From Armatimonadota bacterium (GTDB lineage: Bacteria > Armatimonadota > Armatimonadia > Armatimonadales > Armatimonadaceae), in contig JAYUUO010000081.1 of the NCBI GenBank assembly GCA_043754515.1, positions 1 to 47,466 of the forward strand: a stretch of 47,466 nt of DNA. The letters run 5' to 3'. The notes beneath the pieces are model-generated. The model searched no databases and was not told the origin of the DNA. It saw only the letters and a list, made by a program, of their open reading frames with translations. This document shows positions 1 to 47,466 of this stretch, in pieces (positions within the stretch are counted from its first letter, which is position 1; each line of letters begins with the position of its first letter). The position numbers were made by a program, and so were the translations under genes.

Positions 1-312
1 AACAGCGGAGCCGTCCGGCCCGACCCAACACCCCGTACCCGTTAGCGTGATCTGGAGGAGCAGGGACGGACGCTTCGGATCGCCCCCGCGCTTCAAACCA
101 TCCCAGCAGTAACCTTCATCCGGGCGGCGTAGTTCGAGTCCTGCTTGAAGGTGCGCGTCCGGCGGGAGCGAGGCGACGCGGGCGTTCGCGGCGAGTCGTT
201 CCCGGAGCACCGAAATGGGAGACGAACCCGGGGCATACTGAGCGCACGTTACCCCCACCGCCTCCGCGTCATCCGCTTCCTCGCAACCGACGCCCTTGCC
301 GCTCACATACAT
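1..312 (-). CDS. Probable AraC-family regulator, N-terminal part (runs off the window start)
   Basis: Manual translation from ATG 312, overlapping the rfaD stop: ...VLRERLAANARVASLPPDAHLQAGLELRRPDEGYCWDGLKRGGDPKRPSLLLQITLTGTG. The Y.WDGLKRG..P..L.Q.TL.G.G pattern resembles AraC cupin domains. Not in the ORF track. Confidence 0.5.
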   Translation of the reverse strand, partial: MYVSGKGVGCEEADDAEAVGVTCAQYAPGSSPISVLRERLAANARVASLPPDAHLQAGLELRRPDEGYCWDGLKRGGDPKRPSLLLQITLTGTGCWVGPDGSAV

Positions 313-1271
313 CGAAGGCCCTGTAACAGGTACCCTTGCACGTAATCAGCGACGGCGGACTCCAGCGTGTAGGCGGGAAGGGGGCAGCCCGTCGCGCGGA
401 GCTTGTCCATCGGGGCCTCGGTGAAATATTGGTACTGGCCGCGCAGGGCGTCCGGCATCTCGATGTACCGGATGTCGGGGGTCTTATCCATCGCCGAAAA
501 CACCGCGTTCCCGAGGGCGTTCCAGGTCCGCGCCGTGCCGGTGCCGACGTTAAATATGCCGCTCACTTCCGGGTTATTTAGTAGCCACCACATCGCGTTA
601 ACGCAGTCTTTGACATAGATGAAGTCGCGCTTCTGCTCGCCATCCGCGTAGTCGGCTCGGTACGATTTGAACAGATTCAACGCCTCCGTGTCGCGGATCT
701 GCTCGAACGCGACCAGCGGCACGGAGCGCATCTTCGCCTTGTGGTACTCGTTCGGCCCGAAAACGTTAAAGAAGCGCAGACCCGCCGTCCGCTCTGAAAT
801 CCCGGTGCGTAGCGCGTGCAGATCAAAGAGCAGTTTCGAGTAACCGTACATGTGGCGCGGGCGCAGGGTCGAAGTGACGGCATCGGCGTCGCTGAATCCG
901 TTCTCGCCGTCGCCGTATGTCGAGCCGGAAGAGGCATACAGGAAGCGGACGCCGCGGTTCGTCGCCCACTCCGCGAGGTCGCGGGTGTAGTGGAAGTTAT
1001 TCGCCATCAGGTAGTCGGCGTCGCGCTCCGTGGTCGCGGAGCAGGCACCCATGTGGATGATGCCGGTGACGTCCTTTAGTGTGTTCGCCCGCACCCGCGC
1101 GATGAACGAGTCTTTGTGCTCGTAGTCGCGGTAGCGGCGCGGCACCAGGTTCTTCCACTTGTCGTCGGTGCCCAGATCGTCCACGACCAGAATATCGTCC
1201 ACGCCGTGTTCGTTCAGTTTCCAGACCATCGCCGAACCGATGAAACCCGCCCCGCCGGTGACTACAATCAT
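303..1271 (-). CDS. rfaD: ADP-L-glycero-D-manno-heptose-6-epimerase
   Basis: MIVVTGGAGFIGS Rossmann motif, HMGACSATTERD, YASS, YGYSK, RFFNVFGPNEYHK, YQYFTEA. Confidence 0.95.
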   Translation of the reverse strand: MIVVTGGAGFIGSAMVWKLNEHGVDDILVVDDLGTDDKWKNLVPRRYRDYEHKDSFIARVRANTLKDVTGIIHMGACSATTERDADYLMANNFHYTRDLAEWATNRGVRFLYASSGSTYGDGENGFSDADAVTSTLRPRHMYGYSKLLFDLHALRTGISERTAGLRFFNVFGPNEYHKAKMRSVPLVAFEQIRDTEALNLFKSYRADYADGEQKRDFIYVKDCVNAMWWLLNNPEVSGIFNVGTGTARTWNALGNAVFSAMDKTPDIRYIEMPDALRGQYQYFTEAPMDKLRATGCPLPAYTLESAVADYVQGYLLQGLRCM

Positions 1272-1296
1272 GGCGGCATTATATCAGGGCGCATAC

Positions 1297-2721
1297 TCAG
1301 GGTGTCGGGCGCGGGCTGCCGACAGGCAGGAGGATCGTACACTCCGCGCGGTGCCGGTCGTTGTCCCAGACTGTGAGGCGGAGCGACGCGACCGTGCCCG
1401 GCTTGGCGGTCGGGCTGATCGCGAGCGTGAAGCCGTCCCCTTTGCAGGGCATCCGCCGCGTCTCGCTTTGCACGACGACGTCCGGCGAGTCGCTCGTCAG
1501 CACCGCCCAGGTCGCCAGAGAGCCGGACGCGAGTTCGGGCCGCAGCGAGACCGTTTCGCCCGGTGCCGCGACGCCTTTCACCTTGTTACGCGCGACGACC
1601 GCGTAGCCGGAGCGGACACGCGGCAGATCCCCCGCCGTATCGAGCAGGAACAGGAGCGGATCGCGCAAGTTGGCGTCGTATTCGGCGCGGATGGCCCGTC
1701 GGCTCGGGTAGTGCTTGCGGAGCAACGCGTCGCCGCCGCCAGTATCCGGCCCGTCCCCAAAATTGCCGTTCAGACCGATTTCGATGTTCATGCCGTACAC
1801 GCCCGCGACGTAATAGGCGTAGGTATACGACAAGCCCGTGTTGCCGGGGCGCGAACCCGGCTTCGGGTCGGCGTCGCTATGGGTCTCGTTCGCGGGGTAC
1901 GGGTGGTCGGTCTGCCGGGCGCGCACCCCATCCGTCAGCGTCTTGTACCGGGCCGCATCGGTGCCGAAGAGGTATACCGGCGTCAGCACCCTGCGGAGCG
2001 GGCTATGTACATCCACGAAGAGGCGCAACTCCCGCGCGTGATCCCGCAGGAATGTGGCGAGCGCGGCGGATTCCGGCTCGGAGAGCGGCGTGGGTCCTTC
2101 GTAGATGTTGCCCGCGTCGTTCGCGGTTGTATCGCGCCAGAGTGCGTCCACGTCGCGGAAGCCGCCCCAGCGCACCGGGAAGTTGCGGTTCAGATCAACG
2201 CCCACGGTGCCGTCCCCGTTATCGTGGCGGTTCTTGCGCCAGTCGCGCCCCGGCCTCGCGGTTTCGTCGTACAATTTGCCGTCCACATTCAGCACCGGGA
2301 CGATATAGACCTGCCGCTCGCGGAGCAGTCGTGTCGCTTGTTCGTCCTTCCCATAGTGCGCACATAGGTAGTCCGCCAGCCAGAGGAGGCAGAGCGGCGG
2401 CTGTTGCTCGCGCGGATGGATGCCGCCGACCAGTAGCACGCCGGGCTTATCGGCTCGAACGGCGGAATCGTCGGAAATGCGATTACCTGACGGCGCGGCA
2501 TCATCGTCGGCGAGGCGGATGAGCAGGATCGGGCGGCCCTGGGCGGTGGTTCCGAGGGTGGATTCGTGAACGAGGCGCGGGAATCGGCGTTTGAGTCGGG
2601 AGAGCGCGGACACGATGTCGGCGTAGCGGGGTGTCTCCGCGCTATTTGCCACGGGTGACGGGGTTGGTGGAACGGGGGCGGGCGCGATAAGGGCGAGTAG
2701 GAGTGGGATCAGAGGAATCAT
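1297..2721 (-). CDS. Secreted M14 zinc carboxypeptidase
   Basis: Signal-like N-terminus; HxxE (GIHPRE), PVLNVDG, WRKNR, GVDLNRNF, SEPES, DVHS. Confidence 0.9.
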   Translation of the reverse strand: MIPLIPLLLALIAPAPVPPTPSPVANSAETPRYADIVSALSRLKRRFPRLVHESTLGTTAQGRPILLIRLADDDAAPSGNRISDDSAVRADKPGVLLVGGIHPREQQPPLCLLWLADYLCAHYGKDEQATRLLRERQVYIVPVLNVDGKLYDETARPGRDWRKNRHDNGDGTVGVDLNRNFPVRWGGFRDVDALWRDTTANDAGNIYEGPTPLSEPESAALATFLRDHARELRLFVDVHSPLRRVLTPVYLFGTDAARYKTLTDGVRARQTDHPYPANETHSDADPKPGSRPGNTGLSYTYAYYVAGVYGMNIEIGLNGNFGDGPDTGGGDALLRKHYPSRRAIRAEYDANLRDPLLFLLDTAGDLPRVRSGYAVVARNKVKGVAAPGETVSLRPELASGSLATWAVLTSDSPDVVVQSETRRMPCKGDGFTLAISPTAKPGTVASLRLTVWDNDRHRAECTILLPVGSPRPTP

Positions 2722-2884
2722 AGGGGTTGCGATGCGATTGTACCGGTTAGGGAGTTGTCGGTCAAATTAACGGGTCGCGGGCAGGCGCGGGGAGATGCGC
2801 TCTTATCGGGGGGGGCGCTCGGGGTTCATGCGGCGGGTGTCGAGCGATCCGGTTTGTGGTCGAGCGGTGAGTTGTTCCTGGAGA

Positions 2885-2945
2885 GAGGGGGCAATGAATT
2901 GTTCCCGTTCGCGAGCCGCGAACAGGAACAATTCATTGCCCCCTC
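2885..2945. repeat. 29-bp inverted repeat, REP/REPIN-like hairpin
   Basis: Arms 2885-2913 (GAGGGGGCAATGAATTGTTCCCGTTCGCG) and 2917-2945 are complementary at 28/29 positions; 3-nt loop AGC. Confidence 0.85.
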
Positions 2946-4062
2946 CCACTGATCCAACGCCTGCTCTCTGCGCGATCTGTGCCCCCGAACTGAATCACCG
3001 TGCCGCTCTTGGAGTCGGTGCCGCCCACGGTCAGCGTGAACCCCGCGCCGTCCGGCGTCGCGGTGAGCCGGTGATTCCCGGCGCGGCCGTGGTCGGCACC
3101 GCGAACCTGACCCCGTATGCCGCCGTCAACTCCTCCCGGAGTGACTGTTTGATGGTGATTGAGGTCCCACGAAATCCGCCCCCCACCTCGTCCTCGGTGT
3201 CGGTGCCGTCCGTGTTAAATCGTCCTAGATTGGAGTTGACCAGCTCATACGCGCCGTTCTGTTTCCCGCCCAGGATCAGGACGTACTCGGATCGTTTCCT
3301 TAGCTCCGCGCAGTCCCCGATGCGCGTCTTGTACCAGCCCGACGCCCCGTACTGTAGGAGGCCGACACCTTCCGAGAACCGGATTGTGCTCCCGGCGGTG
3401 ATGCCAGCCGAGCCGGACCAGAGCACGCGACTGACGACGAGGTTGCCTTCCGCCCATTGACGTTCGGGGTACATGTTCGGGCCGGGGTCGGGCGGCTCTT
3501 GCTCCAGCCACGTGACGAAATGGTCGCGGGCGACGAAACTCTGCGTAGGCTTCCCGACGACGATGGCCACAATATCCGGGTCCGCCAGTATGTCATCCAG
3601 CGAGTAGAGGTATGCGATGCAGTCGGTTATGCTTCCCCCCTTTATTCGGGACGCGCCCAGGTTGGCGGGAGGGATAATTCTAACGACCCCGGACTTTGTC
3701 CCGACCAGGCTTTTTCCGAACACATGCTGACATTTGGTCTTGACCGTCTTCTTCGAGGGAACTATTTTCCTACCGGCGCAGAAGCCGTGGTGACACATCG
3801 CGAGCGATAGCATCACGGAGAGTGCGAGATTTAAAAAGGCAGGTAAGCACCCGATGAAACGCTTCTTATTGCCACGCTGTCGCAAGTAACAGCCGGAGTT
3901 GGCGGATAAAAAAAGGTTCGTGCTAGCGATCATGGCAAGAACCATCATACCAGCCCGACCGTGTTTTGAAAATCGGGTATTCGCCGGGATATTTTCGATG
4001 CTTCTAGTTCGGGGGAACCACTCGCGCCTCAATGTAGGCTTTGAAGCGCGAAAAACTGCCAC
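2933..4062 (-). pseudogene. Hypothetical exported protein with a frameshifted, truncated IPT/TIG-like tail
   Basis: ORF 3031-4062 (start uncertain) ends ...AAPGITG. A shifted frame from 3067 continues LTATPDGAGFTLTVGGTDSKSGTVIQFGGTDR and stops at 2933, inside the hairpin. Confidence 0.5.
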
Positions 4063-4124
4063 GGGCTACTAAGCCGATATAGTGAACAGAAGTGCCACGG
4101 CAGAACCACTTCGGGAGGTACTCT

Positions 4125-5300
4125 TTGAACTCAACTCATGAATTCGCAAGCGAGAAGCGGCTCCCCACGACGGAATCTGTGCTATCCCCTTCGGGGCGAA
4201 CGGAGGGCGGTGGCGTGATCGAGACGGGGCGGCGGTTGCGCTCGGAAGTTCGGGAGGAACTCGACGGTTTATCTAGCTTCTACAAGTCAAACTACCACGC
4301 ATGTTATGTCGAGGACGATGCCGACCATGACGACGTTGAGAGTATAGCGCGGATCATGCTTTACGCCTTCCGCTCGCTCACATTGGACGGCGAAGCGCGG
4401 CATGTGGTCGGCGACTTCCACTACGAGCGCGCGGCGCGGATGATCGAGCCTTACGACGAGATCGGCTCCATTCTGGATCACTTGTCCGATAATGGGTTAA
4501 AGAATAGCTCGCGGATGAATATTGAGCAGGTTTTGCGCGGGGAGCAAGTGGCACCGGACGATTTCGCAGTCGGTGAGGAAGGAAAGTTTGATCTGTTGGT
4601 GGTGTATTTGTGGTGCAAAGTGGCTGAAAGCTTGATTAGTATCGCTCTCTATGACAGAGCGGAACCGGTGGCCGCGATCGCGGCAAAGTGGCTCGCCACA
4701 CTCCCGTCTGAAATGGGGGTGCGACGCGGGGAGCTTGCGATGCTGGTCGCGACCACATCCGCGGCGGTAGGGCGATTCGACGCGGCAGTCGGGATAGCCG
4801 AACGCGCTGGATTCGCTAGTTTTCAAATGGCCCCGATCCATCTGGCATTCGCGCGGTATTGCGCACGAAACGGACGACTCGGCGATGCAATTCGATATGC
4901 CCTGGGAAACTCTTCTTCCAGGGAGGGGATTCTGGAATGGTTCGCGCGTCTGGGCAATCAGGAGCCGATAATCCTCATTGCCAGAGAAGTGGGCGAGGCA
5001 GGGCGCGTGATAGAGGCCTTCGCGTTGCTGGCTCTGATCTGGAAACAGGCGAAGGAAGAGCCTTACGGCAGACGACGCGTGTTGCCGCTACTGATCCAGC
5101 CGCTGGCGCGAATGGGCTTCGCGAGAGAGGCGTTGGAAGTGTTCGCGGATGTTCGCGCGATAGAGCTACGCCCCGACGACAACGACGCCTACTACTGGGA
5201 GATGAGTCGGAGTCGCGCGGTGGGATGGGCAATAAGGGAGTTGGCCGAGGCCGGAATTGCCTTTGAAGAAGCCACTGTCGTCGCACTGGCGGATACATGA
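4125..5300 (+). CDS. Hypothetical alpha-helical (TPR-like) protein, paralog A
   Basis: Long ORF; TTG start after GGGAGG; aligns by eye with the next ORF (TGRRLR.EVRE.LDG, EW.ARL.N, GR..EAFALL.L.W.Q, VLP.LI.P). Confidence 0.75.
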   Translation: MNSTHEFASEKRLPTTESVLSPSGRTEGGGVIETGRRLRSEVREELDGLSSFYKSNYHACYVEDDADHDDVESIARIMLYAFRSLTLDGEARHVVGDFHYERAARMIEPYDEIGSILDHLSDNGLKNSSRMNIEQVLRGEQVAPDDFAVGEEGKFDLLVVYLWCKVAESLISIALYDRAEPVAAIAAKWLATLPSEMGVRRGELAMLVATTSAAVGRFDAAVGIAERAGFASFQMAPIHLAFARYCARNGRLGDAIRYALGNSSSREGILEWFARLGNQEPIILIAREVGEAGRVIEAFALLALIWKQAKEEPYGRRRVLPLLIQPLARMGFAREALEVFADVRAIELRPDDNDAYYWEMSRSRAVGWAIRELAEAGIAFEEATVVALADT

Positions 5301-5588
5301 CGTCCCGACACATGTTGGCAGGCAATAAAAACGCTGGGATCGAATGGTGACTCCTTTGCGGTAAAGACATTATGGCGACTCCTATGCGGACCGTGCCGAT
5401 CAATACGGGCAGTGACGCTTCGACGAAACTGCCTCAGGAAGTGTCTATGAACCCAATACCCGAACCCGACAAAAATGCGCACCCCACGACGGAGCACGCG
5501 CCGGTGCCTACGGGGGAAGTGGAGAGCACAGGTGACGAGGCGGCCGCGACGCAGACGGGGCGGCGGTTGCGCCCGGAAGTTCGGGAGG
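4222..5588 (+). repeat. 36-bp direct repeat (4222-4257 and 5553-5588)
   Basis: AGACGGGGCGGCGGTTGCGC[T/C]CGGAAGTTCGGGAGG, 35/36 identical. Confidence 0.9.
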
Positions 5589-6583
5589 CGTTGGACGGCA
5601 TCGTTGACTACTTCCAGGCAGAGAAGGAGTGGGACTACTTAGACGCGGAGCGTATTTTAGTCTCAGCACATCATTGGCTCGGTTTAGACCATGAGACAGA
5701 GCAAATCCTCGGTGCCGACTTCGCGTGGCTCGCCGATAGGTTCGCTACGCGGCGCGATGACGCCGCGGAATTGGCGATGCGACTACGGCAACACGGCGCG
5801 GAGGAACAACTCGTGGACGAGATCGAGATGGTTCTAGATGGGGTGGAGAACCTTCCCTATTCCGCTAGCCTCGTTTGGTCGTCGGGTACTCGCCCTGAGC
5901 TATTCCGTTATATCGCAATCGCGGCTATGAGCTTGGCCGCGCTAAACCATTATCCTCTTGCGGAACGAGCTACGTCCAGCGCCGCTGACTTGCTTGGGGC
6001 ACTGCCGTCGGATGTGGGCCAGTCGCAGCGGCATCAAGTAGCGTTGCAACTGGCTACGATGTGGGCGAGATTGGGAAAGTTGAACGAGGCGTACAAACTA
6101 GCCGACACTTACCGGATTCGGGAGTGGCAACACTCCCCCATCTATAAGGCATATGCCTACCACGCCGCGCAGAATAGTAATTTCGCCGAAGCCCTGTACT
6201 ACGCGAGGAAAAACTTCGGACTGGGTGAGGAGCGGACAGAGTGGCTCGCACGCCTTTGTAATCGCGATCTGTTGATGTATATAGCAGTACAATGCGCGCG
6301 GGCCGGGAGACAGACCGAGGCGTTCGCGCTACTCGTACTCCTCTGGAGACAGGTACAGAGTCACATTCTCCCGCGCTATGTTTTGCCTGAATTGATCAAA
6401 CCGATGTTTCAGGCTGGTTTCAAGAGGGAGGCAGACGAGATTCTGCGCGAGGTGCTCGCTTTGCACAAGCCACCCTACGAGGATGAGGACGCGGCCCGAT
6501 CCGTTGACGGCATTTTCTATCACATTGAGGACACGGGGCTTGCCTACGAAGAAGACCCCCCCCCCGCGCCGCCGGACGCGTGA
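5447..6583 (+). CDS. Hypothetical alpha-helical (TPR-like) protein, paralog B
   Basis: Long ORF; ATG 5447 after AGGAAG matches the start position of paralog A. Confidence 0.75.
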   Translation: MNPIPEPDKNAHPTTEHAPVPTGEVESTGDEAAATQTGRRLRPEVREALDGIVDYFQAEKEWDYLDAERILVSAHHWLGLDHETEQILGADFAWLADRFATRRDDAAELAMRLRQHGAEEQLVDEIEMVLDGVENLPYSASLVWSSGTRPELFRYIAIAAMSLAALNHYPLAERATSSAADLLGALPSDVGQSQRHQVALQLATMWARLGKLNEAYKLADTYRIREWQHSPIYKAYAYHAAQNSNFAEALYYARKNFGLGEERTEWLARLCNRDLLMYIAVQCARAGRQTEAFALLVLLWRQVQSHILPRYVLPELIKPMFQAGFKREADEILREVLALHKPPYEDEDAARSVDGIFYHIEDTGLAYEEDPPPAPPDA

Positions 6584-6604
6584 CAATCTCGCACTGACAA
6601 CACA

Positions 6605-7099
6605 ATGGCAAAGAACTATCTCAGAAAGATCGTAGTTGACGGGGAAGTTTACCTCTGGTATCGTGTCCATCGGCATCACGAGAACAACCTTGTCACGACT
6701 TGCGTAGAAATATTAACAGTTTTCCGACAAACCTCTAGAAAGAACCCGCTACGGATTCGCTTCAGACGTGACGATAATTTGAAGCGGCTCGACAAAACCG
6801 ACTCATGGGTAGTCGGCTATCCAGAAGATGGCATCCTCTGGATATGTGGTACGAACCGGAATTGCGTCTTCAAATTGAATTTGAATCGTCCCAAAGTCGT
6901 CGCGGAACTGATCCGACTGGCGCACGCCACCGTCTGGAACGAGGGAAGAGCGACAACGGTTGACAACGGCTTGCAGTTCTTGGACGAGCATATCTCCGAA
7001 CTGCGTCAGGCGATTGACCCCGACGGATTAGACGCGATTCCGGATCCAGATAACTTCTCCGTGCAGATGGGCGTGATCTACCGGGACGAAGGCCGATAG
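6605..7099 (+). CDS. Hypothetical protein
   Basis: 164-aa ATG ORF filling the gap between paralog B and the convergent polB stop. Confidence 0.65.
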   Translation: MAKNYLRKIVVDGEVYLWYRVHRHHENNLVTTCVEILTVFRQTSRKNPLRIRFRRDDNLKRLDKTDSWVVGYPEDGILWICGTNRNCVFKLNLNRPKVVAELIRLAHATVWNEGRATTVDNGLQFLDEHISELRQAIDPDGLDAIPDPDNFSVQMGVIYRDEGR

Positions 7100-7112
7100 T
7101 TTTCGTTGTCGC

Positions 7113-9386
7113 TTACAGCTCGAACAGCGTCATCTGATGCTTCGCATCCTCTTTCGCCTTGCGTTTCGCGCCCGTCAGCGGCTTGGGGAACAGGCGGTCG
7201 AAGACGTCTTCGCCGATGCCCGCCTTCAATCGCTCGGCGAACTTGTAGAGCTTGGTCTGGTAGTACTCGATGTCCTCGTCCCGGTCGTATTCGGAGGCCA
7301 GCGCGAGCGACTTGTCCTCGCGCTGGTATAGAGTCGCGTAGTCGCCGACCTGCAAGCCCTTCATCGCCTCCGCGTTGCGCTTTCGCGCCTCCGACTTGAA
7401 CGTGTTCTCCGTTACCCGCTCGCGCCGTGCGATCTCCTCAATGCCGAGTTCGCGGTTCTCGATCTTGTCCAGTATCTCGCTGTAGCACTCGGCCAGTGCC
7501 TCCTTATTCTCGGCGAGTAGCAGGTCAATCGCGGCGTTCATGAAGCGACGCCCGAACTTCTCGTCCGCGCGGGATCGGAGCGACGAGCCTTTGTAGACCT
7601 TCTTGCCGTCGTAGCCGACCAGAACATAATTTTTCGCCTTGAGCGACAGCATCACCGCGTAGCGGCCGTCGAACGCCAGCCGGATACCATCCGGCAGGGT
7701 TGTGCCGATGCGCCCGATGAACGCCTCGTCCGAGTCCGGCGCGCTCCCCTCCGGCATCTGGAAGTACACGCCGTCGGTATCAATCTCGATCACCGTCGCG
7801 CCCTGCGTTTCGAGTTCGGCGGCGATCTGCTTCACGATCTCCTGCCCGATCTCGGTCACCTTCGCAGCGGCGACGTAGTCGTTGAAATGAAACGGCGCGC
7901 CGAGATACCCGTAGAACGAGTTGATGAGCAGTTTGTACGAGTTCTGCAAGCCATCCCAGTACGACGCGGCTTTGATATTCTTCTTGTCGGCGTACTTCTT
8001 CGCGAGATTCTTGCCTGTGATGCGCCGCTTCTTCAGTTCGTCAAGGAGCGGCAGGAACAGGTACAGCGTGTCGGTCGAGGACGTAACCCGGTTCGTGAGC
8101 ATGATGCTCGGATACAGCGATTCAACGTCGGCTTTCACTATGTTTCGGAGCAACCCGGTAACGCGTATTTCGGTGTAGCCGCCCGCGTAGGGCACGGGTG
8201 CCGACCGACGCGCGACCGCCTGCCCGCGCGCCAGATACGCCCGCACGAACAGCGAGTTGATCTTCTCGCCGCTCCCGGTCACGCAAACGTTCTGGTACGA
8301 GTCCGGCACCATCTGCGTCTGGTAAAACTCGGTGGGGCAAACGACCTCCGCGAGCCGTCGCGTCTCGCGCACGTCACCGAGCGCGTACCTTCGCACGAGA
8401 TCCGGGTCGGCTTTCCATGTTTCCAGAATCACAGAACGATCTAAAATCACCCGGTCTGGCTCGGAGATGTGGTACGTCGCCGCGCACTCCTTCAAGCCGT
8501 ATGACCCGATTTCGCCCCGCGCGACATCGAAGCGTTGCGTCGCGAGTAGCGTATCCACCACGTGCCGTCCCCAGACGTAGTGCGGCACGAACGGGCGTGT
8601 GTTCGCCCCGATCGCGCAGTTACGCTCGTTCCCGGTCGCCATCTCGGAGCCGTCGCGCCCCCAGTTCAGCGTCACTTTGAGTGCCTTCGCCCGCGTCCGA
8701 ATCCACGGCAGATCGAAGGCGATCAGGTTGTGCCCCTCGATCACGTCCGGGTTCCAATCGGCGATCAGGTCACCGAGGTGTTGGAGCATCTCGCGCTCGT
8801 TGCCGACCAAGACTTCCTCGTGCCCCCGGTTGTCGGACGCGACGATCATGAAGATGCACGCACCCGGCGCGACCGGCGACAACTCCGACGTCTCGATGTC
8901 CACCTGCATCCGGCGGACGTCGGGGAACGCCATGCCTTTGAAAAGCGTCACGCCCGCACCGACCATGTAATTCTTGATCGCGGAGCCGTAGTCGAGGTTA
9001 TCGCGCCGCTCGTCGCGCAGGATGCGCCGGCCCTCCAGGAACGCCTTCCAGTGGTCGAAATAGACCAGGTGCTTGTAGCCGTTCGTGCCCTCCAGCACCC
9101 GCGCCGCGTGGACATCGGGGAGCGGGCGCTCGTCCTTCATGATCAGCCACGGGTAGAATGGCACCGTCTCCAAAACGGTGTCTTCGGTGTCTTTAGGACG
9201 CGTGAACAAAGTCGCGGTCGGGGGGGTAGCGCGGGTGTCGGTCTCCACGGCGACGATGCGCTGGCGGCTATCGGTGCCATATAGCGCGGCATCCAGATCG
9301 CGCTTGGTCGGGACGGGATGGCCAGCGTCGGGCGTCAAGGCGGTGGGTTCGGGGAAGTCGGCGGGTTCGGTTTGCACGGCTTGCAT
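7113..9386 (-). CDS. polB: Family B DNA polymerase with 3'-5' exonuclease
   Basis: ExoI VDIET, ExoII GHNLIAFDLPW, ExoIII YALGD; polymerase motifs DVESLYPS, KLLINSFYG, IDTDG. Likely start ATG 9386 (MQAVQ); the ORF extension to 9971 overlaps + strand genes. Confidence 0.93.
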   Translation of the reverse strand: MQAVQTEPADFPEPTALTPDAGHPVPTKRDLDAALYGTDSRQRIVAVETDTRATPPTATLFTRPKDTEDTVLETVPFYPWLIMKDERPLPDVHAARVLEGTNGYKHLVYFDHWKAFLEGRRILRDERRDNLDYGSAIKNYMVGAGVTLFKGMAFPDVRRMQVDIETSELSPVAPGACIFMIVASDNRGHEEVLVGNEREMLQHLGDLIADWNPDVIEGHNLIAFDLPWIRTRAKALKVTLNWGRDGSEMATGNERNCAIGANTRPFVPHYVWGRHVVDTLLATQRFDVARGEIGSYGLKECAATYHISEPDRVILDRSVILETWKADPDLVRRYALGDVRETRRLAEVVCPTEFYQTQMVPDSYQNVCVTGSGEKINSLFVRAYLARGQAVARRSAPVPYAGGYTEIRVTGLLRNIVKADVESLYPSIMLTNRVTSSTDTLYLFLPLLDELKKRRITGKNLAKKYADKKNIKAASYWDGLQNSYKLLINSFYGYLGAPFHFNDYVAAAKVTEIGQEIVKQIAAELETQGATVIEIDTDGVYFQMPEGSAPDSDEAFIGRIGTTLPDGIRLAFDGRYAVMLSLKAKNYVLVGYDGKKVYKGSSLRSRADEKFGRRFMNAAIDLLLAENKEALAECYSEILDKIENRELGIEEIARRERVTENTFKSEARKRNAEAMKGLQVGDYATLYQREDKSLALASEYDRDEDIEYYQTKLYKFAERLKAGIGEDVFDRLFPKPLTGAKRKAKEDAKHQMTLFEL

Positions 9387-9450
9387 TGTACCGCGCCGGG
9401 GGTTCGGCTGGGATATACTACAAGCGACAGTTGGAAAGGAACCCGATCCG

Positions 9451-9791
9451 ATGACCTGGGAGCAGATTCGTACGACGTACCCCGACCGATGGGTGCTGAT
9501 GGAAGTCGCTGAAGTCGCACGTCGAAGGCGACCGGTGTCTACGAGGAGTTGAGCGTGCTTGACACCGTGGATGAGAACGCCGACATTTTTCCGCGCTACA
9601 GAGATTATGAGAAGCGGTTCCCGGAGCGGGAGATTCTGTTTATACACGGCTCCCGCGTTGATCCCGATGTTCGCGTCATCAACCGCTTCGGCGCGAAGGT
9701 ATGCCGTGACTGCGATTGGGATACACGGCGGGTTGCCGTTCGTGACGCTGGACGTTTCGCAAGGTGGAGCTACCGTTACCTTGCAAAATAG
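9451..9791 (+). pseudogene. Frameshifted small protein of the type usually paired with a retropepsin-like protease
   Basis: MTWEQIRTTYPDRWVLME (from 9451) and VYEELSVLDT...REILFIHGSR lie in different frames; shift(s) at ~9505-9540. Confidence 0.6.
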
Positions 9792-10089
9792 GTTACTCGC
9801 CACCGGCTGTTCGCGGACGATTTTCGCGACAGACAGCGTCTCGGGTGTCGGAGTCGTGCCGGACGCGGACGCCGGTCTGCGCCGGATGGTCGGCAGCGAC
9901 GGCGTGGAGCGGGTAGTAGAAGCACAAGCCGACGCCGTTATTATGGACGGTATCCGCGTGGAAAACATCACGGTCCAACTCGGGACCCTTGACTACGGCG
10001 TCGCCATAGATGGAATCGTTGGCCTCGACTTGCTCCACGCGACACGCGCGACGATTGATCTTGACATGCTCGAACTGCGCGCGAAATAA
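9706..10089 (+). CDS. Retropepsin-like aspartic protease, catalytic Asp apparently lost
   Basis: GLPFVTL, LLATGCSRTIF (expected LLDTG), DYGVAIDGIVGLDLL; GTG start at 9706. Confidence 0.75.
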   Translation: MTAIGIHGGLPFVTLDVSQGGATVTLQNRLLATGCSRTIFATDSVSGVGVVPDADAGLRRMVGSDGVERVVEAQADAVIMDGIRVENITVQLGTLDYGVAIDGIVGLDLLHATRATIDLDMLELRAK

Positions 10090-10112
10090 TGTGCGTCTAG
10101 GAACGCCCCGAC

Positions 10113-10679
10113 ATGGCAAACCGCGCTTACCTCTACGCAACCGAAACTTACGAGACCGGGGGGTGGCACGACTGGTACAACCGGAACAGCCAGACAGTAC
10201 CATACGGCGACTCGCGCCACACGCTCCCTTTTGCGTGGCTCTTCTTTTACACGCCCCGCGACATTCGGATTCACGACGAGGGCACATGGAAAGTCGTTCG
10301 TCTCATCGCCCCAAAAGCCGAGGCCATCGCCCGGTTCGAGGCGCGCCTTCCGCTCCTGTCTCGCATCACCGAAAGCCGCGACGACTCCGATAACAATGTC
10401 GCCGATCTTCTGGCCGTGGTGAGGTCATGGGGCGGCGAGTACCTTAGTCTCGACGCTGACATGGTGGTTGACACGCTCGACGAGTTGGCAGTGCCGCTAT
10501 TCGAGTCTCTTCTGCGGAGTTTAGACGAATATCCACCTGACATCGCGCGGATCGTTAAAAACGCGTCCGACTTGAACAGCATTCTAGACCGGGCGGCATA
10601 TCGCGAGACACGAGCCGAAACCTTCCGAAACAATCTAGTCGGTGCCTGGTACGCGGGACACGCGCCCGGCACCAGTTAG
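10113..10679 (+). CDS. Hypothetical protein
   Basis: 188-aa ORF starting MANRAYLYAT, co-oriented and 23 bp after the protease. Confidence 0.7.
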   Translation: MANRAYLYATETYETGGWHDWYNRNSQTVPYGDSRHTLPFAWLFFYTPRDIRIHDEGTWKVVRLIAPKAEAIARFEARLPLLSRITESRDDSDNNVADLLAVVRSWGGEYLSLDADMVVDTLDELAVPLFESLLRSLDEYPPDIARIVKNASDLNSILDRAAYRETRAETFRNNLVGAWYAGHAPGTS

Positions 10680-10707
10680 AGGTGCGCGGGAGCGGGAAAC
10701 TCAGCCG

Positions 10708-10781
10708 TCATCTGCCGTTCAGGAAGCCCGAAACGTCCGCCTTCAGTTTCGAGAGCGACGGCGAATGAATATACATCATGT
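10708..10781 (-). pseudogene. Orphan 3' end of an S10 serine carboxypeptidase gene
   Basis: Minus strand 10779-10708 reads MMYIHSPSLSKLKADVSGFLNGR*, resembling the GHMMY...PSL.KLK.D...F C-terminus. The expected His codon reads GAC and similarity stops there. Confidence 0.7.
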
Positions 10782-10890
10782 CATAGCGACCAAACTGCCA
10801 TGATCGTGCTTCTAAGCTGTTATTCCCTTTCCTCTTCTACCTTTCCTCGTGCGAAGGGTACATGGAAAAAATAATGGTGAATTGATTATT

Positions 10891-10928
10891 TTTGACTGAG
10901 TAATGTGAGGTCATGTTACGCAGTCAAA
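10891..10928. repeat. Imperfect 18-bp inverted repeat around a central GG
   Basis: TTTGACTGAGTAATGTGA-GG-TCATGTTACGCAGTCAAA; 15/18 positions complementary. Confidence 0.7.
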
Positions 10929-10971
10929 GAATGATATTGGCGTTCGGAGAGGCTATGTAAAAACTAGCAAT

Positions 10972-13650
10972 CTAAGAAAGCTGAACGCGATTAACCCGGC
11001 TGGTCTCTCCCTCCAAGGAGATGTGGTATCGATTTGGGAAACGGTTCGCAAATGTTTCTTGATGTGAAACAATAACCACGCGCTCTAGAGTCTCTCCCAA
11101 TCTATGCATGACATCTGCCATGCCTTCCAGGTTCTTAGGGTCTAGACTGCCGAACCCCTCATCGATCATGACGGATCGAAGCCTTGTTTGCCCACCGACG
11201 ACACATTGGCCCAATGCGAGAGCGAGTGCCACGCTGACACGAAACTGTTGTGAACCAGACAGACCTTTGAGCAGAATTGGCTCCCCTGGTAACATCGTGT
11301 TTGCACATACGAGATTCAGAGCGGTGTTCGCATTGCGCCCTTCAATCGCTTTGGATTCCGAAAGGTGTAAAGTTCCTCCAGAAAGTTGCGCAAGCGTTTC
11401 GTTTGCCTTGCAGGTAATTAGCTGTTCCGCATTGCGGATCAATTCGCGTTGCAAGCCTTCATTCCCCAAGCAATCAGCCAAAAATTTCCATAAATCGCGA
11501 TCTCTGATAGTATCGTCGTACTCCTTTTGCACAACTTCACGCTCAGATTGTTGGCGTCGTAGTGCGTCACGATGGTTCAACGCACTCCGTTCAGCAATTT
11601 CGGTGTCGCGGGCTATCTCCTTGGCGACATACAGTTTCTCCTCTGCTTCAGGTAGCCCTAGCCGTGCATCATCGGGAAGAGACTCCATCTGGCGGGAAAG
11701 ATTGGTAGCCTCACTACGTTTGACCGTGAGTTCATATTCGGCATTGTCAAGACCCTCTAACATCTGTACGGCTGTCTGAGTCATTTCACACTCAGACTCT
11801 AATCGGGCGAGTTCGGTCTCAACCCTAATCGCGGGGTGGTCACGCCAAGCTGCAGGAAGTGCTCCGGTATCTTCACTCAGAGTTCGCGAACGCTCTTCGA
11901 CACCGGCTTGCCACTGATCAATCACCTGCTCAATGCCCTTCCAATCTTTGTGTTTTTCGCGCCAACGTTCGGCACTTTCAGCAAGTGATTTCATAGCCTG
12001 CAGGTCTGCCGGAGTTGGGTAGCCCTCGATCTCGCCACTGAGCCTCTTACGAGTAGCTTCATTAACCCTGCTCTTGGCTTCGTGAGAGAGCTGCCATTTT
12101 CGTTCGCATATAATCCTCGCCGATGCCGCGTCTTTTGTGGCGTTTTCCCATGCTCGCACAGATGCTGAATATTTACTGTCAGCGGCTTTAAGTTGTTCAA
12201 CCGCTCGTGTGAGAGATTCTTGTAGCTGACGTTCGGTACTGGTCGCAGTTGACAGTGCCTTACTAGCATTCAAAAGGTTTCCTTGAAGTGCCTGTAGTTG
12301 TTCTTCCCTCATCTCTGGGGTGAGAGGCTGACCACATATTCGACACATAGCCGCTTCGCCGCCATCAACAAGAACCACAAGTCTCTCTTCGATGTCTGTT
12401 TTAACACCTTGGCATCGTCCCTTTTCCTCGCGTGCTCTTTCCAAAGCCGCTCGTGTTGTTGTCTCGGTTTCGATGTACTCTCTTCCCGAGACATCAAACG
12501 AATCGAGTTGTGGCGCGTCTGCCTGAGCAGACTTGTTTTTCCAATCGCTTGTCGCCGTAAACGCTTCGTTACGTGCGTTACAGAAGGCTTCTACCGCAGG
12601 GAAGAATCTTTCTGCAAGATCAGTCTTGTTACACTTCTTCTCCAATGCCTCTCGAATGACGCCAACATCGACGGTCACATCTAGACCAAGTTCATGAACA
12701 AGATCGTGACACATCACACTTCGTTGTTCAAGATGTCGTGCGTGTTTTGCTTTGGCACCAGTTAATGCGTCGTGGGCTTTGAGTACTACACGGAGTACAG
12801 GGAGAATAGATGCCAATTCCCTATGCCGCATGGCGTGTTTGCGTACTGCATCCGCTTCGGCTATCACAGTCTCGATCTGCGATATCTCTCCGCTCAGTGT
12901 CGTGAGTCGCATCTTCCAATCGTCGAAATTCTTCGCATGGGTTACCATCACCGCACAGTGGTCCCGCATCTTTTGTGCCGACGAATATTCTTGCGAGGCG
13001 ATTTCGGCGGCAGATATAGCATTAGTAATCTCCTCATCAGTAACGACAGGGAGTGAGTTACCAATCAATCTTAAGGCAAAGTTTTTCACCACACCGGTTA
13101 ACCCGGCTTCACGCTTACTTGCAAGATCACACAATATTTCATAGTCGCGAAGGTTCATAATACGTTTCAGCAACTCAAACCGGCCTTTGGGGTCAGCCTT
13201 TACGATGCTATTCTCACCATTCTGTGGCAAGAAAACTGACATGGTGAACGACTCGTACTTGAGCCCAAGGATTTGTTCAATATGTCCAGTGCATTCGTCG
13301 CCTTCCGAAATCGCATGCCAGTTAGCGCCATCCCAGCGTAGTAGTTTTCCACTTACCGAGCCGCTCTTCCGCTTAATTCCTCGTTGCGACCTGTACAACA
13401 CTCCATTTGTGGAAAACTCGAACTCCACACTAGCGGCGTCGCTCTGGGTATTTACAAGCCCACGAGCGTTCTGTCCACCATGGCGGTGTTGCTTGAACAG
13501 AGCGAACGTGATTCCGTCAAAGACGGAAGATTTGCCTGCACCGTTATCTCCTGACAGCATCCATAGGCGGTTGTTGTCAGCCGAGAAGTCAAACTCCGCT
13601 TCATCTCGATAGGACAGAAAACCCTTTAATTTTAGCTTCATAGGTACCAT
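10972..13650 (-). CDS. sbcC: Rad50/SbcC-family SMC-like ATPase
   Basis: Walker A GDNGAGKSS, Q-loop FLPQ, coiled coils, zinc hook CRIC, signature LSGSQ, Walker B/D-loop IDEGFGSLD, H-loop VSH. Confidence 0.93.
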   Translation of the reverse strand: MVPMKLKLKGFLSYRDEAEFDFSADNNRLWMLSGDNGAGKSSVFDGITFALFKQHRHGGQNARGLVNTQSDAASVEFEFSTNGVLYRSQRGIKRKSGSVSGKLLRWDGANWHAISEGDECTGHIEQILGLKYESFTMSVFLPQNGENSIVKADPKGRFELLKRIMNLRDYEILCDLASKREAGLTGVVKNFALRLIGNSLPVVTDEEITNAISAAEIASQEYSSAQKMRDHCAVMVTHAKNFDDWKMRLTTLSGEISQIETVIAEADAVRKHAMRHRELASILPVLRVVLKAHDALTGAKAKHARHLEQRSVMCHDLVHELGLDVTVDVGVIREALEKKCNKTDLAERFFPAVEAFCNARNEAFTATSDWKNKSAQADAPQLDSFDVSGREYIETETTTRAALERAREEKGRCQGVKTDIEERLVVLVDGGEAAMCRICGQPLTPEMREEQLQALQGNLLNASKALSTATSTERQLQESLTRAVEQLKAADSKYSASVRAWENATKDAASARIICERKWQLSHEAKSRVNEATRKRLSGEIEGYPTPADLQAMKSLAESAERWREKHKDWKGIEQVIDQWQAGVEERSRTLSEDTGALPAAWRDHPAIRVETELARLESECEMTQTAVQMLEGLDNAEYELTVKRSEATNLSRQMESLPDDARLGLPEAEEKLYVAKEIARDTEIAERSALNHRDALRRQQSEREVVQKEYDDTIRDRDLWKFLADCLGNEGLQRELIRNAEQLITCKANETLAQLSGGTLHLSESKAIEGRNANTALNLVCANTMLPGEPILLKGLSGSQQFRVSVALALALGQCVVGGQTRLRSVMIDEGFGSLDPKNLEGMADVMHRLGETLERVVIVSHQETFANRFPNRYHISLEGETSRVNRVQLS

Positions 13651-14891
13651 TATAAGAGACTTTCCTCAGACGTAAACAATTCTTCAAGCATCAGCAATAA
13701 TCTCTCCCTGCGCGGATCGGTCGTATCCAGTTTACGCTGGAGGTATTCACGTGCTATCTGTTGTGCGTCCCCCGAATCTTGCTGTCCGAAAATTTCCTCA
13801 ATTTGCACTTCGCCAGACCCTGACTTAGCCCTCGCATCAGTTTGGTAAAGACGTGGGAAAAGAGTGCTGAGGCGCCGTTGTGCTGCTACGTAATCGTCTT
13901 GACCCGGTAGATAATGGATAGTAGCCTTTACCAAAACGGCTTCCAGCTCGCTTCGCGGACGATCACCCCATTCGCGCTCAATACGGTCAAGATCTTTCGC
14001 GTGGTCGTTGATTTCTGTCATAAGAAAGGGAGACGATGGTAGCCGTAATAGTTGTGGATCTTTAACACGTCCAGCCCGATTGATCTCGACGAGCGTAACA
14101 CTTTTCTCATCATCCCTCTCTCCTGCGTCAAGACTCTCAACCGAACCGCAGTACCTCATCCAGGGGGCATTATGTACGACCTCTTGCGGCTTATGAATAT
14201 GTCCAAAGGCTCCATACGCCCAGTATGTAGGCACATCGCTCTGCTCGAATACCACGTCTTCGTTCTCACTCAGCTTATATCCATTGCGCGTCGTTACCCC
14301 ACGTACCAGAATGTGACTGACTAAAATGGCGGCAGCATCTTTCTCAACGGCGGGACGGACTCGCTCTGCCATGAACCGACTGACCCGTTGAGCTTTGTGA
14401 GCATTCTCGCGCCCGATCTCCTCGAACGGTAAATCACGCAACCAAGAAGCCCCAGGATAAGGCATCAGAACAAACGGGTGAACTGCGTCCGTCTTATGAT
14501 CATGCAATCTAACGATCTTCGCAGTATTCGCCAGGTGAAACCTTCCCGGCGGTGACACTCCCCCTTTATCCACACCGTCGGGTATAAGGTTGAATGCACT
14601 GTTGAGTGATTCACAAAACGAATCATTATCGTGATTCCCTCGTACTGCAAGAATTGTCCCTCCTCGCCGGAGAAAAGGAACAAAAATTTGTTCGATGTTT
14701 CCAATCGCTTCTTTTAGACCGTCACGGGTCAGACGGTCACAGAAGAGGTCCCCCGCGATTATCAAAACGTCGACCGAATACTCTTCGAGATATTCTGCGA
14801 CACGCCTGACATTCTTCAGAATATCGTTTGCACGGCAAACTTCGCCTAGACGATGCCCCATATGCCAGTCACCTGTGTGTAATATTCGCAT
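13650..14891 (-). CDS. sbcD: Mre11/SbcD-family metallophosphoesterase nuclease
   Basis: MRILHTGDWHMG, AGDLF, GNHD, SH, FGHIHKPQ, YCGS; stop overlaps the sbcC start. Confidence 0.93.
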   Translation of the reverse strand: MRILHTGDWHMGHRLGEVCRANDILKNVRRVAEYLEEYSVDVLIIAGDLFCDRLTRDGLKEAIGNIEQIFVPFLRRGGTILAVRGNHDNDSFCESLNSAFNLIPDGVDKGGVSPPGRFHLANTAKIVRLHDHKTDAVHPFVLMPYPGASWLRDLPFEEIGRENAHKAQRVSRFMAERVRPAVEKDAAAILVSHILVRGVTTRNGYKLSENEDVVFEQSDVPTYWAYGAFGHIHKPQEVVHNAPWMRYCGSVESLDAGERDDEKSVTLVEINRAGRVKDPQLLRLPSSPFLMTEINDHAKDLDRIEREWGDRPRSELEAVLVKATIHYLPGQDDYVAAQRRLSTLFPRLYQTDARAKSGSGEVQIEEIFGQQDSGDAQQIAREYLQRKLDTTDPRRERLLLMLEELFTSEESLL

Positions 14892-14919
14892 AATACATTC
14901 TCCACTTCTCTGCTTTTGT

Positions 14920-16881
14920 TTAAATATCCCCGAAGGTTGATATATCTTCCGTTTCGCGGCCCGGTTCGTTACGCCCTATTCCGATATTTCTTTGGAGCGG
15001 TGAGGTGGTTATGTCAGCTTCTTCCTTCCGCATAGCCCAGATAGGAAAAGGAACATGCAAATACATGGGCTGGCGGAACCCGCTTTGCATCACGAGTTTC
15101 TCGTTCGGGCGCAGTCCTTCGGCGCGACGACGCGTGGCTTCTGAAAGGGTACGCCAGACGTCGGACCGCAATTCTACGCTACCCGTTTGCCCTAACACTT
15201 TCACGGCGGCGTTCTCCACCACCCGTTCGGAAACCATTGATGCCTGTTGTTGCGCCCCTAGTAGAATAACTCCCTGCGAGCGCATCTCGGCAGCTACGGT
15301 TTCCACAAGTTTGGTGATCGGGTCTTTCGCCCCGCGCGGGGCGAAGCGGTTCAACTCGTCTAGCACGATGAGGTAGCGAAGTCCGGGAACCGCCTTCGCG
15401 CCAGTGCGACTCTCAACCACCTGTCGTAAAACCGACGCTACCACGAAGCGTTGTAAGTGTGGTACGCCCGATAAACCGTTTAAATCAACGACACAAGGGT
15501 CGGTAATATCGGTTTGTGTAACATCGAGTGGATTACCGTCAATACCGTCTACGCGTAGCACACCCCGGCTTTCGTGAAGCAAAAGTTTTATACGTCGTTG
15601 CACCTTCAGAATTGTCGCCCGATGGTGTTCTCCCCCCAGAGCCTCTGGCTGGAGCCATTCCCTGAGATCAGCGAACGTTTGAATCGCTCTGTCCCGTCCT
15701 TGTGGAGCATCCGTGCGGAGTGTTCTCGATTCTACGCCGTCCTCGTCTACAGAGACATGAGTCAGCTTTTCCTCAATGTCGTATAAAACCGTAAGGAAGT
15801 TATCATTTGAGGTATCTTCTGCGGAAAAGAGATACAGAAATAATCCGCGCTCAATAATGTTCTTTAGCGACCAGCTGTAAGGAGTGACGTTCCTGTTTCC
15901 GGGGCGCCCGGTGGGGATCGGTTCGTTTCCGTTTTTTTGCCTGGGCGCGAAATAGCGAACATTCTCGAATGGTTTCGGCTCCGGCACCCCGATCTCTTGC
16001 CATGCCGTCCCGTGTGCCCCAACGTCAAAACCCCGGTTCGTATAATCCAGATAGAATAGGTCGAAGTTTTTGACGTTGAAAATGATGGGGACAGGGCGTG
16101 GCAACGTGTCTACGTTGGGCGTCTTCTCTCTCAGATCGCGGGCGTGACGAAGCAACATATAAACGACCTGCAACAGGAACGACGACTTTGTGGCGCGTCC
16201 CGCCGCGCCGCTGACATTCATGTGTCCGCCATTGCCGCCGAGAAGATAATCCAGATCGAGACAGCCGGGACCAGCGAAATGTGTGCCGCCGTTTTTGATC
16301 AGACCGACGGGGAGGCGGTTTTCTTCGCTTACTTCATCGATCCCATATGCTTTTGCCGCCGCCTCTGGTCCCGCAAGGCAGACTTTGCTTCGCTCACGGG
16401 GCGGTGCCAATCGCTCTGGATCGGCCCGTAGGATTACTGCATCGGCGTAAGTTATCCCTTCAGCTTTATAGGGTGGCTCGTCAGACAAATCGCCGTCAAA
16501 CTCGTCAATCTCCTGCCCCATATCGCGCCGTCTAGAACAACGATGTACTTCCTCTACAAGGGCAAAATACGTGACCGATTCGCCTGCACACTCTGACTCT
16601 GTTGTAACGATCTGTGTCGCTTCGACGCTAACTTCTTCGGGAACCCAGAAGTGGAAACGCGACGACGTTGCCTCCTGACGTGGCGGGGCACCAACACGAC
16701 CGACGACAGTTCTTCCCTCTTCAATAATGGCTCCCCGGTTTCGCCTCTCGGCGGGGTTTATTTCGAATCCATTAACTAAAGAGACCTCCCCCGCGCCGAG
16801 CATATCTGCAGGATTACCGATCATCTGTGTCCAGACCGCATCCGACCCGGTATCACCTATTTCATTCTCTTTCTCGTTCAT
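14920..16881 (-). CDS. herA: HerA-family ATPase/DNA translocase, bacterial type
   Basis: N-terminal HAS-barrel-like region (VGRVG...FHFWV), variant Walker A HMNVSGAAGRATKSS, FNVK, Walker B IVLDELNRFAP, RSQGVILLGAQQ. Start ATG 16881 after GAGAGGA. Confidence 0.88.
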   Translation of the reverse strand: MNEKENEIGDTGSDAVWTQMIGNPADMLGAGEVSLVNGFEINPAERRNRGAIIEEGRTVVGRVGAPPRQEATSSRFHFWVPEEVSVEATQIVTTESECAGESVTYFALVEEVHRCSRRRDMGQEIDEFDGDLSDEPPYKAEGITYADAVILRADPERLAPPRERSKVCLAGPEAAAKAYGIDEVSEENRLPVGLIKNGGTHFAGPGCLDLDYLLGGNGGHMNVSGAAGRATKSSFLLQVVYMLLRHARDLREKTPNVDTLPRPVPIIFNVKNFDLFYLDYTNRGFDVGAHGTAWQEIGVPEPKPFENVRYFAPRQKNGNEPIPTGRPGNRNVTPYSWSLKNIIERGLFLYLFSAEDTSNDNFLTVLYDIEEKLTHVSVDEDGVESRTLRTDAPQGRDRAIQTFADLREWLQPEALGGEHHRATILKVQRRIKLLLHESRGVLRVDGIDGNPLDVTQTDITDPCVVDLNGLSGVPHLQRFVVASVLRQVVESRTGAKAVPGLRYLIVLDELNRFAPRGAKDPITKLVETVAAEMRSQGVILLGAQQQASMVSERVVENAAVKVLGQTGSVELRSDVWRTLSEATRRRAEGLRPNEKLVMQSGFRQPMYLHVPFPIWAMRKEEADITTSPLQRNIGIGRNEPGRETEDISTFGDI

Positions 16882-16894
16882 AACATACTTCCTC

Positions 16895-18013
16895 TCATAG
16901 TGACGCAACCCGATAAAAACCGCGTGTCAGTCGCTCGATGCTTTGAAAACGCGCACCCAGAACTTCCTCAGCGCGGCGGATCGGTTCCAGAGTCACGGCA
17001 GCACGGCCGTAATAGGGATCACAGGTCACTCGCCGACAGAGCCACCCGGATAATCGGTTCACGAAGTCTAGGTCGCAGTGGGTGGTGTCTTCAAAGAATG
17101 ATCGCATCATTCCTACCCGCACTACTCCGCCCAGAGGGTCACCGCTTCCTTCCTTAAGACGCAAGTACCATGTGGTTATATTCATCGCATGCTTGTTGGA
17201 GCGATAAGTAATCAGAGGTGTTCTTTGTCCTGGCTTTAAATCATAAACGAGACGCCAGCCATCCCTATTCAGGAGACCAGTATTCGCGTGCGTTTTGATA
17301 ATGCCAAACAGTGGAGCGGTGGCATGCTCGGGCGTAGTTTTTTGCTCCAAAGGTCCGTCTACCAGAGTCGGGGTAGAGATGCCAACTGAGGAAACCATAT
17401 CGCGCTCGTGGCGGAACATTTCTTCGCGAGTACGGCTACGCGCATTTTCGCGCATCCATCCGATATTGAAAGGGTCTTCCCCTTCACGCAGGGGGCGGCT
17501 AACTAATAGGCGAATATTTTGCGCCGAGAGCGCGGTGGCGAAACGTTCGATCTCATCCCAAGCGAACAGATCAGCCATCAAAGAAACGACAACTTCCACG
17601 GAGCGCGATTCGGCGCAAAGAAACTCGGCATTTTCGCCACTGCTTCGTGCGGCATGCATGGCTACCGCGCCGACCTGAGCCAGCCGAAGCGGGACTGCAA
17701 ACCCTCCCGGCGCAATGAGGTATGCCACCGCGCTCCCTACATCCTTGCCGTCCACGAAGCGGGATGGGAGCCAAGCGATCTGTCTCGCCACGACACTCTT
17801 CTCCGGTGAAGCATTGATAGCCCGCCACCTAGATAGCGGGATCTCGTAGTCACATCCTATAGCATTGTATTCACCGTCTCCCGGTTCGTCCGCAACGTCC
17901 GCGGTGCCAGGTGGTGATGCAGAGCGGAAATCCGGCGCGTTGCTTTCCTGTGAACGTCGTGCCCCATGATCATGCAGAAAACTCATGCCGGATGCGGCTA
18001 ATGGATAGCGCAT
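16895..18013 (-). CDS. nurA: NurA-like nuclease
   Basis: Two DG motifs (FVDG, LVDGPL), GIIKTH, LKPGQRTP, WYLRL, GVVRV, PI..AE; directly upstream of herA. Confidence 0.75.
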   Translation of the reverse strand: MRYPLAASGMSFLHDHGARRSQESNAPDFRSASPPGTADVADEPGDGEYNAIGCDYEIPLSRWRAINASPEKSVVARQIAWLPSRFVDGKDVGSAVAYLIAPGGFAVPLRLAQVGAVAMHAARSSGENAEFLCAESRSVEVVVSLMADLFAWDEIERFATALSAQNIRLLVSRPLREGEDPFNIGWMRENARSRTREEMFRHERDMVSSVGISTPTLVDGPLEQKTTPEHATAPLFGIIKTHANTGLLNRDGWRLVYDLKPGQRTPLITYRSNKHAMNITTWYLRLKEGSGDPLGGVVRVGMMRSFFEDTTHCDLDFVNRLSGWLCRRVTCDPYYGRAAVTLEPIRRAEEVLGARFQSIERLTRGFYRVASL

Positions 18014-18690
18014 GAAATATCTCCTTCCTTTTTCCGCAACGCCTCGAGGCGCTGACGCATCACTGCCCCGCTAACCAGAAAATCTGTTGCGAGGCGGTCT
18101 TGCCGTGCCACATTAGATCGCGCGGTGAGCGCGTCCTGCCTCATGCGCAAAATGTCTTCGGGTACCAACAGGTGAGCGGCAAAAGCATTTGCCTCGCGTT
18201 CCCGCGCTTCCAAATTACTGTCATCTTCCCCGTCGCCGCCGCTACTTGCCGGGTTAAAACCATCGAATAATCCGGGACGGAATGCTTCAGGGCTATCTCG
18301 TACGCTCTCCCGCCAGTTTTGTAGCGCGGGTCGAAAATGCAGAAAGAGGTGCCCCAATTCATGCGCCACCGAGAACCGTCGCCGTGTCACAGAGTCGTTC
18401 TGGTTGACGAACAAAAATGCCATGTCACCTACCGCGTACAGGAAACCCGATAGCGGTTCGTCCCGATTCCTTGCAAGGATTGACAAAGGTTCTCGTAAGA
18501 CCCGCCGCCGTGTCAGGAATGTTTCCGCAACACCTGCAGTCAATCCGGGTAATTCCACGCACGATATAGCGAACCGCTCTAACACAGGCGCGAGGGGGGC
18601 AACAGGAAAAATTTGGGATGGAGGTGGGACATCTACCTCATCATAAACGGATAAAACTACTCGCGCCCAATCACCTCTATCTCTCATCAT
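17998..18690 (-). CDS. ImmA/IrrE-family zinc metallopeptidase, stand-alone
   Basis: RRRFSVAHELGH (HExxH), EREANAFAAHLLVP, F.VS..VM..RL. Confidence 0.92.
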   Translation of the reverse strand: MMRDRGDWARVVLSVYDEVDVPPPSQIFPVAPLAPVLERFAISCVELPGLTAGVAETFLTRRRVLREPLSILARNRDEPLSGFLYAVGDMAFLFVNQNDSVTRRRFSVAHELGHLFLHFRPALQNWRESVRDSPEAFRPGLFDGFNPASSGGDGEDDSNLEAREREANAFAAHLLVPEDILRMRQDALTARSNVARQDRLATDFLVSGAVMRQRLEALRKKEGDISCAIH

Positions 18691-19310
18691 TTCTCTCCGC
18701 TCTTGTCGCCAGAAGGTCTTTTATCGTTTCGTAATCGTTCCCGTCGTGCGGCGGCGAGGCGGAACGTTCCTTCACGTTCCATAGCCACGGCAAGTAACGT
18801 TTCCTGCACAAACCGTACCACTGATACTCCGATGCCCTGACCTACCTGTGCTACACGTGTCAGGAGTGTGCGGGTGTCGCGCTGAGTCAGACTGGTAGGA
18901 ACCTGCTCATCCCCCGGTAGAGACTCCAGTCGGTCGGCAATACGTGAAATAATCACATGTTCCGCAGGCTGCGTCATTTCAGTTGGGGCATCACTGCGCA
19001 GACGCACGGCAACATCTCGCCATGTTACAGGGGGGACGGGAAGCTCTACTGCAAACTGACGGTTCTCCGCGTTTAAACCGGTCAGGCTGCGCACCAAGGG
19101 AGCGGAAAAGGTCTGCGATGCCGCCGCCACTACCCGCTCTTCCGTTTGATGTTGTTCCTCGTATGCCAGATGCGTTTCCCATATGGCATCTACAAGAATA
19201 GGACTATTCTTGGCTTCAGCAAGCAGATTTGCTTGTTCCTCCAGATCGCCCGAATCCACCGCGCAAAGATAACGGAGCAAAAACAGTTCTTTAATGTCTT
19301 GTGAGATCAT
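18687..19310 (-). CDS. Hypothetical cytoplasmic protein, candidate anti-sigma factor
   Basis: 207 aa; ATGA overlaps with both the sigma and peptidase genes; helical, no TM segment; RLAAARR near the C-terminus. Confidence 0.7.
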   Translation of the reverse strand: MISQDIKELFLLRYLCAVDSGDLEEQANLLAEAKNSPILVDAIWETHLAYEEQHQTEERVVAAASQTFSAPLVRSLTGLNAENRQFAVELPVPPVTWRDVAVRLRSDAPTEMTQPAEHVIISRIADRLESLPGDEQVPTSLTQRDTRTLLTRVAQVGQGIGVSVVRFVQETLLAVAMEREGTFRLAAARRERLRNDKRPSGDKSGEK

Positions 19311-19999
19311 CTGGTTGCTCCTGTGTTGATGGCCGACCCGACACGGGGACGAAGCATCTCACGCTCTTCGGTTGATATCGAATACTTTAGCCGCGTCAGG
19401 GCGCGATGTAGGCGTACCCGTACCGTTCCTGGTAGAACCACTTGCCCGCTTTTTGAATCTGTCAATTTTTGCGCCATTTCCTCGCTACTATTGCCTTCCA
19501 GAACTATCCCCTGGATGAGGTCGCGGTCTGACTCGGAGCAGGATGCCAGTACCCGTTCCACCCACAAAGATCCAGTGACGTCTCGCTCCGTTTGCTGTTC
19601 GCTCTGGATACGCTCCCAAACGCCGGATATGGTGTCCCCCGACCCACTATCACCGGTTTCAACAATCCGCTTCTTGTTCTCAGCAAACAACCGCTCCTTC
19701 CATTGCTTTGCGCAGTTGTTGGCGATACCCAGAATCCATTGCCGTACTGTGCCCCGGCTCGGATCGAACCGGGACGTTTTAGCGAAGACTACTTTGGCAA
19801 CCTCAACTAACAACTCGCGGGACGCTTCGTCGGGACTTAAACCGAGAGGCTTGATGATAGGACGCACTATGCTTTTCAGGACAGCGATGACACTGCTTTC
19901 GTTTTGTTGCCACCAATGAACGATGAAATCGTTTTTGCTTTGTTCTGAATCGTCCAGTGGTAACGAACTGTTATATTGGTATGAGTCTTTTAAATGCAT
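19307..19999 (-). CDS. ECF-type sigma-70 factor
   Basis: Region 2 (RFDPSRGTVRQWILGIANN) and region 4 (EGNSSEEMA...GTVRVRLHRALTRL). Confidence 0.88.
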   Translation of the reverse strand: MHLKDSYQYNSSLPLDDSEQSKNDFIVHWWQQNESSVIAVLKSIVRPIIKPLGLSPDEASRELLVEVAKVVFAKTSRFDPSRGTVRQWILGIANNCAKQWKERLFAENKKRIVETGDSGSGDTISGVWERIQSEQQTERDVTGSLWVERVLASCSESDRDLIQGIVLEGNSSEEMAQKLTDSKSGQVVLPGTVRVRLHRALTRLKYSISTEEREMLRPRVGSAINTGATR

Positions 20000-20037
20000 C
20001 CTCAGCTATATCTCCGCACCATTCTTCATAAACTAAT

Positions 20038-20063
20038 TGCGTTATTAGCAACATTTTGTTACA
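20038..20063 (-). promoter_or_regulatory. Candidate ECF promoter TGTAAC-N16-CGCA
   Basis: -35 at 20063-20058, -10 at 20041-20038, 38 bp upstream of the sigma start; fits the generic ECF AAC...CG architecture. Confidence 0.45.
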
Positions 20064-20237
20064 AGAATCGAGCCACTGCTTAAATTATTTATGATTTGAG
20101 GAAAATCCAAAAGCGTCCCCGCTTTTTAACGATTGATCTATACTTGCAGTCTTCTGGCATGAATCTTGCATTGCTGTTTTCAATAACAAACCTGACAGAC
20201 TCATAGAGTCGTACGCCTTTTGAAGGAGAAGCCACCA

Positions 20238-20904
20238 TTGAGTTATCGTGACCGAAATGATCAGCCCCTGTACCGAAGTTGCTACGACGCTGTCGGGCAG
20301 TCGCTCAACGAGGTGAAAGAACTCAGAGCGCAGGGTATCTTCGGCTTGCTCCGATTGCGCTGGGGGGCATGGATCGAGGAACGCGCCGCCGGGACACATC
20401 ACTCGCCGCGCGAAATCCCGACAGGTCGTTCTCCTCGCGCAACAGAAATTGGTAGAGCAGACCATCTCCACGGCACAGGCGGTAGAAGCGATGAATCAGG
20501 ATAACGAACGCCAGGCCATCGGTACGATGGTATTCGGGCAACGCGAAATGCTCGCCGAAGCGGCTCTGCAACCGGGAGGACTTATTGCCGCTCCGCCCAG
20601 GCAGATCAACGCGGTGCCATTTCCCGGTGACGATGATAACGCATCTGGGTATGGCGTGGTTTCTGCCGCCGATGGAACCGTCGCTTCCAGTGCCGCACCC
20701 ATGCGCCCGTATATGACCGATGTGCAGATCGATAATCTCGCAAAGCAATTCCTCGCCCGGTTCCCTATCGGGGACGACTACGTGCGCGAGGTTCGGGGTC
20801 AAGAAGATGCGGGAAGCCGCCCGAGAGAGCGAAGTCCGGCGACAACAGGACGCGGCACGGTTCGCGGCGGCACGGGCGCGGGAAGCGAAGCAGGCGAAGG
20901 TTAG
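20238..20904 (+). pseudogene. Frameshifted hypothetical gene
   Basis: TTG after AAGGAGA opens one frame; a shift near 20390 gives GHITRRAKSRQVVLLAQQKL, which joins ORF 20449-20904. Confidence 0.4.
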
Positions 20905-21337
20905 CCCGCCCGTACTAACGACGAACCCAACCCCGACCGGAGATGTTTTCAGGAGCCGGTACGCTTCGATGGACGCGGCGTACAACCGGCGCGACGCGGA
21001 CGGGTACTACGCCCGCCACGCGGGCGACTGGCGGTTCGTCAACAGCGACGGCTCGACGGACGACCTGCGGGCGGCGAAGAAGTACCTCTCGATGCGCCTG
21101 TCGCGGGACCACCCGAAGCGGTTCCTGTCCTGCTCGATCACGGAGAGCATCGTCTCCCTGGAAGCGCGGGGCGGCGACGAGTACCGCGTGGTGGTTGACC
21201 AGACGGTACTCACGGAGACGGCGGCGAAGGGCCGGAACCGCACGCGTATCCGGCAGGAGGACACCTGGCGGAGGGACGGCGGCGACTGGCTCTGCGCCCG
21301 GTCGCGTATTGTGTCCCGTCAGGCGACCCGCCTGTAA
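20720..21337 (+). CDS. NTF2-like (DUF4440/SnoaL) domain protein, probably 5'-truncated
   Basis: YASMDAAYNRRDADGY...DTWRRDGGDWLCARS; higher GC than the upstream DNA; no convincing start. Confidence 0.6.
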   Translation: MCRSIISQSNSSPGSLSGTTTCARFGVKKMREAARESEVRRQQDAARFAAARAREAKQAKVSPPVLTTNPTPTGDVFRSRYASMDAAYNRRDADGYYARHAGDWRFVNSDGSTDDLRAAKKYLSMRLSRDHPKRFLSCSITESIVSLEARGGDEYRVVVDQTVLTETAAKGRNRTRIRQEDTWRRDGGDWLCARSRIVSRQATRL

Positions 21338-21569
21338 CCGGGCGTCGGCGCGGGCAATGACCGGCTAAAAAGTGGGCAATGGCATGGGTATCGGCACGGG
21401 TAATGGGGTGGGCCGCCGGAAAGCCGCGTCCCGCCTCTCGAAACCGCCCGGATGTGCCTCCCCACTAAGACTATTCCTCCTTTGAGTCTGTGTATCTTTG
21501 CGCCATGCGCAAAACGACACGCACTCGCAGGAAGGAACTATCCGTCCCGTATGCCGGGGGGGCGTTGCC

Positions 21570-22517
21570 CTAGTTTGATTTGGTCAGACTGAGATAGACA
21601 ACGTTGTTATTGGTACAGGCTTCGGCACGGAAGAGTCGTGCATCCTCCATCGCCGTCTCCGGTAATTCGCCCAGCAGTCGTAGCACATCGGCTTCATCTC
21701 GGTAGATGAGATCCCATGCCATGAACGCTTCCATGTAGCCGATGTCGGGAAGACACGGGGCGAAGTTCCCTATGAGCAGTTCGCCGCCCGGCTTGAGCAT
21801 CCAGAACAATCGGCTCGTCAATCGTTTGGCGATCGGTCCGTCGAGATAGTCGTACAGACCCGCCGAATACACGAAGTCGAACATTCCTAAGTCCGACTTG
21901 CCGGACAGAAGCGAGGACACCGAACCGACGACGGCGCGAATTCCGCTTCCCGGCTTCGCCCCGGCGTTCACGAGGGCGACGCTGTCCCGATCCTGATCGA
22001 GTCCGATGTACTCACCGACTTGTCCCGATTGAACCGCGACTGACAAAGCGGCTTCTCTCATGTGCCCGCAAGCGACCGACAGGATGCGCGGGTGTTGGAC
22101 TCGTTCTGCAATGCCGTCCACCTTCTTCGCTAGCAAGTCGCGGCGGGCACGGACATTTCTTGGGGCGGCGGAATCGCAAGTGAAGGCGTGAATCATCTTG
22201 CCAACTACACTTGTTTCCTCAGGCGTGGGGGCGTCACCGTAGATGTAATCAATGAGGTGCGCGTCACCGGGGTAGCCGCGTGGCTTGTCGAAGGCGTGGC
22301 GGGTGAACGGGTCTTCGTGAAGAAGGGCGCACAGCGGGTGCGGCACACAGGTTTGCCCGATAAACTTCCGCCAGATGGGTCGCGGCAACTCGCCTCGTAA
22401 CTTCACCAGGCCGCTCTGTAGTCCGCTCATCGCGCCGGTAATATCCCCGTTTCGTAACCGGTCGTGAACCTCCCGTAGAAAGGCCATACTCTCTTCGCCC
22501 GCCCCCGTCCCAATCAT
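21570..22517 (-). CDS. Class I SAM-dependent methyltransferase, PhcB-like
   Basis: KPRGYPGDAHLIDYIY, ILSVACG, GLDQD, FDFVYSAGLYDYL, LKPGGELLIGNF, WDLIYRD. Start ATG 22517 after GGAGA. Confidence 0.85.
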   Translation of the reverse strand: MIGTGAGEESMAFLREVHDRLRNGDITGAMSGLQSGLVKLRGELPRPIWRKFIGQTCVPHPLCALLHEDPFTRHAFDKPRGYPGDAHLIDYIYGDAPTPEETSVVGKMIHAFTCDSAAPRNVRARRDLLAKKVDGIAERVQHPRILSVACGHMREAALSVAVQSGQVGEYIGLDQDRDSVALVNAGAKPGSGIRAVVGSVSSLLSGKSDLGMFDFVYSAGLYDYLDGPIAKRLTSRLFWMLKPGGELLIGNFAPCLPDIGYMEAFMAWDLIYRDEADVLRLLGELPETAMEDARLFRAEACTNNNVVYLSLTKSN

Positions 22518-22618
22518 AAGTTCTCCGCGTCCTTCTCCGAGTGATTCTCGTAATGTGCGAAGTTTGCACATTGCAAGGAGCATTCTACCATGCCGTGTGC
22601 GCTATTCGCACATGGATT

Positions 22619-22891
22619 ATGGAAAAGTCTATCCACAGCGAGGAGTACGTCATCTTCGCCCGCCGCTTAAAGGAAGCCCGGCTTGCGGCAGGTCTCAAGC
22701 AGACGGAACTTGCGGCACGACTCTTGAAGCCGCACTCGTACATCAGCCGGATAGAGAACCGGCAGATTCGAGTGGACGTGATTGAATTGCGGCAAATATG
22801 CGGCGCGATTGGTGTGTCGTTCCGCCTATTTATTAATAGCCTTGAAGATGAGCTGGAAATGCAGAAGGATAGAAGCAACAACGCTTTATAA
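22619..22891 (+). CDS. XRE-family HTH regulator
   Basis: MEKSIHSEEY...LKEARLAAGLKQTELAARL...ISRIENRQIRVDVIEL. Confidence 0.88.
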   Translation: MEKSIHSEEYVIFARRLKEARLAAGLKQTELAARLLKPHSYISRIENRQIRVDVIELRQICGAIGVSFRLFINSLEDELEMQKDRSNNAL

Positions 22892-22946
22892 TGAGACTGA
22901 TATTATGGTTTGCGTTTAATAACCATTCAAGATTGACCGATCATAC

Positions 22947-24308
22947 TCATCGGTTTTCCGTGATGATTACCTCCTGACGGTCTTTCGCCACACAGACCCC
23001 GTTTTTGACGACGTAGCATTCCACATAATGGGGCCCTGCGAATGCCGTAGGTTCTTGGATCGCGCGCACATTTCCGCGGGACTCGATCTGGCCCCGAATG
23101 CAGTCATTCCGCCGTGCCTCATCCCCGTTGTTTTTTATCTTCCAGTAGATCCGGACTGGCTCAGGAACGTCGCACTGCGTAATTTGAAACTCCATGCGGC
23201 GTCCGATCTGTACTTTGCTCCCCGAACTACTCAGTTTATAGTCTCGGAAGCCGTGCTTCCGCATTACTCGCCCCGTAATGCGGACTTTATATTCCGGCTG
23301 TATGGCGACCGCAATGCCATGGTCACTCAAGTCTTCCTCGGTGTCGCGGTAAGAAGCAGGTGGGAAGAATGCCGATTTGACCAACCCGCTCGATTTTTGC
23401 GCCGCGGGTTCTTCGGGGAAAGCATCCCCGAAAATCTTGCGCCACTTGCGAACGCTCTCCGGCTTATCCTGCTCTAGATAGGCGTCATCAATCCACTCGG
23501 CATACCGGATGATCTGGGCGCGGAAGTTGGAGTATTTGTCCTGATCCCACCTGTCACCGAAGTTTTCGCCCGTCCCGCTCGGGTCAAGGATGGTAGGCAT
23601 TATGACGTTAACATGGACATATTCACTGAGGCGATTCATCACGGTACGGAGCGTGGTTGGGACATCCGCGTAGCAATTCGGCTCCGCTAAGAGTGCGGCA
23701 TCATTGACCCGGCCACCGAGGAGCACATTAAGAACGACCGATTTTACGTCGAAACTTTTCTTATAGTTTCTCAGATACTTCACGAGGCGGATTACCTTGA
23801 CCAGATGGTAGTTCGAAGTGCGGTGCTTCTCTTCCAACCAATCATTATATCCTTCGGGATTGGTTTCTTCATAATTGTTCTCGTGTCGGTTAGTCACATA
23901 GCGTTTCTCATGCCGTGCCAAAAAGGGCACGACATCTATGTGGAAGTCGCCCGCGTAATTCACGGTGACACATCGGGTTTTACGGCTCACCTTGTCCCTA
24001 TAAACGGGACTGCCCCGGAGACAAGTGTACAGATTCTGGACGTAATCTTTCGCCTCCCATCCGCTGACCTCGTCCAGAAAAAATAGAATATCCGCGTCAA
24101 AATCTTCATAATCTTGCACCGGCCTGATGATGGTACGGTGTGCGTAGGAGCCTTGCGATATCGTGTCGCCGAAATATGTGGCAAACATATCGCTCCCCCG
24201 TAAAAAGTTTGTGACCGCGTTCACGCTCGCATTGAGGCGCGAAAGTCGGGTGGCGTTGAGGTTGACCTCGTTTTCGAGGAAGTCTTTAAAGTTGTTTACT
24301 AGTTTCAT
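22947..24308 (-). CDS. CBASS CD-NTase (SMODS) with a C-terminal AGS-C domain
   Basis: QGSY...DFDADI...HIDVVP, TNPEGY, VIRLVKYLR; C-terminal YWKIKNNGDEA..RGQI..EPTAFAGPHYVECYVVKNG. Confidence 0.9.
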   Translation of the reverse strand: MKLVNNFKDFLENEVNLNATRLSRLNASVNAVTNFLRGSDMFATYFGDTISQGSYAHRTIIRPVQDYEDFDADILFFLDEVSGWEAKDYVQNLYTCLRGSPVYRDKVSRKTRCVTVNYAGDFHIDVVPFLARHEKRYVTNRHENNYEETNPEGYNDWLEEKHRTSNYHLVKVIRLVKYLRNYKKSFDVKSVVLNVLLGGRVNDAALLAEPNCYADVPTTLRTVMNRLSEYVHVNVIMPTILDPSGTGENFGDRWDQDKYSNFRAQIIRYAEWIDDAYLEQDKPESVRKWRKIFGDAFPEEPAAQKSSGLVKSAFFPPASYRDTEEDLSDHGIAVAIQPEYKVRITGRVMRKHGFRDYKLSSSGSKVQIGRRMEFQITQCDVPEPVRIYWKIKNNGDEARRNDCIRGQIESRGNVRAIQEPTAFAGPHYVECYVVKNGVCVAKDRQEVIITENR

Positions 24309-25504
24309 TGTTCATTTACCGTCAGAGCGTATTCAAAGGTGTTAAACATTCGGTCGTAGATACGAATGCCGGGTTGCACGTGGCGCATGAGACCGCGTCC
24401 GCAGGCTATGGCCGCCGTGACGGGCGCGGCGGGGAAGAGATGAATCGTTCGGAAAGACTTACTTCGCGCCTCCAAACCACTCAGAAAATCATGGTAGCAG
24501 TCGGTAAACGCCCGTAGCGTTGCTCGTGACCGGAATAGGTCTCGGTTGGGAGCGACGCCCTCCGGCCGGATCTCATATACCGGGCGACCATCAGCCACGT
24601 ACCCTGGTAATTCGCTAATATCGATTGACCCGCTCAGTGAGACGATCAAAATCACATCGGTGGAATCGGCCCCATCCCGCAGGAGCCTAGTGGTGAAAGT
24701 AGTCGGCTGTAAATCGTTCTGCCACTGCCACGTTTCGCCCTCTCCTCGGTGCTTCTGGTACAGGTCAGCGGGGATTTTATCGTCGATCGCATATCCGAGG
24801 TAAACAAGAAGGGGTATACGGGCGATGGCAAAGACCGACAGGTGCGAAATATGTTTTGTCCGCACCCCATCCGTTAAACGCATCAGAAACGAATCGATTA
24901 TGCTTTTTGCCGCTATCCAATAGGCAGTGCTAATCGTCTCCGGGTCAGGCAGTGACGACAAGTCAATCTCTATAGAGTGCCTATCAGCTGTGAGAGGGAA
25001 GTAGGCATAACGGTCGCCGCTGGCGATCACCGTCTGCATAGCAGTGTTCCGGGATAATTCAGGGACGGAGCCGCGCACCAGCCCGAGCATTCTAACCACC
25101 GCCGTTTCTTGAGACGGTTTCATCTCGGTCAAATGGCGGATTCGTGTTTCGTGCCGGTGCTTGAGACCGAGCAATCGCTCTTCCGTAAAATAGTCGCGTG
25201 TCGATGTGTCATCGACAATCTTATGGCACACCTGACACAACAACACGAGATTCTCGACGTCGTTGCGCTCACCAATCGGGACGGCAGACGCGCCACGTGG
25301 TGAGCCGGGAGTGTCCTGCCATCCGGCGATATGCGCCCTCTCCCCGAGATTTATGATGCTCTCGAAATCAGGCTCCTCTAGAAGGTAGTCATTGCATTTA
25401 GCGCACCGCCCGCCGGAACGCACCCATAGCAACAAAGTCTCTTTTTCTAGAATACGACGCTTCGGCTCGGTAGGCGATTTATTGGTATCTGCTCGCTTTC
25501 TCAT
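24305..25504 (-). CDS. CBASS HNH-SAVED effector (Cap5-like)
   Basis: CAKC, GERAHI, NLVLLCQVCHKIVD (HNH); HLSVFAIARIPLLVYLG, SLSG, IHLFPAAP..AIACG (SAVED). ATGA overlap with the CD-NTase. Confidence 0.9.
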   Translation of the reverse strand: MRKRADTNKSPTEPKRRILEKETLLLWVRSGGRCAKCNDYLLEEPDFESIINLGERAHIAGWQDTPGSPRGASAVPIGERNDVENLVLLCQVCHKIVDDTSTRDYFTEERLLGLKHRHETRIRHLTEMKPSQETAVVRMLGLVRGSVPELSRNTAMQTVIASGDRYAYFPLTADRHSIEIDLSSLPDPETISTAYWIAAKSIIDSFLMRLTDGVRTKHISHLSVFAIARIPLLVYLGYAIDDKIPADLYQKHRGEGETWQWQNDLQPTTFTTRLLRDGADSTDVILIVSLSGSIDISELPGYVADGRPVYEIRPEGVAPNRDLFRSRATLRAFTDCYHDFLSGLEARSKSFRTIHLFPAAPVTAAIACGRGLMRHVQPGIRIYDRMFNTFEYALTVNEQ

Positions 25505-25608
25505 ACTTAAGTTTGGTGCAGTGTATCTGCTTTAGCCCTTCACGTCCTCGTTCACTGGCACATATCGTCGACAAAATTTGCCAGTCACATTGTCATCCTG
25601 GAGAAAAT

Positions 25609-28600
25609 CTACACCCACTCACTCGCGACGGTTTCGGCTTGTAGCAGCACCATATCTACCGCTTGCTCCGTTTTGTCTGGCGGGTAACCGTGCTTCCGCA
25701 ATACCCGCTTCACGATGCGGCGCAGATTCGCCTTTGCCGATTCTTTGATCGCCCAGTCCGTGGTCACGTTATCCCTGACCACCTTAACAAGATCGCGGGC
25801 GATGGCTCGAAGCGCGGCGTCGCCCATGATTTTCACCGCCGAATCGTTCACTTCCAGCGCGTCGTAGAACGCCACCTCGTCGCTCGTCAGGCCGAGTGCT
25901 TCGCCCCGCACCTGTGCTTCGCGCATCTCTTTCGCAAGGGATATCAGCTCCTCTATCACTTGCGCGGTCTCGATGCCCCGGCTCTGGTATCTGCGAATCG
26001 CCAGCGCGAGCATTTCCGAGAACTGCTTGCCCTGCACGACGTTGCCCTTCGCCCGCGCCTTGATCTCACCTTCCAAAAGTTTTCGCAACGCTTCCACGGC
26101 GACATTTTTGTGCGGCAGGTTCTGTACCTCGGCTAAAAACTCGTCGGAGAGGATGGACACATCCGGCTTGTTCAGCCCCGCCGCCGAGAAAATATCTATC
26201 ACCTCGTCCGACACGACGGAGCGCGAAACGATTTGCCGGACCGCGTGATTGATCTGCTCATTCGTCGGTTTGGTGGTTTTCCCGCCGTCCTCACCGTCTT
26301 TCAGAAGCGCGGCGCGAACCGATTGGAAGAACGCCACGTCGTCCACCACGCGAAGCGCGGTGTCGTTCGCCACCGATAGCGCGAACGCACGACTCGCCGC
26401 GAGCGACGCCGCGAGGAACCGCTCCCGCGAATCGTCGCCGTTTGCCCAGTCACGCTCCAGGATATGATCCTGCGCGGCGGGGATGATGGCGATCCGCTCG
26501 GCGGGTGTGCCAGTTTTGAACGCCGCGTAATCAAACCTGTGGAACAGGTCGGCGCACACTTCGAGTTCGGACAGTAGCACCGCGACCGCTTCGTTTTGAT
26601 CTAACACGCCGTCGCCCTGCCCGCCGCTTTCGGCGTACCGCGCCATCGCTTTCTTGAGTTCGTCCGCGATCCCAATATAGTCCACGACCAAGCCGCCCGG
26701 CTTGTCCTTGAAGACGCGGTTGACGCGGGCGATCGCCTGCATCAGGTTGTGTTCCTTCATCGGCTTGTCGATGTACATCGTGTGCAGGCACGGCGCGTCG
26801 AAGCCCGTGAGCCACATATCACGCACGATAACGAGTTGGAGTGGGTCGGCGGGGTCGCGCATCCGGCTTGCCAGGGCGTCGCGCTCCTTCTTGGTGCTGA
26901 TATGCCCTTGCCAGTCGAGCGGGTCGGACGCCGAGCCGGTCATCACCACTTTAATTGTGCCGGTAGCATCATCGTCCGAGTGCCAGTCGGGGCGCAATTT
27001 GACCAGTTCGTCGTACAGGGCGACCGCGATGCGGCGGCTCATCGAAACGATCATTCCCTTGCCCGCCATCGCCTCCTGCCGCTTCCCGAAATGCGCCACG
27101 ACGTCGCGGGCGACAAGGGCGAGCCGCTTCTCGGACCCGACCATGGCTTCGAGTTGCGCCCACTTGCGCTTCGCGGCTTCTTTAAGGGTGTCTTCCGCGC
27201 CCTCGGTCACTTCGGCGAAGTCGGGGTCAATCTTGGGCTTTTCGGCTTCGTCTAAGGCTAGCTTGGCGAGGCGTCCTTCGTAGTAGATGGGAACCGTCGC
27301 GCCGTCCTCGACCGCCCGCTTGATGTCGTAGACACTGATCGTGTCGCCGAACACGCCCCGCGTGGATCGGTCGGCAGATTCTATCGGGGTTCCGGTGAAG
27401 GCGATGAATGTGGCGTTCGGCAGGGCGTTCCGCAGGTGGCGGGCGTAGCCGTCAATGAAGTCGTACTGCGAGCGGTGCGCCTCGTCCGCCAGCACCACGA
27501 CGTTCCGCCGGTCGGTTAGCAGGGGAAACGACTCCCCTTTCTCGTCCACGGAAAACTTCTGCACGGTGGTGAACACGATGCCGCCTTGCGTTACGGAGAG
27601 CAGGCTTCGCAGATGCTCGCGGTTCCGGGCGTTCGCCGGGGTTTGCCGGAGGAGCGCGGCACACCGGGAGAACGTGCCGAAGAGCTGCTCATCCAAGTCG
27701 TTGCGGTCGGTCAGCACCACGATCGTAGGGTTAGCGAGTTCGGGGGCTCGCGCGATCACCCCGGCATAAAACGCCATCGTGAGTGACTTGCCGGAGCCTT
27801 GCGTATGCCAGACGACCCCGGCGCGTCCGTCGCCCGCTCCCGTGGCGGCGTTGATTGTGGCGTCGGCGGCGGTGCGGACGGCGTGGAACTGGTGATACCC
27901 GGCAATCTTCTTGACGATTCTGCCGCCTTCTTCCTCGAACACGACGAACGAGCGCAGGAACGACAGGAGCTGCGCCGGGTCGAGCAGTCCGCGAATCAGC
28001 ACCTCGAGCTCCGGCACGGTTTTTGGGGCGGGCTTTTCGCCGTCCACGGTGCGCCAAGGGGCGAACCGCTCGAAGTCGGCGGAAAGCGAGCCGACCCGCG
28101 CCGTGGTTCCGTCGGCGATGATTAGTAGTTCGTTCGTCAGGAACAGCGACGGGATTTGCGCCTTGTAGGTTTGCAATTGGTCAAACGCTTTCTGCACCGT
28201 GGCGTTCGCGTCGGCGAGGTTTTTGAGTTCCACCACGGCAAGCGGCAAGCCGTTCACAAACACTACTATGTCGGGGCGTCGCTCCTTCGTTTCCTTCACG
28301 GTGAACTGGTTCACGGCAAGAAAAGCGTTATTCGCGGGGTTATCGAAGTCGAGAACGCGCACCAAAATGCCGCTCATTGTGCCGTCGGGGCGGCGTGTCT
28401 CGACCGAGACGCCGCTCACTAAGAGTTCGTGAAAAGCGCGGTTGTTGAGAAGGGGCGACTGGCTCGCGGGGGAAAGTAGCTTGCGCCGCGCTTCAAGCAG
28501 GGCGGATGTGGGAACGCCGGGGTTCAGTTTGGCGAGGGCGTCGTCAAGGCGGGCGGTCAGCACCACATCGGCGTAGGAGTCACGCTCACTCGCAGGTGCG

Positions 28601-28692
28601 CCGGGGGCGATGGTCGCGCCGCTCAGGATTTCGTAGCCAGTTTGTGCGAGCCAATCGAGGGCGGCTTCCTCTACCACGGATTCAGTGATCAT
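25609..28692 (-). CDS. hsdR: Type I restriction enzyme R subunit
   Basis: [54 protein letters not shown]. Confidence 0.96.
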
Positions 28693-28808
28693 TGTTTTGT
28701 TCGTCCTTTTGCCGTGATGACAGTTTTCATACTACAGCTATTGTTTCAGATGGTGGGCGTGTCTGTCGAGCGATCGCCGTGTTTTCTGTGTACTACGAAG
28801 CGCAACGA

Positions 28809-30734
28809 CTACCTGGAAAGATTTTCGTCGGCTTTTTTCGTGGCGTCCTTTTCACCCGGTTGCGCGGTACGGTAGGCTTGTTGGGGGTGGTTTGGCTCAT
28901 TAGGGTAAACAAACACCACCTCGTCGCTTCGCAAAAGAGGGCGCAGGTGTTTATCGGAAAGGTGCGTTGGGTTTCGGCGAGTGAGACGGGCAAGTTGTGG
29001 TAGCGATAAGTCGTTCCATGCACAAAGAGCCAGCAAAAGGTGCTTCATCTGGGCGGGCGGCGTTCTCCCTTTCAAGTCGCGTAGCATAGATTGAAGATAA
29101 AGCGGAGCTGTCGCAGTATCTGGTAACGACACCGACTCCACAGGTAACGCACTATCTGGGGAGTGGAGGTTCACAGGTAACGCACTATCTGGAGAGTTTG
29201 GGTCTGTGGATAAGCCGCTATGAACAGAGTCATCCCACGCCCTGAGCAGGCGAGTACCGGCGATGTAGTACGTCGCGACACCGCTTCCCCGCTGTTCCAG
29301 CAAACCCATTTCGCGCAGTCGTTGCAATCGGCGGCTGGTAAAAAGCGTGTCACGTCCGGTGAGGCTACGAGCAATCGCGTTGCTGATTGCTCCTGTTTCC
29401 CGCACCGTGACGAGGTAGCGTGCGTCCTCATCATCCAACTGGCAGTCGCCCAAAGTAGCGAGCCATGCCGTGTCGGATTCGTTCAAAAAATGATGTAGCA
29501 AAAACGTCGCCGTGAACTGGTCGGCTCCCCGGTCAGACTCGAACAGCGGTGGAATTAGCCCCGCTGTTTTCATTTCGCGTTGCATCGTGGCGATCCCCGA
29601 TCCCTTTGTTTCCGCAGGTCCCGCTTCATGCACCACGGCGGCGATTTTTTCGTTGCGAATTACCGATCCCGGTGCTCCAAGTTTATCGTCCGCTTTTAGC
29701 GAAAAGCCAGGGTTGCGGATTTCTAACCGATTTGTGTAACGGATGATTTGTATCGGGTCACGTTGACGGTAAGATCGGTGAATAAGCGCGTTCACCACGG
29801 CTTCGCGGATGACCTCGCGGGGAAGCCGGGGGATGTCGCGCCGGTGGATGCCATCCGGCGCGAGCGAAAACGCTGACGGAATATCACCGAGAATCTGACC
29901 GACGACACGGCTGATGAGTGGTAGCAACGCACCGCGCATTTCCACGGTTTGGAACCGCTCCGCCGGGTCTCTGACCCATTCGCGCCCTTCCACCAGAATG
30001 TAGTCCACACGTAGCATTGGATAAAAGCGGCGTGACGCTACCTCCGTGCCGAACAAAACAAGTCCGGCAACGGTGGGGACGAGCCGCCCGTTGTGCCGCG
30101 TTGTCGCGCCGAGTGTAAAGAGTAGGTCGCTATCAGAATACGTTAATTCGATGGCATCGGCTTTTTGTTCACGGCGCAACCGGCGATATTCATTCAGTGC
30201 CTCCGGCGACAAGTCCGAAAGGTCTGCGGATGGTTCGGCAGTCTCGTCGTAACTGTGTTGCCCACGTCCGCCGTAAAGTAGGGCGATGTCGTCATCCGTA
30301 CAAGGGGTATCGCTGGTGGATACACGGCGGAACGCACCACCGGGCAAGCCCCGCGATTTGACGTACACCGGCTTTTGCGTCGGCACGACTTCGGGAACGT
30401 GTATAATCACCGCGTCTTTAGCACTACTGGGGTGTCGCTCCACACGGATCATCGGACGTAGTGGAACGTTAAAAGCGTCGCGGCACAACGCGGCGAAATC
30501 CTGCTCCCATTTGGCGACGTTCGGAACACCAACAACCTCGTAGTCGTAGAACAATGCACCGGGGCGCAAAGTGACACCACAAACGATGTAGCCGCCGCCC
30601 AGGCCGGGTTCGTTGCTAAACGCGGAAACTGTTTCGAGCAGACTTTTGCCCGGTGTGCTACCGGCTTTGGCTTCAATATCCACGGATTCGTCGCCGTCGT
30701 GGAGGCGTTGCAAAATCTCGGCAAGGGTCAACAA
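28809..30734 (-). CDS. Schlafen/AlbA_2 + HATPase_c_4 (RecG-C-like) + wHTH protein
   Basis: ESVDIEAK...VSAFSN..GGGYIVCGV; REAVVNALIHRSY, LEIRNPG, RN..IA, ETKGSGI; C-terminal PNHPQQAY. Confidence 0.85.
   Translation of the reverse strand: MLTLAEILQRLHDGDESVDIEAKAGSTPGKSLLETVSAFSNEPGLGGGYIVCGVTLRPGALFYDYEVVGVPNVAKWEQDFAALCRDAFNVPLRPMIRVERHPSSAKDAVIIHVPEVVPTQKPVYVKSRGLPGGAFRRVSTSDTPCTDDDIALLYGGRGQHSYDETAEPSADLSDLSPEALNEYRRLRREQKADAIELTYSDSDLLFTLGATTRHNGRLVPTVAGLVLFGTEVASRRFYPMLRVDYILVEGREWVRDPAERFQTVEMRGALLPLISRVVGQILGDIPSAFSLAPDGIHRRDIPRLPREVIREAVVNALIHRSYRQRDPIQIIRYTNRLEIRNPGFSLKADDKLGAPGSVIRNEKIAAVVHEAGPAETKGSGIATMQREMKTAGLIPPLFESDRGADQFTATFLLHHFLNESDTAWLATLGDCQLDDEDARYLVTVRETGAISNAIARSLTGRDTLFTSRRLQRLREMGLLEQRGSGVATYYIAGTRLLRAWDDSVHSGLSTDPNSPDSALPVNLHSPDSALPVESVSLPDTATAPLYLQSMLRDLKGRTPPAQMKHLLLALCAWNDLSLPQLARLTRRNPTHLSDKHLRPLLRSDEVVFVYPNEPNHPQQAYRTAQPGEKDATKKADENLSR
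29139..29192. repeat. In-frame 33-bp-period duplication (SPDSALPV x2)
   Basis: CACAGGTAACGCACTATCTGG at 29139-29159 and 29172-29192. Confidence 0.85.
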
Positions 30735-32074
30735 GAGGCGGGTTCTTTCACGTTTCGGAATCGTTCTATCATATCGCCCGGTAGCCGCACTGTACCTCTG
30801 ATCAATTTCGGTAGCAGGGCGTCCCGAAGCGCGGCGAGTGTCTGCGATTCTTCAATATTTGTCTGATACTTGAAATGCAGTGGAGCAACCATGGCCGTGT
30901 AAGCATTGATGACTTCAACACTGGGAACGATGCTTTTTTGATTCATAAGATCGTCAGGTTTGACCCGTTGATGACTTTTCGATGTTCCTGTAACCTTTCC
31001 AGCGAATGTGTCCAAAAATTTTTGAGACTGAAATAAGCTATACAGAAACTCACGACTTGCAATCTCGCTCGGCGAAACAACAAGAAACTCCGTGGATGCA
31101 ATTGCTCTTAAATGAGGTTTGACCACAGGTAGCCATATACGAGGCGTCTCAGGGTTTAATTTCGAGATTAGAATATTATCATTTGTGACACCAAACTTAT
31201 TACTAAGTATCGTCGCGCCGTAGTCTATGCTCGGATTCTTGCCGTTGTCGTGTGCTGGTAGGCTAAAGTGAGCAAATTGCTCTTCAGGATAACGATTTGG
31301 AATAACTGTTGACCTGTCGAAGTGACAAAGTGTCGAAATAAGCGCGACTGTCCACCCCTCCGGTATCACGCCAAGCGCACCGTCCACGAACGCGGATGGG
31401 AACAACGCTGCAGTCGCCGCGTCCATGCCCGCCGGGATTTCGCCGCTTGCCTTCGCCCGCACCGGGTCGAAACGCACAAACCACGACTCGTACACGGCGC
31501 GAGCCATCGTTTCCAGCGTCTCATTCATGCGCCGGTTGAGGTCGATCTTATCATCGAACGCCCCGAGAACGTGTGCGATGGCGCGTTGCTCCGCGAGGGG
31601 CGGCACGGGAATGGTAAAGCCTTCAAAATCTTTACCTGATAAATTGGGGAACACGGAGCCCGCACATAACGATAAAAGCCGGTCAAGATTGCTTATCAAT
31701 GAGTAGTTGAGAAACGTTGTGTCGTTGTCTCGATTGGCGCGGATTCCTGCTACCCCACGTCCCAAGCAATACTCTTTATCTGAAAGGTTCATGCGCCCGG
31801 TCGTTGAACCACGAACGCAAAAAATAATGTCCCCAACTTTACTAACTTTAGTGGGTGCATCCGTCCAAACTGTGACTACGGGATGGCGTCCGCCAAACTC
31901 TGTTGGTCCGTTTAATAAGGGTAATCCTTGACCCGTTTTGTTGTAAGTGCTCCCCTCGGGGGATTGTCCCATAATAACATTCGCTATTGAGCCGAGTTGT
32001 TTGGTTTGCCATCCATTGAGCAGGGCATCAGCGACGTAGTTTTGAATTGGAGAATTCGGTTCGGTTTCAGTCAT
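30728..32074 (-). CDS. hsdS: Type I R-M specificity subunit
   Basis: Two TRDs joined by PPLAEQRAIAHVLGAFDDKIDLNRRMNETLE...IPEGW; C-terminal LAALRDALLPKL. Confidence 0.95.
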   Translation of the reverse strand: MTETEPNSPIQNYVADALLNGWQTKQLGSIANVIMGQSPEGSTYNKTGQGLPLLNGPTEFGGRHPVVTVWTDAPTKVSKVGDIIFCVRGSTTGRMNLSDKEYCLGRGVAGIRANRDNDTTFLNYSLISNLDRLLSLCAGSVFPNLSGKDFEGFTIPVPPLAEQRAIAHVLGAFDDKIDLNRRMNETLETMARAVYESWFVRFDPVRAKASGEIPAGMDAATAALFPSAFVDGALGVIPEGWTVALISTLCHFDRSTVIPNRYPEEQFAHFSLPAHDNGKNPSIDYGATILSNKFGVTNDNILISKLNPETPRIWLPVVKPHLRAIASTEFLVVSPSEIASREFLYSLFQSQKFLDTFAGKVTGTSKSHQRVKPDDLMNQKSIVPSVEVINAYTAMVAPLHFKYQTNIEESQTLAALRDALLPKLIRGTVRLPGDMIERFRNVKEPASC

Positions 32075-33159
32075 ACCTTTTGTGATTCCTCGCTACGGGT
32101 CAGTATCTCGTACAATGCCGTATTGATGTAGTAGTTCGACCGACCGATCTTCTGCATCTGCAAAAAGCCGTCCGCCGTCAACAGTTCCAAATAGCGCGTC
32201 GCCGTTGGGCGCGACACCCCCAGCTCCCGCTCCAAAAACTCGATCTTCGTGTACGGGTGCATAAATAAATCGTTGATCAAATCCTGCGAGTAAAACTTGT
32301 GCCGACTGCGGATGCGCCGCTTGTAATCGCCGAACGCCCCGTTTATATCCTGCACCGTGATAATCGTCTGCCGCGCCGTTTCCTCAATCGCGTTCAGCAT
32401 ATACAAAATCCACGCCTCCCAGTCGTCATCATCCCGAACCGCTTGCAGGAGCCGGTAGTATTCGCTTTTAGTGCGGTTGATGGTTCGGCTCAAATACAAA
32501 ACTGGGATGTCGAGCAGTTCTTTCAGCACCAAATACAGAACGTTGATAATACGTCCGGTGCGCCCGTTGCCGTCGTAAAACGGGTGAATGCTCTCGAACT
32601 GATAATGAACTATCGCCATTTTTACCAATGGGTCGGCGTCGAGAAGCGCGTCCTCATTGATAAACCGCTCCAAATCCGACATCAGCGACACGATAGTGTC
32701 GTAGTCTTGCGGCGGCACATACACCGTTTCGCCAGTCTGGTCGTTTCGCAGTTCGGTCCCGGGAACGCGGCGAAAACCCGCGTGGTTATGTTCCAGCGTA
32801 TTCTGAATTTCAAGAACATGATTTACGGACAGAAAGCCGTTCTTATGCACCAGATCGTATCCGGCACGTAACGCCTGCGCGTAGTGGCGCACTTCTTTGG
32901 TCGCCGCGTTCTCCGCATATTCGGGGAACAGCGATTCGCGGTATAACTCGTCGTGCGTGGTCACGATGTTCTCGATCGCCGAACTGTCTTTCGCCTCCTG
33001 AAGCGTCAAGGAGTTAATTAGAATCGCCGGGTTGGGAACCGACGCGGACACGCCCTTAAGTTCCGCAAGGCGTCGCCCCGCGGTCGTTACCTTTTTTAAG
33101 ATAGCCGGTGTTTCCCACCGCGCTTGTTTCTCACGGATTATCGAATCAAGTTTCTCCAT
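32071..33159 (-). CDS. Fic-family protein (class II) with C-terminal HTH
   Basis: HPFYDGNGRTGR catalytic motif; SSAIEN inhibitory motif; LGVSRPTATRYL HTH. Start ATG 33159. Confidence 0.92.
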   Translation of the reverse strand: MEKLDSIIREKQARWETPAILKKVTTAGRRLAELKGVSASVPNPAILINSLTLQEAKDSSAIENIVTTHDELYRESLFPEYAENAATKEVRHYAQALRAGYDLVHKNGFLSVNHVLEIQNTLEHNHAGFRRVPGTELRNDQTGETVYVPPQDYDTIVSLMSDLERFINEDALLDADPLVKMAIVHYQFESIHPFYDGNGRTGRIINVLYLVLKELLDIPVLYLSRTINRTKSEYYRLLQAVRDDDDWEAWILYMLNAIEETARQTIITVQDINGAFGDYKRRIRSRHKFYSQDLINDLFMHPYTKIEFLERELGVSRPTATRYLELLTADGFLQMQKIGRSNYYINTALYEILTRSEESQKV

Positions 33160-33198
33160 CTCGCCTCTTCCCTGTTTAGTGCGAATAAAATGACTTCC

Positions 33199-33296
33199 TT
33201 CTTTTACACGATGTTGCCATGTGTCAACAAAATACTCTTTTTCTTTATACGTTTTTGGAATGTGTAAAGAAAGTGGCACTTTTCTTTACACGTTTT
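33199..33296. promoter_or_regulatory. Cluster of repeated operator-like boxes upstream of fic
   Basis: TTCTTT(T)A[C/T]ACG at ~33199, ~33241 and ~33282; inverted copy GTGTAAAGAAA at 33262; TTGACA on the minus strand at 33227-33222. Confidence 0.55.
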
Positions 33297-35040
33297 AAGC
33301 CGTGTATCCCATCACCCGAAGATTCTCCTGAATCGTCGTTTCCAGTCGGTCGGACTCGGTGAACTGCTCCGATAATCCTTCCGACAGCCGCGTCATCATC
33401 GCGTCGAACGGCTCCGCGTTCTCGTCAATCTCCACGTCCGTCGCACCGACATACCGCCCCGGCGTCAGCACAAATCCCTGCGCCGCCATTTCCGCGAGCG
33501 TCGCCGACTTGCAGAAGCCCGATACGTCGGCGTAGTTTTCGCCGCGTTGCCAAGCGTGGTAGGTTCCGGCGATCTGCGCCGTGTCCGCCTCGTCTAAGAC
33601 TCGTAACACCCGGCTTGCCATGCGACCCAGTTTGCGGGCATCGAGAAACAGCGTTTCGCCGGGGCGCGACTTCTTGCGGCTCAGAAACCATAGGCAAACC
33701 GGAATCGGCGTCGTGAAAAACAGTTGCCCCGGTAGCGCGACGATGGCGTCCACAACGTCTCCCTCGATTAGTCTCTGCCGGATGTCGCCTTCGCCGCCCG
33801 ACCCACTCGACATTGAACCGTTGGCGAGCACGAAGCCCGCCTTGCCTCGCGGCGATAGGTGATGCACCATGTGCTGAATCCAAGCGTAGTTGGCGTTGCC
33901 GACGGGCGGGACGCCGAACTTCCAGCGCACGTCCTCTTTGAGTCCTACGCCGCCCCAGTCCGAGATGTTAAACGGCGGGTTGGCTAAGATGAAATCGGCT
34001 TTCAGATCGGGGTGCTGGTCGGCGTGGAACGTGTCGGCGTGGGACGCGCCGAGGTTGCCCTCGATATGCCGGATGGCGAGGTTCATCTTGGCGAGTTTCC
34101 ACGTCGTCGCGTTGAGTTCCTGACCGTACACCGACAGGTCATTGAACCGCCCGCCGTGGCTCGCTACGAACTTTTCGGACTGAACAAACATCCCGCCTGA
34201 ACCGCAACATGGGTCGTACACCTTGCCCTTGAACGGCTCCAGCATCTCGACCAGAAGCCGTACCACGGAGGGTGGCGTATAGAACTCGCCGCCGCGCTTG
34301 CCCTCGCCCGCCGCGAACTTGCCGAGGAAGTATTCGTAGACCTTGCCCATGTAGTCGGTGGTCTTGCCGTTACCCTCGCCGCCTTCCTGCAGGTTGCCGA
34401 CGAGGTCAACGAGTTCGCCGAGCCGCCGCTTGTCGAGCGAGGGGCGGGCATACTCTTTCGGCAGTACCCCGCGAAGCGCCGGGTTTTCTTTTTCGAGTGC
34501 GAGCATAGCGGCGTCTATCGCCTCGCCGACCTGCGGGGTGCGGGCTTGCGCGGCGAGATGCGACCAGCGCGCCTCCTGCGGAACCCAGAAGATGCCCTCC
34601 GCCCGGTACTCGTCGCGGTCTTCGGCAACTCCGTACCGCGCCGCTTCCTCCTTCACGAACAGATCGCTTTGGGGGTTCGCCGCATCGGTCAGCAAGGAAT
34701 CATAGCGCGACTCGAACGCCGCCGAACAGTGACGTAAAAAGACAAGCCCCAGAACGACGTGCTTGTATTCGGCGGCGTCCATGCTCCCGCGCAGTTTATC
34801 GGCCGCGAGCCACAGCACGGTTTCGAGGGATGGCGCGGCGCGTTCCGTCTTGTAGCGGCGCGGCGTCCACGCGGCGACTTCGGTTTCGGACAGCATCTTC
34901 TGTCCCGCCACCATATACTCCCGCAGGTTCTTCTCTTCGACCGCTTTGTAAACGGCATTCGGTGTCACGCCCTTGAGTTCCGCCGCCGCCTTGATGGTCA
35001 TGTACGCAACTGTCTCCGCACTGCTCTGTTCACTATCCAT
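33295..35040 (-). CDS. hsdM: Type I R-M N6-adenine methyltransferase with an N-terminal HTH
   Basis: [29 protein letters not shown]-terminal [22 protein letters not shown] (excisionase/MerR-like HTH). Confidence 0.95.
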
Positions 35041-35059
35041 TCGCTCCCCCGTACTTTAT

Positions 35060-35105
35060 AAGTTAAATCAGATTTAACTTTATCGCACCCATGTGGGATT
35101 GTCAA
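35060..35105 (-). promoter_or_regulatory. Sigma70 promoter of hsdM overlapped by a perfect palindrome
   Basis: TTGACA (35105-35100)-17 bp-TAAAGT (35082-35077); AAGTTAAATC-A-GATTTAACTT at 35060-35080. Confidence 0.7.
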
Positions 35106-35489
35106 ATGAAGTCTTTCCCGCTGTGTAGCGACAGGGTATCGTAGAGGAAGAAAGCGTTTCATTCCTAACCAAGTATCCGCGCTACATTGCCGAACGTCAC
35201 GGACGGGCATACCGTTTCCCTACAGAAGGGTGTTATCCCCGAAGTTACGGCAAACGAGCTAAGCGATTCCGCGACCGAACCTGTCACCGAGTTTTGGCTT
35301 AGTTTGAGTATTCCCGGTGCGCTCGGTTATTCTGCATTTATTTACGGAACGCTCATTTGGGGCATTCGATACACTGTCTCGGAAGGCCCAAGGGTGAAAT
35401 TACTGTTGCCGTGCTTTCTTCTTTCTTCGCCGTTACCTTGAACATTTGGATTGGCTTTTTCACTTACCAACTGAAAAACAAGAAGTTGT

Positions 35490-36032
35490 TCAAATGGCAG
35501 AGTCCACAACGCGCTGGATTCCAGTGCGCGGTGCGCCGCGTTGGATCTGACGCAGTCGCTCTCGAATCTTGTTTCTCTCCTGTTCGATAAGCCTATGGTT
35601 CTTCGCTTCACCCTCGGAAAACCGAAGACCATAGTGTTTATTAGTATTAATATCTATAGTTTTCGATTCGCCGACATCGCTTTTCGCTTTTCGTAGAGCG
35701 TCTACGCTCACGCTATAGAAACGCCGACCGATGGCACACTGTCGCTCGGACGCTGTGACAAGACGCCTACCGCTTTCGTCGGTGACGGCCAGCAGGCCGC
35801 GATTCGATAGCGATCCGATAGCGGCGGACACGGCTTCACTGGCGCGACCGGTGCGCCGCCTGAGTTCTCCACTGGTCATCCACACCGAAGCCCGCTCCTG
35901 CCTGGCAACATGGGTTTGCCGAAGCACAACAAGAAGCACCCTTAGTTCAGTGTCTTTGAGCGTCGGCAACACCTCATCCACAAACAGCACGGGCAAGAAA
36001 ACGCCAAGATTGTCACGTCCGTCACTTGTCAT
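35490..36032 (-). CDS. Replication-initiator-like wHTH protein
   Basis: FVDEVLPTLKDTELRVLLVVLRQT...SGELRRRTGRASEAVSAAIGSL, resembling phage O/replisome-organiser N-termini. Confidence 0.6.
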   Translation of the reverse strand: MTSDGRDNLGVFLPVLFVDEVLPTLKDTELRVLLVVLRQTHVARQERASVWMTSGELRRRTGRASEAVSAAIGSLSNRGLLAVTDESGRRLVTASERQCAIGRRFYSVSVDALRKAKSDVGESKTIDINTNKHYGLRFSEGEAKNHRLIEQERNKIRERLRQIQRGAPRTGIQRVVDSAI

Positions 36033-36760
36033 GGCGATTCACTTTCGCTGACTGGGGCGGCGTAGTCGCCCCGGATCGCGGCGACCAGGTATCGCGCCGG
36101 GTTCCTCGCCCCGCGTGCCGGGAGCCAGTCGAGTTGTTTCTGGATGACGTCGCGCGGGAATCCGGCGAGTAGCTCGTCGGCTTCGTCCCGTGTCAGGCCT
36201 ACGTCGAGCAGAGCGCGACGCAGTCCGGCGTCCGGCGAACCGTCCCCAGCTCCCGACTCCCCATGCCCGAGTCCCCCGGCGACGATGCGCTCCACCTCCT
36301 CAAGGGGCTTCGCGTACCTGTCCCGGCTCCGCGCGATCAGTTCCTCGCGGGACGCCGTGGCGTAGGGGACCGATTCCCCCGCGCCGTCACCCTCCTTCTC
36401 CTCGTGCGCGTGGGTGACGACGCCGTACCCCGGCGCGTAGAAGGTCGGGGCTTGCTCCCGCGTTATCTCGGCCAGAACCGGCGTGTCCCGCCACGACAAC
36501 CGGCACAACGCCCGGAGACGCTCGGCCGCGTGTTTCTCGCTGATGCCGAGTGCCCGCGCCACCTGATCCGCCGTCGCCTGGATGCGCCCGTCCGCCGTCA
36601 GAAAGGTCAGCACGGCGACGAGGGCGCGGAACTCGCGGTCGGGAACGATGGCGAGGAAGCCTTCCGTTCTGAGAGCGGGCGCGATGACGAGCCGTGTGTC
36701 CGGCACAAACCGGGTGGGGCGCGTCCCCTCCCTTCGATGCTCCACGGCGAACGCGCTCAT
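36029..36760 (-). CDS. Hypothetical replication-associated protein (wHTH, DnaD-like tail)
   Basis: QVARALGISEKHA HTH; C-terminal QLDWLPARGARNPARYLVAAIRGDY; ATGA-coupled on both sides. Confidence 0.6.
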   Translation of the reverse strand: MSAFAVEHRREGTRPTRFVPDTRLVIAPALRTEGFLAIVPDREFRALVAVLTFLTADGRIQATADQVARALGISEKHAAERLRALCRLSWRDTPVLAEITREQAPTFYAPGYGVVTHAHEEKEGDGAGESVPYATASREELIARSRDRYAKPLEEVERIVAGGLGHGESGAGDGSPDAGLRRALLDVGLTRDEADELLAGFPRDVIQKQLDWLPARGARNPARYLVAAIRGDYAAPVSESESP

Positions 36761-36993
36761 AAAGTCCTCCCGACCGCCTCGGTCGGCGACTCCGGTCGTG
36801 ACACGGCGGCGATCACGCGACCCACCAGCCGGTTCAATCGCTTTTTGTCGCGGAAGGATAAGTCGTCAACCGGTACACCACCAAGCATTCGCACAAACAC
36901 GCGGGCGAGGTCATCAAGCCACGCCACGTAGTGGGAAGACCGCGCGGGATTTCGGGCACCTATAAGCAAGCCGGGGCGTTTAGCATCGGTCAT
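36757..36993 (-). CDS. Small hypothetical protein
   Basis: 78 aa, ATGA overlap with the downstream gene. Confidence 0.5.
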   Translation of the reverse strand: MTDAKRPGLLIGARNPARSSHYVAWLDDLARVFVRMLGGVPVDDLSFRDKKRLNRLVGRVIAAVSRPESPTEAVGRTL

Positions 36994-37015
36994 GGCGAGA
37001 AGTTAAAGGGATGAT

Positions 37016-37543
37016 TTAGAGCGACCGGGGAATTAGAAGGAAAAACAGGACGAAGAGGGAAGCGGCGGTTAGCAAGCCGAAGCACAGATCCTCCTCCATC
37101 GAGCCGGTGATCACGCGCCAGCCTTTCGGGAGCAGGTGGAAGCGGCGACGGTTCGGGTACAGGAGCGGGATGCCGGTCTTGGTCATGGCGTCGAGGAGCA
37201 GATGACTGGCGTAGCCGAGCACCAGCCCGACCCCGGCGGAGACACCGAAATAGTAGCCGAGGGGTAGACCTGCGACGACTGCGAAGAGTACGACGCCCCA
37301 GAGTGAGTGAAGCAGTCCCCGGTGTCCGAGGGTGCGATATATGATTTCGGACGGGATCAGGAACGGCTCGATCTTCGTGCCGAGCGACAGGTGCTTGATG
37401 TGCGACTCGCTGGCGTCGAGGTCGGGCAGGAGGCTCCCGAGCATGGCTAACAGCAACAGCGGCACCGGCTCGGCGAGACCCGCGAACGGCAGGGCTAGCG
37501 CGACCGAAGCGACCCCGCCCATCAGGTGGGTGCGCCACATCAT
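37016..37543 (-). CDS. YdjM-like metal-dependent membrane hydrolase
   Basis: WRTH, GSLLPDLD, GHRGLLHSL, GYASHLLLDAMT..GIPLLYP. Confidence 0.88.
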   Translation of the reverse strand: MMWRTHLMGGVASVALALPFAGLAEPVPLLLLAMLGSLLPDLDASESHIKHLSLGTKIEPFLIPSEIIYRTLGHRGLLHSLWGVVLFAVVAGLPLGYYFGVSAGVGLVLGYASHLLLDAMTKTGIPLLYPNRRRFHLLPKGWRVITGSMEEDLCFGLLTAASLFVLFFLLIPRSL

Positions 37544-37583
37544 GGCAGGTAATATAGCCGTATCAACAACCAGACCTTTGCAT

Positions 37584-38312
37584 TCATACGCTCACTGTAT
37601 GACAGAACACGCCATGAGAGCCAACGGCAACTGTCCTCCCCCTGCTTTCCGGGATCGCTTCCACCGACACGGTGACGCGCACGGATCGAGGTAACGAAGG
37701 CGGACTCGTGGCGCGGTCGGCGGGGCCGTTCCCGGTGCTTCGCCGTAGAAGGTCGGTGAAGAACGACTCGTCGAGGCCGAAACGCCCGCCGCCCGCCTCG
37801 CTCCACGCACCGACGCGGTGTGTGACGAGTAGGTCCAGTAGTTCCTCCCCGTCCACGAGCCGGACCGGGGCGAAGGGTGACGACGCCAGCCGCGATCTCT
37901 CCAACCGCTTCGAGACCGCGCCCGTTGTCAGGATCATGCCTTCCGCCGCGCCGGTTCTAAGACACGCGCCGCGCAGTTCGTCCACCGAGCGTTGGTACAC
38001 CGTCTTGCGCTCGTCGAACTGCTTGACCTGCATCAACACCCGGCGCGAACAACTGAAGGATGTTTTGTCGGCGGTCACGGCGGTCCGCATCGTGGCGAGT
38101 AGGTCATAGCCGCCCGCCGCGCCGTCTTTGCCGTTCCGCCCCCGGAAATCTTTGCGCGAGGTGAAGGCGATGTCGGTATAGCCCATCTTTTCCAGGAGCG
38201 TCCCCATCACGCGGGCGAAGCCGGAGAACGGCAGGGTCAGGAGCCGGTCTCGGAGCGCGGAGCGGAGAGCCGCGCCGTCCCGCTCGCTCTGGTTCCGGTC
38301 AAAGAGTGTCAT
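37584..38312 (-). CDS. Mrr-family restriction endonuclease (Mrr_cat)
   Basis: LLEKMGY, GGYDL, MQVKQF, VDELRG, GMILTTG, VRLVDGEELLDLL. Start at 38312 or 38324. Confidence 0.8.
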   Translation of the reverse strand: MTLFDRNQSERDGAALRSALRDRLLTLPFSGFARVMGTLLEKMGYTDIAFTSRKDFRGRNGKDGAAGGYDLLATMRTAVTADKTSFSCSRRVLMQVKQFDERKTVYQRSVDELRGACLRTGAAEGMILTTGAVSKRLERSRLASSPFAPVRLVDGEELLDLLVTHRVGAWSEAGGGRFGLDESFFTDLLRRSTGNGPADRATSPPSLPRSVRVTVSVEAIPESRGRTVAVGSHGVFCHTVSV

Positions 38313-38335
38313 GGATTCGAGCATAGTCGTGGTGT

Positions 38336-38809
38336 TTACTGGTTGGCTTGTAGGACAGGTATCGCTCCGGGGTAGCGGCACCAGTCTCCCGGTCTCGCGC
38401 CCTTCCACGCGGGCTTGAGGCGATCACTCCGCTCGTCGTAGGCTTCGGGCGGCAGGCACCCCTTGCACCCGCACAACGCGCAGGTCGAGCCGGTCGGGAA
38501 CGTGCCGTCCCCGCCGAACAGCTCGCGCGGCGACACGACGACTCCAAGCCGAAACGATACCGCGTCGGCGATGGCCTGCGCGAGCCTAAACGACGGCTGT
38601 TGCCGCCCCCCGGTCAGGCGCGAGATGGTGGAACGCGACACGTTGACGTCGGCGGCGAGCCGCGCGAACCCTTCGATGCCGTACCACGGGATGTGCAGAA
38701 GCACGGCGCGGAGCCGACTGCCGACCGGGGAAATGATCGGCACGGGTGACGGGTGTAGCCCCACCGGTCGTGGGGCGGTTTTCGAGGAAGCAACCAAAGT
38801 TTCGGACAT
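38336..38809 (-). CDS. XRE-like HTH protein with a Cys-rich C-terminus
   Basis: ARLAADVNVSRSTISRL..G...PSF; CALCGCKGCLP. Start ATG 38809 inferred. Confidence 0.75.
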   Translation of the reverse strand: MSETLVASSKTAPRPVGLHPSPVPIISPVGSRLRAVLLHIPWYGIEGFARLAADVNVSRSTISRLTGGRQQPSFRLAQAIADAVSFRLGVVVSPRELFGGDGTFPTGSTCALCGCKGCLPPEAYDERSDRLKPAWKGARPGDWCRYPGAIPVLQANQ

Positions 38810-39054
38810 GGGCACGATGCTATGCGGGTGAAGCGTCGCCGGTGTTTTCGCGACACAGCCATCATGACCGAACAAAGACCGAACACGCAACCTGCGTTGC
38901 GCGACGGGATACTCACAGGGTCCCCGCACAGCGGCGGGTCCACACAACACATCGCCACCACCGTTGTAAAGATAACCCGTCGAGAGTCGTGATTTGGGAC
39001 GGAAAAGGGGGGTGCACCACTGGTACACCCCCCCTCAATCCTAAGCGGATTTGA

Positions 39055-39651
39055 CTACGATACGCGACGACCGAACAAAAACCGTTGGTTCCAGTAGTTA
39101 TATGTAAGGTTATCGATAACGACCTTACCGGCGACACTGTTCGCATCCACGAACTTGTTATCGCCGATATAGATACCAACGTGTGTCACCGAACGGGGGT
39201 CGCTCCCGGTCGCGAAGAATACGAGATCTCCGAACCTCAAGTCTTTGCGTCCGACATAGGTGCCACTACGCGCTTGATCTGCTGCCACCCTCGGTAAGCG
39301 AATACCGACCATAGAAAACGCCCATTGGATGAGCGAGCTACAGTCGAACTCCCGGTTACCACTCGCTCCGTATCTATACGGGGCACCCAGCTTAGAAAGG
39401 GCGAAGTTTGTCGCGTCGTTCGCCTTGCTCCGTGTCCGCTGCGGAGGAATGTCGCTACCGTCCTCCGGGGTCGCGTTATACCCCGGCAACTGACCTTCTG
39501 TAGTCTGCGCGGCTACTTGCGCGGTTTCTGTCACGATGCCTGGGGCCGTCTGAGTAGGCCCATCCGCTGTCGCATTGTCGCCCGCCCCGCAACCGGTCAA
39601 GATGAGCGCGATGTATAACATCGTTGCCGCTACAAATAATCTTCTCTTCAT
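39055..39651 (-). CDS. NlpC/P60 (C40) peptidase lipoprotein
   Basis: Lipobox LTGC; LGAPYRYG, FDCSSL, GDLVFF, HVGIYIG; RBS AAGGAG. Confidence 0.93.
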   Translation of the reverse strand: MKRRLFVAATMLYIALILTGCGAGDNATADGPTQTAPGIVTETAQVAAQTTEGQLPGYNATPEDGSDIPPQRTRSKANDATNFALSKLGAPYRYGASGNREFDCSSLIQWAFSMVGIRLPRVAADQARSGTYVGRKDLRFGDLVFFATGSDPRSVTHVGIYIGDNKFVDANSVAGKVVIDNLTYNYWNQRFLFGRRVS

Positions 39652-39701
39652 GGTGGAAGAAGCTCCTTATTGAATTGGTCGGTAGTGTGGCGATGGAATA
39701 C

Positions 39702-39731
39702 TTGACAACTCCTAACAGTATCTGATATAAA
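39702..39731 (+). promoter_or_regulatory. Sigma70-like promoter divergent from NlpC/P60
   Basis: TTGACA-18 bp-TATAAA with an extended TG. Confidence 0.55.
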
Positions 39732-39736
39732 TGACA

Positions 39737-39906
39737 CATGGAAGATTCGTCTTTCTGAACCACTCGCCGCACTGAGGATGATAGTGACTCCTTTTCTACC
39801 TTTGGGATCCCTTCTCCGCGTAGCGAATCTGGTTCCACGGGGAGGCGGTACTTGTACTACAGCCTCCCCCCCTCTATTAACACCCTGCTAAGCAGGGTGT
39901 TTTTTT
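39737..39906 (+). ncRNA. Candidate structured small RNA (~170 nt)
   Basis: Lies between the promoter and an intrinsic terminator; three stems; no convincing ORF. Confidence 0.45.
39879..39906 (+). terminator. Intrinsic terminator
   Basis: AACACCCTGC-TAA-GCAGGGTGTT followed by a T run. Confidence 0.8.
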
Positions 39907-40486
39907 GTACTCACCATATATGACGGGATAGACGCACGACAAGTTCCCATAATCAGCAAAGATAACGGTGATTTTTTGCTGGAGTTATATCTACACAGTT
40001 ATGCTTGATACTCGTCTTCTGGCCCGGAGCGGCATTTGTGAAATATGATAGAGTGAGGGGTCGGGCAAATTTATAGATCCACCACTTCGGGCGGGCGGCG
40101 TGATCTCATGGCGGGGTGGTCTTGCAATTTAAGCCAGTCTTCCAGGCTATTCTAAGGAAGCATGGAACTGTGAAAGGACAACACCCGACCGTCTCTGAGG
40201 CAAAGATAGGTCTCGAAGATCCCGCGCACGATGAGCGTCGGCAGAAACGATTCTTCACCCGTGTCGCGTGGCTTGCTGATCAGGCACCCGAACCGGGTCG
40301 GGGTCAAGCAGAATGTAGTTCTTGCCGTGTGGTCATGAGGAGTGTTTGTCTAGCGGCGTGTCGGGAGTGATCGCGTTCTTGGGTCGGATCTTGTTTCTCA
40401 GCTCTGCCGGAAAGGCCAGTCTACAGATCGTCTGGGCGTGGAAGGCCGGGTGAGCGCGCGTTCCTAGCGCGCCGGATACGCTGGGG

Positions 40487-43400
40487 ATGACGTTCGTGCT
40501 GGCAGTTGATCGGGCGGCTCTGTCGGGGATGGTCGACCGCGACCAGGATGGACGCTACGGCGATCTCGCCGATCGAATCCGTCCTGACAATGGTACCGCA
40601 CGGCTTACCGCCGGAAAGAAATGCTACGTAGTTATGTACATAGAAGGAACGATTTACGGGTTGCGTGATGAACGACGTGATTATATGGCGAGAATAGGTA
40701 TACCCGAAGCACAAGCGGGCGCGGGCGCGAAGGATTTTGCTGATCTGTTAGAGGGTATTTTCCGTCACCCCGGTGTTGATGCCGACAGTATCGCCAAGAT
40801 CGCTGGCGAAATGAGGGATCGCCGAAAGGAGCGAGACGATGCCCCACCGGCCGCACCCTCATCTTCCACCAAGGACGAAGCCGACGATGCCCGAACACGG
40901 CTGACCGAGTTGACCATCCTGTGCGCCATGGAGATGTGTCTCTGGGGCAACTTGGGGCGACAGAATAAGAGTAGGGACTGCGGCCCATATTTGCGTGACG
41001 CGGACGAATATCTTCGCGATCTGGCCCGGCGCGGGGTACGTCCGACGCTACTCATTTTGGAAGCCGTATCCCGATATGCGCCTGATGGGTTATCCGACGA
41101 TACTAACTTTTTAGCACAAGCGGTGCTGCCCGCGAGATTGACCACTCTTTTCGGAAGGGACGATCAGGTCAAATGTATAACAAGGTTACTTCTTCGAAAA
41201 CGCACTGTTCTGCTCCATAATGATGAAGGTCTGTCGGGTGTAGGGGCAACGTCCCTTTGCGCCGAAATCGGACACCAGCTTAGTCGCTTCTTTTTGTCGG
41301 GGGCGGTTGCTTTCGTTGACGTCGAGCGGATGTATCTCAACGAGCGGTTCGATAAATGCAAACCCGGGGGCCCTTCCGAGGAGGACATCGTCAATGCTTT
41401 GGCACTGTCCTTGCATGTCGAAATAGGTGAGAAGGGCGACACCCGCCGTGATCCCGTCGCGCATCTAGCGGCGGCACTTCGCCCGTGCCCGCGATTCATA
41501 GTCTTAGACGGTTGTGATTTATCGGACGGACCGGAAAAGGGGGTGTCGGCCGGATTCACCGAGCGATTACTCCACATCGTGCGCCGACTCGGCGAGGAGT
41601 GTAGTGACCTGTTCATGCTGTTAACGGCACGAGGACGGACGGGTACGGTCGTCAGCGCGGCGAACAGCCAGGAAATCGAAACCCATCTTGTTCCTCGCCT
41701 TAATCTTGGTGACGCGGTGACGATGTTCGAGTGGGTTACCGCCACAATGAATCCCGAAGTGTCATTCAGCCTTCGGAGGGATAAGCAAAAACAAGAGCGT
41801 ATTATTCAAAGCGCGGACGGCATACCACGATTAGTGAATGCCCTCGCCACTATTGCCTGCTTCGCTAGCCTACGAGAAGCGATAGGTTCGACCGAAACGA
41901 TCGATCTGGCCGTTGAGGTGGCCATTCCCGACAAGGATCATCGTAAGGAGGCCAATGATCTCCTCCAGGATCATCGTAAGGAGGCCAATGATCTTCTTCT
42001 CATGCGCCACGGATTTCTATTCGAGCCACTTTACTGGAACGCGCCGGAGAAATTCAAAAAAGCGGGGGAGGATTCATTAAGTAAAGATTTATCACGTGAA
42101 GTAATTCTCAACAGTTTAGCGGCGCGACGAATAATCCTGCCCTTCCCATCTTCCGGTGTCGCCACGGGTAAGTGGGTGTTGCATCCCGCCGTGTCTGATC
42201 TACTGATGCGGGGCACGAAATCAAGTTCAGATTCGGAAACTCAGTATCATGCAAGTCAGAGCATTCGTGTGCGTCGCTTGATAGATATTTTGAGCGAAGA
42301 GTCGATGCCATCGCAAGGGAGTAATGACCCGGTCGCCGATGACGCGGCGTGGGTGAGAAAGAAGTATGATACGGTTTTCTCACTAATGGGTGAACTATAC
42401 GCCACGTGTAGGTATCTGCTACGCGAACTGAGGGTGAATGATACCGATGAATGGCAACGACACCTTCTTGATCTTCTCGACCTCCTTAGATCGATGTGGG
42501 GGGTACACAGAGACAAAGGGATGGACGAGACCTTCCTTTTCATGGCGCATCAGCTCTGGCTACGATTACGCGAGCGATTCGGCGGGAACGGCGACGCGGA
42601 TGATGTCCCCGCAAATCTAAGGAAGAATGCCAAGCTACTAGATGGCGTTGTTCAAGTTATGAACGCGGCATTGGTGTCGGCAATCTCTTCCAAACTCCCC
42701 GCGGAGACGTGCGACATGTGGCACTCCATTTTGCGGGCCGTGACTCCGGAGTTGTCCCCCGGGAATCATCACCCCACCCCACATGAAGCATCGAAGTATC
42801 CATACGTACTCAACACCCTCGGTTACTACTACCGCACCATCATGGAAAGGAAGGCATTGAGTAGAAAGGAACTCGCGGTATATCTCCATGTTGCCGAAGA
42901 GTACTATACCGGAGCACTGCGTGCGACGTTGCCTGACATCGTGACTCGTTTGGATCTTTCCAAAGGAGCGGAGAAGCGGATGACTCACGCGGTGAAGTTA
43001 GAAAAAACCGAGGAGATACTCGATCAAATCATCCGACATCACCAGCCCTATCACGGCAAACCTATTACACCTCATGAGGCCAGAAGAATGTTCTCGGATG
43101 CGAAGTGGCCGCTACATGGCCTTGCCCAAATTGCCCAAATCAGAGGCGAATGGTCATACGCCGAAGTATCGTTGAGATATGCGAAGGCAATTTCTCAGCG
43201 ACTAGGGGACTCGCGTGGGACGGCACAGGTTTGTCTAGATATGGCACGGCTTTTAAGGCAACCCACGAACCGGATTTATGGGGAGGCGTCCGCGTTGCTC
43301 AAGGACGCAGTCCGACTGGCGTGGGAACTCAAGGACACCCAGATCATCGTCGAGGCGACGGAGGAAATCGCGGGTTTAGCCGCACTTCAGGGGAAACAAG

Positions 43401-43699
43401 AATATGCCTGCCGTATAGCGTACATCGGACAACGTATCGCACAGTTGATGGGTGGAGCAGGCATCGACAAATATGCCTCTGTCTGGTTCAAGCAGTATTT
43501 TCAGAAGTGGGAAAATAGCGCGACTGATAACTCCATCCGCGCGCAACGATTGGATGATTGGGCGAAAGAATTCGAAGACATGCAGGAAGACGAGTTGGTT
43601 AGCGTCATCTTACGCACGTCGAGTACAGGAAATCTGCAAGAAGATCGGACCCGCTCAAAAAGAGAACCCGATGGCGGGAATACTTCTACAACCGGCTGA
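40487..43699 (+). CDS. Large STAND/NB-ARC-like NTPase with TPR-like C-terminus and degenerate Walker A
   Basis: LPARLTTLFGRD, GLSGVGATSL, FIVLDGCD, LLTAR, DGIP; C-terminal GLAQIAQIRGEW...LGDSRGTA repeats. Confidence 0.75.
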   Translation: MTFVLAVDRAALSGMVDRDQDGRYGDLADRIRPDNGTARLTAGKKCYVVMYIEGTIYGLRDERRDYMARIGIPEAQAGAGAKDFADLLEGIFRHPGVDADSIAKIAGEMRDRRKERDDAPPAAPSSSTKDEADDARTRLTELTILCAMEMCLWGNLGRQNKSRDCGPYLRDADEYLRDLARRGVRPTLLILEAVSRYAPDGLSDDTNFLAQAVLPARLTTLFGRDDQVKCITRLLLRKRTVLLHNDEGLSGVGATSLCAEIGHQLSRFFLSGAVAFVDVERMYLNERFDKCKPGGPSEEDIVNALALSLHVEIGEKGDTRRDPVAHLAAALRPCPRFIVLDGCDLSDGPEKGVSAGFTERLLHIVRRLGEECSDLFMLLTARGRTGTVVSAANSQEIETHLVPRLNLGDAVTMFEWVTATMNPEVSFSLRRDKQKQERIIQSADGIPRLVNALATIACFASLREAIGSTETIDLAVEVAIPDKDHRKEANDLLQDHRKEANDLLLMRHGFLFEPLYWNAPEKFKKAGEDSLSKDLSREVILNSLAARRIILPFPSSGVATGKWVLHPAVSDLLMRGTKSSSDSETQYHASQSIRVRRLIDILSEESMPSQGSNDPVADDAAWVRKKYDTVFSLMGELYATCRYLLRELRVNDTDEWQRHLLDLLDLLRSMWGVHRDKGMDETFLFMAHQLWLRLRERFGGNGDADDVPANLRKNAKLLDGVVQVMNAALVSAISSKLPAETCDMWHSILRAVTPELSPGNHHPTPHEASKYPYVLNTLGYYYRTIMERKALSRKELAVYLHVAEEYYTGALRATLPDIVTRLDLSKGAEKRMTHAVKLEKTEEILDQIIRHHQPYHGKPITPHEARRMFSDAKWPLHGLAQIAQIRGEWSYAEVSLRYAKAISQRLGDSRGTAQVCLDMARLLRQPTNRIYGEASALLKDAVRLAWELKDTQIIVEATEEIAGLAALQGKQEYACRIAYIGQRIAQLMGGAGIDKYASVWFKQYFQKWENSATDNSIRAQRLDDWAKEFEDMQEDELVSVILRTSSTGNLQEDRTRSKREPDGGNTSTTG
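41934..41994. repeat. In-frame 33-bp tandem duplication (DHRKEANDLL x2)
   Basis: AGGATCATCGTAAGGAGGCCAATGATCT at 41934-41961 and 41967-41994. Confidence 0.9.
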
Positions 43700-44157
43700 C
43701 ATAAGTCTCAGAAAACCCGTTTCTTTTTGAGCCCCGTTACCCAGCGTATCTTAGTCGGCATTCAGAAGTGTTGACGCCCTCGATAATCGTTATAATCCTT
43801 CGGTGGCGCGTAAAAATTACATGGAACATAGGGATTTCATGCAGTAAAAGGCGCGTTATTACCTCATCGCGAAAACCCCGAACGGCCAGAACAAGTCATC
43901 AAGTTCCTGACGGAGTCACTCCTCGACTGTAAGCCGGTGTTCTCTGAATCCGATGCCAATGCCAGACAGCCTCCTTCGCGGCTAGGAACATCGTGCCGGA
44001 CAACCTGCGGTGCGCGGGCGGCGATGGATCCGACAGACTCATCCCCCGCAATCCCGTCCCCGCACCGCTCGTTGCCCGCCTACCCCCGCCCCTTCATCAT
44101 GCCTCCCGTCAGGTTTCGGCCTGGCGATCATTAAAACGAGGAGGCATTGACAATCCT

Positions 44158-44913
44158 ATGCGCTATGCGCGCTACACGACCTACGCCGGCGATGACGAAC
44201 TCGCCGCCGCAGTTGACAAGATAGATCCGAACGGAATCGCTGGCACTACCGCGTTTGTCCTGCGGCAAGGCAGCAACACCCGTTCCGGGGGCGGCACTCG
44301 AAGCAGTTTGCTCAAAGAGCATGACTGCGCCGTGGTCTATCCCGATGGAACCACCGGAACGTGCCGCTACACGCGCGGCGGTCCCGCATGGCACATCTTC
44401 CGGTTCGGGCATCCCGGACGCGGCGAAGACAGTGTGCGCCCGATGCACAAGCGCGACCTTCCCGCGCAACATATCAACGGGAGTTTAGACAACACGCCGA
44501 CCGCGATTTCCCTTAAAGCACTGGAACTCGCGGGCGTCGCCTATAACGCGGCGATTCGGCAAGAGGCGCGGGAATACTTCCGCCGCGTGACAATGCCGAC
44601 CGGCTATGACGACCACGAAGAGCGGGCACCGTCCATCGTCTCGTGCAAGCGGGCGAAACAAATCGCGGGCAAGTTCGCCCTGTGCATCCGCGTCGGGGAC
44701 AAGCTCATCCCCGCCGGTGACGCTCTCTTCAACACGGTTGAGGAGGCGAACACAGCCTGGCGCGACTCTGGGGACAGGCAGGAGCGGTCCGTCGCCTGCG
44801 CCTGCCGCTGGAGCCGGTGCTGGGAGCTGCCGCGCTTCAACCTCCTCTACGGCGAACTCGACTTGTTGGGGAAGGGGGGTGCGACCGATGAGCAAAACGA
44901 CAGCGAAGAGTAG
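44158..44913 (+). CDS. Hypothetical protein
   Basis: ATG after GAGGAGG; host-like codon usage. Confidence 0.65.
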   Translation: MRYARYTTYAGDDELAAAVDKIDPNGIAGTTAFVLRQGSNTRSGGGTRSSLLKEHDCAVVYPDGTTGTCRYTRGGPAWHIFRFGHPGRGEDSVRPMHKRDLPAQHINGSLDNTPTAISLKALELAGVAYNAAIRQEAREYFRRVTMPTGYDDHEERAPSIVSCKRAKQIAGKFALCIRVGDKLIPAGDALFNTVEEANTAWRDSGDRQERSVACACRWSRCWELPRFNLLYGELDLLGKGGATDEQNDSEE

Positions 44914-45469
44914 TAGACCGGCGTTCGTGCCACTGGGGACGAAGGAGGAGACGCGGGCGTTCCTGCTCCACGTCTCGTATCTACGCCACCGCGTGTTCAC
45001 GACGCGGCGGTGTTTCCCGGACGGGCACAGCGAGCCGTGGGCGTGGGACGTCACCGAGGGCTACGAACTCGCGACAGCGCGGCACGGCTCGCTCGGCACG
45101 TTCGACCCTTCCGAACACGACGTCGGCCTCGCCCACATCCTGACGCGCTACCCAGGCCTCGACGTGCGCTACGCCATAAGCGAAGCCGACCTATCCAGGC
45201 CGGTGCTGTTCGTCCCCTGGCGCGAGGGCGTCTCGGACGGCGTGGCGGCGGGTCTGCTGCTCATTGACGGTTGGCACCGGCTGTTCCGCTCGGTGCTGGA
45301 ATCGGCGGAGACCGGGGAGCCGCGCCCGCTTTCCGCCTATTTCCTGAACGAAGATGAAGCAAGGGCGGTACAGATCACACCGGACGCGGAGCCACTTATC
45401 ACTCCAACCCAACCGGGGACGCTCGCCCTGCGGCAACTATCGCGCTACAACATCGCCCGTTTCCGATGA
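44888..45469 (+). CDS. Hypothetical protein with a ParB/Srx-like motif
   Basis: DLSRPVL...LLLIDGWHRL. Confidence 0.65.
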   Translation: MSKTTAKSSRPAFVPLGTKEETRAFLLHVSYLRHRVFTTRRCFPDGHSEPWAWDVTEGYELATARHGSLGTFDPSEHDVGLAHILTRYPGLDVRYAISEADLSRPVLFVPWREGVSDGVAAGLLLIDGWHRLFRSVLESAETGEPRPLSAYFLNEDEARAVQITPDAEPLITPTQPGTLALRQLSRYNIARFR

Positions 45470-45490
45470 AATGTTCCGCTTTGCTCTCTC

Positions 45491-45523
45491 GCCCGCACAG
45501 GATTATCCTGCGCGGGCTTTTTT
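45491..45523 (+). terminator. Intrinsic terminator
   Basis: GCCCGCACAGGA-TTA-TCCTGCGCGGGC-TTTTTT. Confidence 0.8.
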
Positions 45524-45679
45524 GTTCACTCCCGCAACGCTCGTTGTGCCTCTTCTTTCCGCCCCCTATTGTCGCTCTTGCGCGGGGCGGTCGGCGGGCA
45601 ACGGCCCCCCGAAACACCCGAACAGGCCCGTCCCGTCCCGCCCCCGCGCACTTTAACAACCCGAGAGGAATCGAATCGA

Positions 45680-46783
45680 ATGACGTTTACGAAAACGCTC
45701 GACGATGTCGCGGACATCGTCGGGCAGGATGACGCGGGCAAGTGGGACGCGATTGTTCCCGCGCGGGAGGTGACACTCCAGCACGGGCGGCTGTGGTTCC
45801 CGCAGGCCGCGAGCGAGGGGCACGACATGGGGCTTGCGATGTCGGACTGGGCGACCAGTCAAGCCTGCCAGCGGCTGGGGATGCCCGCCGGGTATTTCAA
45901 GCGGTGCCCGGTCCATCTGCAAGACGCCCAGTTCAACCACTGGGCGATGATGGAGAATGCAGCTACATTCGCCGGGAACGGCGACCGTAGTTACCGGTCG
46001 GGAGAGAACGACGACTCGTCTACCCCGTCCGGCTCGTGGCTCCTGCGCTCGAAGGGGGCGACGGTGCGCGGCGTCCTGTCCCCGCGCTACCAGAAACTCG
46101 ACAACAAGCAGGTACTCGACACGCTTCTGCCGGTGATACGCGACGGCCGGTACGAGGTGGGGCTGGTGGACGTCTCGCCCGAGGCGTTCCACCTGCGCCT
46201 GATCCAGCCGAACCTGTGGCGCGACGTGCTGCCCGATGACCGCCTGTTCGTCGGGGTCCACCTGACGAACTCCGAGGTCGGTTTGCGGGCTGTCACCGTA
46301 GACGCGGTCGTGTGGCGGCTGGTCTGCACGAACGGGCTGATGCACAAGGTGGAGGGCAAGTCCCTCCTGCGGCAGCGTCACGTCCGGGTGGAACCGGCCC
46401 GCTTCCTGCGACTGCTGGAGGGGGCCATATCTCAGGCGACCTTAGTGGCGGCGGCGTTCCTGGAGCAGATGGCGTTGTCGGTGAGGACGCCGGTTCCCGA
46501 CATCGGGGGCGCGGTGGACTACCTGGCCGAGGTGTGGAACCTGCCGAAACAGACCGCCGAGTACGTCAAGTTCGGACTGCTGGGCGAGAAACAGGGTGAC
46601 AGCCTGTACGGCCTGGTGAACGCCTTCACGGCGGCGGCGCAGAAACTCGGCATCGAGGAGCGCGTGGAACTGGAATCGCTGGCCTCGACGCTGATAGACA
46701 CCCCCACGGCGGGCAAGGGAGCGCGGTTCGTGCGCGAGCACATCCTCGCGCCGAAAGTCGTGCCGCTCGGCGGGGCTTTGTAG
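45680..46783 (+). CDS. DUF932-family mobile-element protein
   Basis: RGVLSPRYQKLDN, GVHLTNSEVG, WRLVCTNG, SLYGLVNAFTAAAQ; ATG after GAGAGGA. Confidence 0.85.
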   Translation: MTFTKTLDDVADIVGQDDAGKWDAIVPAREVTLQHGRLWFPQAASEGHDMGLAMSDWATSQACQRLGMPAGYFKRCPVHLQDAQFNHWAMMENAATFAGNGDRSYRSGENDDSSTPSGSWLLRSKGATVRGVLSPRYQKLDNKQVLDTLLPVIRDGRYEVGLVDVSPEAFHLRLIQPNLWRDVLPDDRLFVGVHLTNSEVGLRAVTVDAVVWRLVCTNGLMHKVEGKSLLRQRHVRVEPARFLRLLEGAISQATLVAAAFLEQMALSVRTPVPDIGGAVDYLAEVWNLPKQTAEYVKFGLLGEKQGDSLYGLVNAFTAAAQKLGIEERVELESLASTLIDTPTAGKGARFVREHILAPKVVPLGGAL

Positions 46784-46910
46784 CAAGGGCTACACGCCGA
46801 GGAGATTACAACTACAACTAACCGAACCGGCTTATGTCCGGGTTCGGGCAAAGTCGGTTCCTGACCCGTTCGCTTAAGTTACGCGAACAGCAAGAAAGGA
46901 AGATACCGAT

Positions 46911-47291
46911 TTGCAAGACTACCGAAAAGAGCGGAAACCGGCCCGCACGATTGATGAGGCGAAACTACTCGCCAACGTCAACGCCCGCGCCGGGCGGCTG
47001 TTCCAGGACGACTACCGCGCCAGACGCTTGACCGCGCACACGATTCGTATCACCTCGCCGGACGGCGCGCAGTACCTCGTGGACAAGGCAAGCGATGAGT
47101 GCGACTGCCCGTTCTTCGCGAAGCACCTGGGCAGGTACCCGTGCAAGCATCTGCTCGGCGCGGACAGACTCCTGTCCGACCAGAGGGCGCGGCAGGCGCA
47201 CAACATCCGCGAGTGGGCGGGCATGGCGATGACCGAGCTATCGGGTCGGAGTCGGCCTGACCACGTTTCGGAGGGAGGGGCATGGAAATGA
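46911..47291 (+). CDS. SWIM zinc-finger protein
   Basis: YLVD...CDCPFF...CKHL; TTG start after AGGAG. Confidence 0.8.
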   Translation: MQDYRKERKPARTIDEAKLLANVNARAGRLFQDDYRARRLTAHTIRITSPDGAQYLVDKASDECDCPFFAKHLGRYPCKHLLGADRLLSDQRARQAHNIREWAGMAMTELSGRSRPDHVSEGGAWK

Positions 47292-47466
47292 GCGACACAC
47301 CCGAGCCCGGCGAGATACCGGGCGGCGTGCTGGTCATCGTCGCCGAGACCGCGCTGTTCCCGGCGGGGCGGCTCCTGACCACGCCGGGGGCGGAAGCGGC
47401 ACTGCAAGCGGCGAACCAATCGCTTCTTGAATTGCTCGCCCGCCACCTGGGGGGCGACTGGGGCGA
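47288..47466 (+). CDS. Conserved plasmid/ICE-type small protein (partial)
   Basis: LFPAGRLLTTPGAEAAL...LLARHLGGDWG; ATGA overlap with the SWIM gene. Confidence 0.75.
   Translation, partial: MSDTPEPGEIPGGVLVIVAETALFPAGRLLTTPGAEAALQAANQSLLELLARHLGGDWG

Follow-up and report, generated by a model that had tools for sequence, protein, structure and literature searches.

Seven consecutive genes in the window (the whole stretch of 47,466 nucleotides that was analysed) form a probable switch-controlled DNA-end-cutting machine: three regulatory genes that look like an undescribed switch, followed by the genes for NurA, HerA, SbcD and SbcC. The best explanation, with a probability of about 50%, is a mobile cassette that has its own switch and destroys DNA bearing free ends. 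A switch built from a sigma factor, an anti-sigma factor and a protease is likely, a degron step within that switch has slightly better than even prospects, and defence as the main role is evenly balanced but favoured over repair.

The original prediction of seven co-oriented genes with tight junctions was borne out. All are on the reverse strand, with overlaps of 4, 4, 16 and 1 nt and gaps of 13 and 28 nt. The first three encode an ECF-like sigma factor of 230 aa (19307–19999), a predicted soluble anti-sigma factor of 207 aa (18687–19310) and an M78 zinc metallopeptidase of the ImmA/IrrE/CapP type, 230 aa (17998–18690; PF06114, E 8e-18). They are followed by genes for a NurA-family nuclease of 372 aa (16895–18013), a Deinococcus-type HerA ATPase/translocase of 653 aa (14920–16881; 7f6d_B, E 1.7e-50), an SbcD/Mre11 nuclease of 413 aa (13650–14891) and an SbcC/Rad50 ATPase of 892 aa (10972–13650; TIGR00618, E 1.9e-46, below cut-off). 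The herA start is an ATG with a GAGAGG ribosome site; the longer alternative is a TTG at 16908.

The core catalytic motifs that had been recognised in the four enzymes are present, as are those of the peptidase. In NurA, D88-G89, D219-G220, K240 and R337 are invariant among 40 aligned rows, giving both DG motifs and the catalytic Lys and Arg, and the profile matches D. radiodurans NurA (7f6d_H, E 2.3e-11). The reported Deinococcus radiodurans NurA-HerA (PDB 7F6D; PMC9960219) provides the best structural relatives of both window proteins. HerA K232, D274 and D508-E509 align with drHerA K175, D220 and D487-E488, so that the Walker A Lys, the catalytic Asp and the Walker B DE are kept; Walker A has the same one-residue insertion, and the equivalents of drNurA K201/R309 are also kept. 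Neither NurA nor HerA of the window has a match in Pfam, NCBIfam or PADLOC, so their identity rests on the PDB matches and on relatives, including NurA relatives P0007 and P0036, which pass PF09376. SbcD scores 86.5 bits with TIGR00619 (cut-off 77.65) and contains the DWH, GDLF, GNHD, SH and GHIH motifs. SbcC has a zinc hook (C436/C439) and intact Walker A, D-loop and H-loop; its ABC signature is the variant LSGSQ, not LSGGQ, with the Ser in 18 of the 21 loci where the signature was read.

These are the four enzyme families of the archaeal herA-mre11-rad50-nurA operon (PMC13748450, PMC5587795). The sequences, however, are of the bacterial type: archaeal Mre11 and Rad50 models score lower than the SbcD and SbcC models, and the sequences do not qualify as archaeal. 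Judged by sequence, the enzymes are intact bacterial-type NurA, HerA, SbcD and SbcC, with the Deinococcus HerA and NurA as nearest relatives. The cassette HerA forms its own long-stemmed clade relative to the other bacterial HerA sampled (31 rows, SH-aLRT 100) in a quick tree from which drHerA is absent. No NurA relative was found in viral contigs, and two distant HerA proteins (22–29% identity) were found in phage records. Unlike the D. radiodurans pair, the window version is mobile and shares one operon with sbcD-sbcC and three regulators.

The cassette had been proposed as a self-contained unit, and gene linkage across loci agrees with a unit that is inherited together. All seven genes are found in order in 17 of the 25 loci identified by HerA, and also on two plasmids; the cassette genes recur together in several bacterial groups. 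The regulators might have proved unlinked to the enzymes elsewhere, but all three precede nurA in 20 of the 25 loci, while four of the others are cut by contig ends and one lacks regulators. In all complete loci the regulators are co-oriented and overlapping. In one planctomycete family (208 genomes), 56 genomes have the anti-sigma gene, 55 the cassette NurA and 47 both, and in 43 of these 47 the two are adjacent on one contig. Pairwise distances of the sigma factor, anti-sigma factor, peptidase, NurA and SbcD track those of HerA (rho 0.69–0.87 in 22 loci, where kin are not independent). Truncated forms without sbcCD (L011, L013, L023), ending at nurA (L031, L139, L144) or without regulators (L024, L142) also occur. 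A search with the peptidase profile gave 80 loci, 71 of which lack the anti-sigma gene (including L036 and L039–L109); these encode generic M78 proteins and are not counter-examples to the linkage.

The cassette is sparsely distributed, in 10 of 351 genomes of the phylum. A separate 351-genome phylum sample around Limnoglobus gave a match only in the centre genome. The Bacteroidales and Alcaligenaceae MAG contigs that fall inside planctomycete groups were not counted as transfers, since mis-binning may account for them. On both cassette plasmids the single-sequence search with the anti-sigma factor was blank, yet its profile finds the protein there, so blanks from single-query searches are weak. 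The order nurA-herA-sbcD-sbcC also occurs without regulators, in five of eight distant NurA loci from the host phylum, and the new part is therefore the switch and not the block of four enzymes.

The position beside CBASS and type I restriction-modification genes, part of the original argument for defence, was partly upheld. Both lie on the same element, 3–15 kb away, and the CBASS consists of a CD-NTase and an HNH-SAVED protein; they are cargo of this element, however, with no sigma-type promoter ranked ahead of them. Of 32 loci, 14 have named defence genes no farther than 6 kb away, as against none of 10 control loci, and 6 of the 32 have cas genes at that distance. Fourteen loci had no defence-named neighbour, and four were ambiguous. 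In two loci cas4-cas1 directly follow sbcC, by 14 nt (L008) and 59 nt (L018), which may be compared with Sulfolobus, where a single activator, Csa3a, is reported to switch on nurA/herA along with cas1/cas4 (PMC13748450, PMC5587795).

The same switch could instead control a repair output: an inducible accessory end-resection kit, in which SbcCD and NurA-HerA make 3' tails for RecA and help the host or the element to live through breaks caused by desiccation, by radiation or by restriction enzymes of its own. NurA-HerA is described as resecting ends in archaea and Deinococcus (PMC9960219), IrrE is reported to govern repair genes in Deinococcus, and the four-gene order is fixed by lineage, without the regulators, in other families of the phylum. 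No AddA above cut-off, the one family tested, was found in the host genome (92.7% complete). About 27% of one family carry the cassette, and its neighbours are often housekeeping genes, as would suit a repair function passed on by inheritance. Against this are the patchy spread, with a close HerA in 3 of 31 genomes of the same family and in none of three congeners, and the location of copies on plasmids and integrated elements beside CBASS, restriction-modification, Mrr, pAgo and cas genes, a setting that the 10 control loci do not share. Regulators of the CapP type are also described as mostly heading immune operons. Repair is thus possible but somewhat improbable as the output, and destruction of invading DNA is the preferred reading.

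The switch begins with the sigma factor, which falls below family cut-offs (TIGR02937, 26.4 bits against 42.9). Its close relatives carry regions 2 and 4 (PF04542/PF08281), and a plasmid orthologue is annotated as sigma-70 family. The second protein, with no match in Pfam, NCBIfam or PHROGs, is probably a soluble anti-sigma factor. Its predicted layout is an N-terminal three-helix sigma-binding part (residues 4–54, with helices at 4–20, 23–33 and from 37 onward), a small helical C-terminal domain and a tail with a LAAAR motif (AF2 pLDDT 87). A modelled complex with the sigma factor scored 0.79, while the best of three controls scored 0.01; the mark for this score is attained by 116 out of 157 solved complexes and by 2 out of 215 mismatched pairs. 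At least 76% of contacts are common to the model runs, with partner pLDDT of at least 63, and residues 4–54 are placed on sigma regions 2 and 4. The high score may stem from likeness to solved ECF/anti-sigma pairs. In the class I pairs RseA, RsdA and RsiW (PMC3597663), three N-terminal helices are described between regions 2 and 4, the position modelled here; those proteins, however, sit in the membrane and are cleaved by site-1 and site-2 proteases, and the window protein is predicted to be soluble.

At 50% identity, the family of this protein comprises at least 722 clusters. Searches with it by sequence and fold did not single out anti-sigma domains: PDB sequence matches were at chance level, Foldseek found nothing at E 0.001 with either the whole model or the C-terminal domain, and profile comparison with a sigma-RskA fusion was negative. 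The best VIA-align scores (Z 6.3 and 5.8) are within the range of common helical arrangements, and a match to PupR (Z 5.6, rmsd 2.0, 53 aligned) is tied with unrelated helical proteins. At 0.9 or above, the Atlas gave none but unnamed clusters.

The tail motif L185-A186-A187-A188-R189 (18744–18758, reverse strand) is near-invariant and is a proposed cleavage site and cryptic SsrA-like degron. LAA(A)R occurs in 116 of 132 rows, against 8.4 in shuffles; A187 is present in 130 rows and R189 in 126. A poorer tag, the LAAT-R ending, is found in 26 of the 132 (about one in five). The host tmRNA tag ends in YALAA, and the host has clpX. By analogy with the CalpL-CalpT-CalpS system of type III CRISPR (10.1101/2024.05.08.593097), a cut in this motif would expose an SsrA-like tag. 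In that system CalpL is reported to cut CalpT within an LAAA motif that lies apart from the sigma interface and so to lay bare an LAA C-degron, after which degradation frees the sigma factor; the window LAAA, at 185–188, is also far from the modelled interface. The VAA/AAA tag that activation exposes to ClpXP in class I pairs (PMC3597663) would be a further likeness. AF2 places the motif in a long helix (pLDDT about 67 there), which counts against cleavage because proteases need the site unfolded.

The peptidase has invariant H110-E111-H114, E164 and R103 among 20 rows, giving the HExxH motif and the downstream Glu, and its profile matches CapP (7t5t, E 1.3e-12) and IrrE (3dte). The described pairs CapP and CapH, IrrE and DdrO, and ImmA and ImmR (Lau 2022, 10.1101/2022.04.27.489752; PMC12828697; 10.64898/2026.05.16.725639) have the same M78 active site, CapP R90 has a matching conserved Arg, and the partner gene adjoins and is sometimes fused, as here. 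One natural fusion of anti-sigma factor to peptidase (P0224) was found, which as a query gave only two weak peptidase matches. CapH and DdrO are reported to be cut just before an Arg (F82|R83 and L106|R107). The window peptidase differs from these systems in its lack of a C-terminal GAF domain, the ssDNA groove, as the protein ends at 230 aa; its partner is not recognisably an XRE HTH protein, and its cargo is NurA-HerA-SbcCD. The 20 aligned members are 196–275 aa, and the PDB matches cover the peptidase part only. DNA-damage inducibility, which had been proposed, is unproven because the GAF ssDNA sensor is missing; a GAF-less ImmA is reported not to be stimulated by ssDNA (PMC12828697).

The locus shares with CalpL-CalpT-CalpS a protease, a soluble anti-sigma factor (here a predicted one) plus a sigma factor of ECF-like type, but CalpL is described as a SAVED-Lon serine protease activated by cA4, whereas the window protease is a zinc enzyme of the M78 family, for which neither SAVED nor Lon gave a match. 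CalpT has MazF-like and DUF2080 domains, with no such match in the window anti-sigma factor, and in the window the output is a nuclease machine encoded in the same locus, for which promoters of its own are predicted.

One of these, P1 (20036–20063, reverse strand), is a predicted autoregulatory ECF-type promoter with a -35 TGTAACA, a spacer of 17 nt and a -10 CAAT, 36 nt before the sigma start. Such a motif precedes the sigma gene in 25 of 29 loci (mean 1.9 and maximum 6 in 200 shuffles), by 20–47 nt in 24 of the 25, with a pattern that was drawn by eye from the very sequences counted. P1 is the second-best site in the window when the window is excluded from training. The top-scoring site, antisense inside herA (15513), was rejected as chance, its position not being conserved. 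A candidate internal promoter, P2 (14946–14973, reverse strand), is at the 3' end of herA, 82 nt before sbcD. In 13 of 29 loci the motif stands no more than 250 nt ahead of sbcD, as against 1 of 28 for nurA and 1 of 28 for sbcC; the window copy of P2 is a weaker match. The strict motif has 64 matches genome-wide, with no evident regulon, and sigma-70 promoter and terminator counts equal chance.

The second protein might instead be a DNA-binding repressor cut by the peptidase, like CapH, DdrO or ImmR, with the sigma factor a passenger activator and no anti-sigma factor involved. All characterised M78 targets in the literature covered are HTH repressors, and 24 CBASS systems with capH and capP beside a sigma-70-family gene are reported (Lau 2022, 10.1101/2022.04.27.489752); these may overlap with the window type of regulator. 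There is a weak likeness between the C-terminal domain and small bundles that bind DNA (Pol X 8-kDa domain, Z 5.8, rmsd 3.2, 71 aligned), and HTH_31 occurs in 13% of the members of an Atlas cluster at 0.85, a lead only. However, none of 19 family members has an HTH Pfam match at E 0.05 or better, the interface modelled between the protein and the sigma factor is strong, the upstream motif is of the bipartite -35/-10 type, and the genes are co-oriented and overlapping while capH/capP are described as divergent from their operon. A repressor is thus improbable.

In the preferred mechanism, a sigma/anti-sigma/protease switch, the co-translated anti-sigma factor would hold the sigma factor at rest through its N-terminal helices, as modelled. 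Once activated, the peptidase would cut the LAA(A)R tail, so that ca. 17 residues come off and the new end is LAA or AAA. ClpXP would recognise this tag and degrade the anti-sigma factor, as with CalpT and RseA. The freed sigma factor could then fire P1, amplifying itself, and P2 before sbcD, as the conserved motifs suggest. From the established biochemistry of the families, SbcCD would open blocked or hairpin ends and HerA would pump duplex DNA into NurA. The most likely purpose would be to degrade invading DNA that is linear or broken; in loci where cas genes follow, the fragments would be at the disposal of Cas1-Cas4.

A lack of matches had been put forward as a sign of novelty, and PADLOC-DB 2.0.0 (2023 library) indeed has no model for NurA, HerA, SbcD, the sigma factor or the anti-sigma factor; its matches are generic ones to capP/RmrA (peptidase) and LmuB/mad3 (SMC ATPase). 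The literature searched contained no description of the seven-gene architecture, and the ECF 2.0 main text (PMC7826278) makes no mention of IrrE, DUF955 or Peptidase_M78. A second, hitherto undescribed use of ImmA/IrrE peptidases can tentatively be proposed: cutting a soluble anti-sigma factor to unmask an SsrA-like tag and release a private sigma factor with positive feedback. Through it, a family of at least 722 clusters would drive mobile NurA-HerA-SbcCD that shreds invader ends and feeds spacer acquisition where cas4-cas1 are appended. If true, this would join two designs known only apart, M78 enzymes acting on repressors and the protease/anti-sigma/degron design of CalpL-CalpT-CalpS. It would also contribute an ECF class whose promoter is predicted, whose cleavage motif is named and whose output is defined. 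Bacterial NurA-HerA-SbcCD would gain a role as a mobile, inducible module, contrary to a 2026 review in which bacterial nurA is said to be without stable synteny with these genes. The activator of GAF-less M78 peptidases would become a testable question.

The original prediction of a mobile island is confirmed by an att core, an integrase and absence from congeners. The element is ca. 44.4 kb, from 10782 to 47466 in the window (contig C81) and continuing to 7843 in host-genome contig C122, whose start overlaps the end of C81 by 98 nt. A 13-bp att core at 10769–10781 marks the left end, 190 bp from the cassette end, with 13 identical bases at C122:7831–7843; no att repeat is found within the window alone, and no tRNA. 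A tyrosine integrase and a serine recombinase are encoded at the far end. No relaxase or type IV secretion genes were found among the ORFs scanned, several large ones having no family match.

It is very improbable that the cassette serves the life cycle of the element itself (end processing in excision, transfer or integration, or exclusion of competitors), with the peptidase acting as ImmA is reported to control ICEBs1 excision. In favour of this, the cassette is at the extreme end of the element, a related element with the same backbone genes (37–50% identity) carries it in another genus (L121) and Thermus DNA donation is described as using a HerA-like ATPase (PMC5365140). Against it, backbone genes are shared by L001/L121 (one genome) and by no other cassette loci in the comparison, the element has its own HTH genes and most copies show no recombinase within 6 kb. 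The att core, the integrase and a target gene restored by a replacement end identify a site-specific integrative element. The interrupted gene encodes an S10 serine carboxypeptidase, and its displaced 3' end (10708–10781, reverse strand) encodes nearly the same C-terminal peptide as a recoded copy inside the element, with 44 of 63 bases identical.

The seven-gene module is real, intact and mobile. All seven co-oriented ORFs of the original prediction were found on the minus strand (19999 to 10972), in the order sigma factor, a protein of unknown function (the partner, a predicted soluble anti-sigma; 18687–19310), M78 peptidase (17998–18690), nurA, herA, sbcD and sbcC. The close packing it described was also present: four junctions overlap, by 4, 4, 16 and 1 nt, and the other two leave 13 and 28 nt between genes, lengths that assume herA to start at the ATG at 16881. 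GC3 in the seven genes is 0.47–0.56, whereas the genome median is 0.79; of the 1,234 long ORFs in the host genome, 2% have a GC3 of 0.58 or less.

HerA is most similar to Deinococcus radiodurans HerA (7f6d, E 1.7e-50), with other HerA entries next at E 0.07 or worse; a Pfam search with it gave no match. Its K232, D274 and D508-E509 correspond to D. radiodurans K175, D220 and D487-E488, described as catalytic in the structure paper (PMC9960219). A NurA profile of 40 rows matched D. radiodurans NurA (E 2.3e-11), and its invariant positions are two DG motifs plus a Lys and an Arg aligned with K201 and R309, an equivalence that rests on an inferred 20-residue offset in chain numbering. SbcD scores above the TIGR00619 cut-off, and the best model for SbcC is TIGR00618. 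Enzyme motifs are intact throughout; with LSGSQ as the ABC signature in 18 of the 21 loci, this variant is a family trait, not damage. Given the Deinococcus-type and SbcCD-type matches and the intact motifs, the machine is bacterial-type and apparently functional. The complete four-enzyme set of the original prediction is confirmed; the prediction drew its parallel with the archaeal resection operon, and the enzymes are bacterial-type. The same gene order without regulators occurs in five of eight distant NurA loci fetched from the host phylum, and among such loci NurA is fixed in whole families.

The original prediction depended on the three regulators being linked to the four enzymes in other genomes, and they are. 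Among 25 loci found through HerA – including four long-read MAGs with frameshifts – 20 have the three regulators directly upstream (four are cut by the contig end, one lacks them), 21 have sbcD and sbcC (one cut, three without both) and 17 have the complete set. A scan started from the peptidase gave four further complete copies (L030, L032, L033, L035), and complete copies are plasmid-borne in Candidatus Chlorohelix (NZ_CP128402) and Aulosira laxa (AP018313). In the host phylum (351 genomes) the partner occurs in 8 and cassette-type NurA in 10, and in 7 of the 8 they adjoin. In the Limnoglobus family (208 genomes) the partner is found in 56 and cassette-type NurA in 55; they co-occur in 47, against 14.8 expected if independent, which kin are not, and in 43 of the 47 they are adjacent on one contig (one through a fragment). 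Cassette HerA forms a single clade in a quick tree (31 of 43 rows, SH-aLRT 100), and the distances of sigma, partner, peptidase, NurA and SbcD track those of HerA across 22 loci (rho 0.69–0.87).

Partial cassettes lack sbcCD (L011, L013, L023), end after nurA (L031, L139, L144) or have no regulators (L024, L142). In one genus-level group (L031, L139, L144, L145/L146) the cassette is either reduced to sigma, anti-sigma, peptidase and nurA, at housekeeping sites, or split; NurA is kept there without an adjoining HerA. On a Streptomyces plasmid (NZ_CP134205, L028), distantly related herA, sbcD, sbcC and nurA form an operon in that order, accompanied by a divergent ImmA/IrrE gene and adjoining a TIGR02678-80/DUF2397 cluster; here an M78 peptidase has been paired independently with NurA-HerA-SbcCD-type enzymes.

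The cassette lies in an integrated element of ca. 44.4 kb. Its target is an S10 carboxypeptidase gene, interrupted within the 3' end, for which the element supplies a recoded replacement end. The public contigs fork at 10752–10781, with a depth of 25.8 leftward and 15.8 toward the cassette, and a third branch, a 47-nt record of depth 10.9, departs from the window there; such depth does not equal a share of cells. After a 13-bp core identical to 10769–10781, the rest of this record matches another contig of the host genome (C122:7844 onward), whose start shares a 98-nt overlap with the end of the window's contig; the core and the overlap give the element's size. As an empty site the 47-nt record is weak (30 letters on one side and 17 on the other; runs X1 and X2 are a possible source), and the att structure stands apart from it. 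C122:4210–7704 encodes both a large serine recombinase and, next to the right end, a tyrosine integrase. Three congeneric genomes (82–88% complete) contain nothing that substantially matches the region 9.6–40 kb; they share the flanking polB and epimerase at 72–83% identity. The att core, the integrase and this absence bear out the mobile island originally proposed. The polB at 7113–9398 (minus strand), a family B DNA polymerase, is a host gene conserved in the congeners at about 85% identity; the 952-aa ORF listed for it extends too far at the 5' end. Left of the core, 9549–10089 (plus strand) holds a small ORF and an aspartyl-protease-like ORF with a PADLOC PDC-M08B match (E 4.6e-31), a pair not found in the related genomes searched.

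The CBASS and type I R-M neighbours noted originally are cargo of the same element, which also carries Mrr. The CBASS (22947–25504, minus strand) has two genes, one for an HNH-SAVED effector and, after it, one for a CD-NTase that bears an AGS-C domain; neither cap2 nor cap3 was seen there. The type I R-M (25609–35040, minus strand) consists of hsdM with an N-terminal HTH, hsdS and hsdR, split by SoFic and a Schlafen AlbA_2/HATPase protein. A backbone block (35490–39651, minus strand) encodes an HTH protein, an Mrr-like nuclease, YdjM, a DNA-binding protein and a replication O-like protein. In a locus from another genus (L121:310–6455) the cassette adjoins the same backbone genes at 37–50% identity, with a serine recombinase; the two may represent an undescribed element family of the host family. 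Integrases ca. 53% identical to the element's occur on three more contigs (C149, C259, C51), so the host may hold sister elements. A 1070-aa ORF (40487–43699, plus strand) had no Pfam, NCBIfam, PADLOC or PHROG match.

The partner's family, which Pfam does not name, comprises 722 clusters. Modelled with sigma, using alignments built in this analysis, it scored 0.79 versus 0.01 for the best control; 116 of the 157 solved complexes attain this score mark, as do 2 of the 215 mismatched pairs. Contact agreement between runs was at least 76% and partner pLDDT at least 63. In the predicted complex, partner residues 4–54 touch sigma regions 2 and 4, the contact pattern of class I anti-sigma domains, and the pass may be owed to likeness with such pairs. 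A bipartite motif, [TCG]GT[ACG]A[CT][AG]-N16/17-[CG]AAN, precedes sigma at a fixed distance in 25 of 29 loci, against a mean of 1.9 (maximum 6) in shuffles, and precedes sbcD in 13 of 29. The pattern was drawn by eye from the same sequences and several of the loci are closely related, which makes its position better evidence than its count. A DUF4258-like small gene heads the operon under this motif in three loci and is divergent in a fourth (L005:639–935, L026:11431–11781, L120 upstream of 8826, L139:6125–6553); it is not in the window. A natural partner-peptidase fusion exists (protein P0224), and capH-capP fusions are likewise known (Lau et al., 10.1101/2022.04.27.489752).

Nothing in the partner is better conserved than the L-A-A-(A/T)-R motif of its tail, found in 116 of 132 rows, where shuffled sequences give 8.4, and lying a median of 17 residues from the C-terminus; Thr directly precedes the Arg in 26 of the 132, and AF2 places the motif within a low-confidence helix. 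CapH and DdrO are reported to be cleaved directly N-terminal of an Arg (10.1101/2022.04.27.489752; PMC12828697). CalpT, a soluble anti-sigma of type III CRISPR, is described as cleaved within LAAA to leave an LAA degron, its removal by cellular proteases freeing sigma (10.1101/2024.05.08.593097), and VAA is given the same tag role in RseA and RsdA (PMC3597663). The host tmRNA tag ends in YALAA, and the host carries clpX. We infer that the partner's tail motif conceals a degron: a peptidase cut in LAA(A)R would expose an SsrA-like tag, the partner would be degraded and sigma released, so that a cut remote from the sigma interface could still free sigma. The peptidase retains the Arg equivalent to CapP R90 and has no GAF domain; ImmA without GAF is reported to show no ssDNA stimulation (PMC12828697).

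The cassette resembles a cross of CapP/ImmA and CalpL-CalpT-CalpS with Deinococcus-type NurA-HerA and SbcCD as output, and falls outside each of the named regulatory systems. The original doubt that this architecture had been characterised agrees with the literature searched, mostly outside subscription journals, in which no description was found. Lau et al. report 24 CBASS loci in which a sigma-70-family gene accompanies capH and capP (10.1101/2022.04.27.489752), and the same trio could already be within their Table S1 or the ECF 2.0 supplements.

We put the probability that the cassette's main role is defence at about one half. A survey of 6 kb around 29 loci gave 162 ORFs (142 scanned, 8 taken from existing annotation and 12 set aside, most of these being near-duplicates or fragments), and three further loci were added. 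Named defence genes, several of them presumed to be such, flank 14 of the 32 loci; of the other loci, 4 are ambiguous and 14 show no such gene, many contigs being short. None of 10 control loci with distant NurA or HerA had defence genes (of 124 ORFs there, 100 were scanned; L124 and L144 were not included). cas genes flank six loci (L008, L014, L015, L016, L018, L035), and other flanks include Piwi, DndB, DUF4011/MTES helicase, TGT with QueC or DUF6884, DUF4007 with PAPS reductase, ThiF-JAB with multi-ubiquitin, and DUF1156/HEPN/TIR. cas4-cas1 starts 14 nt (L008) and 59 nt (L018) after sbcC, recalling the co-activation of nurA/herA with cas1/cas4 reported for Sulfolobus (PMC5587795); cas1 of the host genome is on other contigs. 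That the output is instead repair is a more doubtful reading, favoured by the presence of the cassette in ca. 27% of one family, often among housekeeping genes; defence and repair need not exclude each other.

Three features of the flanks were seen in passing. A long Piwi-domain Argonaute lies immediately 3' of sbcC in one locus (L001:16186–18510). TGT-like genes recur beside the cassette, with DUF6884 or QueC, in five loci (L004, L008, L025, L027, L032; L004 and L025 read by eye). In L004 and L032, a second, unrelated NurA-HerA pair adjoins the cassette.

Follow-up and report, generated by a model that had tools for sequence, protein, structure and literature searches.

The window analysed here, a stretch of 47,466 nucleotides from an Armatimonadota bacterium, encodes an M78 (ImmA/IrrE) peptidase in an operon that contains no XRE gene. 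The M78 partners described in the literature examined are all helix-turn-helix (HTH) repressors. This raises the question of which protein the peptidase acts on, and to what effect. The initial annotation proposed that it cleaves an anti-sigma factor in place of an XRE repressor and thereby frees a sigma factor. The lack of an XRE gene was confirmed; the nearest one lies on the opposite strand at a distance of 2.5 kb (22541-22891).

Gene organization and distribution of the cassette

The operon starts with the genes for the sigma factor, a protein referred to here as ORF2 and the M78 peptidase, followed by nurA, herA, sbcD and sbcC (Table 1). The sigma/ORF2 and ORF2/peptidase junctions are each a 4-nt ATGA overlap. 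These overlaps and the coordinates agree with the earlier description of the peptidase's neighbour as a 207-aa protein encoded directly behind an ECF-type sigma gene, in the position of an anti-sigma factor. The initial annotation did not extend to nurA, herA, sbcD and sbcC, which belong to the same operon (10972-18013). Contigs from three DNA runs of one study, one of which is possibly the source, list no difference over positions 16800-20400.

Table 1. Features of the operon and their positions in the window
Feature	Position	Strand	Basis or remark
ECF-type sigma factor (regions 2 and 4), 230 aa	19307-19999	minus
ORF2, 207 aa; predicted to be a soluble anti-sigma factor and partner of the peptidase	18687-19310	minus
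N-domain of ORF2 (residues 1-85), an acidic bundle of helices predicted to bind sigma	19056-19310	minus	HHalign, co-variation
C-domain of ORF2 (residues 93-183), a probable decayed XRE domain predicted to dock on the peptidase	18762-19034	minus	profile links
LAAAR motif, ORF2 residues 185-189	18744-18758	minus	predicted cut A188/R189, giving an Ala-ended degron
M78 (ImmA/IrrE) zinc peptidase, 230 aa, peptidase and HTH	17998-18690	minus	PF06114, PADLOC
NurA-like nuclease, 372 aa	16895-18013	minus	family profile vs 7f6d_H, E 5.8e-12
HerA-like ATPase, up to 662 aa	14920-16908	minus	HerA chain 7f6d_B, E 1.8e-50
SbcD/Mre11 nuclease, 413 aa	13650-14891	minus	TIGR00619 over cut-off, E 2.5e-24
SbcC/Rad50 ATPase, 892 aa	10972-13650	minus	SMC_N and AAA_23 over cut-off; TIGR00618 below it, E 1.9e-46
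Predicted autoregulatory ECF promoter, TGTAACA-N16-GCAATTA	20034-20063	minus	35 nt before sigma start
Weaker second copy of this promoter motif	20168-20197	minus	score 15.6; 19th among the 76 sites with a score of at least 14

The three-gene cassette is found upstream in 59 of 73 loci that encode a NurA homologue, or 59 of 65 once eight cut-off loci are set aside. Of the remaining loci, three of the 73 have the peptidase only, with neither sigma nor ORF2 nearby, and three have none of the three parts. These counts indicate that the arrangement is beyond chance. The cassette occurs patchily over several bacterial phyla, on plasmids in two cyanobacteria, and defence genes often adjoin it. Calothrix PCC 7103, Tolypothrix PCC 7101, Chlorogloeopsis PCC 6912 and Zavarzinella formosa are among its cultured carriers. 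Relatives of ORF2 make up 828 clusters at E<=1e-3; in samples centred on genomes G301 and G303, ORF2 was present in 1 of 301 each, the centre genome alone.

Two candidate observations were rejected. The XRE gene at 22541 is not a conserved substrate, as an XRE gene lies within 1.5 kb upstream in just 2 of 54 triad loci, a count for which 41 of the 54 have 1.5 kb of sequence and the XRE profile is weak (10 seeds). Apparent sigma-ORF2 fusions in loci L068 and L111 are frameshifts, because the usual end of the sigma factor and its stop codon sit in a different frame.

The sigma factor and the N-terminal domain of ORF2

The sigma factor of the window falls below the cut-offs of ECF models (best NCBIfam E 2.4e-9). 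In its family, Sigma70_r4_2 is matched by 51 of 55 members and Sigma70_r2 by 37 of 55, in line with ECF (group 4) factors, which consist of regions 2 and 4 only in about 200 aa. The text and one supplementary file of PMC7826278 contain no match to M78, IrrE or NurA.

Another ECF feature, a bipartite promoter upstream of the factor's own gene, was also found. The proximal site has the joint top score in the genome, according to a matrix that was refined without the window from a seed matrix that included it; the test relied on is the one with held-out loci. In 13 held-out triad loci the motif scored 11.1, compared with 7.4 for shuffled sequences (Fisher p 5e-5; just 3 of the 13 promoters are significant singly), and 20 other ECF upstream regions were at background (5.8 versus 6.0). 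When motifs were sought de novo inside the folds of a cross-validation, this one re-emerged in 0 of 4 and in 1 of 3 of them. The TGTAAC-N16-GCAAT promoter would be read by the cassette's own sigma factor. Upstream regions of recA and lexA contain no convincing site (scores 4.0, 8.1 and 11.0), and none of the eight top sites inspected in the genome precedes a repair gene, so that a global damage regulon is unsupported.

The AF2 model of ORF2 (mean pLDDT 86.5, pTM 0.53) is all helical. Of the segments noted at the outset, the N-terminal one (YLCAVDSGDLEEQANLL) starts at residue 14 and the tail RLAAARR at residue 184. ORF2 matches no Pfam or NCBIfam family, and a single-sequence homologue search found ORF2 itself alone. 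A search among longer proteins, covering 463-2000 aa and therefore above most fusions, returned nothing. Whole-protein fold searches gave no Foldseek match with an E of 0.001 or lower, and no structure reached a Z of 8; the ORF2 profile, run against PDB sequences, picked up designed proteins and unrelated matches only. Comparison with known anti-sigma domains gave no significant sequence or fold match, and early profile tests against XRE and zf-HC2 sets built from the genome were not significant (0.2-2.3%).

The ORF2 profile does match the N-terminal 60-90 residues in 12 proteins from Chloroflexota. Each of these is encoded directly behind an ECF sigma gene and combines a single hydrophobic segment with a large region at the C terminus; all but one of them are mutually related (30-99% identity). 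The N-domain aligns with the N termini of these single-TM proteins at 99.3% in HHalign (E 1e-20). The reverse profile, made from the Chloroflexota N termini, matches 182 of 204 ORF2 rows and, within the window's genome, ORF2 only. The 11 Chloroflexota sigma factors tested nest inside the triad sigma factors (98% branch with L057 in a quick tree), and no peptidase or NurA turned up around the membrane proteins when wider loci of 9-11 kb were inspected (10 of 10). By architecture only, these membrane proteins would be classed as anti-sigma factors.

Within the triads, distances between N-domains follow those of the sigma factor beyond the peptidase and NurA (partial Mantel r 0.28, p 0.0005, 25 loci), and in the same test the C-domain does not track the sigma factor (r 0.02). 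In locus L093, where the sigma factor belongs to another clade, ORF2 carries the N terminus of that clade's partner in front (E 6e-11), an addition seen in just 1 of 204 ORF2 rows. In the model of an ORF2-peptidase fusion the N-domain has helices at 2-26, 29-41, 43-59 and 67-78, that is, three and a fourth; in the window model the third and fourth are merged. The similarity to PupR (5cam, Z 5.3-5.8) is tied with that to unrelated bundles. [quoted passage not shown] The occurrence of the N-domain on single-TM proteins behind sigma factors of the same clade, together with its co-variation with the sigma factor, suggests that it is likely an anti-sigma domain, and we consider it very likely that ORF2 binds the sigma factor.

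The peptidase and the predicted cut in ORF2

The peptidase matches Pfam Peptidase_M78 (E 8e-18) and PADLOC capP (8e-18). Its HExxH motif, HELGH at residues 110-114 (18349-18363), is intact in 58 of 58 peptidase rows; His-110, Glu-111, His-114 and Glu-164 are present in all of these and Glu-166 in 55. A member of the family (P0064) superposes on CapP with a Z score of 12.4 (rmsd 4.5, 173 aligned) and on PprI with 10.8 (rmsd 3.7, 162 aligned), and CapP and PprI entries are also at the top of the Foldseek results. No match to SAVED or Lon was obtained.

ORF2 is encoded upstream of 16 of 16 close-clade peptidases with upstream sequence (two more are cut off), and an XRE gene stands beside 29 of 62 distant-clade peptidases. 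In-frame ORF2-peptidase fusions make up 9 of the 150 top representatives and occur in 3 of 73 loci; the fusion model has a pTM of 0.69, where by our own arithmetic 0.48-0.55 is expected if only the peptidase part is rigid. The natural fusions and the strict adjacency support a link between the two proteins. Very likely the peptidase acts on ORF2, and it probably does so by cutting.

The predicted position of a cut is in the tail. Ala-187 and Arg-189 are invariant in 55 of 55 ORF2 rows, and xA[AT]R is present in 140 of the 150 top representatives, compared with 60 of 1119 background windows. The partners in distant sigma-partner-peptidase triads are unalignable with ORF2, and they end in related tails (LAAR, YAR, FTR). 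The arginine parallels the known cut sites of DdrO (L106/R107; PMC6868357) and CapH (F82/R83, where R83A blocks cutting; bioRxiv 2022.04.27.489752). ImmR is cut at F/M (PMC6868357), so that an arginine after the cut is not universal.

A cut just before Arg-189 would leave an Ala-ended tail. RseA frees its sigma factor through an exposed VAA end (PMC3597663) and CalpT through an exposed LAA end (bioRxiv 2024.05.08.593097); an AAA end left RslA resistant to ClpXP (PMC3597663). ClpX is encoded in the window's genome. Two alanines precede the arginine in 96 of the 140 motifs, and a threonine does so in the other 44, where an AA end is not expected. On balance, we give a cut at Arg-189 with exposure of a degron an even chance.

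From these elements the following mechanism is proposed. The N-domain of ORF2 would hold the sigma factor inactive while the C-domain docks on the peptidase; the activated peptidase would cut before Arg-189, and ClpXP would likely destroy the Ala-tailed ORF2. The freed sigma factor would then transcribe its own operon, resulting in a burst of the DNA-end-processing proteins NurA-HerA and SbcCD. The trigger would likely be DNA damage or infection, sensed indirectly. As a whole, this model is somewhat more likely than not to be correct.

Alternatively, the peptidase may free the sigma factor merely by binding ORF2, as an anti-anti-sigma factor, or may cut elsewhere, with AAR as a docking or dimerization element. 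Rir inhibits Crh with no cleavage detected (PMC6868357), LAAAR terminates a long helix and is not seen as a strand in either the window or the fusion model, and the in-frame fusions would suit a stoichiometric partner, as would the Thr-Arg tails suit an element other than a degron. Retention of the zinc ligands and catalytic glutamate in every peptidase row, the position of the arginine and the related tails of the distant triads argue against this alternative, which we consider unlikely.

The C-terminal domain, activation and relation to known systems

The C-domain of ORF2 apparently derives from an XRE domain, and its HTH is probably broken. Compared directly, ORF2 and XRE give just 8.8% (E 0.004). 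Bridge family A7 connects the two, with 91% (E 1.1e-6) to the ORF2 family over the whole protein and 95.6% (E 1.2e-8) between its C-domain and XRE; in this two-step link the C-domain alone gives 19%, at an E of 0.0012 against 0.16 for the reversed control. At the HTH, 8 residues are missing from ORF2 relative to XRE and the bridge family alike, and the model has a single helix (115-130) in that place. The bridge to XRE and the loss of these residues suggest that ORF2 is probably a rewired XRE protein and not a replacement for one. Of the claim that the peptidase acts on an anti-sigma factor instead of an XRE repressor, the anti-sigma role is favoured by homology, module swaps and co-variation, and the contrast with an XRE repressor needs revision. 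Searching named Atlas clusters with the C-domain yielded no usable match. Once NurA is accounted for, distances between C-domains show no significant correlation with those of the peptidase (r 0.055, p 0.27).

Such an ancestry would also suit a DNA-binding XRE-type repressor of the operon that is cut as in CapH/CapP, with the sigma factor as a regulated output gene and an N-domain that only dimerizes. The bridging family has weak HTH_3 matches in 5 of 24 members, and HTH_31 occurs in 13% of a neighbouring Atlas cluster (score 0.85). However, Pfam HTH families match 0 of 55 ORF2 rows, the gap falls in the HTH itself, and the N-domain is common to membrane-anchored proteins behind the same sigma factors. 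A DNA-binding repressor, the outcome that the initial annotation had set against its own proposal, is therefore improbable.

As to activation, PprI needs its GAF domain to respond to ssDNA (PMC10904395), and ssDNA does not stimulate ImmA or Rir, which lack this domain (PMC12828697). The cassette peptidase has no GAF domain, because 57 of 58 rows end 13-38 residues after the xxVS motif of the last HTH helix. Direct activation by ssDNA, as first suggested, is thus doubtful, and direct binding of ssDNA by the peptidase is unlikely. The full earlier version, in which ssDNA switches the peptidase on directly and cleavage by itself frees the sigma factor, is very improbable: IrrE/PprI and CapP are ssDNA-activated (PMC10904395; bioRxiv 2022.04.27.489752), the operon's NurA-HerA and SbcCD would produce ssDNA, and the fusion model shows an extra beta-rich insert after HExxH, but the predicted cut would remove a tail of only about 19 residues, at a distance of about 100 residues from the N-domain, and in CalpT the cut alone left the sigma factor bound (bioRxiv 2024.05.08.593097).

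With IrrE(PprI)/DdrO, CapP/CapH and ImmA/ImmR the cassette shares an M78 peptidase with HExxH and HTH, a two-domain, probably XRE-type partner with a conserved arginine about 20 residues from the C terminus, and partner-peptidase fusions. In contrast to the partners in these systems, ORF2 carries an extra domain at its N terminus and its HTH is probably broken, and the predicted output is sigma release rather than derepression; in lacking GAF, the peptidase resembles ImmA and differs from the ssDNA switches IrrE/DdrO and CapP/CapH. [quoted passage not shown] CalpL, however, is a cA4-activated Lon-SAVED protein, whereas here an M78 peptidase without SAVED belongs to a cassette that heads nurA-herA-sbcCD.

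In RseA/sigmaE and RsdA/sigmaD, which have a class I anti-sigma domain, the anti-sigma gene also lies directly behind the ECF gene; the three helices and a fourth of that domain are seen for ORF2 in the fusion model; the Ala-ended degron exposed by the first cut (ClpXP, VAA) and the autoregulatory ECF promoter are predicted here. Unlike these, ORF2 is predicted to be soluble and would need no site-1 or site-2 membrane proteases. Deinococcus and archaeal NurA-HerA with SbcCD (Mre11-Rad50) comprise the same four enzymes in one operon, but the operon described here is headed by a predicted private sigma switch and is spread patchily over several phyla. In the portion of PMC11506125 available, DdvA/DdvS of Myxococcus is an ECF factor and anti-sigma factor controlling CBASS-CRISPR defence island genes; there the anti-sigma factor is transmembrane and no M78 peptidase was seen.

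A literature search, with limited coverage of subscription papers, found no description of a sigma-ORF2-M78 cassette. If ORF2 is an anti-sigma substrate, it would join the IrrE/ImmA/CapP proteins to ECF signalling in a soluble, protease-gated circuit of three genes. The cassette also offers a handle on what activates GAF-less, ImmA-type M78 peptidases. More tentatively, and with somewhat less than an even chance, an IrrE/XRE derepression switch may have been rewired to sigma activation by grafting on an anti-sigma domain, with the HTH decayed to a docking module and the cut site turned into a cryptic ClpXP degron, recurrently in several unalignable sigma-partner-M78 lineages. Cytoplasmic M78-gated ECF systems over DNA-processing and defence genes would then form a widespread, undescribed class, and the cassette would be a snapshot of this regulatory rewiring. 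The L219 family, in which a weak HTH is retained, is an apparent intermediate.

The sigma factor-ORF2-peptidase operon

The initial annotation described genes for a sigma factor, ORF2 (207 residues) and an IrrE-type peptidase, and these three ORFs were confirmed; ATGA overlaps join them, and the peptidase matches Peptidase_M78. In the sigma family, region 2 is found in 37 of 55 members and region 4 in 51. By eye, the window sigma carries an insertion of about seven residues in the turn of the region-4 helix-turn-helix (residues about 176–192). ORF2 has no family match in Pfam or NCBIfam. The operon continues with the NurA, HerA, SbcD and SbcC genes, with 28 nt between herA and sbcD and overlaps at the remaining joints.

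Features of the operon and its surroundings
Feature	Position	Strand	Remarks
Family B DNA polymerase	7113–9971	that of the operon	952 residues, long unannotated N terminus; just downstream of operon
Peptidase	17998–18690	-	Peptidase_M78, E 8e-18
ORF2	18687–19310	-	ATGA overlap with each neighbor
Sigma factor	19307–19999	-	itself below curated cut-offs; family with regions 2 and 4
XRE gene	22541–22891	+	adjoins CBASS pair (region 22541–25504)
CBASS SMODS/AGS-C cyclase	22947–24308
CBASS HNH-SAVED effector	24305–25504
Type I restriction-modification genes	25609–38408		AlbA_2/RecG-C and Fic genes inserted among them
Mrr-type endonuclease	37584–38408

A NurA-based scan yielded 73 loci from Armatimonadota, Cyanobacteria, Chloroflexota, Acidobacteriota, Planctomycetota and single others, the closest named relatives being Armatimonadota (NurA identity 44–45%). 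The sigma, ORF2 and peptidase triad lies upstream in 59 of these; otherwise the locus is cut off (8), or has the peptidase only (3) or none of the three (3). Where a triad locus has enough downstream sequence (43 of 59), herA, sbcD and sbcC follow in 41. The ORF2 profile covers 828 clusters at 50% identity and matches 9 of 301 genomes of the window's phylum. Some copies are split, with nurA lacking herA-sbcCD nearby or nurA-herA-sbcCD lacking the triad (L055, L056, L058, L059, L104); two cyanobacterial copies are plasmid-borne (L085, L086), and at L090:2247–5150 NurA and HerA share an apparent single 967-residue ORF.

The reverse approach, from the peptidase, gave 80 metagenome loci. ORF2 is upstream in all 16 close-clade loci with upstream DNA, two more being cut off. 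The 62 distant peptidases have an XRE gene upstream (22), a fused XRE domain (7), another small partner (5) or another arrangement (19), or are cut off (9). One of those 22, L219, is actually a sigma-partner-peptidase triad.

The two domains of ORF2

The ORF2 model (AF2; pLDDT 86.5, pTM 0.53) consists of two helical domains. The N-domain (residues 1–85) in the model of a natural ORF2-peptidase fusion has three helices and a separate fourth, an arrangement reported for class I anti-sigma domains (PMC7406223). A fold search with ORF2 singled out no anti-sigma domain, and the strongest evidence on the N-domain is comparative, from sequence families. In Chloroflexota, the ORF2 profile matches only the N terminus of 12 proteins of 392–512 residues with one hydrophobic segment, all encoded directly behind an ECF sigma factor. 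HHalign supports the relationship at 99.3% (E 1e-20). In the other direction, a profile of these proteins matches 182 of 204 ORF2 rows. In a quick tree, the sigmas of these membrane-type loci fall within the triad sigmas, and peptidase and NurA are absent from 10 of 10 wider membrane-type loci. On this evidence the N-domain travels with the sigma factor, and the C-domain (residues 93–183) with the peptidase gene. The Chloroflexota proteins, putative anti-sigma factors, come mostly from one lineage and carry at least two kinds of outer domain. The unannotated single-TM proteins with this N-domain at L160–L170 and L173 often have a transmembrane segment starting VAA, IAA or AAA, and ABC transporter genes are next in two of three loci checked.

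In a single case, L093, the sigma belongs to another clade, and an otherwise normal ORF2 also carries the N terminus of that clade's partner. Distances were compared across 25 thinned loci, a kind of test that overstates among kin. Those of the N-domain follow the sigma over and above peptidase and NurA (r 0.28, p 0.0005); those of the C-domain follow neither the sigma (r 0.02) nor the peptidase (0.055).

The L219 partner (triad at 1066–2944) has a weak HTH_3 match (E 7.6e-4, below cut-off) and the tail IAARR. Its family, with 24 of 32 sequences aligned, aligns end-to-end with the ORF2 family (91%, E 1.1e-6, 157 columns), and its C-domain matches XRE domains (95.6%, E 1.2e-8). Against both, ORF2 shows an identical 8-residue gap at the helix-turn-helix, where its model has a single helix (115–130). 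Compared directly, ORF2 and XRE domains match only weakly (8.8%), and the bridge by the C-domain alone is at 19%; descent of the C-domain from an XRE domain is therefore probable rather than proven. The proposal that the peptidase acts on an anti-sigma factor instead of an XRE repressor is supported in part: the helix-turn-helix is 8 residues short, but the domain is probably XRE-derived. With an ORF2-like N-domain ahead of a weak XRE helix-turn-helix, L219 is a candidate evolutionary intermediate.

AlphaFold models of IrrE-DdrO dock the XRE domain on the peptidase, in a study that saw no contact of this kind for ImmA or Rir (PMC12828697). The fusion model has a pTM of 0.69; by our own arithmetic 0.48–0.55 is expected without, and 0.64–0.71 with, one ORF2 domain placed, so the model fits placement of one domain on the peptidase.

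Predicted cleavage and its signal

ORF2 is fused to the peptidase in 9 of the top 150 representatives, and at L076, L084 and L109. All 58 peptidase rows keep HExxH. In the LAAAR tail (residues 185–189), Ala-187 and Arg-189 are invariant in 55 of 55 ORF2 rows (frameshifted L126 and duplicate L096 left out), and xA[AT]R occurs at the site in 140 of 150 representatives versus 60 of 1119 background windows. A basic tail (median 22 residues) comes after xA[AT]R; LAAAR is helical in both models. DdrO is cut at Leu-106/Arg-107, losing 23 residues, and ImmR between Phe and Met, while Rir acts with no cutting detected (PMC6868357); CapH is cut at Phe-82/Arg-83 within a helix, and R83A blocks this (bioRxiv 2022.04.27.489752).

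Cleavage before Arg-189 would leave ORF2 ending in RLAAA. A first cut exposes a VAA end in RseA (PMC3597663) and an LAA end in CalpT (bioRxiv 2024.05.08.593097), leading to degradation and sigma release. Exposure of an Ala-ended degron would account for release of the sigma by a cut in a distant tail. Of the 140 motifs, 96 have AA and 44 have AT ahead of the Arg, so the chances of this degron step are about balanced. ClpX is present in the genome. The cassette joins two known kinds: its predicted working resembles CalpL/T/S and RseA, but unlike them it is made from IrrE/XRE parts.

The initial annotation inferred that a damage or ssDNA signal activates the peptidase. Direct sensing of ssDNA is unlikely, because the peptidase has no GAF domain: PprI without GAF loses ssDNA activation (PMC10904395), and ssDNA does not stimulate ImmA or Rir (PMC12828697). 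The output genes suggest a signal of damage or infection that is read indirectly. The genome carries recA and two lexA genes.

Predicted promoter, neighborhood and related triads

The predicted promoter motif TGTAAC/G-N15–17-GCAAT was found de novo in 37 upstream regions (13.2 versus 11.2–11.7 in four shuffles; unstable in cross-validation). It also scores at 13 loci outside training (11.1 versus 7.4, Fisher p 5e-5; 3 of 13 singly significant) and at four membrane-type loci (9.5 versus 6.3). Five distant triads and the upstream regions of 20 other ECF genes score at background. In the window, the site is 35 nt ahead of the sigma start. No convincing site was seen at recA or lexA, so the sigma appears dedicated to its own operon. 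A site scoring equal to the window's lies near 9305 of G000:C302, between divergent parB-like and parA-like genes, and eight cyanobacterial copies have two tandem motifs (L062, L064, L066, L069, L085, L087, L088, L095).

Upstream of the operon, an XRE gene and a CBASS pair are followed by a type I restriction system and an Mrr-type gene. In an uncontrolled count, a clear defense gene (Cas, Argonaute, BREX, restriction, CBASS, SAVED or PDC-S37; generic kinases and helicases left out) is one of the two nearest ORFs on either side at 12 of 37 loci. A role in defense is favored somewhat, and tentatively, over housekeeping repair.

Literature searches found no description of the cassette, and the ECF classification paper and one of its supplements (PMC7826278) make no mention of M78, IrrE or NurA. 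Distant sigma-partner-M78 triads (L241, L253, L257; L218; L224, L247) have partners that show no significant alignment to ORF2 but carry LAAR-, YAR- or FTR-like ends. An SbcD-like gene is next at L224 and L247, with an SbcC-like gene also at L247. L218:756–3713 encodes a sigma, a 175-residue partner and a 558-residue M78 peptidase whose long C-terminal extension has no Pfam match and is ATPase/kinase-like by eye. A second triad type (L241:1174–2981, L253:4845–6678, L257:4779–6675, L242, L263) has a divergent sigma and a partner of ~140 residues with LTLAARK then xLSD in most; its M78 peptidase, at ~270 residues, has room for an extra C-terminal domain.
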